Shown in pieces: positions 1 to 64,000 of a DNA stretch of 64,000 nucleotides. The DNA comes from Octopus bimaculoides (Eukaryota): contig NC_068982.1 in NCBI RefSeq assembly GCF_001194135.2, positions 63,501,608 to 63,565,607 of the forward strand, read 5' to 3'. The notes beneath the pieces were generated by a model. That model did not search any database. It was given only the letters and a program-made list of their open reading frames with translations, and had not been told where the DNA came from. The stretch's first letter is position 1, and each line of letters starts with the position of its first letter. A program made the translations under genes and the position numbers.

Positions 1-439
1 TACAGTGCTTTTCTAAGACAGTTTCTTTCCTCTTTATCTATTCCTGTTCGACGACTATTTTATGGTGTGCGTCAGCAGGTGCAAAATAGTATGTGGCTAA
101 CAGGAACTATGCTCAGTTCATCAGCACCTGACAAGGGGAATTGTCATCGAAAGGTGACATGTGATAAATATTTCTTATTATATTTGTTTTTTTTTATAGT
201 TGAGAGCCTTTCTTCCCGAGTGAATAATTCGTGAAGAGAAATTAATTGCACTGCCTACCCATTGAGTCGTTTGTATACCCCACAGATGGAACATTATCTT
301 TTTCTTTTTGCTTAGATGAACTAAAATTGTACTGCCAATATTAACGTGATATGTACTATATAGCGTATGACAAAATATTCAATCATTCAAACATATATCA
401 TTCTCATAATAAGACTCTCTGAATGTGTTCTTCTCTGCT

Positions 440-527
440 TTTCTAAGACGCCACCAATGCGATCGAACCCAGGATTTTGTGGCTGGAGCGTGAATATCTT
501 AATCACTCTACCACGCTGCAGCTACGG
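440..527 (-). mobile_element. Decayed tRNA-derived SINE head
   Basis: Minus strand reads GCAGCGTGGTAGAGTGATTAAG (A-box-like) ... CCTGGGTTCGATCGC (B-box-like); no recognisable body. Confidence 0.4.
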
Positions 528-1762
528 TTAATATAATAGTTCGGCAGTATAGCAAATTACAATTTGAATATTCAACTATAATCTCAAATAGCTAATTATG
601 CTCTTGGTCAAGAAAAGGTCATTCAGTTGACTTTATAACTAGATGTTTCTCGTTACAAAACCAGTTTTCATGCAGTTAACATTGATTAACATTGATTATA
701 TATCAATGGCCTAAACTTTCTGATGTTAATTGTCCATGTAGACATGATTACTAAAACAAAGTTTATTATATTAAACTAATGGGTGTCATCGATTTGTGGT
801 TGTATTTATCTTTTCCAGTAAGTGCGATCTTATACAGGCGAAAGACGTCAGATTTATAAAAAGCAATGGTTTTAAAATATGTTCCCCAAACTGCTACATC
901 CAAAACTGAAATAACTGATATTAAGTAGAAACATAGGCTGCTAGTTATTGACCACATGCCTCTTTTTTGTATGCGAATCAGACTACTCACTGATGTTTGT
1001 ATTGGATACTTTGAAGTTACGGCGAATATCTGAAACAACAGAGATGTATACAGTAATATAGTTATATCCATTTCATTACACATAACACATTTACACATTT
1101 ACATAAGCTTCAACCTCATATTTGATATGTTGTTTTTGCAGCAACAAACGATCATCTCTGACAATCTATGCACCAGCAAGGATAATACAACCACAGCAGG
1201 GGAAGAAGTCGAAGTCGGATGAAAAGTTACGTTTTACTGTATGCCAGCATGCTCCTTTTATCACTGCAACCATATAATCTTTTGTCTCTGTGTGTGTTTG
1301 TGTGTGTGTATGTGTTGGAGTGTGTGTTTGTGTGTGTGTGCACACGCGCGCGTACGTAGCATAGTCTGATTGGTGTTGCTACATAATACCAGTTCGTTTA
1401 TAGAGGATCAGAAACTGTTCAGTGTGCATCGAAATTAGTTACCATATATTTTTAACCAATATCGTTGTTAGCAGTGTCTTTAGCATACTGGCCTCTTGCC
1501 TAAATTCGAGAGCGGTAATTTCACTCTTGGTTTCATTATCCTCATGTTGATTCTTTGAACTTAGCATAATTAATGATACAGAAAACTATATGTAACAAGT
1601 TAATGATTCATAATAGATAAAAGAAATTCAGTTTCTTCTTCAATGACTAGGTTGGTCCAGGTTTTGCTTCTGTAGGTTACGCGGAAGGACACAAACAGTA
1701 AAGATTTGTTGAGAAATATAGGTAATCATTTTGCACAATATTTTAAGCTGTCGAAAATAGAT

Positions 1763-2075
1763 AGAACTCATCTCTCTATCTATTACATTTCTGCTGAGTT
1801 ACCAGTCCTTTATATAAACTAAAAAATGAATTAGACTGACATTTATTTTATTTTGAACCTGTTGAAGGTACACGAGATGCCGAAATATTGTTGTTCAAAG
1901 GACCAATAAATAAGTTACTTTCGAGTTGCGCTTTTTGTCATTGAGTTGGCCGTGGTGATGGATTACGTCAGCTATGTTTACCTTAGTGATGGAATTTGGC
2001 AATCGTATACAAAAGTTAAGAACTCATCTCTCTAACTATTACATTTCTGCTGAGTTACACGTCCTTTATATAAAC

Positions 2076-2077
<2 letters not shown>
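1763..2077 (+). mobile_element. 256-bp unit with 59-bp terminal direct repeats enclosing a hammerhead (PLE pseudo-LTR or retrozyme-like)
   Basis: AGAACTCATCTCTCTA...TATATAAACTA occurs at 1763-1821 and 2019-2077 (few mismatches); HHR at 1852-1899 lies between; followed directly by (ATT)n. Confidence 0.65.
1852..1899 (+). ncRNA. Minimal type-I hammerhead ribozyme, CUGUUGA core variant
   Basis: Stem I TTTGAAC(1852-58)/GTTCAAA(1893-99), perfect 7 bp; core CTGTTGA 1859-65 plus extra A; stem II GGTA/TGCC around a 7-nt loop; GAAA 1882-85; rudimentary stem III; GUU cleavage triplet 1890-92. Confidence 0.75.
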
Positions 2078-2144
<67 letters not shown>

Positions 2145-2532
2145 GGAACAATACGAAAGGTGCGACTGATATCGAATGAACAATATTTCGACACTTCGTG
2201 TATCTNNNNNNNNNNNNNNNNNNNNNNNNNNNNNNNNNNNNNNNNNNNNNNNNNNNNNNNNNNNNNNNNNNNNNNNNNNNNNNNNNNNNNNNNNNNNNNN
2301 NNNNNNNNNNNNNNNNNNNNNNNNNNNNNNNNNNNNNNNNNNNNNNNNNNNNNNNNNNNNNNNNNNNNNNNNNNNNNNNNNNNNNNNNNNNNNNNNNNNN
2401 NNNNNNNNNNNNNNNNNNNNNNNNNNNNNNNNNNNNNNNNNNNNNNNNNNNNNNNNNNNNNNNNNNNNNNNNNNNNNNNNNNNNNNNNNNNNNNNNNNNN
2501 NNNNNNNNNNNNNNNNNNNNNNNNNNNNNNNN

Positions 2533-2781
2533 GTGCTGTGGTTTGCTGTGATGATCTTATGGTTACTGTATTGAAAGTGTTTTGCGTAGGATGTGTGCAG
2601 TGCCCAGTAGTGCAATTTTCTGTATGTTATATATATATATATATATATATATGTTAGTCCTGGTGTTTTTGTTATGTATTTGTCTGAATATTTTTTTATT
2701 ATACCTAAGGCACCTACTATGATAGGAATTGTTTCTGTTTTTAGATTCCACATTCGAGTTACCTCTATTTCCAGGTCTTAC
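2533..2781 (-). mobile_element. 5'-truncated R4/Dong-type LINE 3' end (RLE domain tail)
   Basis: MWNLKTETIPIIVGALGIIKKYSDKYITKTPGL...NIQKIALLGTAHILRKTLSIQ* across a (TA)n frameshift; 5' junction abuts (AAT)n; 3' end runs into an N-gap; same family as 40356-44200. Confidence 0.85.
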
Positions 2782-3250
2782 TATTATTATTATTATTATT
2801 ATTATTCTTATTATTATTATTATTATCATTTATAGTTTCCTTTCATTATAACTTTATCTCGGCTGCCTTAGTACCGGGCATCCTCCAGAGGCCAAGAGTA
2901 GCAAGGGCACTTTTGTTTTGCTATATATGCAACAATTATCACTCCATTTATTCCATTTTAGATGGAGAGTGCTTTCCGTAGTGTATGGGCTGTACTCATC
3001 AAGGTTATCTTTTGTAGTTCACGGAGATTGGAGTTACCAGGGAGTTACTTAACATACTTCTCAGCTCCCCAACGCACCAATTACTGCTGGTATTATGGTA
3101 GTACTAAACTTTCACATTTTGGGGATTTCAATGTGCAGAGACATTTTAATCTTGTGGGACAGACATGTCTATTAACAGACAAGTTCCTCCGTTGTAGTCC
3201 TTGGTCACGATGTCTGGACGATTGGAGTCAATATTTCTGTCTGTTTGTTT

Positions 3251-3301
<51 letters not shown>

Positions 3302-3302
<1 letters not shown>

Positions 3303-3517
3303 GGCAGTGAGCTGGCAAAATTGTTAGCATGCCGGGCAAGATGCCTAGCGGCATTTCGTCAGTTTCCACGTTCTGTGCTCAAATTCTGCCGAAGTCGTGT
3401 TTGCCTTTCATCCTTCCAATGTTGATAAATTAAGTACCAGTGAAACACTGGGGTCAATATAATCGACTAGTCTCCTCCCCACAAATTTCAGGCCTTGTAC
3501 GTATAATAGAAAGTATT
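3302..3517 (+). mobile_element. tRNA-derived SINE with Nin/Deu-like core
   Basis: Core TTTGCCTTTCATCCTT...GATAAATTAAGTACCAG..CACTGGGGTC shared with at least six other copies in the window. Confidence 0.8.
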
Positions 3518-4159
3518 AGTGTTGTTGTTGTTGGTGGTGGTGTTGTTGTTGTTTTTGCTGATGTTATCCTCTTCTACATCATCATCAATCATCGTCGTCG
3601 ACATCATTAATCCCATTTCCACAAAATATTTCGACAAAACCATAATCAGCATATATTCTGAAATTCTGTGACGCAAATATGAAGGCTACAGGAGGTAATC
3701 TTAAAAGACTCTTCGAATATTTAGATGGAGATCTAACCCATACTTATGAGCAATAAAAGTATATATTTCAAGTTTTATTTGAAAATATAAAAGTAACCAA
3801 CGAGGTTCGGTGAATCTTGGTGTAGCATATTCACTGTTACTTGGATGTACTAAAAAAAGTGGGTAACACATATATTTTGGAAATTTTGAAACTTTTTAAG
3901 CTGTTCTTTGTTAATTTCGGTCCAAAAATCATTTCAATAATCCAAAATACAAATGATAAAATAGTGAATCAGGTGTTTTGCATTTTCTTCTCTCTGAAGA
4001 TTTCTAGTCTTGTATAGGTAACAGATATAGCGTAAACATTAAATGAGCGCCAAATTTCAAGTAGCTATGAAATGTTTCCCCCAAATATCGTATTCTTGGT
4101 GGGAAACGCTTACACAATTTCAAATAGGTTTATTTTAGATATTCATATTGGTTTGAAAT

Positions 4160-4290
4160 TTTAGCACAGGAACAGCAATTTCGGAGAAGAACCAGTCAAT
4201 TACATCGACCACAGTGCTCAACTGGTACTTAATTTGTCGATAAGATGAAAGGAAAAATCAGCGCCGGTGGCATTTGAAAGTAGAACGTAA
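4160..4290 (-). mobile_element. Nin/Deu-core SINE, partial and old
   Basis: Plus strand ACATCGACCACAGTGCTCAACTGGTACTTAATTTGTCGATAAGATGAAAGG is the reverse complement of the core. Confidence 0.65.
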
Positions 4291-6574
4291 ATATATATTT
4301 ATATTATGATACAAACCATACACGTACAATTCAGTTTATGGTGGGGATTTGATCTAAGTTTGTTGGACATAAACCCAAGCCAACTAGCAGAAGAGGAGAG
4401 TCTTTATGTAAGTTGTGGGTATATTAATGGAATAAATAAATCCGTGTTTTCTGGCCGAATTTTGTGTTTTATCCCTTAGCTACTCGAGCTATTTCATAAT
4501 GGAGTGAGTTAAATTTCAAGTTAAATTTGAATCGATAACTCACCATCATCAGATTCTAATTCAGGAAGATTATATAGTTTAACAAATGTCAATTCTGTCG
4601 AAAAACCAGTTTTGTATGCTGACTAATATAGAGAAGTAATTCTGTTCATTTGCAAATAATTTGCAACCAGCTTCTAGTGTGTGTGCGCGTGTATGTGTGT
4701 GTGCGTATGTGTGTGTGCGAGAGACAGACAGACTGACAGAGAGTGGGAGGGGGAGAGAGAAAGTGTGTATATGAGTGTATGTATTCGCAAACCTGCGTCC
4801 GCGTGTGCGTGTGCTTTCTATGTTTTACATTCATACAGTCATCATTTTATTTTCAGAAATTCTCTCTTTTCCGCCTATATTTTTGCTTTAGTTTGTATTA
4901 TCTTTTACTCTTCTTTTGCTTTTATACCTTTTTGACAATCATCACCATCGCCATCGTCATAGTTTTTATGGTCATGGTACTCATCATCATCACCATCATC
5001 ATCAGCAGCACTGTCATCAGTGTTCTTGCNNNNNNNNNNNNNNNNNNNNNNNNNNNNNNNNNNNNNNNNNNNNNNNNNNNNNNNNNNNNNNNNNNNNNNN
5101 NNNNNNNNNNNNNNNNNNNNNNNNNNNNNNNNNNNNNNNNNNNNNNNNNNNNNNNNNNNNNNNNNNNNNNNNNNNNNNNNNNNNNNNNNNNNNNNNNNNN
5201 NNNNNNNNNNNNNNNNNNNNNNNNNNNNNNNNNNNNNNNNNNNNNNNNNNNNNNNNNNNNNNNNNNNNNNNNNNNNNNNNNNNNNNNNNNNNNNNNNNNN
5301 NNNNNNNNNNNNNNNNNNNNNNNNNNNNNNNNNNNNNNNNNNNNNNNNNNNNNNNNNNNNNNNNNNNNNNNNNNNNNNNNNNNNNNNNNNNNNNNNNNNN
5401 NNNNNNNNNNNNNNNNNNNNNNNNNNNNNNNNNNNNNNNNNNNNNNNNNNNNNNNNNNNNNNNNNNNNNNNNNNNNNNNNNNNNNNNNNNNNNNNNNNNN
5501 NNNNNNNNNNNNNNNNNNNNNNNNNNNNNNNNNNNNNNNNNNNNNNNNNNNNNNNNNNNNNNNNNNNNNNNNNNNNNNNNNNNNNNNNNNNNNNNNNNNN
5601 NNNNNNNNNNNNNNNNNNNNNNNNNNNNNNNNNNNNNNNNNNNNNNNNNNNNNNNNNNNNNNNNNNNNNNNNNNNNNNNNGGTGGTGGTGGTGGTGGTGG
5701 TGGTGGTGGTGGTGGTAGTGGTGGGGACTACGATGACGATAATGTTGATGATAATCGTAACGTAGACGAGAAGCGACAATCGTGTTGACGGTAACGACGA
5801 CGCAAAGTGAAAAGATGAACATGAGCTGAAAATTAGGTGGAAGGCTAAGATTTCACATTTATAAATCTTGAACGGATGTATTCAGCACTTAATAGTTAAC
5901 ATTTGCTATCATCAATTATGGTCTTACCTTAGATCTTAAATCGATTTTCTGTTCGGCTAAACAGATTCCCTTGACACTCCACTAGTTCGGTCGGGTTATT
6001 TCCTTCGATCCATCGAGTGTGTTTTTGCCACTCTCACTATTTCCTACACAAAGACCTTTCATTGCATAAGCAACATAAAAGTATGAAGATAACAAACTGT
6101 AAACCTACTTTGAAGTTTTTACGAAGGAATTTTCAATATTTCAAGAAAAACAGCTTTTCTATTTAACATTTACACGCAAACACATATCGAATATTCCATT
6201 ATATACGTTTTGAAATTTCACATTGCTAATACATATTAGTCGGATCAGAGAGCTTCATTTATTAGAATCAACTTTTAATGCTGTTGTTGCAAACAGACTT
6301 TGGTCGTCTAATCCGATTCTATTATTTTCTCAGCATATATAGAGAAACAGAATCTGAATAAATTTATACATTGATTAATTTGAAGTCAATTCTAAAATAA
6401 TCCAAGTGTGGATTATTTTAAAGTTTAAAAAGAGCTGAAGAATGTCTCTAGAATTTTGATTGTCATGTAGGTTCCATTAAGCCAGTGAATGTCACATATT
6501 GCAACAATTAACCGGGAATCTTAAGGTAGTTGGAACAGAAACACACCATTAGTGCGCGTGCAAGTATACATGTA

Positions 6575-6990
6575 TTCAATAACGATTTAAAAGCAGCATT
6601 AGTGCTGTAAATACTAAATGTATGTGTTTTATTCCTTCGCCGGTTCGCTGCAGCGTGGGGCTTGCGGCACGATTTCCTCAAAACGCTGGATGTTGAAACA
6701 CCTGAAAATTATAGGCAGGCGAGACAATCCACTTCTGATCAAATTCAGGTGTGATTGATACCGATATTTCGCCGTTTTTATGGCTTAGCAACATTACGTT
6801 CTTGAATCGAACCGGAGACGAATCGAATCGCCAGTCTATAACCATATATATAGACAGTGTAAAAATTATTTGCTGGTATGCCACTGCTAGGCATACGTGA
6901 GATTAAATTCAATAACGAGTTTTAAACATTATCGACCGTACATACTCAATGTATGTGTCTTGTTTGTTCGCGATTCGCTGTGGATAAGCG
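6575..6990. repeat. About 330-bp diverged repeat unit, about 1.25 tandem units
   Basis: TTCAATAACGA recurs at 6575 and 6908; blocks GATACCGATATTTCGCC, GAATCGAATCGCCAGTCTA and TAAACATTATCGAC..CATACTCAATGT are shared with 19313-19650. Confidence 0.65.
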
Positions 6991-6994
6991 CTTG

Positions 6995-7620
6995 GGGTAT
7001 AGTCCTGCGGAATAGCACCACAAAGGCACTGATCTGCATGTGGGATGCAGATCTAACAGCGAATGTGGCATGCAACACATTCCGTCGTCAGAAGAGGGGA
7101 AAGTAGAATATGTTTAAATAGAGAGGTATATAGATCAATGGGTCAATTGGAAAAGGAAGACATGCTGGTGAAATGTATTAGATGGTTGACGAGGATAAAA
7201 ATCCGGAGATGTTCAAAAGCACGAGAGTTTGTTACTCGAGAAACATAGAAAAGGAAACAAGGGTGAGAATGAAGGGAGAATGAAGGGAAGGGTGTGTCAA
7301 GAAGAGATGATATGTAGGAGTGGCTTAGCCTTAAAGTCGTGAAGGGGTAGTTTGAAGGAGAATTTAGGGTGGTAAAGAAAATTAATAGATGATAAGTAGA
7401 AATACCATGCTTGTAAAGACTTTGTACTGGGTGGTTGATTTAGGAAAGTGGTCAGCATCAGACAGGTAGGGGTAAAATAGAGCTATACATAAAAAAGAGT
7501 GAAAGAAATGGATCGAGAGATAACAGTTAGATCTTGTATAGGGTGTCCAGCTAGAAGACTTGCATATATCGGCCTCGCAAAGAAGCGATTGGAACTTAAG
7601 TTATGGAGGAAAACATTAGG
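6995..7620 (-). mobile_element. Decayed Penelope-like element 3' end
   Basis: Minus-strand LAGHPIQDLTVI resembles the GIY-YIG C-terminus; followed by a pyrimidine-rich UTR-like tract and a broken HHR. Confidence 0.4.
7050..7097 (-). pseudogene. Broken hammerhead remnant (GAAAC half missing)
   Basis: Minus strand CTGACGA-C-GGAATGTG-ttgcatgc-CACATTC-GCTGTT; core 5' half and a 7-bp stem II present, GAAAC absent. Confidence 0.4.
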
Positions 7621-9344
7621 TTTAATAGAGACATTAAAGATATTTTTAACGTAGAACTCATCAGCGTCAGTCCGATTATGTGGGTAATACTAGTCCTGCA
7701 AAGCTGAAACGGCTAAATTACTTAATAAAAATAAATTCGAAAATAATAAATGAGTATAATTTAAGGTAAGGAGGTAGAAAAAAGTACAGGAAAGTAACAG
7801 AAATTACAATCACCATTAATCACGTCGACGAGATGTATGGCGGTCTATCGTTGGCCTAACATACCGATCTATGTTGAAACCAGAATGTTTTGAAAGGTTT
7901 ATTCTGAGCTCTCATTATATGTATATATTATCCATATGACTTTTGACACCGAATCTCTAGATATTATGTGTGTGTGCGCGCGCGTGTACATGTATATGTG
8001 CATGTATATGCGTTTGTGTGTGTTTGTGTATATATGTATACAGACACGCGCACACACACATACATATATATACATATACACATATATGCACATACACATA
8101 TACATATATATATATGCACGTATACACAGATGCTGGCACACATACATACATACATACATACATACATACATGGCTAAATGCGTAGAAGGCAATAAGGTTT
8201 GTATATGAAGAACTATAAAACAATGAGAACTATAAGCCAATGAGAAACTTCAGTTGCGTATGGTTACCCATGACATTCAGTTTCAGTTTTATAATAGCTT
8301 ATTAATTGTTACAACTTCATATTATCAAGAAAAGTGGAAGTGTTGTTTAAATAAACCTTTTTTATACAAACGCATATATACCATAGAACCAAAAAGTAAG
8401 CGCTATTACATTTAGTTAAGTTCAGCTATTACACTTAGTTAAGTTAGTATAGTCAAATGTTATGTTAGTACGCGTTTCTAATGTTGCCGTATTGAATGAA
8501 AATGTACGACCTTAAATCGAAGGAAAATATTTTACTATCAAGATGTAAAATATTTTACAGTCAAGATGTGGCAATTCACACCCGAGATAAAGCAATTCAC
8601 GAAAATTGTTCCACAATAATTTGTTACGTTCAACAGCTTCTATTTTAAACTCTGCTGGAGACCCTATCACTTTGTTTCATTTAACTATTTATACCAATAA
8701 TCCAGACAACTTGCTTTTCATCTGGTACCCAACATTAGAACCAATTTTCTTTTACTAGGTTCCATTAGCGCTGGCTGTTATCAATCTGTGCATCAATTGA
8801 TCAAAGTCAAAAGATTCTGATGTTTTTGCGATCTTGGAAATTGCAATCTCTCTATAATTCCATCAACTGAATTGCCTACTTAAGCATGAGAAATTCAAAT
8901 TTAAAAGTAAAAAAAAAAACTACAAGCGTTTCTTTAACAAAGATGTTTTATTTATTAGTGTAGAATGTATCCAGGTCAATTTATTCAGTTCTTTCAGAGA
9001 TTTAGAACTAATAGTTTTTCTATTAAACTTGATTTCTTTACCATTTATGGCAGAACAAAATCAGTTGTGCTTTGTCTTCATGTGTTAATTAAAAAATTGT
9101 AAAAAATGAATAAATATGTATTTCATAAATATTCAATATTTCAGGTGCTTGGATTATGATGACATTCACAGAAATCCAATCTTGGATGTACACACTCAAT
9201 ATACTGTGAAAACACTACCAATTTCATTATTATAAACAGGTTGTTTGTCTATAATCCATTTGAGTTCTCAAAACCATAATGATTTCAAATGTCATTCTCT
9301 ATGAGTTCATATACAGAGAGAGTCAGAATCGTATGAGTGCGGGA

Positions 9345-9500
9345 GGGAATGTTAGGTAGACTTAGTTACACCCTTTGTGATCTGAGTCTATTGGGTTCGA
9401 ACTTATGTTTCATTCATTAAGGATCGATAACATCAAGTATCAATTGGTTAATGATACACTTCCTCTAAAATCTTTGGTCTTGAACCTATAATCAGAAACT
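9345..9500 (+). mobile_element. Highly decayed Nin/Deu-core SINE
   Basis: GGGTTCGAAC B-box, TTTCATTCATTAAGGATCGATAAC core remnant, AAAATCTTTGGTCTTGAACCTATAATCAGAAAC tail remnant. Confidence 0.45.
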
Positions 9501-11179
9501 CATGTGTATCTGAAATTGGTACGAAGATATTGAGTTGAAATAAATATTCATAAAAAGCTTCTCTATTTTGAGAATGGTGTTTGATATATACTAGTACTTA
9601 AATATACTAAAAATAAGAATTAGATCTTTTTCCTTTTTCTTATACAGTTCATCTAAATTTAACGAATAATAGAAATTTATGAAACTTTGGTACCTCATAA
9701 TGGAATATATAGTCTGCGAAATAGGAGACAAAAATTGAAGAACAAGAAATGTTTTTTAAAAGTATCATCGTACAGATGTGCACAATAATTATCTAACATT
9801 TTCAAATTAAACAATTCTTATATTTTAACATATTACAGAAAGAAACAATATTGAACTCATTGTGGAATAAATTATATTTGTAAAGCTGGATTAAAGACAT
9901 TAATATTTGAATATCTGATGATTCGTACAAAACTTTTCGAGTAAATGAGGGAATATACAGCAAAAAATACATTGATAATGTATTCTTAAAGACGATAAGA
10001 TTAAAATCGATTACAATCAACTCCAAACGTAGGGTGCAAGTGTTTGTCACAGCATTTTATCATGATCAATTTTTCATTCTTCAGGCAGTGATGTTTTTGA
10101 TTGAAATGTAATCTAACAGCGTGAATATATCATTTTCAATGGAATTTAGGATTCGCACATTAAATAGTTTGTTTTCTTAATTTTTGTTTACCTTTCAATG
10201 TTTTATATTTTGTTTTTTTCCATCTCTACCTTCGTTCAATCTCCTGATGCCAGGCTTCTGTTCGAAACAGTATGATGTTTTTTATCTTTCTGATCATAGA
10301 ACTAACAACTGAAACCTTTATTGTTGCTGATATAGGCTTGATATTTTCATATTTCTACATCTATCATACGCGTAATCGCACATCAGGTATCCACCGATTC
10401 CACTCTGATTCTTGCAGTTCATACACCATCATACATGAAAGAACGTGTGAAGATGAATAAAGCAAATAATGATTGACACAAAGAATGTATGATTTAATAG
10501 AATGAAATATATCATAACAGTCATTACTATATTTATTCGTGTTTCTTTTTTTCAGTTCAGTCACTAATGAATATGCGTGGAGAGAGGGGGGAGTTAGTAT
10601 AAGTTTATGAATGAAAGTGATACATAGGAATTATTTCAATGCTATTCTGTATTCCTGAGATAGATGTTAAGTAGTCATGTGTTGTTATTAAGTATAACTA
10701 CCCGAACAAGCAGAAGAAAAAGTATGTGTATGCATAGCCAAGGTGATTTGCATAATTTAAACATGAATGAACTAAAAGAAATAAGCAAGGGTGGATAATG
10801 ACGTGTAGTTTAACAACAACGATAAATATTACATGTGTGTGTGTGTGTGTGTGTGCGCGCGCGCGCGCGGACCCGACTGTGTGCGCACGCGAGCGTGTGT
10901 TAATTAAAATGAGTGTCCAGTGGCATGATTTGAAGAAAATAGACAAAATCAGATATACTAATTATCATACAACATAAATACTCGATATATTAAAATTATC
11001 TCCGCCTCGAGAGGATGTGCCAATTCACATCTATGCTAATGATTCCTCAGTTCATATTACCTGCACAAAAACTACAAATATTAATCCGTTTCAGTTCTAT
11101 ATTTAAGAGATGAGGAATTATTTACATTATTTACATTATTTACATTTGACGGATATTTGTCCTCATCTTGTTTGTTGTT

Positions 11180-11225
11180 AACACAACGTTTCAGCAGATA
11201 TCCCCTCCAGCCTTCATCAGGTGTC
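11180..11225 (-). ncRNA. Minimal type-I hammerhead ribozyme (left arm)
   Basis: Minus strand GACAC-CTGATGA-A-GGCTG-gaggggatat-CTGCT-GAAAC-GTT-GTGTT; intact core, ACGT palindromic stem III, GUU triplet; stem II has one mismatch and one wobble. Confidence 0.8.
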
Positions 11226-11292
11226 TTGGGGAAATTTCAAACTTGAGTTCTCATTCCTAAGGTATTTTTCGATGTTATTATTATTATTATTA

Positions 11293-11342
<50 letters not shown>

Positions 11343-11388
11343 GTTATTATTATTATTCAGGTCACTGCCAAATGGCGCTCTTAACCAC

Positions 11389-11461
11389 GGGCATATAGCG
11401 TAGTGGTTACGAGCGCGGGCTACTAACCTCAAGATTCCGAGTTCAATTCCAGGCAGTGGCC
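11389..11461 (+). promoter_or_regulatory. tRNA-like Pol III head (A and B boxes)
   Basis: TAGCGTAGTGGTTA 11396-11409; anticodon-like loop CTACTAA; GAGTTCAATTCC 11439-11450; no TTTT run until 11704, downstream of the element. Confidence 0.8.
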
Positions 11462-11464
11462 TGA

Positions 11465-11531
<67 letters not shown>

Positions 11532-11589
11532 CAACAACAACAACGAAAAATACCTTAGGAATGAGAACCCAGGTTCGAAATTTCTCCAA

Positions 11590-11635
11590 GACACCTGATA
11601 AAGGCCTGAGGGTATATCAGCCGAAACGTTGTGTT
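11590..11635 (+). ncRNA. Minimal type-I hammerhead ribozyme (right arm, G8A lesion)
   Basis: GACAC-CTGATAA-A-GG(C)CTGA-gggtata-TCAGCC-GAAAC-GTT-GTGTT; fold intact but core reads CTGATAA. Confidence 0.7.
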
Positions 11636-12047
11636 AACAACAAACAAGATGAGGACAAATATCTGTCAAATGCAAATAATGTATTAATCCGTTTCATCGA
11701 GTCTTTTTGATTTGAGAACGCATTATATGTACGGCTTTGATTCTGATTACTGCAAAATTTGTGCATTTGTTTGGTTGCATGGTGACTACATTTTCAAATT
11801 CGCACCTAAAAATTAATAGACCTACATTCAAATAAAAGTTCTTGAATGTAACAATATTTTGCATAAACACACATGCATGAGAGTTTCAATATGTTGTATA
11901 TATGTTTACTGTCTGTAACTACATACATATGCGTATATCTTAACAAATATATACATGTATGTAAACATCTAAGCTCCAAATTCTCTCTTAATCCATCTTT
12001 TTCCCTCTCCTCTCTCTATCTCTCTCTCCCACTCAGGTTTTTGCTAA

Positions 12048-12132
<85 letters not shown>

Positions 12133-14078
12133 TGAATCTATGCTGAAAGCTGTGCATGGCTGATATTTTACTGAACCACTGACACTTCAGATACGCTTAA
12201 TTTAATGACACTGCCTGTGGCGGATATAGAACCCGTAATTAAAGCGTAGATATTTTGCCATATTTATGTGCAAGGTCCTTCACTGTCTTCCATCTGAGAA
12301 ATAAGAAGCATGACTCTTGACAAAGTAATTTCTATCTCACTAGGTTCTCATCCATCAAATTCATTCAAATTCTCTGCAAGTTACAGAATAGTGAATTAAA
12401 CGGTCGTAGTCCCGTGACAGTGTGAGCTGAGTCAAAAAACGATTTCATTTACTATTTCTTTGATGCAAAATCTAGACTTCTATTGTCTGCAATGTTTTTG
12501 TTTTTTTTTACCTTTTTTCTTTTTAATCTGTTGAACATGAATACCATGTAAAGTTTATAAGCACTAAATATACGATAACAAAATTGTAACCTGGGAAATG
12601 CATACAAGCTGGTTTGAAAATGATGTACAGCGGGAGAGAAACATCTATAAATACACTTGAAAGCGTTTGAAAGATAAAAGACAACTGATCAAAATAGATA
12701 AACATATGAAACACAGCGGGAAGGAGTTGAAGAAAAGCGAGAGTTTGAGAGAGAAAGTGGACGATAAAAATGAATCAAGGGAAGATTGTAAACAAATCAA
12801 AAACGATTGTCAAAAAAGAAAAGCATAATAAAACCAGAACCTAGATGATGAAATGAAGAGATACCAACAACATATTGGGAAAGTGATGAATAAAGTCTAT
12901 TTGGAAGATATCCAGGCAAGATAAATCAGAATATCTGAGAAAATTGAACTGAAAAGTATATTTTTTTAACAAGATTTCGACAAAAAATCACAAGAACAAG
13001 TGAGTTTTGATGACACGTGCATTTAAACAGGCTTCCTTTATTTTAGATATATTTAATATATACACATAATATCTATTTATGTGTAGGTATAAATACATAC
13101 ATGCATACATGTGTAGGCATAAATACATACATAAATATATACACATACATACATGCATACATACATACATACATACATACATACATACATACACACATAC
13201 ATACATACATACATACATATATATTTTTATACCATAATTATCATCTAGTACTTCTATGATGTTAACATTTTTTTACGTAGTATATATTACAAGAATACTT
13301 CAATAAATGTATTTTAAGTTCTTTTATTATTTTTTGCATTATGTAGAATTTGTATTCCTCGCGATATTTAACAACTTAAAATGCATTTACTTCCTACATT
13401 ATGCTATTATAATTGTTTAAAAAACATAATTCAGTAGCTGTCTCTTTACGTAACACAGTCACCGAGGGCTCTTTTTTTTTATATCACTCTAAGTTACTGA
13501 TAAAATTTCGTTAACCACATGATGTCTTCATACAGTGAATAATGTAAAATGTAATTTAATTAGGAACGTTTAGATGTTAGAGATTGGTATTTGGACAGAT
13601 TCCAATTGCAAGATGTATGCATTTACGCGTATACAAATATATGCACACACATATGCATACACACACATATGTACATATATATCTATATGTAACTATACCT
13701 GCATTTGTTCACGCGCATGCGTAGGTGCTTATGTGATTATTGCTTCCTAAAAAATATAGTTACGTTTTTCGAATTAGACTTTCCAAGAACTGTGAGAAAG
13801 AGGCAAGAGTGGTCTGGGCCTGTGGATGTTATTTCCAACAATCAATCCTTACCTCTAAAAGCTATTCCCACTTCTAACAGAAGCTTGTAGAAGATGGGCA
13901 TGCGTACATGTAAAATATTTTTGAGTTTATAAAATTATAAAGGTATCTAGACACATTGTATAAAGACACACGTTGTTTGAGGTTTCCAGATATAAACTCT
14001 GTTTATGGTTGGGAGATTTATGATCTTTGGCTTAACTTGAAACGCTTTCATGTGCACATATTCATGGTAAGATAAATG

Positions 14079-14151
<73 letters not shown>

Positions 14152-14395
14152 GCACATACACATATATTGATTTTTATTCTTTTACTTGCTTCACTCATTA
14201 AACACCAGACATAGTGGGGCTCCACCTTAAAATGTCGATCAATTATTTTCAATCTATTATTCTATTGGTCCTGAATACGTCGAACTGCTTGACTGTGACA
14301 TGAAAAAAGTCTACACTGGTTATCAAGCGGAGGGAGACAAGCAAACATACACGCACACAGATGCATTATATTTACACACATGACGTCCTGTACCC

Positions 14396-14428
<33 letters not shown>

Positions 14429-14601
14429 TGTATAGATATACACACACATATATATATATATATATATANNNNNNNNNNNNNNNNNNNNNNNNNNNNNNNN
14501 NNNNNNNNNNNNNNNNNNNNNNNNNNNNNNNNNNNNNNNNNNNNNNNNNNNNNNNNNNNNNNNNNNNNNNNNNNNNNATATATGTATATATATATATATA
14601 T

Positions 14602-17007
14602 ATGATGATTGCTTCATCTTGAAATGATAGCCGTCCCATCAACACACACACACCCCACATCCCATCTCACAGTACAATCACTCCGTTGATGAGCTTTTAG
14701 ATGACTTTTAAAACCAGCTGCTGACTGACAGGGTTTAAAACACAAGTGACAGATCTTATTCAAGTTTCTTCTATATCTTTTCCCTTTAGAATCTGACTCT
14801 AAAGGAATGTGTTTTTATGAACTAGCATACGTCTTTTATGTCCCGATATTGTCTTACAAGTTTTTTGACATATGACACATGTCGTAAGAGGTGGTTGGTG
14901 TCCAAGATCATTAGCTATCTGGGCATTACAATTTTCATGTAACTTCATATGATTCACGTATCCTGCTTTTGACAACAGAACATGATCACACATAATACAT
15001 ATCCAATGTTCACTGCTGATTATAGTTTCATTGGAACTGTTCAGAGTGCTGAATCATCTTTTTTACAATCAGTCCTAACAGCACCTCTCCACTTGTCCCG
15101 ATCTAGAGCAACATTTTCCCAATCACTTTTGTTAATATCTAGTTTCTTCAGGTTTCCTTCACACAGTTTTTATACCTTTTCCTCGGCTTATGTTGTGGTT
15201 TCTTACCAGATTTGAGCTCACCATAGAAAAGACGCTTTGGCAAGCGGTCGTCTTTCATTCTAATAACATGTCCAGTCCATCTCATTTGAGCCAAGATAAC
15301 ATGTTGTTCGATTGAGCTGCAACGTGCCATGCGCAGTACCTCTGCATTTGGCATGAAACATTCCCACTTGATTCCTATGATACGTCTGAGGCACTTTTGA
15401 TGAAATCTTTCCAGCATTTTATGCGATGCTTGTCAGTGGTCCATGTCTCACTTGAATAAAGAAGAGAAGACAATACACACGCTTTATAAACACTTTTTTT
15501 GTCTGCAGGTAAATACCGTCATCCGCCCATACTAGCTTTTCGTGCTTTCCAAATACAACACTTCCTTTCCCTATTCAATAGTATATCCCTGCATCAAAAC
15601 TACCATCTCGTGACTTTATGCTTCAACTCATAATGAAAGAAAGTATTCCCAACAATTAACCATAGCTCAGAGCACATTTGTAGCAGATGCAACCCATTGT
15701 TGTTCACCTTTCCTATTCCATAATGCCCGAGTACATTCTAAGCACCATAGCCTCTACCAACACATGCATTAAATTCATCAAGTACAACCAATTTTTCATT
15801 CAAAGGGACTGACAGAATACTTCTTCTAAGCTCCTCATAAAATGCATGGTTATTTTCCTCACTAGCTGAAAGTGTAGGAGCATAATTAGAGAAAAAGTTA
15901 CAAAGCGCCAACAAGAAAGAGGGAACCGGACTTTCATTATGCGTGTATTTATGTTTTGTGGCTCTTCTAGGTCTTTTTGCAAATCACTTCTAATTGCAAA
16001 CCCAACACTACCTTCCCTTTTCTCTCCCTTCGGTTTCCCAACCGAGAATAATGTGAAACCTACCGCTCTTTCAACAATATGATCTACATCTGAACATCTT
16101 GTTTCAGAAAGAGCTGCAATATCGACATTAAGACGCCTTAGCTCCTTAATTACTAGAGCTGTTCTTCTTTCAGGTCTATCTGCTCGATCTAAAAGGGTTC
16201 TCACATTCCAACAGGTCAGGTTAAGAGAAACCTTATTCCTTGAAAGCTTGTTATTATTGTTTGTATCAATTCTTTGTTCATTCCTGTTAAAATTGAACCA
16301 CCGCTAACCGCAGTAAAACTAACCAGCAGAGAGAAGACAGACAATTTTTAGTGCACCTTTTCTAGCACCTTCCTAGTATATCCAGTATTCTCCTTAAAAG
16401 GGTTGCTCAGACACATGATTCTCCACCGAAAACGGTTCCTGTCCATGCAAACATGTTAGTGGTGTTAAGATAAGAACCCTGCCGCCTTATGTGAAGATTT
16501 GTAACTGTATGCTTCCGACCGGTCAAGTCTTCATACGTTGCCACGCCTCTATCGCCATAGGACTTTTGAAAAGTGATGATTGTACGATGATAGTGTTTTG
16601 TTGGGGACATCCGTACTTCATTGAATTTCAGTGACAAACACTTGTACGACACTTTTGCCACACTCTGGGTCGAAATATTAGATTCCAGTGACAAGCAAAG
16701 CAAAATGACTATTACTAAGTTGACTTCAGATTTTATGTCGGAGTACCTTCTCCTAGGCTTTTCCTCAAAAGGATACTGCAAGCCAGCAGTGGTAAGTGAA
16801 TTTGAATTCGGAGCTTTATTTTCCTATACTGGTTGTCCTAATCACGGCTTCGTTTCAAAACAGGAGTCCAGTCTGCCCCCATCAACAGTCATGGCCTTGA
16901 CAGTGCAGCCAGTTAAGGAACTGTCATTACCATGACCTGGTTTTATGTCAGAGTGTCCTTCTCCAAGAAGAGTTACCATCACCACGGCTAATGAGCCTTA
17001 TCAGCCC
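14602..17007 (-). mobile_element. RTE-clade LINE, internally deleted (APE start fused to post-RT C-terminus)
   Basis: RTLLDRADRPERRTALVIKELRRLNVDIAALSETR (APE N-terminus); junction near 15602 to ...LLYSSETWT, ERFHQKCLRRIIGIKW, QMRWTGHVIRMKDDRLPKRLFYGEL and C-terminal Cys/His motifs; long 5' UTR. Confidence 0.9.
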
Positions 17008-17437
17008 CCCCCCCACACACACACACATATATATATATAATGATATAATGCTTACATACCTTACTATCTCATATGCTCAACTTATAAAACGTAATATAGC
17101 AGAAAATTTAATATTAAAATTTAAAACCAACATCTTCGACCAGACATTTTCTCGATGTAAGTGCGTAGTACCTAGTGTTGATCTTTGGCAAATAAACCCC
17201 GGGAAATGTTTTGATGCAATGTTACAGAGCTTCTTCTCCAAAATAAATCGTGTACAGATAATATGACACCAACGAATTATGGTCAAATTCAAGTAAAAGC
17301 TTTATCAGAATTTTGTTTGGAAATGGCATCATATGTTACACACTTCACGTTTTGGTTTGGTTTTAATACATATCAAACCATTGTTATAGCTACACACACA
17401 CACACACACACATACATACACACACACACACACACGC

Positions 17438-17482
<45 letters not shown>

Positions 17483-18967
17483 TATGTGTGTGTGTGTAGC
17501 TAGAAAAAAGAAAGAAAGAAAGAAACACACACATATGTGCATATAAATTTGAAGGAACTGAAATTCTACTAATGTTATTGCGTAGTATGAGCATCAAAGT
17601 AAAACCATTAACTGCTCTCAGAAAATTCCAAGGCTACTTGCTGAACAAAACTTTCGGTTAAGAAAGAAATTCGGCCTCTAGATGAAACCTAATACACTGT
17701 ACATCTCAAGAACATTTGTCGGAAATCTGAGAAGGTTGAAGTCAGAAACTAGTGACTCATTATTCAGCTCAAATCTAACGGCTTTCACGAGAAACTTCTA
17801 TGAAAACTACAAAGCTACTATCTCGAGAGTGCTGTTAAATTTACCTCTTCAGTATAATATTCTCATCTGACTTTCGTAGAGGATGTTTCACAACTTTTAG
17901 TGCTTCTTCTACTTCTGTCCTCAGTTGGGAATGATTTTGATTTTTATACAAACGGCTACACACGATTTCTCTCAGTAATATTAGCATGTAGCCGTAATCT
18001 TGGCGTAGCCGTCTTAAACCAGTAATTTTGTGAGAGTGAAAGGTTAGGCGTATGATTGAGATATTCCAATATGTGGTTATATATTTATATATGTCTCTCT
18101 GTTCTTGAAAGTATTGAGTATTATATTTTGTTTGGGAATATGTATGTTCCCACAAACGAGAATATGCTCCAGTAAGACCAAAATCCATGAGCTAGTATTA
18201 CAATACTTTCTTAAACAATCTAACAGTATGAACAGGTGACTCCATTTACTTCGAAATATGTTTTACTAGATATATTTTTACATATCATTGATGATGCAAG
18301 AAAGCCTAACTCCATGCTACAGATGTGAAACCATTCTTAAACCAGTTACACATTTGACTCACCGTAGTAAATATGTTAACTAACTTTCAACTATATTTTC
18401 TTCATGCACAAGAAATTTTCTAACGTGATTATTCCCAAAGTAGATTGACTATTTCATTAGTGGCATTATATTTCTATTTGAATGTCAATGTGACTAAAAG
18501 AAAATTAGTTTGCCTTAACTTCTAAAATGATTTCAGAGATATACAGTAATTCAGCTGATTTGTTGGAACTGACTAATTCATTCTATGAAACAGGATCTTC
18601 TCCATCATAGCGCTATTATTATACTGAATTGAAATAACTATGACCCTGAGCTAGACGGGATTTTAGCTATTCTTCCATAATGCTCAGTTGAGGAAAGGTA
18701 GACCTTCTGAATAGTTTGCTGACAGGCTATAAACCAGACAAATTTGAATGTATAACTGGTCGAGGAAATGTCCAAAGAACTAAATACCTGCAATAGATAT
18801 GGTAATATAGCCCTATATTAAAAAGGTTTTACTTCAGTTTACTTGTTCAATATATTCATAATTTATTACACGAGTTTGTTAGAAAGCTATAAATGTGCAA
18901 TTCGATACAACTGAATATTAAAATGCAGAATACAGTGCGAGTCAGAATGACTGGAATGCATTTAAAT

Positions 18968-19198
18968 ATTCTTTTCTACTCTAGGTACAAGGCCCGAAAT
19001 TTTTGGGGAGGAGGGCCAGTCGATTAGAGCGACCTCAGTACGCAACTGGTACTTAATTTATCGAAAAACTTGTTTTATTCCCCGAAAGGATGAAAGGCAA
19101 AGTCGACCTCGGCGGAATTTTAACTCATAACGTAAAGACAGACGAAATACCGCTAAGCATTTTGCCCGGCGTGATAACGTTTCTGCCAGCTCGCCGTC
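18968..19198 (-). mobile_element. Nin/Deu-core SINE, near full length
   Basis: Plus strand AACTGGTACTTAATTTATCGA...CCCGAAAGGATGAAAGGCAAAGTCGACCTCGGCGGAATTT; 14-nt insertion in the core. Confidence 0.85.
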
Positions 19199-19312
19199 TT
19201 AATGCATTTATATATTAGAAAGCCAAGCTGTGAGAGGAAATTATGAGAACGTTGAAAGATATTACGGGTCTCCTGAAGGACAGCTTAAGAAATTGTTTGG
19301 CGCTCCATGATA

Positions 19313-19650
19313 TAAACATTATCGACTGCACATACTCAATGTTTATTTTGTTTGTTCACAAGTTCACTGAGATATAGTGCAAGGGGAATAACTCCCTTAA
19401 CCCATTGTGTGTAAAAACACCTGACAATCTTAGACAACTCGTCTCCGATCCCACTCAGGAGCGATGGATACCGATATTTCGCCATTTTAACATTTATATG
19501 CCTTATCAACATCATGTATTTGAATCGAATCGCCAGTCTAAGGCTATAAATAAATACACTAAAATCCTTTACTGATATGCCACGGCAATGATTACGCAAA
19601 ATTAAATTCTATAACGAATTAAAAGCAGCGTTAGTATAAACATTATCAAC
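19313..19650. repeat. Second locus of the about 330-bp repeat unit
   Basis: TAAACATTATC recurs at 19313 and 19637; shares several blocks with 6575-6990. Confidence 0.65.
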
Positions 19651-20397
19651 AGCGAAATAAATACGTAACTGCGTCCGATTCAGAATGAATATGTTGCATT
19701 ACCAAAGAATTTAAAAGTATTAACCACTTTAAATGACATATTTCTAAAACGTAAATCCACATACGCTCACAAATAGATGCATAAACACATCCTTATATGG
19801 TTGCGTACATATAAAGGAAAGCAGTTACTTATATAGNNNNNNNNNNNNNNNNNNNNNNNNNNNNNNNNNNNNNNNNNNNNNNNNNNNNNNNNNNNNNNNN
19901 NNNNNNNNNNNNNNNNNNNNNNNNNNNNNNNNNNNNNNNNNNNNNNNNNNNNNNNNNNNNNNNNNNNNNNNNNNNNNNNNNNNNTATATATATATATATG
20001 TATATACTATCAAGAGTGAAGTTCAATCTTGCTAGCTTGCAATGTTACACAGCAAAACTGGCGCACAATGGGAAAATACTTTGAAGGCAAAAACCCCTGG
20101 AATGTGAATACGAACGGAATAAAGCAAGCTTTGCATAAATCGGACCAGTAGTAATTGCGATATTTGGGGTTTGTGGGTATAAATATCCAATTTATACCCG
20201 AAAATAACTTCACCTTTAAAGGGAAGAGACTCTAACCTTTCCATTTGACACGTTATGAAAGGCAAAATATTTTTAACTGAAAATGACTTTAAAAATACGG
20301 TGAATATTTTGTAAAAGACTCGTTCGTAACCTCGGTATGAAATACTTTTTCTCCATAGGTTTCTTTCGAGTGCATTCAAGGTATCTCACTTCCAAAG

Positions 20398-20508
20398 ATT
20401 TGGCTGCTATTTTTAGCACACCCTACCTCAACGTATCAGCTATTTGCGATAAATGACCCGAAATACCTGTTACGTGATAGCAGGGTGTGCAAAAAATAGC
20501 AGCCAAAT
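20398..20508. repeat. 111-bp element with 27-bp terminal inverted repeats (MITE-like)
   Basis: ATTTGGCTGCTATTTTTAGCACACCCT ... AGGGTGTGCAAAAAATAGCAGCCAAAT, one mismatch. Confidence 0.6.
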
Positions 20509-20814
20509 ATTTCCTTTTCTGGGGAAAGGAGCCGTTTACATTTGATTTTTATGTCACATACGTTGAAAGCATGCGAAAAATTTTGGGAAAATAAAAAGAA
20601 AAATAAGTGGAAATTTTACCGGTGAGTGTGTTAAAATTTTAAGGTACAATAAGAAAATGACTCTCCCCAGACACAACAGAATATGCTTCAACACACGAAA
20701 TCACATAAAAAACTTGCAAACCAAACCAAAAACGATATATATATATATACGAGAGAGAGTTCTCGGAGATGGTAAATATGTGACTGAGTTGGTGCGTTAG
20801 TTGTGCTCTCGATG

Positions 20815-21310
20815 CACTCTCTCGTGGATATGTTAGCAGTCATCTGCGGGATGATAGGAACGTTGATAATCAAAGTTGCCTATCATGGACCAACAACCGG
20901 ATTACTAACAGCCACTTTGAAGGGCATGCTTTTGCAATCCAGGGACAGGAAATATCACCAATATAATTGATGCACAAGAGGAACATAGATGCAGGAAAAG
21001 CACAACCAGGTTATAACCCATGCAGAATTTGTGGGGTTAGCACATCATAAGCAGTTGTTCTAAAAGGTCATCATGGTATTATCAACCGATGAGAGATGTG
21101 GTTGTAGCTAAAACTGAGATCTATCGGAAGGATAACCCTGAGGCTAAAGAAATATGTACCCACCGCATGGTAGAAGCCATAGCCATTTATAATAAGGAGT
21201 ACTGATGGAATGTCCCAGTGAAAACCTCAGTAAAATGTAAACATAACAGATATGATATAAAAATTTAGGACAGAGAAGAGAAACTGCGTACGGTTGAGCT
21301 ATTGAGAACT
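20815..21310 (+). mobile_element. RLE-type LINE fragment (zinc knuckle to endonuclease start)
   Basis: Frameshifted SWTNNRITNSHFEGHAFAIQGQEI, PCRICG, HIISSCSK, WNVPVKTSVKCKHNRYDI..DREEKL. Confidence 0.7.
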
Positions 21311-21690
21311 CTAGTTATTCTACCCAGATTACAAGTTTACACCTGTAATTTTGGGGGAACTGAGATATGTAACATACTGCCTAAGTACCAATCTTGAGAA
21401 TACCATCACGGAAACTGTAAAAATCTGTAAAACTTTCCAGAAATTCATCATTTAAGTATATATGCGCATGTTCGGACATGCTGGACATACAACTATATGC
21501 ATAGTAATACATACACAAAACATACAAATCTGTACCTGCACTGACTCGAAATATTGTACATATGCGGACAAAAATACCCTGTTGATGTTGAAATTCCAAT
21601 GAAGGACCCTTAGATCATCTTTAGAAACCGGTTCTTTCTCTATTAGCAAAAATATCTCGAAAATACACTGAATAATGACAAAGATACATA

Positions 21691-21721
<31 letters not shown>

Positions 21722-22699
21722 CATACATACATACATACAACACAATTCAATTCCCGTTCGCATCAGATGTACAGGCGTAGAGTACCCTTTAAAGATGCCG
21801 TTTTGAATGTTTTCCTCTACAGTTATGACAATTTCCCCAGTCTAAATCAGTATCTGGTGTATTTCTTTTGTTACAGATAAGAGAAACCTCTTTTACTTTC
21901 TAAGTAAGCATTTTTGACACCGGATTATAAAATATATCTTACACCACGAAGAATTTCGCTTTTTCGAACATAGCTGGTATTGAGAGCAACACTAACGCTG
22001 ATACCAACGCATTCAGCAGTGTGATATCAGTTTACTTATTTAAGATGACATAAGTACTCTTTTCACTTCACTTGATCTAAATATCTAAATCAAGGTGTAC
22101 TGAATATTATACCGTCGACTGTACACCAAAGTCTTGAAAAGCCTCAGTTTATCCATAACACGAGGTCAAGTGATAAAATTCATTTTGAAATGTAAATGGA
22201 GATAATTCTGACTATGCATAAATTAGGAGTTGTACACTTAAATTATATCAAGAGAAGTTTAAAAGTGATGTCAAGTTGAAATAGAGACTTACATTGCAAA
22301 CTGCAGTTTCACAGGAAATTAGTGCAATGTTAACAAAATTCTCTTTTGGCTAGACTTTTATAGCCTCTCCACAAGTTTTAAATTCCTCTGAGAAGGGTTA
22401 AAAATGTATATAAATATATAGCAGATTTCTACGAAAATGTCTTTCTCTCCCGGCAAACTTTACCAAAGATGTTATACTACTATCACAAAAATCCACCTAT
22501 CTTTAACCTCAGATGTTAGAGAGTTCAAGATAGGAAAAACTCGCTGCCATGTGATGTTACAAGCTTCTTCGGTTGAACATATTATTAATGCAAACTTTTC
22601 AAGGGTTTTGACTGGAAATGGAACGTGAGAATAATCGCTGAAATCGCAAAGACTACTCTGGAAATGAAATGTGATAGATGTGGTGCAGAACATCAGATA

Positions 22700-23140
22700 T
22701 GCCTGGCTTTGGTGAACACGTAACAGAAAGGTACACAACTAGAGTCAGTGGAATCTAGAAACTTATAAAGACATGGTGAGCAAATTAATCTTAGTATATA
22801 TTAAGGACAAGGAGTATTCAACGAAGGTAGTAAGACTGGGTAGGCAATGAGCATTAGCAGCAAGAGAAAGAATTGTGCAAAGGAAGATGTCATGGAACAA
22901 ATCTCCAGTGAGCATTATTACAAAATTGCAACTGCATGGCTGGAGTGGATATCGTTACACTCGACTGGGTGTGGTAGTAGCATGGATGGTGAAGGAGAAA
23001 TTTTGCTAACTCGGACATACCATAGTAGAATCAATACCGCTTGGCTCCAGTGGACGGAGGGATAGCCGAAAGTTGCCGAAATCACTGTGATCTCAAATTA
23101 ACCACTCATAGACGTAATGTTCGGCAGTGTACGCTTCAAT
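22700..23140 (+). mobile_element. Possible very decayed RTE/RTEX-like LINE 3' end
   Basis: Weak remnants around MDGEG and a following (AAT)n tail; frames broken. Confidence 0.25.
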
Positions 23141-23168
23141 CAAAGTAATAATAATAATAATAACAATG

Positions 23169-23220
<52 letters not shown>

Positions 23221-24356
23221 ATGCATACATACATACACACATAATACATACATACTTACATACACATACATACATACGTGCATACTCACACACATACAAA
23301 CACACATATATGAAGAAGCACACATTCATTCGCATGCAAATATATACATATGTAGATACATATATTATCGTTAATATTCCTTATAAAAGGAATATTTACT
23401 GAGGTACACATGTAAAAATTCTTTATAAAAAGAATATTTACTGAGGTACACATATATAAATTTGTGGTAGTGAACAAAAATATTATTTTTCAGTAATGAA
23501 CAGATGTACATGTACGTCACTGAAAACACCGTTTTGTTTACCAATGAAGGAATAAATTTCTGTATCAATAAACAGATATAGTTGAAAGCAAATGAACGGA
23601 TACAACTGCATATAGATAATATTTCAAAGTACGGATGTGCTAAATTGCAAATATATATGTGATTCCTGCACGGTTGACCGATTGCAAAACCAAATTCAGC
23701 TCTTCTAAATTAAATTATGATTCAGTAACAACCATTTGAATTACAAACAGACAACTAAGCAGAGGCTTTCGTGAAATAGAATTAGACAAATTATGAAGAT
23801 CAATGTTTATGTTATTCGATTAGAAACAGAACAACAAACATTGAAAGAACGAGGAGGTAACTGATTAAGGTTACTGAATTTTTAGTCAAAATAATCTCGG
23901 TGGATGAATGAGTCTTAAAACAGAAACCGAAACGAACTTACGCTCTTATACAGCTAGCTGAATATTTTGTGGTTAAAGACTAATCAAATATAATTGTAAC
24001 AGCGCATTTAAAATTAGACACCAAATATCAATAGTCTAAAGGATAGGATGTATCTATTGTACTTCCTATACTAGATTAGGGTCCGTACAACAATCATTTA
24101 AATATTGTTTGAATTATTTGAATACGTTAATCAAGACACAATTTTAAACCACAGATTGTTTGTTTTTCAAGCAGATATTCCAAGCAACGTCCCAAGTGTG
24201 TTTTAGTCGAGAGATAAGTTGACTGCAAATTAGAATTGTAGAATCATTTCCCGATACTCGATTGCAAATATTTATTACACGACAGTATGGACGTTCTGTC
24301 ATATAATATATCATATTTTACTAAATTTGTCTAATTTATCTCTCGAAACGCTTATA

Positions 24357-25724
24357 TCAGGTCATCCCATAAGTTCTGTCCGATTTTACCTTTTTTTTAA
24401 ATTGAATGAAATTTAATAGTATTTTAGAATGTCTAATGCACATTAGAAATTATTTTTTTGCATTTGTGTACATTTAAATTAATTAAATATTATTTTTTTG
24501 GATTTGTGTACATTTAAATTAATTAAATATTATTTTTTTGCATTTGTGTACATTTAAATTAATTAAATATTATTTTACAGAATAATAGAAATAAAATTTC
24601 TTTGATTAAATCCTTTCTAGCATGGAAGTATCCAAAGAGCAGTTAAGGCACATAATGCTTTATGAGTACAAAAAAAGAAACTCTGCAGCCGAAGCGACAC
24701 GAAACATACACTCAGTCTATGGGAAAGAATGCTTGAATGAAAAACTTGCAGAAGATGGTTTGCAAAATTCAGAAGTGGAGATTTCAGCCTTGAAGATGAA
24801 GATCGAACAAGACGTCTAGTTGAGTTTGATGAGAAGCCCCTTCAGGCATAACTTGAAGAAAATCCTGCATTATCAGTTGAAGAATTGGCAATAAAGCTTA
24901 GTTCAAACCATACAACTGTTCTTCGTCATCTTCAACAACTTGGAAAAGCTCCTAAACTTGGAAAATGGGTGCCCCATGAATGGTCCGAAACCAACCGCAA
25001 ATCCCGAGTTGACATCTGCTCTTTTCTCCATTCTCGCGAACTCATTTCACCCTCTTTGGATAGACTTGTGACTGGTGACGGAAAATGGACCTTCTATCGA
25101 AATGTTAAACGTCGTAAACAGTGACTTGGTAAAAGGGAAAGAGCTCAACCACAACCGAGAAGGGAACTTCATGGAAAAAAGGTTTTTCTCTCTATCTGGT
25201 GGGATTGCAAGGGAGTAATTCACTTTGAATTGTTACTGCTTAATACAACAATCAATGCTTAAGTCTACTGTCAGCAATTAGACGGTTTGGACCAAGTTTT
25301 AAAGAAAAAAAGACCCGCTTTAGTGAATCGAAAAGGAGATATGTTTCATCAGGACAATGCGCGACCCCACACTGCAAAGATCACATCACAAAAGATCGAA
25401 GAGCTAAGTTGGGAATAAATTCCTCATCCACCTTATTCTCCCGACCTTGCTCCTTCAGATTACCATTTGTTTCGTAGTTTACAGAATCATTTGGGGGACA
25501 TAACTTTCGCAAGCCAGGAGGATGTCGAAACTGACATTTCAGAGTTCTTCGCTTTGAAACCAAAAGAGTTTTACATTGATGGGATTAAAAAGCTTCTAAA
25601 TAGATGGAAGAGAGTCATAGATAATCAAGGAAAGTACATTGATGATTAAATGTCAATTGAATATAACATTCGATCACTTGTTTTCTTTATTCAAAATTCG
25701 GACAGAACTTATGGGATGACTTAA
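24357..25724 (+). mobile_element. Mariner (D,D34D) transposon, defective transposase
   Basis: TIR TCAGGTCATCCCATAAGTTCTGTCCGA after TA; degenerate right TIR; KWVPHEW, VTGDGKW, HQDNARPH, YSPDLAPSDYHLFRSLQN; stops and frameshifts. Confidence 0.95.
24451..24576. repeat. 40-bp tandem triplication in the mariner 5' UTR
   Basis: TATTTTTTTG(C/G)ATTTGTGTACATTTAAATTAATTAAATAT starts at 24451, 24491 and 24531; single and diverged in the 51815-53093 copy. Confidence 0.9.
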
Positions 25725-26070
25725 AATATTATAGAATATGCCGAAGTAGAAAATATGGAAATTAGCGCAAGCCATCCTATGATGTAAAGAATCTCGCTTT
25801 ACAACCACATAGTTCTAGATTCAATACCACAGCGTCTCACTATGAAGAGCTCTCTTTTATTATAGCCACCATGTTAAGTAATATTACTGGTACGTAAAGA
25901 TAAAGAACAAAGTTTTTCCACAAAAAGAACAATAAATCGGTGTGTCGGGGCAAATATTTGAAAAGAAGTGGTATGCTTGAACAGCTCTCGATATAGTAAA
26001 GGAAGTGAACATACGATTGGTCCGTTGAAAATGCGTAAACAGAGACATTAGAATTATATATATATAATAC

Positions 26071-26105
<35 letters not shown>

Positions 26106-26161
26106 GATAGATATGTATATATACTTGCACACTCGTACACACATATATATGTTAATTGGCA

Positions 26162-26475
26162 TGGAGGCACAATGGCCCAGTGGTTAGGGCAGCGGACTCG
26201 CGATCATAGGATTGCGGTTTCGATACCCAGACCGGATGTTGTGTGTGTTTATTGAGCGAAAACCCTGCTGAACTCTTTCATTACAACTTTCTCTCACTCT
26301 TTCTTCCTGTTTCTGTTGTACCTGTATTTCAAAGGGCCAGCCTTGTCACACTGTGTCACACTGAATCTCCCCGAGGACTACGTTAAGAGTACACGTGTCT
26401 GTGGAGTGCTCAGCCACTTGCAAGTTAATTTCACGGATCAACTGGAACCCTCGTCGTCGTAACCGACGTAATGTC
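26162..26475 (+). mobile_element. tRNA-derived SINE (same family as 30851-31224)
   Basis: TGGCCCAGTGGTTAGGGC A-box, GGTTTCGATACC B-box; imperfect TSD ending TTAATTGGCA at 26152-61 and 26484-93; internal deletions relative to the other copy. Confidence 0.85.
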
Positions 26476-27559
26476 ATATAATATTAATTGGCAAAAGTAC
26501 TAACAAGGCAGAGTAACTATGTATACAGAAATAATATGCAGCCCATTTGCTAAAAATCGTTTTAGGTTGGGTACTTTCAAGATAATCTGTGATTTCACCA
26601 CAACAGCTTTAACAACATAGGAGAGTAAGAAGCGTCCGACTGGAAAACAATTGATTTTTTCAACTTCTTAATTCATGGTGTTTCAGTGAATGGGTCATGT
26701 GCTTCATGGAAGAACTCCGCTCAAAAGGAAATAAATACATGGAATCACATTCATAAGTACATAGTCTTTCTGTAAAAGTAGGCCCATGTGATAGTAAATA
26801 CGCAGTGTTATGGTTGTTATTGTGTATGTATATATGTGATACGTATTTAAAGAGAGAGAGAAAGAGAGAGACGTATTTATACGCATAAAATTTTACTTTT
26901 GTTCTCTTCTGCGTGTGTGCATGTGTGTGTGTGTGTGTGTGCCTACTCGCGTGCGCATATGTCCTGCTAAAATTGTAACATATTCTGATGTCTATTCATG
27001 CTTTGTATCCTCTCACATCATTATTCTGTATTCAAGACATTGAAGCTCTGTCTATATATTATAACATTTTTATTATTTCAATGAATAAATTTTATTTGCT
27101 GTTACTTAGAAAATTGTTTATAGCATTTAATATTTCAAGTAAAAACAGAAAACTTACGAACATTGGATATTATTTCTTTCTTACCTCAAAAGTAGAAACT
27201 AATTGTGTTCCAACTATCACGTTTTCGAAAGTGTATTTTGGCTATATATAACAAATAAATGATAATTTGTAACCAAGCTTATTAATAGTTAATTTAATTT
27301 CCGTTCTCGTTTTCTAATCTATTCAGCTTTGTTTTGAATATTTCTGAACGTTTTAAGCTGTAATCCCAATATATTTTTCATAAACAAAAAGTACCTAATG
27401 CTCTTAGGACTCGAAGAGTTTTAATACATTTTCTTTATCGCTAAGAGCTAAATTTACTTTCTTATACAAAACGACAGCCTAAAAATGAAATATATTTATC
27501 TAGGGAGCTCTAAAAGATATAGGAAATTATTATACACCAATATTTAACTCACCCGCTTC

Positions 27560-28020
27560 AACTTCATCGATGCTTTCCACCTAGACTTTGAGTTCACTTC
27601 CATAGTCATCATCTCCTCTGTCAACTTTATCGATATCTGTGTCACTATTGCATACCCCCACTCTCTCCCTCCCTCTTTCTCTCTCTCTCTCTCTTTCTCT
27701 CTCTCTTCGTCTGTTTTCTATAAACCAGTCTTACTTCGACCTCACCACTTTCCAGAGCAACCACTCTATATTATTCCTAAGATTGCACCGCTTTTGTAAC
27801 TACGATCACGATTTTGAGATTCAGTCCCAAGGAATGGCTCTTCAACTCATGCGTCGTTTTAGACTATTGTCAAAAATTTCCGCTTCTACATCCGTAATGT
27901 GGATTGCACTCATGGCCCGTACTACCCATCCACGATCATGTTCTTCCTCATCTTCCACACTAGTACCTTATCTCTCCAGCGATTTGCCTTACGCAATTTC
28001 TACCAGCGTTGCTTTCCACT
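27560..28020 (+). mobile_element. Penelope-like RT C-terminal remnant
   Basis: EFTSIVIISSVNFIDICVTI and FLRLHRFCNYDHDFEIQSQGMA resemble PLE RT motifs. Confidence 0.6.
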
Positions 28021-28029
28021 GACTATTTC

Positions 28030-29390
28030 CCCTGCGCCATTAAAATCATTATTTACTACCTTAAAGGAAAAGAAATTAACTGTGGCAAAGCTCTGGGAGC
28101 AAATGAAATTTCTGAAGAACTGTACAGGGCACTGAGTACCACGGCTTCCAATGCATTCCTTGACATTCTTGCATCCATTTGAGAGGAATAGAGTATGTCA
28201 ACAGGCTTCCGAGATGCCACCATAATTACACTCTACAAGAACAAAGGAGCCGAAACAGACTGCAGAAATTACAGGGGAATTTCTTCGCTTTCCATTGCTG
28301 GAAAAATCCTGGCCCGCATCCTCTTTAATAGGCTTATCACCAGCATCTTCAAGAGCAATTTGTCTGAAGTCCAGTGTCGCTTCCACCCTGGCTGCAGCAC
28401 CGTAGACATGATATTTGCTGTCTGACAAGTCAAGAAGATATATATTGAGCAACGGATGGATTTGTACACTGTGTTCATAGACCTGAGCAAAGCTTTTGAC
28501 AGTCAACAGAGAAGCTTTGTGGACCATCCTAACTAAGATGGGCCGTACACTCACGTTCACCACATTTATAAAACTCTTTCATGACAATATGAAATCTCAG
28601 CCAATACAATCTCAGCCAATGGATCGTGGGACAGCAAGTTTATCCAGAATCGACAAGGCCAGCCAAGCACTTGGAAGACTGAAAGTGAAAGTTCTCCAAC
28701 AGAAAGGCATCAGACTATCGACAAATCTCAAGATCTACGAGGCTGTAGTCGTTTCTACACTACTATATGGATGTCAAACATGAACCCCATACCGTCGGCA
28801 CATTAAACAGTTGGAATAGTTTCACACAAGGGCACTGCACAGGAATATAGGCATTCGCTGGTAGGGCAGTGTAACAAACCAAGAAGTGCTGGACAGAGCT
28901 TGTTCAACAAGCATTGGGTCAATGTTGCTGAGGCTTAGTTACTCTGTACTGGCCATGTTATCAGAATGACTGACAACTGTGTACTCAGGCAGCTATTATA
29001 CAGTGAGCTCGCGTAGGACTCACGCAAACGAGGAAGGCCTAAACTGAGGTACAAAGACACTCTGAAAAGTAACCTCAATTGGAGCAACATTAGCCCACGC
29101 AAACTCGAAGCTTCTACCGCAGACGGATTAGCGTGGAGGTCTCTGATCTCACAAGCAGCAGCTTCCTTCGAAGAGGACTGGTAACAGCCAGCATCTCGGT
29201 GCTGCAAGAGAAAGTCGTCACAGGGCAGTATCCACCTCAATCCAGTCAACAGACTATCGTTCTGATATTTGTGGGTGCCTGCATGCTTCGAGCTGTGGAC
29301 TGCAAAGTCACATACGCTGTCGTCACTGAAAACAAAGGCTTTAGCGTCATCCGACACCGATGAACTATCTATCTCCTTAAATATCAGTCC
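28030..29390 (+). mobile_element. RTE-clade LINE fragment (RT and C-terminus, decayed)
   Basis: FRDATIITLYKNKG..DCRNYRGISSLSIAGKILARIL, FIDLSKAFDSVNREALW, LLYGCQT, GHVIRM, GRPKLRYKDTLK. Confidence 0.9.
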
Positions 29391-29408
29391 TGTGGTCACA
29401 GCATTCCT

Positions 29409-29620
29409 GGTCGTAAGTTAGGAGATTGCATCATTGACCATTTACGTAACATCACTTTACTAAAGAACATCACTTTACTAGTTGGGCGCCTTTTCAATAC
29501 TCCTGCACATACATTTCCTGTCTCTTCGTCTGTAGCGTTATTTTACATCACCACTGCCCTGCTCATTGTTGTCAAAAAGGACAGCCTTTTATTTTCCTGT
29601 TTGGCTGCTCCATCCGTTCG
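29409..29620 (+). mobile_element. Penelope-like GIY-YIG endonuclease remnant
   Basis: GRKLGDCIIDHLRNI...VGRLFNTPAHT matches the PLE pattern GRxLxxRxxEHLRxI...VARHFN. Confidence 0.6.
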
Positions 29621-30167
29621 GGTATGAATAGTGTAATTACAATAGCACAACTGTACCTTACCTTACTCAGGCTACTCACAACACCATAGTAGACAACACA
29701 TTTACTTTTTCATTTCGCAATCCTCATCCATTATCTGAAACGTGTACACATCCAAATAGACTGCACATATCACGCACTACACACCGGTACATGAATATCG
29801 TAATCACTTCCCATCCGCACACACATACAGACATCACACATACGCTATCTAATTATAAAACCTAAAAGCATACTTCCAGCCTACAACTCTTCTCGCATTT
29901 CTCCAAAACGTAGTACATCACACATAGATATTGAGAATAGGTAATCGTCATTTACCACACATATATTGCTATACATCCACATCACGTTGTATCATACACA
30001 CACACACACACATCTATAAAATATGTTTATATGTATATATCAATATGCATATAACATCTATATATATATACATACATACACACACATATATATATATATG
30101 TATACATATATTATATATGTATATATATATGTATATGTATATATATATGTATATATATGTATGTATG

Positions 30168-30235
<68 letters not shown>

Positions 30236-30402
30236 AATTCTATAATTATAAGCATAATTATAATTAGGGTTCAGCAAAGTTTAGAAAATTTAGAAATAGC
30301 AGTTAAATACTATTCTTCTACCATAAGATAACTCCCAGACAACAATACTCACAATTCACGAAGGTAAAAAGAAAAAATAACGAATCCACCCGGCTTTAAT
30401 CA

Positions 30403-30476
30403 ACTACATACGCGTTCCTGGATTAAAGTGATGTAAAATTTTATTTTTACTCACTTATTTCCGTCTTCAGTATAGT
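30403..30476 (-). ncRNA. Type-I hammerhead with long stem II (left arm, A13G lesion)
   Basis: Minus strand ACTATA-CTGAAGA-C-GGA-aat-AAGTGA-GTAAAA-loop-TTTTAC-a-TCACTT-taa-TCC-A-GGAAC-GC-GTA-TGTAGT; ACGCGT palindrome, GUA triplet. Confidence 0.75.
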
Positions 30477-30775
30477 ATTTCAATTGTAAATTTGAGAGTG
30501 CTAATAATTGAAATAGGTATTCGACCGATCGACATCGAATAGCTAATATCCAAAAACCAGCACTTCCGAATTTATACAGACGAGTGCGAACTCGCATCTT
30601 TCCCCAATCATCCACGGGTGTTACAAGTAATCCTACAGAAATAGCAGTTTACTATTTGGGAGTGAATTATATTTTCAATAATAATAAAGCGTAAAATTAA
30701 TTAATTAATTAATTAATAATTAATTTGTTGAATTCGTATTTTAATTATTAGTACTCTCAAATTTACAATTGAAAT

Positions 30776-30849
30776 ACTATACTGAAGACGGGAATAAGTG
30801 AATAAAAACAAAATTTTACATCTCTTTAATCCAGAAATGCGTATATAGT
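30776..30849 (+). ncRNA. Type-I hammerhead with long stem II (right arm)
   Basis: ACTATA(30776-81)/TATAGT(30844-49); CTGAAGA 30782-88; GAAA 30834-37; stem III ATGCGT (C>T of ACGCGT); GUA triplet 30841-43. Confidence 0.75.
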
Positions 30850-30850
30850 T

Positions 30851-31224
30851 GTGGAGGTGCAATAGCTCAGTGGTTAGGGCAGCGGACTCGCAGTCATAGG
30901 ATCGCGGTTTTGATTTCCAGACCGGGTGTTGTGAGTGTTTATTGAGTGAAAACACCTAAAGCTCCACGAGGCGCCGGCAGTGGGTGGTGGTGAACGCTGC
31001 TGTACTCTTTCACCACGACTTTCTCTAACTCTTTCTTCCTGTTTCTGTTGTACCTGTATTTCAAAGGGCCACCCTTGTCACACTGTGTCACGCTGAATAT
31101 CCCCGAGAAGTACGTTAAGGGTACACGTGTCTGTGGAGTGCTCAGCCACTTGCACGTTAATTTCACGAGCAGGCTGTTCCGTTGATCGGATCAACTGGAA
31201 CCCTCGACGTCGTAAGCGACGGAG
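30851..31224 (+). mobile_element. Full-length tRNA-derived SINE with 13-bp TSD
   Basis: TSD TGCGTATATAGTT at 30838-50 and 31225-37; TAGCTCAGTGGTTAGGGC A-box, GGTTTTGATTTCC B-box. Confidence 0.9.
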
Positions 31225-32709
31225 TGCGTATATAGTTAATCAAAGCCGGATGAATTCGTTATTTTCTTCTCTTTACTTACGTGAATTGTGAGTATTGCTG
31301 TCTGGCAGTTATCTTATGGTAGACGAATAGTATTTAACTGCTATTTCTAAATTTCGGTATGTGGTGAAGCAATTTTGCTGAACCCTAATTATAATTATGC
31401 TTATAATTATAGAATTTTTGTAGAAGGTTACCGATAAAAGCTATTTTAACATAGCGAACTACTTCGTAAAGTTATTAATTAATTAATTAATTNNNNNNNN
31501 NNNNNNNNNNNNNNNNNNNNNNNNNNNNNNNNNNNNNNNNNNNNNNNNNNNNNNNNNNNNNNNNNNNNNNNNNNNNNNNNNNNNNNNNNNNNNNNNNNNN
31601 NNNNNNNNNNNNNNNNNNNNNNNNNNNNNNNNNNNNNNNNNNNNNNNNNNNNNNNNNNNNNNNNNNNNNNNNNNNNNNNNNNNNNNNNNNNNNNNNNNNN
31701 NNNNNNNNNNNNNNNNNNNNNNNNNNNNNNNNNNNNNNNNNNNNNNNNNNNNNNNNNNNNNNNNNNNNNNNNNNNNNNNNNNNNNNNNNNNNNNNNNNNN
31801 NNNNNNNNNNNNNNNNNNNNNNNNNNNNNNNNNNNNNNNNNNNNNNNNNNNNNNNNNNNNNNNNNNNNNNNNNNNNNNNNNNNNNNNNNNNNNNNNNNNN
31901 NNNNNNNNNNNNNNNNNNNNNNNNNNNNNNNNNNNNNNNNNNNNNNNNNNNNNNNNNNNNNNNNNNNNNNNNNNNNNNNNNNNNNNNNNNNNNNNNNNNN
32001 NNNNNNNNNNNNNNNNNNNNNNNNNNNNNNNNNNNNNNNNNNNNNNNNNNNNNNNNNNNNNNNNNNNNNNNNNNNNNNNNNNNNNNNNNNNNNNNNNNNN
32101 NNNNNNNNNNNNNNNNNNNNNNNNNNNNNNNNNNNNNNNNNNNNNNNNNNNNNNNNNNNNNNNNNNNNNNNNNNNNNNNNNNNGAAATGTCCGATTTTGA
32201 ACTGAAAGTTTATTTTACTTAATCTCAACAAAAAGCAATGCAGTTAATCAAAGTATGCACCTCAATTATCAACGCGATTTTGCCATTTTAGCTGTAGTTT
32301 ATATATGCCGGCATTTAAGACTTCTGGAGGGCAAGAGGTGATGAAATAATGAAAGGCTGTTTTTGCATCTTCCTCAGATTTGAAATTTTCTCTTTGCAAA
32401 AAGTTGTCTAATGTCTGGTAAACGTGATAGTAATTAGTCTGGCGAATATAGTGAATGACGGAGTACTTCCAAGTTCACTTCCTGTAACTTGAGTAGCGTT
32501 CTATGTGCAACATTTAGTCGAGCATTATCTTGCAAGAGATTTGTCTCTATTGACCAATCACGGTTGTCTAATTTCGAGTTAACTCATCATTCCATTCAAT
32601 TGGTTGGTATATGTGTGAATATATATATATACATATATATATATACGTGTGGATATGTATTATTCGCATGGGTATGTATAATTGTTTGCATTTATGTACT
32701 GTGGGGCAT

Positions 32710-32767
32710 ATTATACTGAAGACGACAGGGGGATTTTATATCTCTAAACTAGAAATCGATCTATAAT
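32710..32767 (+). ncRNA. Type-I hammerhead, stem II base degraded
   Basis: ATTATA(32710-15)/TATAAT(32762-67); CTGAAGA 32716-22; GAAA 32752-55; ATCGAT palindrome; AUC triplet; only the distal stem II (GGGGAT/ATCTCT) pairs. Confidence 0.6.
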
Positions 32768-32913
32768 CAACCCTTTCAAAAAAATTCTTTATTCATTTCC
32801 CCGCTTTCAACCAGTGCTAACGGTTTTAGTGGTATTTGGCGTATATCCTTAGTATCTTGATGTTGTTTATCATCACCCATTATCATAATTATATCTTCAT
32901 AATTTTTATATTA

Positions 32914-32958
<45 letters not shown>

Positions 32959-32960
<2 letters not shown>

Positions 32961-33163
32961 AGAATATACAAAAAATAACAACAGACGAGGACAGGTGGTG
33001 TAAATAACAAAAGTATATATTAGTATGACGCTCGGGAATACGGAAAGTCTTTGACGTTTCGAGCTACGCTCTTCAACAGAAAGAATACGGAGACAAGGAG
33101 AAAAACACGGAGAAAAAAAATTCGGAGAAAAAAAATTGAATAGTGTTCAGTCAACGGTCAATC
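32959..33163 (-). mobile_element. About 205-bp hammerhead-bearing element flanked by (TA)n on both sides
   Basis: (TA)n at 32919-32958 and 33164-33177; HHR at 33048-33084. Confidence 0.65.
33048..33084 (-). ncRNA. Minimal type-I hammerhead, CUGUUGA core variant
   Basis: Minus strand TCTTT-CTGTTGA-A-GAGC-gta-GCTC-GAAAC-GTC-AAAGA; perfect stems I and II, ACGT palindrome, GUC triplet. Confidence 0.85.
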
Positions 33164-33237
<74 letters not shown>

Positions 33238-35339
33238 ATATATATACATCATCCATGCAAGGTTATTTTAATAGCCTTATAGAGCCACTTGTAAAGCAGT
33301 ACGGCTATTTTTATAAATATAAGCATAGAAAAGAAAGTGAAGTTCTAAAAACACCAAAAATCATAGCTGATAAAATCTGGTTCTATTCAGCTTCCCCATA
33401 CCTCAAACATTTTGATCACTTAGACTGTAATATAAATGATAAAATGTGTTGAAATCCATTCATCTCTTGACCTTTAGGCCACTGTATTTTCAATAACTAG
33501 CTCCGATTTGAAAGCCCATCCTTGTTCCTTTTAGTTCTGTAGTTAAGTGTGATAAGCTTTATTTCTGGTGGAATTGGATCGTCTCTCCTACACTCAACGG
33601 ACACTCAAAACTGTACAGAAGCTAAATTACATACTTCAACAAAATTATCGGCCTCTTTTGATGTTTCCAGACCCGAACAGCCACACGTCTCGGTAAAAAA
33701 TTGAAAATTCTCAATAAATTTGAATGTAGAGCAGTGCTACCAATACAGATAAAGAAGAAAAGAATACTATGTAAGGAAGATTTATCAGCACAAACTTTTG
33801 AACAATATAATATGAGCCATAAAAAATGAAATTTGAACATATAAATTGCAATCATTTATTACATCGGCTAGAAATGGACGATACAGAATGAATGATTTAT
33901 TATCAAGTGTTCAACAAAAATGTTTGAAGTCAACAAGCTTCAGAATGCCATTTTCCAAGCATATAAAGGAAAGCCAATTCAAAAGTTATTTGGTCACCAA
34001 AAACGTATAATACAAACTGTTATATTTATATTTTAAGTAACTAAATAGGATAAACTCAAACACCGCAAATCGTGATGTCATCCTCAATAATAATACATTT
34101 TCTGATAGACTGATATCAGCTGAAAAACATATTATCTTTTGTAAGATTTCATTCGAAATAGATAATTTTAGGAATAAAATGTAAATTCCAAACGAAAATA
34201 ATATAAAACAGAAAGAATTGTTCAGCTTTCTTTTAACTGAAAATGGTGAGGAGAAGTGCTTTCCGAAATGCGTTGATATCACAGTATCAGCGTAAATTAT
34301 AAAGTGGATGGTCGGATGGCAAAACATATATGTATAAAACAAACAATAACAAATACAAAAAAAAGTACTAATGACATGTAAGACAAAAGGCGTTGGTGTT
34401 AAGAGTAGAGAAGGAGACGACTGACTTTAAACATCCGAAAGGTATAAAAACGAAGGCATTTGATCTAAGAACAAAACTATGCTATTCATCATACATATTT
34501 CAAATAAAATTATTTAATGACAATGCCGTTATCAGCGGAGTGGTATGAAACATTTGTAACTATTAATAGTAACAAAGATGTGCCTTTATTTGACGATTTT
34601 TTTTCTGGTCTCCAGTAGCATGTGACGCCGATAAGTGCTGTGTCCCAGTCTCATTAGATGGCACTGCGTACATGATCTTTGCAGAAAATGACAATACGCT
34701 TATGAATAGATATTCGATTAGATGCAATTTTACGAAGACATCGGTTGTGAATAAGCTGCACTGAATAGTTTATGTGTGTGTGTGCGTGCGTACATATGTG
34801 TGTGTATGCATATATTTATGTATGTATATGTATATTTATATATACATGTATCAGGGGCGTGCCGTCTAGGCAGTGCATACCTTGGATGAAATTGATCAAT
34901 AAAAGTTTCTTTTCATATCAAAATATTCACCTAATTCAATAAAGGTTTCTCTGATTATTATGCAAAATATTTTTTTTAAATGAAATAAAAAAAAAATTTT
35001 TTTTGAAAATATTTTAATCGTCTGATAAAATCTTTTTAGTCGGTGGACACTTATTTTATTTTTATTTTTTATCTTTATTTACTTTATATTTGTCCATTAG
35101 GTTTTTTGGTAGATTTGAATTTTTAGTCGTTATATTTAACTTTTGATAAGCCGTTCTATTTGTATTTTATTAGAATATATATTTTTACCTTCTGTGATTA
35201 TATGTATATGCAGGATTATTTTTTTATGTGTTTGTAGACCATGGTGTTTTTTTTTATATATGATTAAATGTTTGAGGGGTGGTGTTGTATGAAAAGTCGT
35301 TGACCCAAATTTAATGTTTGTTCTATAACNNNNNNNNNN

Positions 35340-35395
<56 letters not shown>

Positions 35396-36349
35396 GTTTA
35401 ATGAGTTTTGGTAAAAAGGATATTTCCGTATACTGCGCCCAATATCTATGAAACAATTGTAAAATGTTTCGGTAGTAATGTGGGAAAATCCTGGCAATAT
35501 TAAGTTCATTTGCATTAGGTCTAGTTTTATTATTTTAACTATGTATAATCTAGTTGCATTCATTGTCGCTTTATATTTCTCATGATCTGTGCTGATCGGA
35601 TAAAAGTGACACAGTTATATTTGCTTATCTTTTCGCTAAAAGTAAATTTTACGTGCTTGAAGTGAATACCGGAAGCTATTTCACACGTATAGAATGTTTC
35701 TCTTGAATATAACATTATCGTATGTTACACTCTTGGTTCATTTTTAACCTAGAGGAGAAATTAAGGATTAATATGCATAATTACCATTAGAAAATTCTTA
35801 CATGCTGCTGGAAAAAGAACTCCAAGCGTTTCATTTCGTATACCGAAAGCTGAGATTATTTATTAGGCACTGAGTAAATTTCAAACTTCTGGTAAAACAT
35901 TTTGAATATTAAATTTCTTGGAAGTTATCATTCGAACGGTATCATTAAAAGTGCTAATATTTTTAAAGAATTGAAAATATCTTTAATGTATTTATAATGA
36001 TAAAATTAATTATAACTTGATGAAATATAACCAACTTTCTATTTATTTCGGATTTTGCTGAAGGTTATAATTTTCTTCTTTTAAATTTGATTAAATAATT
36101 TTCACGAACTTTGCTTCTTCGGAAATTAAGATTTTGTTGTCCTTATTTTTGTCTTTCTTGTTCATTCATCTCCATTCTGCACCTCCTCGTAATCATCCTC
36201 ATCCTCATCATTATCATCAATATAATCATTGGCATCATCATATTTGTCATCATCTTCATATCATCATCATCATCATATTTCATTTATTTTCATCGTTTTT
36301 CGCATCTCTTCAAATGACTTTAACTATTTTCGCTGTCTTGAGATTAATC

Positions 36350-36374
36350 ATCATCATCATCATTATAGTCATCG

Positions 36375-36452
<78 letters not shown>
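36350..36452. repeat. (CAT)n microsatellite
   Basis: Long CAT run within a degenerate CAT/ATT tract. Confidence 0.95.
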
Positions 36453-36455
<3 letters not shown>

Positions 36456-36594
36456 ACGTCATCGTGTCAACATTATTATTATACCTTCATTATCAGTCGT
36501 TTATCATATTTTTCTCGTAATATCTGCAGCTTTCTGATCGTCTTTTCAGTGGTATTTTCACGACAAATCACGACAAAGAGATAGAAAGATAGAT

Positions 36595-36641
36595 ACACAG
36601 ACAGGCTGACGGACAGACGGACGGTCGGACAGAGAGACAGG

Positions 36642-36710
<69 letters not shown>

Positions 36711-36754
36711 GGGCGGATGGACGGACGGACGGACGGACGGACGGACGGACAGAC

Positions 36755-36838
<84 letters not shown>
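36595..36838. repeat. Compound tetranucleotide microsatellite (GACA)n-(GGAC)n-(GATA)n
   Basis: Direct reading. Confidence 0.95.
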
Positions 36839-39800
36839 GTGCATGTGTCAGCTTACACTTATAGAGCATATTTCTCCAACGCACTCAGCGTTTATTTCCT
36901 ATCCCAAATTTATTTAGATCATTAGATTAAATATATTTTCTCTCTAACAATAAATTTCAGAATGATATCGATATTACAAAAATCCACCCATTTCCGGGAA
37001 CGCCTTCTTAATTGTCTTTGCAAATTATAAATCCCTTTTCACGCCATGATCTCTATATGAAATTTAATTCACATCTGAGTAGTTCATATCATTGCTTAAA
37101 TGTTATAATTGGGAAGCAGACTCTCCCTATATCTAGTATATTCAATTTAACAAGTTCTAGATGGTCCTGCCGATGTGATAATCATTATAACATATATTTT
37201 ACATTGATTATCTGACTGTAATTTATACATTGCATTCAGCAATCTTTATAAAAAGTTCCTAGAAATGTTAATTCATTTATTTTAACATAGCCATTATTAA
37301 AATTATACTTAGTGATCGCTATAGTTTATTTTGTTAGATATAACTGTAAATATAATTTAAATGAGATGCTTTCCAAACTCCACAGCAATTTTTTATAGCA
37401 TCGTTGAATATTTATGAATTTAAATCACCTATCATTTTTTTTTTTGGTCTTCATTTTTTTCGAAATCTATGCTGTGAATTCTGCTTTTATGGTACATTTG
37501 AATAATTGCGTAATCAATAATTTAAATGTCATAATGTAATGTATGTGAAACTTATAAAACTTCTATATATATAAAAAAATATATAACTTTGTATTCGCTT
37601 CCATATTCTATATTTTCTCTCGTACCGTTTTTACTACACTGGAAAATTCTGAGTAAATGAAATATTGTATTGCACTGACAAAAAGCATGAAGCAGCATAT
37701 CTGTTCACAACGTGTATGGAATCCATAGAATATCAGAAAATGTGTATATAGTTAAACTCATTTAAGTTCTGAGTTCAGATATCACCAAGGTCAGGATCGA
37801 TGATCTAATATACTACAGCATGCTTGAAACTAATGACCTCTACTTTTGTTAGAAATCGATATTTTACTTGGCTGATTGGCAGACACACTGCGATATTTGT
37901 ATATTTCATTTAGGTTTTCCCTTCAAATACTGTTAACTTTTCATATTACGGGGGTGGATAAAATAAATATTAGTCAGGTACAGAGATCAATATAATTGAT
38001 TACACATTCATCCATATTTTGTAGCTTTGTGACTAAGAGAACTATATATTATCAGAATGACACATAACTTCCGTTGATAAAATGATAAAAATGATAATTA
38101 AATTGAATAAATATACTGAATATTTGTCATGCTATGTGATAAAAAGAATTACTCATAATTATAATAATGTCAACATTAATGAACTGATATAAAACACAAG
38201 TAATGGATTCAGTTACATTTGATATAAAAATTTACATTTATTACGCAGCCGATATGCTAATACTTATTTCCTATAAAATCTGTTAATGATCACGTAATTC
38301 TAGGTTTACCAATGGCTTATTCGAATAAATGAATACTGAGATATAACAAAAATATTATTCTCATATTAGTGAGCACTGCCGTTTATAGATCCCTACACCC
38401 GGCTTAATTAAATATGGGACAGCGTTTTAATTCCAAGCTTTTGCTGTTTAAGTAAAAGAATAAATCAAGAAACAAATTTTCGCTGGATGAGAATCACCGG
38501 GCTGGATCAATTCTAAATTGATCCAACCCAGTGGATCTCAACCTTTTTCATCATGACTTCATATCAAATTCTCATTACCTCTGTAACACTCACATAGACG
38601 ATAACTATTGAAAATGTATTCTACTATTTGAAAAATATCAACTGCAGCTGTATCGTATGTAAATGAAGTGTGAACAGTAGTATACAAAAAAGTTAAAAAC
38701 AAACCTATCTTTGCTTATAAAATTGTATAATACATAATTCTATAAGAGCCTTATAGTTGATGCAAATTCTGCACTCCTCCCATGTACCTGCATTTTTGTT
38801 AGTGATATACAATGGCATTTCTTTATGAAATCAAGTCATTGTGCGATTTTGATTGTAGGTAAATCCGCTGCCTAATATTAGATTGAGAAAGATAAGATTA
38901 AGAAAGTGATTGAATTTCTCTTAGAGAATGTGAAATTCCCTTATAGCGTCAGTACTTACCCTAGTATTATAGTTACTTAACTAGAGATGTTTCACCATGA
39001 GTTCTGTACCTCAATGAGATTTTCATGAAATTTAATGTTGACATAAGTTGCAATTACTATAAATCGTCCTACCACCCAAACTAAAATGCTTGTCTTTAGT
39101 AATTCCCTGGACAGAAGATTCATATCATTGTACCACTACTTCAAACGCTCAACATACCAACGTACACAGACAGATTATCATCTTGTTCAATATCAGCAGT
39201 GTTTAGGATCGACAACTACACCAAATCTAAATAGGTTGAGTTTTTTTTCAATTAAAACAGTAATAGCCGTAATGGCCACTGCACAAATTGTAAGCTTATA
39301 TTTATCGTTGTATTTGTCCAGCAAATTTTGGAATACATATAAGAATTAAAATGTATCAGACATTCTAGGAAATAAATTTTCGCCAAGTTGCTTAATAAGT
39401 ATATGAGAAATGACAGCGTATAACAAAGCAACGAAGACACTTACCTTTTGAATGCTATCACATTTTAGTATCCATCAATATTCGTCGATCTTGGAATCAT
39501 CAAATATGCACATCTCATGGGTTTAAAATTTCTTTATTTGCCCTTAATTGTAAAATTTGTGTATTCATCTGAAGAAAACAGTCTTTTATAATGATACAAT
39601 GTACTCATTGATCAATTAAAACAATTCGTTAGAAAGCAAAATTTGTTTGTTGCCTTTCAACGTAAGTTGAATTTAACATACGTTGAAAGTCAGCAAACAA
39701 ACTTTGCTTTAGAAGTGTTGAGATGAATTGAAAGATACAGATAAGGAAATAATTTTATTCTCAAACACAGGATAATGCTAATAATATAGAATTTACAGGA

Positions 39801-39840
39801 TAAACTATCCATATTTTGCAGAAAAATCTGNNNNNNNNNN

Positions 39841-39914
39841 CGGCCCGCCGTGACACTCGAACTTACATGCCTGTGATTACGCATCAAGTGCTTTACCATT
39901 AAGCTAAACTAACC
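39841..39914 (-). promoter_or_regulatory. tRNA-like Pol III head
   Basis: Minus strand TAGCTTAATGGTAAAGC (A-box), TGCGTAA loop, AGTTCGAGTGTC (B-box). Confidence 0.7.
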
Positions 39915-39990
39915 GAACGACAAATTCTTCTCAAAATTTAGGATATGTAAAATTAGCTTTATAAGACGCTATCGTACGTTACATTCAGGG

Positions 39991-40112
39991 ATTTACTTGC
40001 AGGTCTTTGTATTTTGAAAGTTTCTTCGTTTCTTTTAGAAAAACATCGTCATCTGTTGGTATTGATACATTGATTAGAAAGCATTTTTCCTTGACGATTT
40101 CTGCCAACTATT
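39991..40112 (-). mobile_element. Isolated internal R4/Dong RLE fragment flanked by a 19-bp duplication
   Basis: CFLINVSIPTDDDVFLKETKKLSKYKDL; TCGTACGTTA(C/A)ATTCAGGG at 39972-90 and 40113-31. Confidence 0.75.
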
Positions 40113-40355
40113 TCGTACGTTAAATTCAGGGGTGTAAGTTCGAGTATCATGGCGGACCGTCGACAGATTTTTCTGCAAAATATGGATAGTTTATCCTGTT
40201 CATGCTACATTATTAGCATTATCCTGTGTTTGAGAATAAAATTATTTCCGTATCTGTATCTTTCATTTCATCTCAACACTTCTAAATCAAAGTTTGTTTG
40301 TTGACTTTCAACGCAAGTTGAATTTAACATACGTATATATGTATGTGTATATGTG

Positions 40356-43300
40356 TTATTATTATTCGGTAGTCTTATTTTTATCACTTACTTTCACTTC
40401 ACTACCGAGCGCAGCTCTGTGTGCCTTGGGTATGTGCTGTGGTTTGTTACGATGCTCTTCTTTTTACTATATTGAAAGTGTTTTGTGTAGGATGTGTGCG
40501 GTGCTTAGTAGTTCTATTTTCTGTATATTATATATACTTGTAAATCCTAGTGTTTTTCTTATGTATTTGTCTAAATGTTTTTTATCATACCTAATGCGCC
40601 TACTATTATAGAAATTGTGCTTGTTTTTAGACTCCACATTCACCTTACTTCTATTTCTAGTTCTGCATTTTGAAAGTTTCTCCGTTTCTTTTAGAAAAAC
40701 ATTGTCATCTGTTGGTATTGATACATCGATTAGAAAGCAACTCTGTCAACTATATCCGGCCTATAGACCTTAATTTCTCTATCTGTGCGTATTGGCATAT
40801 CCTATAGTATCATTGCTTTCTCATTTTCAGTGACCTTTTCTGGTGTGTGCTTATACCATATTTTTCCTGTTGTTGTTCCATAGTGTTGGCATAGCTTCCA
40901 GTGTATATAGATCCCAACTCTGTCGCGTCTATCAATATATTCCTTCTTAACCAGGACTGGGAAACCAGAGACAATATGATTTATTGTTTCTTCTTCATCA
41001 CATATTCTGCAGTTACTTGCATTTCTTTTCATTGCAAGTTTTTGGTAATTTCTGGTAGGGTGGCTTTGGTCTTGTGCTGCAATTAAAAATCCTTCAGTTT
41101 CTGCTTTGAATCCTGAGCTTCTCAACCGTAATCGGGATTTTGCTTTGTGTATTTCTTTTCTGTTTAGTTTAATCCAGTATTTGCCATGAAGGGACTTTCC
41201 TTGCCATCGTTTTATCATAATCCGTTGCTGTTCCAGTTTTAGTTTGGGTTTAAGTTGTTTAACAGCTTTTGTTGTTTCTTCTTTTTCTTCATAGTCGTTA
41301 GGTACTATGATTTTTATTTTCGTATTTGTCAGTTTCCGGAAACAGTGTTTTGTTTTGTTCATGTTTTGTGGTTACTTGTATCAGTTTTCTTTGCTTCTGA
41401 AATAAATATTTCCTATGGGGATTATTTTGTAATAGTTGTATAAGGCCTCTACCATCTTCCATACGTTGTATATATAACATTTCTGTCAGATTTTGGGTGG
41501 TGCATCCTAAATCCTGACATTATTCTTCTTACTTTCCTATCTATTTTGATTAGTTCATTAAGAGTTCAGTTAAGAATACTGCAGCTGTAACTTGTAACTG
41601 GGACGGCTAGAGAATTCATACCTGTTATCTTGTTTTTCGCATTAATCTCTGTTTTCAGTATTAATCTAATTCGTCTATAGTATTCCTTTCTCATCTACTC
41701 TTTGATTTGTGTGTGTTGTATCCTGTTTAGTTCATTGCTTCCTAAGTATTTGTATGTCTTCTAATTCTCTTATCTCATTTACTTTATCTAATGTGATGTT
41801 GCTATTCTTAACTAGCTTTCCTCTTTTTAAGGTTGCTTTGGTACATTTTTCTAAGCCAAATTTCATGCTTATTTCTTTGGTAAATCCAGGTACTATCTGT
41901 AATAATGTTTCCAGCTGTTTATCATTTGTAGTGTAGGGTTTTAGATCATCCATATATTAGTGGTGGCTGATTGTTTTGCCATAACAGTTGTATCCACATT
42001 CAGTTCTACTTAGCGTGTCAGATAAAGGTGTCAGTGCGAAGCAGAAAAGGAGTGGAGACATGTGTGACATGAGGAATAACGTCCGGCTCTTCATGTTGCT
42101 GGTCATCATTTTTCTAGGGTACCGGTCCGTTCATTTCTAGTGTCAAATTGTTTTGCAAGTGCAGTTTTCCATACTTTTTGTGTAACAAGTTCAAAATACG
42201 TACTTCCCGTTTGTTATCCTTGTGTGTCTTCTAGTGGGGATGGCTTTAGTTTGGATGAGATCCTCTTTTGTCTGGAGCTGTATCAATGTCTGCCAGTTAT
42301 TCATGGGATGTTTTATATATTTTATGATTATTGGTGCTACCTTGTTCATGGCTAGTGTTTCTAAGATCCATCTATGGGGAATACTATCAAAAGCCTTTCG
42401 GTAATCGATTCTTAGACCCTTCTTCTTTCTGCGGCTGTCTTCAGTTATGGCTTTATTGATCAGTGGCTGATCTTTACAGCCGTATGAGCCCTTGCAGCAT
42501 CCCTTCTATTCTTCTGGAAACAGATTCTTTTATTCCAGATGCTTGCTCATCTTCTGCAATATTATCGCAGTAAAGGCTTTGTAAATTGTAGGCAAACAAA
42601 ACATTGGTCTATATTTTGTGGGTTTACCGTTTCAGTGGACTTGGGAATTACGATAGTGTTCCCTTCGTTGAGCCATTCAGGCATTGTCTCTAATTCTGCT
42701 AGTATTTCATTAAATTTCTCAGCCAGTTTTTCATATGTTCCTGTCAGGTATTTTAACGAGAAGTTGGGGAACTTGTGCTCGGGGGCCTTCCAGTTGCTTA
42801 GTTTTTGCTGTGCCTGGATGACCTATTCAGTTGTTATACGGGTCCAATATTGCTCAGACGCTATGTTCGTTGTTTTGATAGACGTTTTCGAGGTTGTTCC
42901 TTCGCTAACCATATTTCTTTCCAAAATTCTTCCAATTCTTCTGTTGTTTGATCCCTATTTTATTTTTGCCAAGTTCTTGGTAGGATCTTTTGGAGTTGAA
43001 GTTGAACTGTTTCTTTTGTTCAAAGAAACTTTGGCGTTTCTCATACCAACCAATTGTTTGTGATTTGGCGAAGATATCTTGCTTTAGCTGTTCTTTTACC
43101 TCAGGTATACCTTGTTCTGTACTTTTGCATTTAGGTAGTACTTTTCTTTCTCTTCTTGTTGCTTAGTAGTCGTGATTGTCTACTAGTTTCATTAAGTATT
43201 GACAGATCCTTTTTTTATTTTCTATTTTTTCTGGATATTATTTATCCACAGGGTTTGTTTGGGTGGGGATACTCGTGTTTGCATGGGTTTGAAGTGGTAT

Positions 43301-44200
43301 CCATCTTCTTTTGTGGCTACAGAGGCTGCTTCATATATTATATCAATTAGCCTGGTTATATTGACATTTATTTCTGTGGCTATGAGTTCTGTAACGACCA
43401 GATTCATGCTCTTGATGTTATTTTACCATCAATTTTTATATTTGGGAGACACAATCGATGGTCCATACTGAGATTTGTGGCTTTCAATTCTTTGGTTATG
43501 CTCATTTTAGAGTGTCATAATCATTAGTTTCACCTTCACTGTTTCCAGGTTTTAGATGTGTTTAGTATTCCGTCTCGTTTATATTTTTGTCTGTGGTGTT
43601 CTGGTTTGGTGCATTTAGCTCGTTATTATACATTCCTCCGATCTGGGCTAGTTGGCTTTCGTTGTTTAGTTCGTTTTTGTTAGACATGTTACGAGTCTTC
43701 TTTCGTGTTTTACAGTCCCAGTGTTTATATTATTTGCCATTGACGTATGGTTGCTATCTACGTTTTACTGATGTACTTTTCCATTTATGGTTTCTATTTC
43801 TATTTCTGATTTTTTTGATGTTTTGAGAATATATCTCCGTATGTTAGATGGCTTATTAGGGTTCATTGCTGTATCCAAATCTTTATCTAGGTCATTTTTC
43901 TTCGAGATTTTATATGTATATATTGTTGTGTCTTCGTTTTTGGGTAGAGAACTGCTATAAAATATACCTGTAGGATTGAAATATATTCCACACGTCTCCA
44001 TTTATGCGTTTTTGAATTTATTTGCGTGAGATGAGAAATAACGTCCGGCCCTTCATGTTGTTGGTCATCATTTTTCTAGGGTACCGGTCCGTTCATTTCT
44101 GGTGTTAAATTGTCTTGCACGTATAGTTTTCCATACTTTTTGTGTAACAAGTTTAAAATACGTACTTCCCGTTTGTTATCCTTGGGTGGAATAATACGGG
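40356..44200 (-). mobile_element. Near full-length, decayed R4/Dong-type LINE (RT, CCHC, RLE)
   Basis: KAPEHKFPNF, SPLLFC, YMDDLK, KFGLEKCTKAT, GRGLIQL, AETEGFLIAAQDQ, CRICDEEETINHIVSG, RPDIV, IIVGALG; 3' UTR ending in (AAT)3; 5' boundary approximate. Confidence 0.9.
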
Positions 44201-45425
44201 TATGATTTAATTTATTTTTCATTCTTTTTTTGTGCATGGTTGTTGGGGACGGAGATGGTCTGATGTTAATTGGATCGTAATGTGGCGAATCTGTTTACAC
44301 ATGTTGTGCGAGTGATGGAGATGACACACAGTAAAAAATACGCCATTTCATTTGGAAAAGAGAAATAAATTTTAGTATTACTTAGTCGAATATAGTCTAA
44401 CATTTTTGATAAGTATTACTCACTCGGGTACAGTCCAGCATTTTGTCAGTTTGGTGAGAGTGTTTACGTCTGTTGTACGAGTGACGGAGATGACAAACAG
44501 TTAAAGTACATTATTTTATTCGGAAAATAGAAATAAATTTTAATGAGTAGTACTTAATCGGACATAGTCCAACACTTTGTCAGTTATTTTAAACTTCATT
44601 TGTTGTTTTTATTCCCGATGTTTTTGGATAGATTTCGGAGCAGTGTTTTATCGCTCTCACATGTTAAACGTCCCCGGTGCTATTATTATTATTATTATTA
44701 TGTTGTTTTTTTTCTTCTTTCTTCAAATTTTCTTCCATTTCTCGCCGAGTGTTTTCCGTACACCTAGGGCAGAGAAACTCGTTGTAGGCATTCCCAGTTT
44801 ACACACGCAAATTCACAGGTAAAACATGTATTTAAGAAAAAAAAAAAAATTATTATTATTATATTTGCTTTGCAAGATTCGTGTGTTGAAACAGTTGTAT
44901 CTTCGGAGGGTCATTTTTTTCCAATCAAATTATACGCACTCCTTCTAGTTCATTATTATTATTATTAGTAGTAGTAGTAGTAGTAGTAGTAGTAAACTAG
45001 TAAACTAATGAATCGATTAAGTAATTGAAATTTAAATAATTGTTTCATCAACTAATTTTTCAGTCGAGTTCTTCTAGTGTCATTGAGGATCTCGCCAATT
45101 ATTTATCGTTGATAATTCTGGTCAGTCACGACTAGGAGAATAGAGTATGAAATTCCTCCTGATGGATTTCGGAATATGACTGGTATTTGTGTGTATGTGC
45201 CTGAGTGTTAGGGCATATGCGTACGCGCCTATGTTCACGAGTGTGTGTGTATGATATGCAGACTCGTACTTGCGCGCGCACACATACGCACACACACGTC
45301 ATAGTTCGGTGTTTGAAAGCTTCTGTTATATGTTTCCAAGTGACTTCTATGTCCATCCATAATATTTACTTATATATTGTCATACACACACATATAATTG
45401 TATAGATCTACATATTATGTATGAA

Positions 45426-45464
<39 letters not shown>

Positions 45465-46396
45465 TAGATGGCGTCTAATTTTGAAAATGCTATTTTTGCT
45501 AAATTTAATGTAATATTCGTCCTTGCTTAGGATATCATAATGTGCAGACAAGATACGGCACGGATTGTATGGGCTTATGATAAATATCTATTGGTATCCA
45601 CTCACCTGCTTTCAAAATATCTATTGGTATCCACTCACCTGCTTTCAAAATAAGAATATCCAAAAACGGCAGCTGTTTTTGTTTGAATCTTATCGTGAAT
45701 TTAATCTAACGGCTCACGTAGTTAATCAGATTTTAAAAGTTCACTAGTAATCATATCAGATTAAATTTTAATAAAGTTATTCTAATTATCTCCGTTTAAC
45801 ACTTAAATTTGCTTCTGCAACATAATATACAGATATTTACCACATTAAACTAGATTATTCTTCCAAGATCAATTATTATTTCATTATAATTCTATTTCGA
45901 ATAAGCAAAACGATTTTTTTCCTACAAAATGTCTGTTGTCCGTATCCCAATACCAACAATATATTTACTTCTATATACCTTATATAGACATTTTCTATTT
46001 CCGCGATAGGAACGTCCTCAATTTTTTCTACAAACGACATCTCTTGTCTTTTCTTGTGCTTTATCTTTCTTCCTTTCTCTTGTCTTTAGTTTTCCCTGCC
46101 CTGCTTCTTTTCGTCATATTATTCTGTCTCCCATTTTTACTTTATATATTATATAAGATTTCTATATATTTAATACTAAAACTTGGTATACAACTAACTC
46201 AGTATGTTTGAATTTCAATTAAATTTGATAAAACGGACTATTTTAGCAGAATAAGATAACTTCATTTTGTTAGTATGGAGGTTTTCCGCCACATGATGAA
46301 ACCATAAATACATATATTTAAGTACAAAACTGCCCAGTAATTTTAAAATGTTTTTATATTTTGGGAGAGTTATTATGTCAAAAGGACACACACACT

Positions 46397-46489
<93 letters not shown>

Positions 46490-47980
46490 GTTCCATTTCA
46501 TTTCATTATTATTTTGGTTACAGTCACCATCCACTCGGGGACTGTACCTTTCTGGACTCACTCATTGAATTGGGCTGCTAGTCTTTTTTGTACCGCGTGA
46601 AATCTCATAGCCAGAAGCCATGAATCCTATCTGTTTCGGGGGCTTTCCAGTTAGGCAATTTACCCACTTGTTCTTTTACTTCACCCGTGCTTATGACAAT
46701 ATTCCTTATGTATCTTTCCTCCTTGTAATCCTGTCTTGATAGTTCCTATCCACATTGCATCCCTCTTATGCACCATATTCTTTCCCTATAATCCGCTCCA
46801 GAATTCCTTGGCTTGATTTGCATCAGGAGCAACATTTTCCCCATTGTTTTCTTTCTAACAATTTGTTCTCCTTGAATTGCTTATTTCTGTTCACAAATTT
46901 TCTGATCTTCCTTTTGCCATGATCCTCTGTTTTAACTGCTCTATTACTGCATCAAAACCCGTTCTTCCGTATTTTATATTTCTTCTCTAATTTTTCTCGG
47001 CCGAGCTTTTTCCCATTTTTCCAGTTTCCTGTTAACCATTGCTCAATTTTTCCTAGATCTTCACTTGCCCGCATTATGTCCCTTTCAATGTGTCTTTTCC
47101 ACCATGGTTCCTTTGCTCCACCATTTTTTGTTCTCTTAAGTTGCAATTTCACCTCAACAAGTAGCGCAATAGCTCGGAGAAGATTCCTTGTTTGTGATAT
47201 GTCCTCCGTCTGGATGCATGGTATGACAGTATTTATCTTATCTTTTGTGTTACTTTATTTATCATACTCCTATCTACCCTTCTCATATTTGTGAGGTTTT
47301 CTTTTTCATTTGGAGCATTCATCAAGTCGGTGAGTCGTCTTTGAATTTCAAGTAATTAATTATCTATTTGGTTCATTTCCCCTGCATGTCCATCCATCAC
47401 AGTATCAGGGTTTACTGTATAACGTTCCTGTTCCTCATCCTTAGCAGCCGCATCACCATTCCCCTGTTCCTCCAGTATACTCATCTCCTTGCTTTCAACA
47501 CCTACTTCTCTGTTTTCAACTCCGACCATGCTTTGTAGCCCTTCCGCAAGGTCTCTCAGACTCTCACTAATCAGAGATATTTCTACTCTAGTTAAGTAAC
47601 CCTTCCTCTTAATCACTCTCACTTGGTTCATTAGTCTATTTTCTCACATTGGACACATGTCCTTATCCATCCAAAATTTCAAGGTATATCGGCCTACTCC
47701 GCGACTTCTTTCCAGTTTTGCTCTTTCATGACGTTAGATAAGTGTATCGTACTCTTCCTCCGTCCACTTATGTCTGTTTTTGTGCACACCGCATATGTGA
47801 TCTGTTGTGACATAACGACCGTCCGAGGCAGGATAACTGATGCGGGGGGAGGGGGGGGTTCGGACGTGCCGGGTGGGAAACTTTCACCATAATCGGCAAT
47901 AGCTTCATTCTCGCCATTAATTCTTTCCCTGTTGTGTTGCATCATGATTTCATGAGTCGTTCGTGGGTTTCCCAAGAGAG
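46490..47980 (-). mobile_element. Second R4/Dong-like LINE family, 5' half
   Basis: NQVRVIKRKGYLTRVEI, EPWWKRHIERDI, KEFWSGL, LPNWKAPETDRIHGFWL, VPEWMVT. Confidence 0.8.
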
Positions 47981-48149
47981 TTATTATTGAGAGGCTATCT
48001 TTCTTTTCCTCTCTTTATTTGTATATACACGTGCACATGTATGTACATACACATATATGTAAATAACGTGCTTGCATTGTGTCGCTTCCATAACCACAGT
48101 GATTATCATTACCACCATCCTTCTACCTATAGCATTTAAAATTATCACT

Positions 48150-48365
48150 AACAATATGGGTCCCGATATATTGTAGCAGTTCTTTGTCACTATTATGAAA
48201 TACTTGGCAAGCGTACTCCTTTCACTCCTTATACATTGGTCTATACTAATCAGTCCTCTGCGACCATTCTTTTTTTCATATGCAGTCTGTTTACGTTTGC
48301 TGTTAACACTAGATACTATCTTTTGAGCTCCATGCATGAATGGTAATCCAGGGGTCATTCTCAAC
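48150..48365 (-). mobile_element. R4-like post-RT fragment
   Basis: MHGA...KKNGRRGLISIDQCIRSE. Confidence 0.6.
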
Positions 48366-49460
48366 TAACCTTTAATTCCTTTACTGATCATTTCAAGTAC
48401 TCCCACAATCATTGGTTTTGTAACCGTCTTGAGAGGAGGAGAAAGAGAAGCATCTTGGTGAATAGACCAAATTCTACAGGTCTGTAAATACATTCGGTAG
48501 ATGGTAAGGAGATCAGCAGTGAGCATTCCCGTGCGATATAGGGACGAAAGAAGCTTCACGCCCTTGGAGTCAGCAGAGGTCAAATGTTTTTACTACTACT
48601 AGCGATGAATGAAAGCGCTGACCTTGGACTTGGAAAGAACCAGTTCATTGTGTTCTATTTTTAATTACTGCTNNNNNNNNNNTTTTTTTCTTGTTATAAG
48701 TTTAACTGTGGTTTGCAGTTTTTGTAATTGTACAGTTTGTATATATTGGTAGGTGCTTGCCTCCTTAATGTTTGTATTGTATTTCTATTTCTTTTTTTTT
48801 TATCGTGTATTTAAATATGTTGTTGCAATAAAAGGTATGTTTACATATTCGAGTAGTCAGGAAGAAAAGATGAAACTTTCACACATAATTGTAGATACTA
48901 ATTTTTAAAAATTTTCTAGTGATGTTCGTTCATATGTCCGATCAGAAAAGACTGTAGTGTTTTTGCAATAAAAAGGATGGTTACATTTTTGAATACTCAG
49001 GGAGAAAGGAAAGGAAAGAAAAGTAGGGTAAAATTTTCACAGAAAATTGTGGATTTTAAAATTCACTAAATATGATCTTTTGTACATCCGAACAAAGAAA
49101 ACAGTAGTGTTCTTAGGATAAAAAAGATGTTTACAGTTTCGAATGCTCAGGGAGAAAGGAAAGTATAGGTATTCACAAAAGTTGTAGATAATAAAATTTT
49201 TAATGTTGATCGCTTGTGTGTTTGAAACTTGTACTGTAGATATGTAAGTTTCTCATCTTATTTTGAGGGAAATTTAAAATACAGAAATTGTAGATATTCC
49301 AGTCTTTGAGAGTTATTTTTCAGTTGTCCTGCTGGGTGGCATAAGTGTTTCGGTGTCTTCGGCTGCTGTCTGGTCAGAGCAACGAAGAACACGTCCAGCC
49401 GCTGTCAGGGCTGGCGCTCTATATCATTATAGTTGTTATTATTATTATTATTATTATTAT

Positions 49461-49551
<91 letters not shown>

Positions 49552-49661
49552 TGTAGTAGTAGTAGTAGTAGTAGTAGTAAGGCGGTGAGCGTGCTACAAA
49601 TGCTCACTTATGAACATTCTCCTACAACCCTTTGAAAGTAATCTCTTCGATGTTATAAAGA

Positions 49662-51348
49662 AGAATTAATGTTATTTTCGGACTCTTTATATATCTGCGT
49701 TATACACGGATACTAAATAATACTATCTTCAAGTGTTTTATCTTGCATCCCATTACGAGCACTTATAAGTAGATCGCGAATTACACTGAATGGGATTAAA
49801 ACAAAATTAGTTCTAATAACTCTTTCAGATTCATCAAACTTAATAAGTCATAAATATTGGTATTGTCAGGTAAAGAATTTGGGGTAGATTTTTAACTAAG
49901 GTTAAAGAACTGATCCACTTGACCTTATGGAATACTACATTTTGATATCAATGATTATATTCATTGATTACTAAAACACTTCTTATTAGAGCTTTAAATA
50001 TAGAAGATGATTCATATATAATATAACATAAGCTACGAACAAATCTTATATATTATATTCACTCCATTTGAATTTTAAAACTAACTACGATTGGTTTTGA
50101 AAGCACCCTATGATGGAGGTGTTTGAGAACCCACGAAACTAAAGAATAATGGAAAGAGACAATGGATGGATGGATGGATGGATGGATGAATTTTAAATTT
50201 CTATGTTTTTTTAATGTAAGCATGGTACGAATGATTTCACTGAGATCAAGTGACTTCAGTGGCTTATTAATATTCTCCCTCCGAGGTCGACTTTGCCTTT
50301 CATCTTTTCGGGGTTGATAAATTAAGTACGTGTTGCGTACAAGGATCGATCTAATCGACTGGCAAAATTTCGGGCCTTGTGCCTAGAGTAGAAAAGAATA
50401 AAAAAGAATATTCTCTATCCTAAAATCTAGCTCTCCATATACAGATTATACAGAGACAGCGGTCATTAAATGCTTAAAAATCATTACTCTTAGCATACTG
50501 TAAATTTCTTACATGTTATCCTTAGCTTTTATTTTACTAATAGCAGCTCTTAATTGAAATCTATTCATTGATGCACAGGATGATAACGCTACGAAAGGCA
50601 TCTCTTTTTTTATTGAAACCTCTTTGTAGCCATTTTTAATTATCATAAGACTACAGCATTTTATGTATTATATTGTGTATCTAGACTACTTTACAGCTCT
50701 TTCCCTAAGAAGTTAAAAATTTTAGACTGTTAGCCATAAATACTATTTTCTTTGGCCGTGTGGTATAGAGACATTTTCGTCACAAGACTCTGACGTGGAT
50801 TATGATCAATATGAGCCATACGTATCACCAATGTTTTGTATGAAACTGATTTTAACATCATAAACATCCAGACACATTTCGCAACACCTGCTAATTATGA
50901 CATTGAAGAAGATTTATATGGTCTGCAACACTATACTCTACATTGAGAAGCAACAAAAACATTAAAGAAGAGAACAAGAATGTAAAAACTGGACAGATGC
51001 CTTCGACGTTGAATAGACAAAACGATATTAATGATTCAGGCTTTACCAATTACATAGCTACGATGACTGCATATGGTTTAAAGTTTAAGCCGAAAAGATA
51101 TAGACGTCGAACGAGCAGGCTGCATAACTAACTGGAACAAGCAGAGAATTAATGTTTTTTCGGACACTTTAAATATTTGGATTATGTACCCATATAAATA
51201 ATACTATATTCAACTGTTTTATCTTGTATTCAATTACAAGCACTTATAAATAGATCTTGAAACACACTGAATGGAATTAAAACAAAGTTAATTCTAATAA
51301 CTCTTTCAGATTTATCTACTCAATAAATCGTAGATATAGGTGCTATCA
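49662..51348. repeat. Pair of about 205-bp diverged direct repeats (49662-49868, 51145-51348)
   Basis: Shared blocks AGAATTAATGTT, ATAATACTAT, GCACTTATAA, ACACTGAATGG, TTCTAATAACTCTTTCAGATT. Confidence 0.75.
50275..50402 (+). mobile_element. Nin/Deu-core SINE, 5'-truncated
   Basis: CCGAGGTCGACTTTGCCTTTCATCTTTTCGGGGTTGATAAATTAAGTAC...GCCTAGAGTAGAAAAGAATA. Confidence 0.85.
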
Positions 51349-51814
51349 CTTTGTGGGCTTTCTCTGGACTCTAATACAAGCATATGCATCACATTTATCG
51401 TGTCTGCGTGACTTTCAAAATGCGCTGAACAAGATATAGTATACAACACTATGTTCAGCTACATAAGTATATAAGTATTATGATTCTACCGGTGCCGTCG
51501 CTATATATGAAATTATCAGACATTTACTTAGAATAATTTTCGATCCTGGCAATAATGTGTACTGTTACCTAATGTGTTTAATCTTTTTCGGTGTTATATC
51601 CAATAGACTGGACGACAGCTAACAAGCAAGCACTATCAGTAGTGACAGCGAATAATTGCAAACTTTCGTCTGGCGTTGAAATCACATTGGCTGGAGAAAA
51701 GAAGTTTAGTAGTTTATTTTTTCTGATGTTTTTTTTTCTCTCGTCCTTTGCTCAGAGTGTAGTATCTGGATTCATAGCCATCGTTGGCTCTGCGAAACTG
51801 GAGAAATCTATGTA

Positions 51815-53093
51815 TCAGGTCATCTCATAAGTTCTGCCCAAAGTTTGAATAAAGAAAACAAGTGATCCAATATTATATTTAATTGAAGTTTAATCATCAA
51901 TGTACTTTCCCTGATTATCTATGACTTCCTTCCATCTATTTACAAGCTTTTTAATCCCATCAATGTAAAGCTCTTTTGTTTTCAAAGCGAAGAACTCTAA
52001 AATGTCAGTTTCGACCTCCTCCTGGCTTGCGAAAGTCTTCTAAATGATTCTGTAAACTACGAAACAAATGGTAGTCTGAAGGAGCAAGGTCGGGAGAATA
52101 AGGTGGATGAGGAACTTTTTCCCAACCAAGGTCTTCGATCTTGTGTGATGTGATCTTTGCAGTGTGGGGTCGCGCATTGTCCTGATGAAACATCACTCCT
52201 TTTCGATTCACTAAAGTGGGTCTTCAAAGCTTGGTTCAAACGCTCTAATTGCTGACAGTAGACTTGAGCATTGATTGCTGCATTAAGTGGTAACAATTCA
52301 AAGTGAATTACTCCTTTGCAATCCTACCAGATAGAGAGAACCTTTTTTTCCATGAAATTCCCTTCTTGGTTGTGGTTGAGCGTTTTCCCTTTTACCAAGC
52401 CACTGTTTACGACGTTTAACATTTCGATAGAAGGTTCATTTTCCGTCACCAGTCACAAGTCTATCCAAAGAGGGTGAAATGAGTTCGCGAGAATGGAGAA
52501 AAGAGCAGATTTCAACCCAGGATTTATGGTTGCTTTCGGACCATTCATGAGGCACCCATTTTCCAAGTTTAAGAACCTTTCCAAGTTGTTGAAGATGAGG
52601 ATGAACAGTTGTATGGTTTGAACTAAGCTTTATTGCCAATACTTCAACTGATAATGCAGGATTTTCTTCAAGTTATGCCTGAAGGAGCTTATCATCAAAC
52701 TCAACTGGACGTCCTGTTCGATCTTCATCCTCAAGGCTGAAATCCCCACTTCTGAATTTTGCAAACCATCTTCTGCAAGTTCTTTCATTCAAGCATTCTT
52801 TCCCATAAACTGAGTGTATATTTCGAGTCTTTCGAGTCGTTTCGGCAGCAGAATTTCCTTTTTTGTACTCATAAAGCACTAAGTACCTTCAATGCTCTTT
52901 GGATACTTCCGTGTTAGAAAGGGTTTTAATCAAAGAAATTTTAATTCTATTATTCTCTAAAATAATATTTAATTAGTTTAAATGTACACAGATGCATAAA
53001 CATTTTAAATTCCATTAGACATTCTAAAATACTATTAAATTTCATTTAATTTTAAAAAAGGTAAAATCGGACAGAACTTATGGGATGACCTGA
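51815..53093 (-). mobile_element. Mariner transposon, complete ends, defective transposase
   Basis: TA-TCAGGTCATCTCATAAGTTCTG...CAGAACTTATGGGATGACCTGA-TA; same family as 24357-25724; start codon ACG, frameshifts. Confidence 0.95.
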
Positions 53094-53929
53094 TAGTTAA
53101 AACTTCTATCGAATGGCTTCAAGTTGAAGGTTGTAAGAAAGATATGCGCAGAGAGAGAAGGTATTCATAGAATAACTGGGCTTCCACTTCAAACAAACGA
53201 GAGGATTATCAGAGCAAAATATAACCCTTTAAATATTATAACTAAAGCAATGCAAATATGTTTAGGTGATTAGCAGGAGTTCTCGAAACTTACTCTCATT
53301 TAGAATAGTCAAACGAACCAAATATGATAAATGTCGTATACAAAATCGATTTGCGATAACAGATCTTCTGCACAATGTACATAATGCTTCATCATCAACC
53401 TAATTTTCACAACTATTAAAATATACAGGTAGAAATGAATCTTTGCAAGTTCAAAAGAGAAGTAATCAAAATATAGAGGAACTTGCAATTTTTGCTACTA
53501 ATCTGCCACAGTAAATATTTGATGACGAGTTATATTAACAAATATTTGAAAAACTGGGGCTAATGTCTTAGAAACACTACACATTGAAACGAAGCGCTTA
53601 AGCATGCCATATATTTTAATGAAATTATCAGTTATTTGGACATTGGGTAAATCAATGCTCGAAATATCACAATGTGTTATCTTGCAATTAGCTAAGATAT
53701 ATTTGCCGGTATAATCTGGAGTTATCTCCGGTAAAACAAGAACATAGCTAACATTATAGACAAACAGGTCAACACTAATAATATAACACGAGTCGAAAAT
53801 TCAATATATAAACATACAAATAATCAGAAAAATCAGTTTCCTATTTTTACATGTTATATGGTACTACATAATAACATGATCTGTTTAATATTACATTGTA
53901 CAAGAACAAATGTTGTGTTCTAAATAATA

Positions 53930-54136
53930 ATTTCAAATTTTGGCAAAAAAACAGTAATTGTCGTAGGGTGGCGATTACATTAACACCAGTGATTAACTGG
54001 TACTTATTTTATCGATTCCGAAAGGATGAACGGCAAAGTTGACCTCGATGGAATTTGAACTCAGAACATAAACAGTTGGGAGAAATGCGTCTAAGCATTA
54101 TTGCCCGGCGTGCTCATGAGTCTCCCAGCTCACCGT
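53930..54136 (-). mobile_element. Nin/Deu-core SINE
   Basis: Plus strand AACTGGTACTTATTTTATCGATTCCGAAAGGATGAACGGCAAAGTTGACCTCG. Confidence 0.8.
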
Positions 54137-55211
54137 CGTATTGCCCTTCAATTATTAACATCTCTAATGTAGAGTTCTTCTCTAATTCGAACGGTGGTTC
54201 TTGCATTGCAGTTACTGTTACAAAACTGCGTCATCCCAGTATAATCCTTCTCCAAATATAGGAAAACTTAGATAACGATCAATCAAACCTGTTACCCGCG
54301 CTGAGTCACTTAATCATATGCTGACACAAAAGGACTATTACATGATCTTTTAATTCAAAGCGACAGTTTAAAGGAAACCACCAATTGGATGTGTTATAGA
54401 CATATGTGATTAATTAGTCTTCATATACAAATTTGTACAATACACTAAATCAGTGTATGTGAAGACAAAATGTATGCACCTGCCTTTTAGATGCAGCGTG
54501 GGCTGAAGTCTACGGACACTTTCTCTAGCACATAATAGTATTAATTCAAAACATTGTTAACATACTAGTAACTTATCAATGAAATCAAGTGCAAAAAATA
54601 CGTTACTGTATACAAATCTATATATTCAACTCACTGAAGCTCTTAACAATAGTGAATTTATAGGCAGTCCGTGGGCATTTATGCAGGTTATTCAATTGCT
54701 ATTAAGTCCCGACACAGGATTGGCACAAAGTCAAGCAAATTCTATTTCAAACGACTGGCTGCCGACAACCCAGACATACCACCTTAATTTAGTCTGCTCC
54801 TCGACGCTGGCTACTCCACAACATTATGCATCCCCTACGAACTCCTATTTTCGTCTCCATAAACATGAGGTGCACACATAAAACACACATCCAAACGTTT
54901 ATGTGCATCCACACACCTACACATGCATACATACACAGCTATGTACGCACACTCTGCCCTCTCCCTTTCCCCCTCGCACCACCAGATCTCATTCCAACGT
55001 CCAATTCTCTCCCACACACACACACATATATATGTATATACGTTTGGGTACCTCCTGGTATATATACATAATAAGGTTATGACTTTTTGAGTCTTTTGGA
55101 ATGAAACAATTTCCGATATTAAAAGTCGATGAACAATTTCATATAAATAGGGAAAATAACCTGCATTTTAAGTTGTTGAAAAAAACGTCACCCCCAACTG
55201 AAGAAATCTAA

Positions 55212-57311
55212 CACCACTTTTGATCCAAATCATGCAAGATTCTAGTAGGGTGGGGTCATTATGCCTACTCGAGTTTTTACCAAACTTGATGCGTTGACTT
55301 AATGCAATGCAGAAGCTGTATATCTCAAATTTCAGCTTTCAAGTTTAAGTAGTTTCGGTGTTAATTTGTTACCACTTAGGCCCTACTTCTGGAAATTTTC
55401 TCTTCCTCTCTTTTTTTATTTCTGTGACGTGACGCTAAAGATTCTGACTATATTAACTGTTTTTCAGAAAAGTAGGCTTATCCAACTGGAGATCTAAAAT
55501 AATGTCTCATCGGAGAAGTGCTTCTGTCACTCAAAGAAACAAAAAAATATGGACGAAGAATCTCGTGCAATTTCATGACCGACATAAGCAAAGAAGACCT
55601 ACTTCTCTAGCAGAGAATTCTTCGGAAAACAACTGCAGGATACCAATGAACTTCAAATTGTCGGTGGCTGTCTGTTCCTTGGAAATATCATCAAAGAAAG
55701 GAAAGAAAGAACAAAGGAAATTTCGAAAGAAGTAACTTCTTTATGGTACAAGAAATTAAACTTCCCATATTCATCAATTCAAAATTTACAAGCAAAATAG
55801 AAAAAGTGCTGAATACCTACGATAAATATGGAAATATGATTCATTGAAAGGAATTTTTGACATCACAAAGGAAAATGGTAAATGGTTGTGCAGTGAGGAT
55901 AGAAGGTCGTATTATCTTCAAACTAAAAGCAAGGGACAGGTTGAGTATGGAACTGGAAAGGCAGCTAGTTCCAAAACTATCCATCCATCCAAAAGAAGAA
56001 AAGTGTCCTTAATGCCAACTTCAACCAGATCAACTCCAGTGTCATCGTCAACGTCTGAAGCCGATTTCGTTGTGAATGGAATAACACCTGTTTTAGATGA
56101 ATACAATTTATGGAACTGTGTAAAGATGATGATCGCTGATACAACGAGTGTGAGCACTAGGAAAAGAAATGTCATTGTCATTCAGTTGAAAAGGCTGTTT
56201 GCTCAAAAGGGTTTGAAAGAACCACAGTTTATTTGTTGTCAGCATCATATCCTTGATAGAGTTCGTGTTGTAATGGATAACGTATCTCCCAATATGGAAT
56301 ATACATTCATCTCAGCGCTTCTAAGTATTTACGAGAAACTCCAGGCTAATTTCAACAATGGTGAAGAAAAGATTACTGGATCAGCAAGAGGGTGAGATGA
56401 CATGAAATTTCTATTTCATTTGACCAGAGTTTTTCATTTCTTTGAAGAAACCGGCAAATTTCCTACTGTAAAGTTTCAAAACATACAAGTAATGCAAGAT
56501 GGAATTCTCGAGCAATACTAGCTCTTTTGGCATTTATTCTTCTACCAGAGAAAAGAGTTTTGCTTCTCAATGTTTGTCGATTCATCTCTTACAGCTGGGC
56601 AGATTTTCGGTCTACTGACCAAATGTTCAATGCACATGGTTTTCAGAAGCCATGTGATAACCTGCAAGTTCATAAAAAAGCATTGAACTCTGTAAACAAC
56701 TTTTGGGATCGAGAACCATCAGAACTGGAAATTCCCAGAACAAATTAGAATGCAGAACGTGCAATCAAGTGCCTTGAAGATCTTTATGATGTTTGTAAAA
56801 GGAGAAACTTCAGCTTCGATTTATTTTATCTAACAAAACATTTTAATTCTTTGTTATGTTTAAAAACTTGCTAACATTCAGCACTCTTTTATTATACAGT
56901 TATTTAAAATTGGAATTAAACCTATAAAGTTAAAAGTATATATTGCTTTTAACTTTGTATGCCATCGAATGCTTGTAGTGACTTCTGTATTAAAATAGCC
57001 TAGTTTTGAACCTTTGCATAGAGCAATTTCAATTCAGTAATCTTAAAAATGTATACATACACTTTTATTCCACATCTCTCTTGCGTTTACAAGGATTTAG
57101 GCAGCAGAAATACTGAAGTGGGAATCTAGTGCCACCTAGCGATTATAGTTTTAAAAGCCCATAACTCCGAAACTACTTCAACTAGAAAGCTGAAATTTCA
57201 GATATACTATTTCTGCAATGCATTGAATCAGCATACCAAGTTTGGTAAAAACTTGAGCAGGCGTTATGAACCCCACCCTAGGATTTTGCATTATTTGGGT
57301 CAAAAGTGGTG
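55212..57311 (+). mobile_element. DNA transposon with about 150-bp imperfect TIRs and a decayed hAT-like (hATm-type) transposase
   Basis: 55212-55363 inverted against 57162-57311; ADTTSVST, CCQHHILD, NARWNSRAILA, PRTN*NAERAIK; superfamily assignment from remembered motif pattern only. Confidence 0.7.
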
Positions 57312-57842
57312 ATCGATTACTTNNNNNNNNNNNNNNNNNNNNNNNNNNNNNNNNNNNNNNNNNNNNNNNNNNNNNNNNNNNNNNNNNNNNNNNNNNNNNN
57401 NNNNNNNNNNNNNNNNNNNNNNNNNNNNNNNNNNNNNNNNNNNNNNNNNNNNNNNNNNNNNNNNNNNNNNNNNNNNNNNNNNNNNNNNNNNNNNNNNNNN
57501 NNNNNNNNNNNNNNNNNNNNNNNNNNNNNNNNNNNNNNNNNNNNNNNNNNNNNNNNNNNNNNNNNNNNNNNNNNNNNNNNNNNNNNNNNNNNNNNNNNNN
57601 NNNNNNNNNNNNNNNNNNNNNNNNNNNNNNNNNNNNNNNNNNNNNNNNNNNNNNNNNNNNNNNNNNNNNNNNNNNNNNNNNNNNNNNNNNNNNNNNNNNN
57701 NNNNNNNNNNNNNNNNNNNNNNNNNNNNNNNNNNNNNNNNNNNNNNNNNNNNNNNNNNNNNNNNNNNNNNNNNNNNNNNNNNNNNNNNNNNNNNNNNNNN
57801 NNNNNNNNNNNNNNNNNNNNNNNNNNNNNNNNNNNNNNNNNN

Positions 57843-57914
<72 letters not shown>

Positions 57915-59626
57915 AAACAACACTCCCTCATTTTCCAAAGGTTCATTCCTTCTTAGCCTTCTATTAATCTTTTCGTGCTTCATTTTCTCTCTTTCAAACG
58001 TCGAACAACCACTGCACTCTCTTCCTCTATCCATCACAGTCTTGTGCCTCCCTCACCTAATCAACAACTGGTTGCGTATGTACATATGTATTTGTACACA
58101 TACACACAAATACAGACACATACACGCGCGCTAAAAACAAGCGTGCATCTATATATTTTCCCAGACAAACACGCATACGCACACACGTTAAAACTCAAAT
58201 GCGAAAATGCATATACTTACATACATGCCTATGCTCTTCAAGATATACACACACGTATTCATTCGTTTACGCACCAATGCAAGAATGCACACACTTACGC
58301 ACACACTCACTCATATATGCTATATATACATAGGCGCGCGCACTCTCATATATGCATTCTAAATACGTTTGCGCCCGCACACGTAGTTAGTAGGCACTAG
58401 TACAACGTATTCACGCGCTCATATATACATACATACACACACAAAACCAATAGCACACACACATCCACGCTTTCATACATCTGGTATACACTCACAAACA
58501 CGCATACGCACGCACACACACACACACACACACGCACATACACTTATACATGAGCCTTGCTTCTGCTGGGTTCCAGACGATTAGACGCCACTAGTCGCGC
58601 GGTCTACGAAATAACTCTTTCTAACGGAACAATAACAACCCATTTTCAAGTAGCCATCTTGGACTTCATGTACCTCTCCATTTGATAATCTGATCTTGAG
58701 TGAGTTAGGTTTCTGTAAGAAGTCCACGAAACTTTAAGTCTCGTGGAGTCGAATCAAACGGTTTTACATAATGATACAATTANNNNNNNNNNNNNNNNNN
58801 NNNNNNNNNNNNNNNNNNNNNNNNNNNNNNNNNNNNNNNNNNNNNNNNNNNNNNNNNNNNNNNNNNNNNNNNNNNNNNNNNNNNNNNNNNNNNNNNNNNN
58901 NNNNNNNNNNNNNNNNNNNNNNNNNNNNNNNNNNNNNNNNNNNNNNNNNNNNNNNNNNNNNNNNNNNNNNNNNNNNNNNNNNNNNNNNNNNNNNNNNNNN
59001 NNNNNNNNNNNNNNNNNNNNNNNNNNNNNNNNNNNNNNNNNNNNNNNNNNNNNNNNNNNNNNNNNNNNNNNNNNNNNNNNNNNNNNNNNNNNNNNNNNNN
59101 NNNNNNNNNNNNNNNNNNNNNNNNNNNNNNNNNNNNNNNNNNNNNNNNNNNNNNNNNNNGCGCGTGTGTGTATAGGTATGTATCTATGTGTTTGAATCTT
59201 TGTATTCATGTTGGTCGTCCACCGTCGCCTGAAAACCGGTTCGTCAAAAAGAGACCGATAGAAAAAGTATCAGGTTCAAAAGTAAGTACCAGGGTAAATG
59301 TGTTCGACTAAACTCAATCAGGTGGTGCACCAGCTTGTATGCACTCCAAAGACTGAAGCAAGGAAAAGATAAAGATTTTAACAAATAGCTATTTCCTACA
59401 CAAAGTTATCGAAATATTCTTTCTCTTACTTTTAACTCAGAGCTAACGTAGAATTTATACGTGAAGATTAGTTAATTTAAATCAAAAACATTAGCATTCT
59501 TTCTGAATAGTGTCTTCTGAAGATTATCTAGTTATGTCTGTGTTAACATAGTGAAATGAGCCAAAAAAAGAAAACAAAAACAATTGGGTATTACTATAAA
59601 CTACATCCAGTAGTAGGATAATGGGG

Positions 59627-60248
59627 CCATGGTTCCGGGTTCAGTCCTACTGCGTGGGACCTTCGGCAAGTGTCTTCTACTATAGGCGGCGAGCTGGCAG
59701 AAACGTTAGCATGCCGGGCGAAATGCTTAGCGGTATTTCGTTTGGCGTTACGTTCTGAGTTCAAATTCCGCCGAGGTCGACTTTGCCTTTCATCCTTTTG
59801 AGGTCGATAAATTGAGTACCAGTTACGCACTGGGGTCGATGTAATCGACTTAATCCCTTTGTCTGTCTTTGTTTGTCCCCTCTACGTTTGGCCCCTTGTG
59901 GGCAATAAACAAATAAGTGTCTTCTACTATAGCCTCGGGCCGGCCAAAGCCTTGTCAGTGGATTTGGTAGAGGGAAACTGAAAAAAGCCTGTAGTATATA
60001 TGTATATATATGTGAGTGTGTGTGTGTGTGTGCATGGTTGTGTGTCTGTGATTGTCCGCCCAACATCGCTTGACAACCGATGTTGGTGTGTTTACGTCCT
60101 CGTAACTTAGCGGTTCGACAAATAACCCGATAGCATAAGTACTAGGCTTACAAAGAATAAGTCCTGGGGTCGATTTGCTCGATTAAAGGCGGTGCTCCAG
60201 CATGGCCACAGTCAAATGACTGAAACAAGTAAAAGAGCAAAAGAGTAA
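59627..60248 (+). mobile_element. tRNA-derived SINE (5'-truncated) interrupted by a nested SINE
   Basis: Matches the inverted copy at 60278-60776; internal TA/TG microsatellite; tail GGCGGTGCTCCAGCATGGCCACAGTC. Confidence 0.85.
59686..59914 (+). mobile_element. Nin/Deu-core SINE nested with an 18-bp TSD
   Basis: AAGTGTCTTCTACTATAG at 59668-85 and 59915-32. Confidence 0.9.
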
Positions 60249-60277
60249 ATTAAATAGTTTCCCACAAAAATGGGAAA

Positions 60278-60776
60278 TACTTCTTTTACTTCTTTTACTT
60301 GTTTCAGTCATTTTGACTGTAGCCATGCTGGAGCACCGCCCTTTAGTCCAGCAAGTCGACTCTAGTACTTATTCTATCGGTCTCTTTTGTCGAACCGCTA
60401 AGTTACGAGAACGTAAACACACCCGCATCGGTTGTCAAGTGATGTTGGGACACACACACACAAACATACACACACACACACACAAACATACATACACACA
60501 CACGCACGCACGCACACACACACACACACACAAACATACATACACACACACACACTAACATACATACACACACACACGCACACACACACATGTATATATA
60601 TATATATATAAGACGGGCTTCTTTCAGTTTCCGTCTACCAAATCCACTCACAAGGCTTTGGTCGGCCCGAGGCTATAGTAGAAGACACTTGCCGAAGGTC
60701 CCACGCAGTGGGACTGAACCCGGAACCATGTGGTTGGTAAGCAAGCTACTTACCACTCAGCCACTCCTGCGCCTAT
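60278..60776 (-). mobile_element. Full-length tRNA-derived SINE
   Basis: Minus-strand head GGCGCAGGAGTGGCTGAGTGGTAAG...GGGTTCAGTCCC; internal CA/TA microsatellite. Confidence 0.9.
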
Positions 60777-62121
60777 AAAAAATTTCCCTCTTGAAGAGGA
60801 CAATAGTTCACTAACAAAGTCCAAATCCCACTCCCGTTAGGAAGAGGGGTACAAAAATTAGTCCAAAAAGACTACACACAGTTTGACAAAACAACGTTCA
60901 TAAAAATGCCACAATGGTCAACAAATACTGGTCAATAAGTCCTTCTCCTTTAGTTATACCCCGGTAAAACCGGGAAATAATTCAACAATGTTCAACAATA
61001 AACTTTAACGTTCAACAAATAACAATAACAATTCCAAACGGTAATCTAACGTTTTCAACAACAGCCGCAAAAAAGGTTTACCAGCAGCGAGGAAGACACG
61101 TCTGACAAAAATTCAGGAAGCAAGCTTCTTACAATACAGCCACGCCTGTTCATATATATGTGTGGAGATTTGTACATACACACTCACATATACACGCACA
61201 TACCTACATACATACATACATACATACATGTGAAAGAGACAGTGCGATATAGATATATACATATATGTATAAAACGTTTTTATAGATCTCAAAGGGCAGA
61301 TGTTTGTGTGTGAGATGTGTGGGGTCGGGGGTGCACGTGTGTGTGTGTGCGCGTGTGATTGAGTGAGTGAGTAAGAGAGAGAGAGTACATGAGTGAGTGA
61401 ATGAGTGAGTGAGTGAGTGCGTGAGTGAGTGAGTCAGTCAGTTAGTGAGGAAGTGAGTGAGCGGGTGAGTGAGTGAGTGTGTGAATATGTGTATGTGTAT
61501 GCACGTCTAGTAGATAGTGGAGACGAGTAGAAGAATGAAAAATGGAAGACAGAGCGAATGATGAAAGGGTATATTTAGATTTATTATTGTAGAATTGTAA
61601 AATCAATTTTTTGTTATTGGCCGGGGGAGAGAAATTTTCTTTTCAGTTTGTCAGCAAAGTAAAGTGTGGAACATACGCTTTGTCATTTGACAGAAGAATA
61701 TTTCGATCGATACAGAGAATAACGTTGAGAATGGTAGCAGGCCGTAAGGTAAAAATATCACTTCTGCCATGATCAATTACTGTCCAAGAATGTTTCCAAG
61801 CAACTTGGATCAATAATTCGTGTGATTGCGGTAAATACATTTTTTATTGTTTTCCTTCTTTCTCTCTTTATTTCTTTGTTTCTCTGTTTGATTTTCTTCT
61901 AGATCATAATAAAATGGTCCTTTGGGAGTCAGATGTGGATTCACCGTTTTTGGTCCGGGAAGAATTTTTTTTTTCTTTGTCAACTTGTTATGAAGAAAGA
62001 AAATAAGAATCAAAAATGACAATAATTAAATAATATAACAATTAAAAAGAGTAAAAACATTACAACAGCAGCTTCTTCTGAGAATAATGCTGATGGTGGT
62101 GGTGACGGTGGTGGTGGTAAT

Positions 62122-62330
62122 ATTAATCCTTTCTACTAAAGGCCTGAGATTTGAGGGAGCGGACAGTTCGATTACATCACCCAAGTGTTTCACTGGTACT
62201 TAATTTATGGACAACAAAAGGATGAAAAGCAAACTCGACCTCGGTGGAATTTGAATTTAGAACGTGAAGCGGGACGAAATGCCACTAAATAAATTGTCCG
62301 AAGTGCTAATAATTCTGGCAGCTTGCTGCT
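62122..62330 (-). mobile_element. Nin/Deu-core SINE
   Basis: Plus strand CACTGGTACTTAATTTATGGACAACAAAAGGATGAAAAGCAAACTCGACCTCGGTGGAATTTG. Confidence 0.8.
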
Positions 62331-62386
62331 TTAACAATAATAATAATAACAACAACAACAACAAAAACAACAACAACAACAACAAC

Positions 62387-62449
<63 letters not shown>

Positions 62450-62456
62450 TAATAAT

Positions 62457-63015
62457 AGAAATTGTCCTGATGCAATATCAGGCAGCAGCTCTTATAGCTT
62501 CTGATCTTAACTGACAGGAAGTGTTATAATGTAAATTGTTTTGTCTTGCTATAAAAGATGGGCTACAGTAGATATTCTGCTCAATACCACAGATTTGCTT
62601 TCAGTTGTTTGACCCTACCAGTTGAGCATGTCCCTTAGTGGCTGACGATATGCGCATCTCTGATCACTAGTAGAAGTAGTAGGAGACCATCATAGCCATG
62701 TGTTGAGAGGAATTCTTTGGGGTCTGGATAATTCACCTTTGGAAACATGGGTCTTTTGTTCAACAACCTTAAACTACCCTTATTCAGGGACCTTTTGAGT
62801 GGTATGGGCTATTCAACCTGAAGAAAATTCTAACTGGACCCACCTACAAGGTTATACGCTGTCTATTTCGATATATGAGATCACTATGCCGCACATATAT
62901 GGTTGTGATGCATGTGCCTGATGTACCCTTATCAGACGGGTAGTCATGATGGGTATACTGGGCTCGTATATTTTGTCCCAGTATCACTATGATGACATGC
63001 ACTGCTCTCTCACTC
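62457..63015 (+). mobile_element. About 560-bp non-coding element embedded in (AAT)n
   Basis: (AAT/AAC)n at 62336-62456 and (AAT)n at 63016-63066 flank a unique tract ending CACTGCTCTCTCACTC; orientation inferred. Confidence 0.45.
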
Positions 63016-63066
<51 letters not shown>

Positions 63067-63940
63067 CTTGTTAAAAAGTTCAACAATGACACTGGGATGA
63101 AGCCACTTTTGTAAGAGGCAAGCTCAAGCAGACAGTTTCCATTGGAATAGATTCCGACTCTACCATCAAGAAATTTGACACAAAGGGAACTTGACATAAC
63201 AAATACCTGGGGAGAAACGAAGGAGATGGTATACAACATGACACTTATGAAGGAAAAAATAGGAAAGTAGTAATACATACTAAAAGTAGGCACATACTAA
63301 AAACTGAACAAAACTCCAATAATCGCATCGAAGTCATTAACAACCTGGCACTTACAGTATTCCAATATAGTTTTAACATCACTACCTGGAATCTTACAGA
63401 GCTCCAACGCCTGGACAGGAAGACAAGAATGCTACTAACATCTAAGAATATGCACCACCCAAAAGCAGATGCTGATCGTCCGTACAAACCTAGAAGTAAT
63501 GGGGAAGAGGAATGATGCAGGTAGGACTGTGCTATAAGACCTCTACAATAGCAATGAACAGGTGCTTATCTACTACAGAAGACTGGACGCTGCGGATTGT
63601 GTGAAAACATGGAAGAAGCAAAAAATCACATTCTACTGTCAAGAAGCTTGCAAATTCCCAAGAGAACTTGGCATTAACGCTGAAATAGTTGAGGAACCTG
63701 AAACCACTGCCACAAAATAAGCAAAATGGATCAAGCAGACTGCAAAAACGGACGGGAAACAATAAATAGAGGAGCGGTGGAGCCAGAAGCCTCTGCATGG
63801 ACAGTATATACTTCAAAGTCGAAATGCTGATGCAGACCAAGCAGCAACCCATCAATGCCTGAGAAGTTCAAGGTGGAAAGCAGACTGAAGGCTTCATATT
63901 GACAGCACAAGACCAAATCTTACTTACAAGAAACTGTCAG
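63067..63940 (+). mobile_element. R4/Dong-type LINE fragment (RT end to pre-CCHC region)
   Basis: KYLGRNEGDGIQH, INNLALTVFQYSF, ELQRLDRKTRMLLT, HHPKADADR, LHGQY, GFILTAQDQ; starts directly after (AAT)n. Confidence 0.85.
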
Positions 63941-63951
63941 ACTATATACAT

Positions 63952-64000
<49 letters not shown>

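What the first reader, a model, noticed from the sequence alone, without database searches (positions are those of the whole stretch)
11079..11696. Palindromic tRNA-headed SINE with a hammerhead ribozyme tail
Seen: one 588-bp insertion with a clean 15-bp TSD. The right half is a tRNA-like A/B-box head, (AAT)n, about 60 nt, an HHR and a tail, with no Pol III terminator before the end. The left half is an inverted copy whose head is reduced to a 14-nt piece (11375-88), with a longer tail ending in AAATAATGT repeats. The two HHRs are damaged at different positions (left stem II, right G8A), so their consensus is intact. Established: SINEs normally borrow LINE 3' ends; an inverted 5'-truncated partner and minimal dimer-type HHRs are PLE hallmarks. 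Inference: a Pol III SINE that parasitises Penelope machinery and processes its own 3' end by self-cleavage. I know of no formal description of such an element, but cannot exclude one.
Basis: partly seen in the sequence, partly recalled or inferred. Interest (0 to 1): 0.92.

Follow-up and report, generated by a model that had tools for sequence, protein, structure and literature searches.

The report
tRNA-headed SINE with Penelope-type tail

Summary
An exact 15-bp target-site duplication flanks a 588-bp insert made of two inverted units, 91% identical in the body. One unit is full-length: tRNA-like head with A and B boxes at tRNA spacing, (AAT)n, body, minimal hammerhead (HHR), tail.

I recovered related copies by translating the 3' module and searching protein libraries. 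One is an annotated Octopus bimaculoides ORF. Six loci come from one Logan run series and two from a more distant species. Head, body, HHR and tail co-occur at three further loci. Two are head-to-head dimers and one is solo. The consensus HHR core is intact and its helices covary modestly. So the family is real.

The anatomy matches Penelope-like element (PLE) integration:
- inverted partner copies with variable junctions;
- two classes of 3' end about 40 nt apart, the PLE "tail";
- a PLE-type minimal HHR.

The self-cleavage idea fails. Every copy keeps 51-91 nt beyond the cleavage site, so the template RNA was uncleaved. The partner PLE was not found, and Pol III transcription and ribozyme activity are untested. 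tRNA-headed, HHR-bearing SINE-like elements (schistosome Sm-alpha) and PLE-linked retrozymes are already described, so this is a new variant of a known kind.

The parts
11079..11093 (.). Left copy of the 15-bp target-site duplication, TATTAATCCGTTTCA
   Evidence: Exact direct repeat D7, 603 nt apart
11094..11133 (-). 40-nt 'tail' extension present only on the left (inverted) unit. It ends ...AATAATTCCTCATCTCTTAAATATAGAAC
   Evidence: Unaligned 3' overhang of the left unit against the right. The same long ending is conserved in L017, L018_L, L019, L021 and the O. bimaculoides ORF P0031.
11134..11184 (-). Left unit, A/C-rich region 3' of the HHR cleavage site. It includes AGAUGAGGA, which can pair with UCCUCAUCU in the tail.
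   Evidence: The first 41 nt counted from GAAA are identical in both arms.
11180..11225 (-). Left minimal hammerhead: helix I GACAC/GUGUU, core CUGAUGA intact (11220-11214), extra A, helix II of 6 bp plus a bulge, GAAA, CG, U, H17 at 11185
   Evidence: Descriptor hit. Chance expectation.
11226..11270 (-). Left unit, body 5' of the HHR
   Evidence: 91% identical to 11545-11589
11271..11355 (-). (AAT)n linker of the left unit, read as (ATT)n on the + strand
11356..11388 (-). Remnants of the left unit's head: the 3' end of the head (11356-11369) and head nt 15-28 (11375-11388). Head nt 1-14 and about 35 internal nt are missing.
11389..11465 (+). tRNA-like head of the full-length right unit. A box 11396-11406, B box 11440-11450. 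Position 11389 corresponds to tRNA nt +1.
   Evidence: The homologous heads at L005, L010 and L021 are 64-76% identical.
11464..11544 (+). (AAT)n(AAC)n linker of the right unit. It is a locus- or lineage-specific expansion of a short AATAATAA linker seen in L005.
11545..11589 (+). Right unit, body 5' of the HHR
11590..11635 (+). Right minimal hammerhead with core CUGAUAA (G8 to A at 11600). The cleavage site would lie after 11630.
   Evidence: relaxed core
11631..11681 (+). Right unit, A/C-rich region 3' of the cleavage site. It ends early inside the AAATAATGT repeat (the short 3' end).
11682..11696 (.). Right copy of the target-site duplication

Best explanation
The insert is one copy of a family of non-autonomous retroelements of about 300 nt. 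The order of parts is: a tRNA-derived head with a Pol III-type internal promoter, a short A/T-rich linker (expanded here to (AAT)n), a body, a PLE-type minimal hammerhead, an A/C-rich stretch, AAATAATGT repeats and a terminal 24-nt tail.

Proposed mechanism, with the status of each step:
1. Pol III starts at the head and reads through the unit into the flank, because the unit has no T-run. This is inferred from the boxes and the absence of a terminator.
2. A PLE reverse transcriptase/GIY-YIG endonuclease binds the 3' module, from about the GAAA of the HHR to the tail. This is inferred from conservation and from the PAc model.
3. The target is nicked on both strands 15 bp apart, and each 3'-OH primes cDNA synthesis on a copy of the RNA. 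The resulting structure is shown; the enzyme responsible is inferred.
4. Reverse transcription starts internally at one of two sites, about 51 and about 91 nt past the HHR site. This gives the one-sided 40-nt tail. Two classes of 3' end are seen across copies.
5. The two cDNAs run towards the RNA 5' end and are joined head-to-head. This gives the inverted dimer flanked by one TSD. The dimers are shown; the joining step is inferred.

The hammerhead is a conserved part of the borrowed PLE module. It does not make the 3' end of the element. Its role is probably in folding, pairing or RNP assembly rather than in trimming.

After insertion the arms diverged by about 9%, the right HHR acquired G8A, and the left head lost sequence near the palindrome centre.
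For: Anatomy at the locus:
- TSD, inverted arms, boxes and HHR are confirmed.

The family is real:
- The translated 3' module found 171 related ORFs.
- One is an annotated O. bimaculoides ORF, 81% identical and including the long tail.
- The DNA of 8 other loci shows the same order of parts.
- The same head is joined to the same tail at L005, L010 and L021.

The HHR is ancestral and constrained:
- The core is intact in 5 of 12 units, with only N7 varying, and the consensus is intact.
- 79% of helix cells pair, against 23-52% in slid registers, and 4 pairs change on both sides.
[quoted passage not shown] That paper also reports paired HHRs 100-700 bp apart on opposite strands (PMC4209133).

PLE-type insertion:
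- Inverted partner copies occur at 5 loci (window, L005, L010, L018, L019) with different junctions.
- There are two classes of 3' end about 40 nt apart. This matches the 30-40-bp tail at one end and the inverted 5'-truncated copy described for PLEs (PMC8557442).
- It also matches the PAc in vitro results: both strands are cut and extended, reverse transcription starts internally in an A/C-rich region downstream of the HHR, the tail lies between two start sites, and HHR cleavage is not needed (PMC11167929).
Against: - No autonomous PLE sharing this 3' module was found. None lies in the window, none lies next to any fetched copy, and none is among the protein hits.
- The head is not recognised as a tRNA by Rfam or ARAGORN, and the HHR is not recognised by the Rfam hammerhead models.
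- Pol III transcription, ribozyme activity and mobilisation are all untested.
- Clean TSDs were seen only at the window (15 bp) and at L018 (10 bp). Other copies are old or their ends are uncertain.
- The tail stem-loop is not better than shuffles (z = -1.2).
- The covariation support is modest: 13-29 of 500 shuffles reach the observed values.
Confidence: 0.7

Rival explanations
1. One reading: the hammerhead cleaves the Pol III transcript and so creates the mature 3' end that is reverse-transcribed.
For: There is no Pol III terminator inside the unit. The HHR lies near the 3' end and is conserved in the family.
Against: All copies contain 51-91 nt of conserved sequence 3' of the cleavage site, so the templates were uncleaved. 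Internal initiation by the PLE reverse transcriptase already removes the need for a defined RNA 3' end, and HHR mutants insert normally in vitro (PMC11167929). A minimal HHR with no helix III is inactive as a monomer (PMC4209133).
Confidence: 0.05
2. An ordinary LINE-mobilised tRNA-SINE (for example via RTE, CR1 or L2 elements, which are present in the window) that happens to carry a captured PLE or retrozyme fragment as a passenger.
For: The partner PLE was not found. LINE fragments are abundant in the window, and one lies 0.8 kb upstream of the L018 copy. Other tRNA-SINE families are common here.
Against: There is no poly(A), 3' microsatellite or LINE-like 3' end. The conserved 3' terminus is the PLE-like tail. 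Inverted dimers, two discrete 3' ends 40 nt apart, and conservation peaking from the HHR to the tail are not LINE signatures.
Confidence: 0.1
3. The palindrome itself is the mobile unit. Either it is a foldback or MITE-like DNA element, or a palindromic master copy is propagated as a whole.
For: Three of four head-bearing loci in the octopus-type set are head-to-head dimers (window, L005, L010).
Against: - The outer ends are not inverted copies of each other, because the tail is on one side only.
- A 15-bp TSD is not typical of DNA transposons.
- A solo full-length copy (L021) exists, and so do inverted pairs with quite different junctions (L018, L019).
- Pol III starting at the right head cannot transcribe the left arm.
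- The arms of L005 are only 67% identical in the body, while L005_R is 84% identical to the window arm. They are therefore not sister sequences, and left arms do not form a clade of their own.
Confidence: 0.06
4. A retrozyme-type element that propagates through self-cleaved circular RNA from tandem copies.
For: Related HHR modules occur as tandem units of about 129 nt in other genomes (ORFs P0032-P0035, P0040, P0042). Metazoan retrozymes are thought to depend on PLEs (PMC7229834; bioRxiv 10.64898/2026.07.22.740005).
Against: At this locus and at the fetched octopus-type loci the units are solo or inverted, never tandem. A single transcript therefore holds only one sense HHR and cannot release a unit by double cleavage.
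Confidence: 0.05
5. A one-off chimera, or an assembly artefact, found only at this locus.
For: There is no second copy in the 64-kb window. DNA pattern scans of the viral, metagenome and prokaryote collections found none.
Against: Related loci with the same head and tail were recovered. The arms differ by substitutions and by microsatellite structure, which is not what a read-through artefact gives.
Confidence: 0.02

Closest known systems
Sm-alpha / Sj-alpha SINE-like retroposons of Schistosoma
   Same: They are tRNA-derived; about 2,300 copies are called tRNA-Gln-like (PMC2770079). They are thought to be Pol III-transcribed, short, non-autonomous and high in copy number, and each unit carries a hammerhead (PMC6765202, PMC8490949).
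   Different: Sm-alpha carries a canonical type I hammerhead that is active in cis. It occurs largely in tandem, and the ribozyme is thought to release monomers from multimers. Here the HHR is the PLE-type minimal form with no helix III, the copies are solo or inverted, and the sequence 3' of the cleavage site is kept in every copy. Sequence relatedness was not tested.
Minimal hammerheads of Penelope-like elements (Cervera & de la Pena 2014; Lunse et al. 2017)
   Same: The motif architecture is the same in every listed feature. That study also describes many dispersed single motifs, and pairs 100-700 bp apart on opposite strands (PMC4209133).
   Different: Those dispersed motifs were read as truncated PLEs. 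Here they belong to a defined short element with its own tRNA-like head.
PLE insertion architecture (Craig et al. 2021) and the PAc in vitro mechanism (Frangieh et al. 2024)
   Same: An inverted 5'-truncated partner copy, a 30-40-bp tail at one end, cutting and extension of both strands, internal initiation of reverse transcription downstream of the HHR, and a target site whose left end is A/T-rich.
   Different: There is no ORF and no pseudo-LTR, and a Pol III-type head replaces the PLE 5' region. The distance from the HHR to the start sites is 51 and 91 nt, against about 85-92 nt in PAc.
Metazoan non-LTR retrozymes
   Same: They are HHR-bearing and non-autonomous, and are proposed to use PLE machinery. 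They have been called 'a new type of SINE' (PMC8969392).
   Different: Retrozymes are tandem, lack a tRNA head, and yield circular RNAs. This family is dispersed, carries a head, and is not tandem at the loci seen.
Classical tRNA-SINE / LINE partnerships
   Same: A composite of a tRNA-derived head and a 3' module borrowed from the autonomous partner, flanked by TSDs of variable length.
   Different: The borrowed module is of PLE type rather than LINE type. Insertions are often head-to-head dimers.

Membership tests
PLE-type minimal hammerhead (min-HHR) | Conserved core CUGANGA ... GAAA with a UH cleavage site | tested here: met
   The left arm is intact and the right arm has G8A. The family consensus is intact and N7 varies among U, C and A.
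PLE-type minimal hammerhead (min-HHR) | An unpaired nucleotide between A9 and 10.1; a G10.1-C11.1 pair; helix I of 4-5 bp; an enlarged helix II | tested here: met
   There is an extra A. The outer helix II pairs are GGC/GCC. Helix I is GACAC/GUGUU (5 bp). Helix II has 6 bp plus a bulge. The criteria come from PMC4209133.
PLE-type minimal hammerhead (min-HHR) | No helix III hairpin; positions 15.2-16.2 are palindromic, so that two copies can form helix III | tested here: met
   The sequence is GAAA-CG-UU, and AACGUU is a palindrome. Dimer formation itself was not shown; co-folding was inconclusive.
PLE-type minimal hammerhead (min-HHR) | Located in the pseudo-LTR of an autonomous PLE | tested here: inconclusive
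   No PLE ORF lies in the window or beside the fetched copies. The genome itself could not be searched.
PLE-type minimal hammerhead (min-HHR) | Self-cleavage, as a dimer or with protein help | not testable with these tools
   This needs an in vitro assay.
Rfam hammerhead families | A match to a curated covariance model | tested here: not met
   No hit at the gathering score, nor at E <= 10 on the isolated motif. This is probably because the motif has no helix III hairpin, which I recall those models include; I did not check the models.
SINE (tRNA-derived, Pol III) | An internal Pol III promoter: A and B boxes at tRNA spacing at the 5' end | tested here: met
   TAGCGTAGTGG and AGTTCAATTCC lie 44 nt apart. 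The pattern is unique in the window against 0.002 expected. The 5' end of the unit falls at tRNA +1 in the window and in solo copy L021.
SINE (tRNA-derived, Pol III) | The head is recognisable as a tRNA by standard tools | tested here: not met
   ARAGORN finds nothing at default or moderately relaxed settings. Rfam's tRNA model gives no hit at E <= 10. The acceptor stem is not kept.
SINE (tRNA-derived, Pol III) | A short, non-coding, multi-copy dispersed family with TSDs | tested here: met
   Eight further loci and 171 ORF hits. TSDs of 15 bp and 10 bp.
SINE (tRNA-derived, Pol III) | A 3' end shared with a LINE partner | tested here: not met
   There is no LINE-like tail, poly(A) or terminal microsatellite. 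The tail is PLE-like. This failed feature is what makes the element a variant.
SINE (tRNA-derived, Pol III) | Transcription by Pol III | not testable with these tools
   This needs expression and inhibition data.
PLE-mediated insertion | An inverted 5'-truncated copy adjacent to the 5' end | tested here: met
   Seen at the window, L005, L010, L018 and L019, with different junctions.
PLE-mediated insertion | An optional 30-40-bp tail at one end, reflecting two reverse-transcription start sites | tested here: met
   A 40-nt extension on the left arm only. Short and long 3' ends recur across copies.
PLE-mediated insertion | An A/T-rich target with cleavage at ATT | tested here: inconclusive
   The inferred bottom-strand nick lies in AATA|TTTG. 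The inferred top-strand nick, at TTCA|TCGA, is not in an A/T-rich context. This is my reading for a single site.
Non-LTR retrozyme | Tandem units, each with an HHR, giving circular RNA | tested here: not met
   There are no tandem copies at this locus or at the octopus-type loci. Tandem relatives exist in other genomes.
Sm-alpha / Sj-alpha | A canonical type I hammerhead with a helix III hairpin and loop-loop contacts | tested here: not met
   There is no helix III hairpin and no Rfam Hammerhead_1 hit.

The most novel reading that the evidence does not exclude
The minimal hammerhead may be kept in this Pol III-driven parasite as an RNA-RNA pairing device, not for cleavage. Its palindromic AACGUU would let two element RNAs, or an element RNA and a PLE RNA, pair and enter a dimeric PLE RT/EN complex together. 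The two DNA strands would then each be primed on a different RNA. That would explain why insertions are so often head-to-head dimers, and why the two arms at one locus need not be sister sequences. At L005 the arms are 67% identical to each other, while the right arm is 84% identical to the window arm. In the window, the five helix II differences between arms all preserve pairing. If true, this family would be the first SINE class shown to depend on a non-LINE reverse transcriptase, and it would give the PLE hammerhead a function.
Probability: 0.2. Interest if true: 0.85.

Novelty: new variant of a known kind. Interest (0 to 1): 0.62.

Why it matters
SINEs are defined by their dependence on LINEs. 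A tRNA-headed family whose 3' module and insertion scars are of Penelope type would extend that rule to a third class of retroelement.

It would also give a compact natural substrate of about 140 nt for asking what a PLE reverse transcriptase recognises. The genomic copies already record three things seen so far only in vitro for one lizard PLE:
- priming on both DNA strands;
- two internal start sites about 40 nt apart;
- use of RNA that the hammerhead has not cut.

The family also bears on the open question of what PLE hammerheads are for. The motif is conserved, with compensatory changes, in an element that needs no release from a tandem or Pol II co-transcript, and the cleaved form cannot be the template.

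In practice, many of the dispersed minimal hammerheads and 'unclassified SINEs' reported in invertebrate genomes may belong to elements of this kind.

Tried and rejected
Searches that found nothing useful:
- DNA pattern scans for other copies. Two viral-contig scans were negative. The metagenome-contig scan gave one chance bacterial hit, L001. Two genome-contig scans were negative.
- A six-frame pseudo-protein made by joining all frames with X spacers gave no hit. The single-frame profile later worked.
- Exact look-ups of a window LINE ORF and of P0031 found no record.
- The accessions of the closest LINE relatives (GCA_024449705.1, SRR7158634) did not reveal the organism.
- Rfam and ARAGORN found nothing on the head or the HHR.

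Ideas I considered and set aside:
- A penaeid shrimp origin, because of the microsatellites. Tandem repeats cover only 5% of the window, and the O. bimaculoides hit points elsewhere.
- A stable stem-loop in the tail. It is the minimum-energy fold, but it is no better than shuffles (z = -1.2).
- An open reading frame through the 3' module as a remnant of a PLE N-terminus. It is not significant (P about 0.06-0.1), and no long PLE protein was among the hits.
- The five pairing-preserving differences in helix II as proof of selection. Random substitutions would do this 5-15% of the time.
- Large repeat proteins P0030, P0057 and P0087 among the hits. They are unrelated repetitive proteins.
- Co-folding of two HHR copies. 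It did not clearly give the dimeric hammerhead.
Full report
1. THE OBSERVATION

- The 15-mer TATTAATCCGTTTCA occurs exactly at 11079-11093 and 11682-11696 and brackets 588 bp.
- Inside lie two inverted units. A global alignment of the right unit (11389-11681, + strand) with the left unit (11388-11094, - strand) gives 91% identity over the 137-nt body, and both carry a long (AAT)n tract.
- The right unit begins with TAGCGTAGTGG at 11396 and AGTTCAATTCC at 11440. These are A- and B-box matches 44 nt apart, as in a tRNA. The first base of the unit (11389) therefore falls at tRNA position +1.
- The box pattern occurs once in the window. It is expected 0.002 times in 500 Markov-1 resamplings of the window, which keep its dinucleotide frequencies approximately.
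- Neither unit contains a run of four or more T. The first T5 lies about 20 nt into the flank.

I wrote a descriptor for a minimal hammerhead: CUGANGA, helix II with an optional unpaired 5' nucleotide and one bulge, GAAA, 0-6 nt, UH, and helix I of at least 4 bp.
- It hits only the left arm in both strands of the window.
- It also hits the right arm once G8 is allowed to be A.
- In 300 Markov-1 resamplings of the same kind, the mean was 0.003 hits. None reached the observed helix lengths.

Three details of the finding need correction.
- The left head keeps two pieces, not one: its 3' end at 11356-11369 and nt 15-28 at 11375-11388.
- The left tail runs 23 nt beyond the AAATAATGT repeats, which makes the left unit 40 nt longer at its 3' end.
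- The left hammerhead is intact. Its helix II differs from the right one at five positions, yet all six pairs still form.

Standard annotators see neither feature. Rfam has no tRNA or hammerhead hit even at E <= 10 on the isolated segments. ARAGORN calls no tRNA until its threshold is cut to 70% with introns allowed.

2. IS IT A FAMILY?

The window holds no second copy. Exact-pattern scans of the viral, metagenome and prokaryotic collections found nothing real.

The way in was indirect.
- The sense frame of the 3' module is open from ATG 11561 to the element end. I aligned its translation from both arms (A2).
- I searched that alignment against 1.84 billion protein representatives. It returned 171 hits at E <= 0.001. 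Nearly all are short spurious ORFs laid over other copies of the same nucleotide module. The 'conserved peptide' TPDEGWR..PKRC is simply the hammerhead read in frame.
- A profile of the closest hits (A3) then retrieved entries that carry provenance.
  - P0031 is UniRef A0A0L8FV75, an 'uncharacterized protein' of Octopus bimaculoides. It is 81% identical and includes the long tail.
  - Eleven ORFs lie on Logan contigs from one run series (SRR11869384-94).
  - Nine more distant ORFs come from ENA and NCBI assemblies.

I fetched the DNA of eight distinct loci.

- L005 and L010 are head-to-head inverted dimers of near full-length units. Their heads align with the window's head at 64-76% identity.
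- L021 is a solo full-length unit: head, A/T-rich linker, body, HHR and long tail, with unrelated sequence on both sides.
- L017, from a different and more distant organism (ENA ERZ21867824), is a solo unit with a related B-box half, the HHR and the long tail.
- L018 and L019 are inverted pairs of 5'-truncated units with no heads, and their junctions differ from each other and from the window's.
- L004 and L014 start inside the (AAT)n linker at a contig edge.

So head and tail co-occur at four loci of the octopus-type set, counting the window. In L005 the linker is only AATAATAA, so the 80-nt (AAT)n in the window is a local expansion.

3. THE HAMMERHEAD

- Across 12 units the core is intact in five: W_L, L010_R, L017, L018_R and L021. 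Only position N7 varies among them (U, C, A). The others carry single hits typical of decayed copies, and the consensus core is intact.
- I counted the hammerhead helices I and II on an alignment of 11 units. 79% of cells pair, against 23-52% when the 3' partners are slid by 1-3 columns.
- Four pairs change on both sides, for example GGC/GCC to GGG/CCC. Between 13 and 29 of 500 shuffles reach the observed values.
- This is modest support, as expected from old genomic copies, but it points one way.

The motif shows every feature that Cervera and de la Pena list as emerging in PLE min-HHRs beyond their descriptor (PMC4209133):
- the G10.1-C11.1 pair;
- a short helix I and a long helix II;
- palindromic 15.2-16.2 with no loop 3.

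They also report pairs of such motifs 100-700 bp apart on opposite strands. That is what this locus is.

4. HOW IT WAS INSERTED

Three published PLE signatures are present.
- Craig et al. describe an inverted 5'-truncated copy next to the element, and a 30-40-bp tail often present at only one end (PMC8557442).
- Frangieh et al. showed for the lizard element PAc (PMC11167929) that:
  - the protein cuts and extends both DNA strands;
  - reverse transcription starts internally in an A/C-rich region downstream of the hammerhead;
  - the tail is the stretch between two start sites;
  - ribozyme mutants insert normally.

In the window the right unit ends 51 nt past the cleavage site and the left unit ends 91 nt past it.

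In the alignment of all units, the 3' ends fall into the same two classes:
- short ends, inside the AAATAATGT repeats;
- long ends, about 40 nt further on, finishing ...TCCTCATCTCTTAAATATAGAAC. This ending is conserved even in the distant ERZ21867824 species.

The 41 nt that start at the GAAA of the core are identical between the two arms of the window. The HHR-to-tail stretch is the part conserved across species, whereas the body upstream is not. That is what one expects of the module the enzyme recognises.

The simplest reading is that staggered nicks 15 bp apart each primed a cDNA on a copy of the element RNA. One cDNA started at the inner site and the other at the outer site. The two were then joined head-to-head.

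A Pol III transcript with no terminator of its own has a ragged 3' end in flanking sequence.

5. WHY THE RIBOZYME DOES NOT MAKE THE 3' END

If the RNA were cut after GUU, the 51-91 nt that follow could not be copied. Yet they are present and conserved in every unit examined. Cleavage would separate the head and body from the very region where reverse transcription begins. The template was therefore uncut RNA.

What the motif is for remains open. Its conservation in an element that needs no release from a tandem or Pol II co-transcript argues for a role other than trimming.

6. IS THE PALINDROME INHERITED OR MADE AT INSERTION?

It is made at insertion.
- A solo copy exists (L021), and pairs with other junctions exist (L018, L019).
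- The outer ends are unequal.
- Pol III starting at the right head cannot transcribe the left arm.
- At L005 the two arms are 67% identical in the body, while L005_R is 84% identical to the window's right arm. The arms are therefore not sister sequences. This suggests that two different RNAs served as templates.
- In the window, the five helix II differences between arms all preserve pairing, and three of them are transversions, against none of the seven differences elsewhere. These are hints only. Random changes would preserve pairing 5-15% of the time.
- The loss of head nt 1-14 and of about 35 internal nt from the left arm may be later erosion at the palindrome centre. This is my inference.

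7. WHAT IS NOT SHOWN

- No autonomous PLE with this 3' module was found. None is in the window, none lies in the 40 kb around L017 and L018, and none is among the protein hits.
- Pol III transcription, ribozyme activity and mobilisation by a PLE are inferences.
- The organism is not established.
  - The O. bimaculoides hit fits an octopod.
  - So does my recollection that the other abundant SINEs in the window look like octopus SINEs, but that recollection was not tested.
  - O. vulgaris is reported to have 30 recently active Penelope families and about 900 unclassified SINE families (PMC13282606).
- Clean TSDs were seen only here (15 bp) and at L018 (10 bp).

8. COMPARISON WITH WHAT IS KNOWN, AND NOVELTY

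- tRNA-derived SINE-like elements carrying hammerheads have been known since Sm-alpha and Sj-alpha (PMC2770079; PMC6765202). Those carry a canonical, cis-active type I ribozyme and are largely tandem.
- Metazoan retrozymes are proposed to be PLE-dependent and have been likened to SINEs (PMC8969392; bioRxiv 10.64898/2026.07.22.740005). They lack a tRNA head and are tandem. That preprint does not contain the word tRNA.
- Dispersed PLE min-HHRs were read as truncated PLEs (PMC4209133).
- I found no description of a tRNA-headed element with a PLE-type min-HHR, tail and inverted-dimer insertions. Repbase and Dfam could not be searched.

I therefore rate it a new variant of a known kind, and the family is real.

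VERDICT
- Observation: confirmed.
- Interpretation: partly supported. The SINE-on-PLE idea fits. The self-cleavage idea does not.

Noticed in passing
window 30851-31225 (+) and 26162-26483 (+): Two copies, 75% identical, of another tRNA-headed SINE family. Each is flanked by its own TSD: GCGTATATAGTT at 30839 and 31226, and TTAATTGGCA at 26152 and 26484. They have no A-tail, no terminal microsatellite and no hammerhead.
   Followed up: partly
window 60300-60790 (-) and 59628-60227 (+): Two convergent (tail-to-tail) copies of a third tRNA-headed SINE with an internal (TA)n(TG)n tract. From memory it resembles the abundant octopus SINE, but this was not tested. A further weak tRNA-like head lies at 458-506 (-).
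   Followed up: partly
window 24852-25646 (+) and 52008-52888 (-): Two frameshifted remnants that look like a mariner/Tc1 transposase. I recognised them by eye from the HTH region and the 'PHPPYSPDLAPSDYHLF' motif. They were not scanned against Pfam.
   Followed up: no
window 15151-16303 (-), 40805-42505 (-), 28192-28780 (+): Degraded LINE fragments. Pfam finds Exo_endo_phos at 15803-16303 and RVT_1 at 41735-42505. The closest relatives of the 40805-41371 ORF are only 78% identical (Logan SRR7158634) and 66% identical (GCA_024449705.1), so the window's own genome seems to be absent from the protein collection.
   Followed up: partly
window, ten N runs: 2206-2532, 5030-5680, 14469-14577, 19837-19984, 31493-32183, 35330-35339, 39831-39840, 48673-48682, 57323-57842, 58783-59159: Ten assembly gaps, 2,853 N in all. 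From the ORF translations, several appear to abut microsatellites. Tandem repeats cover 5% of the window, with (AC)n, (AAT)n and (ACAT)n the commonest units.
   Followed up: partly
proteins P0032-P0035, P0040, P0042, P0052, P0054, P0055 (other genomes): The same HHR-to-A/C-rich module occurs as tandem units of about 43 codons (about 129 nt) in other assemblies, which looks retrozyme-like. In P0040 and P0055 the first unit is preceded by a peptide (..NGIRTDDPRGFN..) that back-translates to an antisense tRNA T-arm (GGATTCGAACC). That would fit a full inverted head abutting a truncated sense arm. No DNA was fetched for these.
   Followed up: no
L017 10196-10300: Directly after the long tail of the L017 copy begins another, unrelated tRNA-like SINE head: GGTCTAGTGGGTAGAG...GGGTTCAATCCC.
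   Followed up: no
window 11117-11146 and the aligned units: The 9-mer AAATAATGT is present in 1-3 copies in different units, and the short 3' ends fall within it. This may reflect slippage or realignment of the telomerase-related PLE reverse transcriptase at initiation. That is speculation.
   Followed up: no
window 11561-11681 (+) and 11254-11096 (-): The sense frame through the 3' module is open from an ATG 34 nt upstream of the HHR core to the element end. The left arm has one stop, at a CpG-to-TpG site. This recalls PAc, whose ORF starts at the HHR, but the open frame is not significant by shuffling (P about 0.06-0.1).
   Followed up: yes
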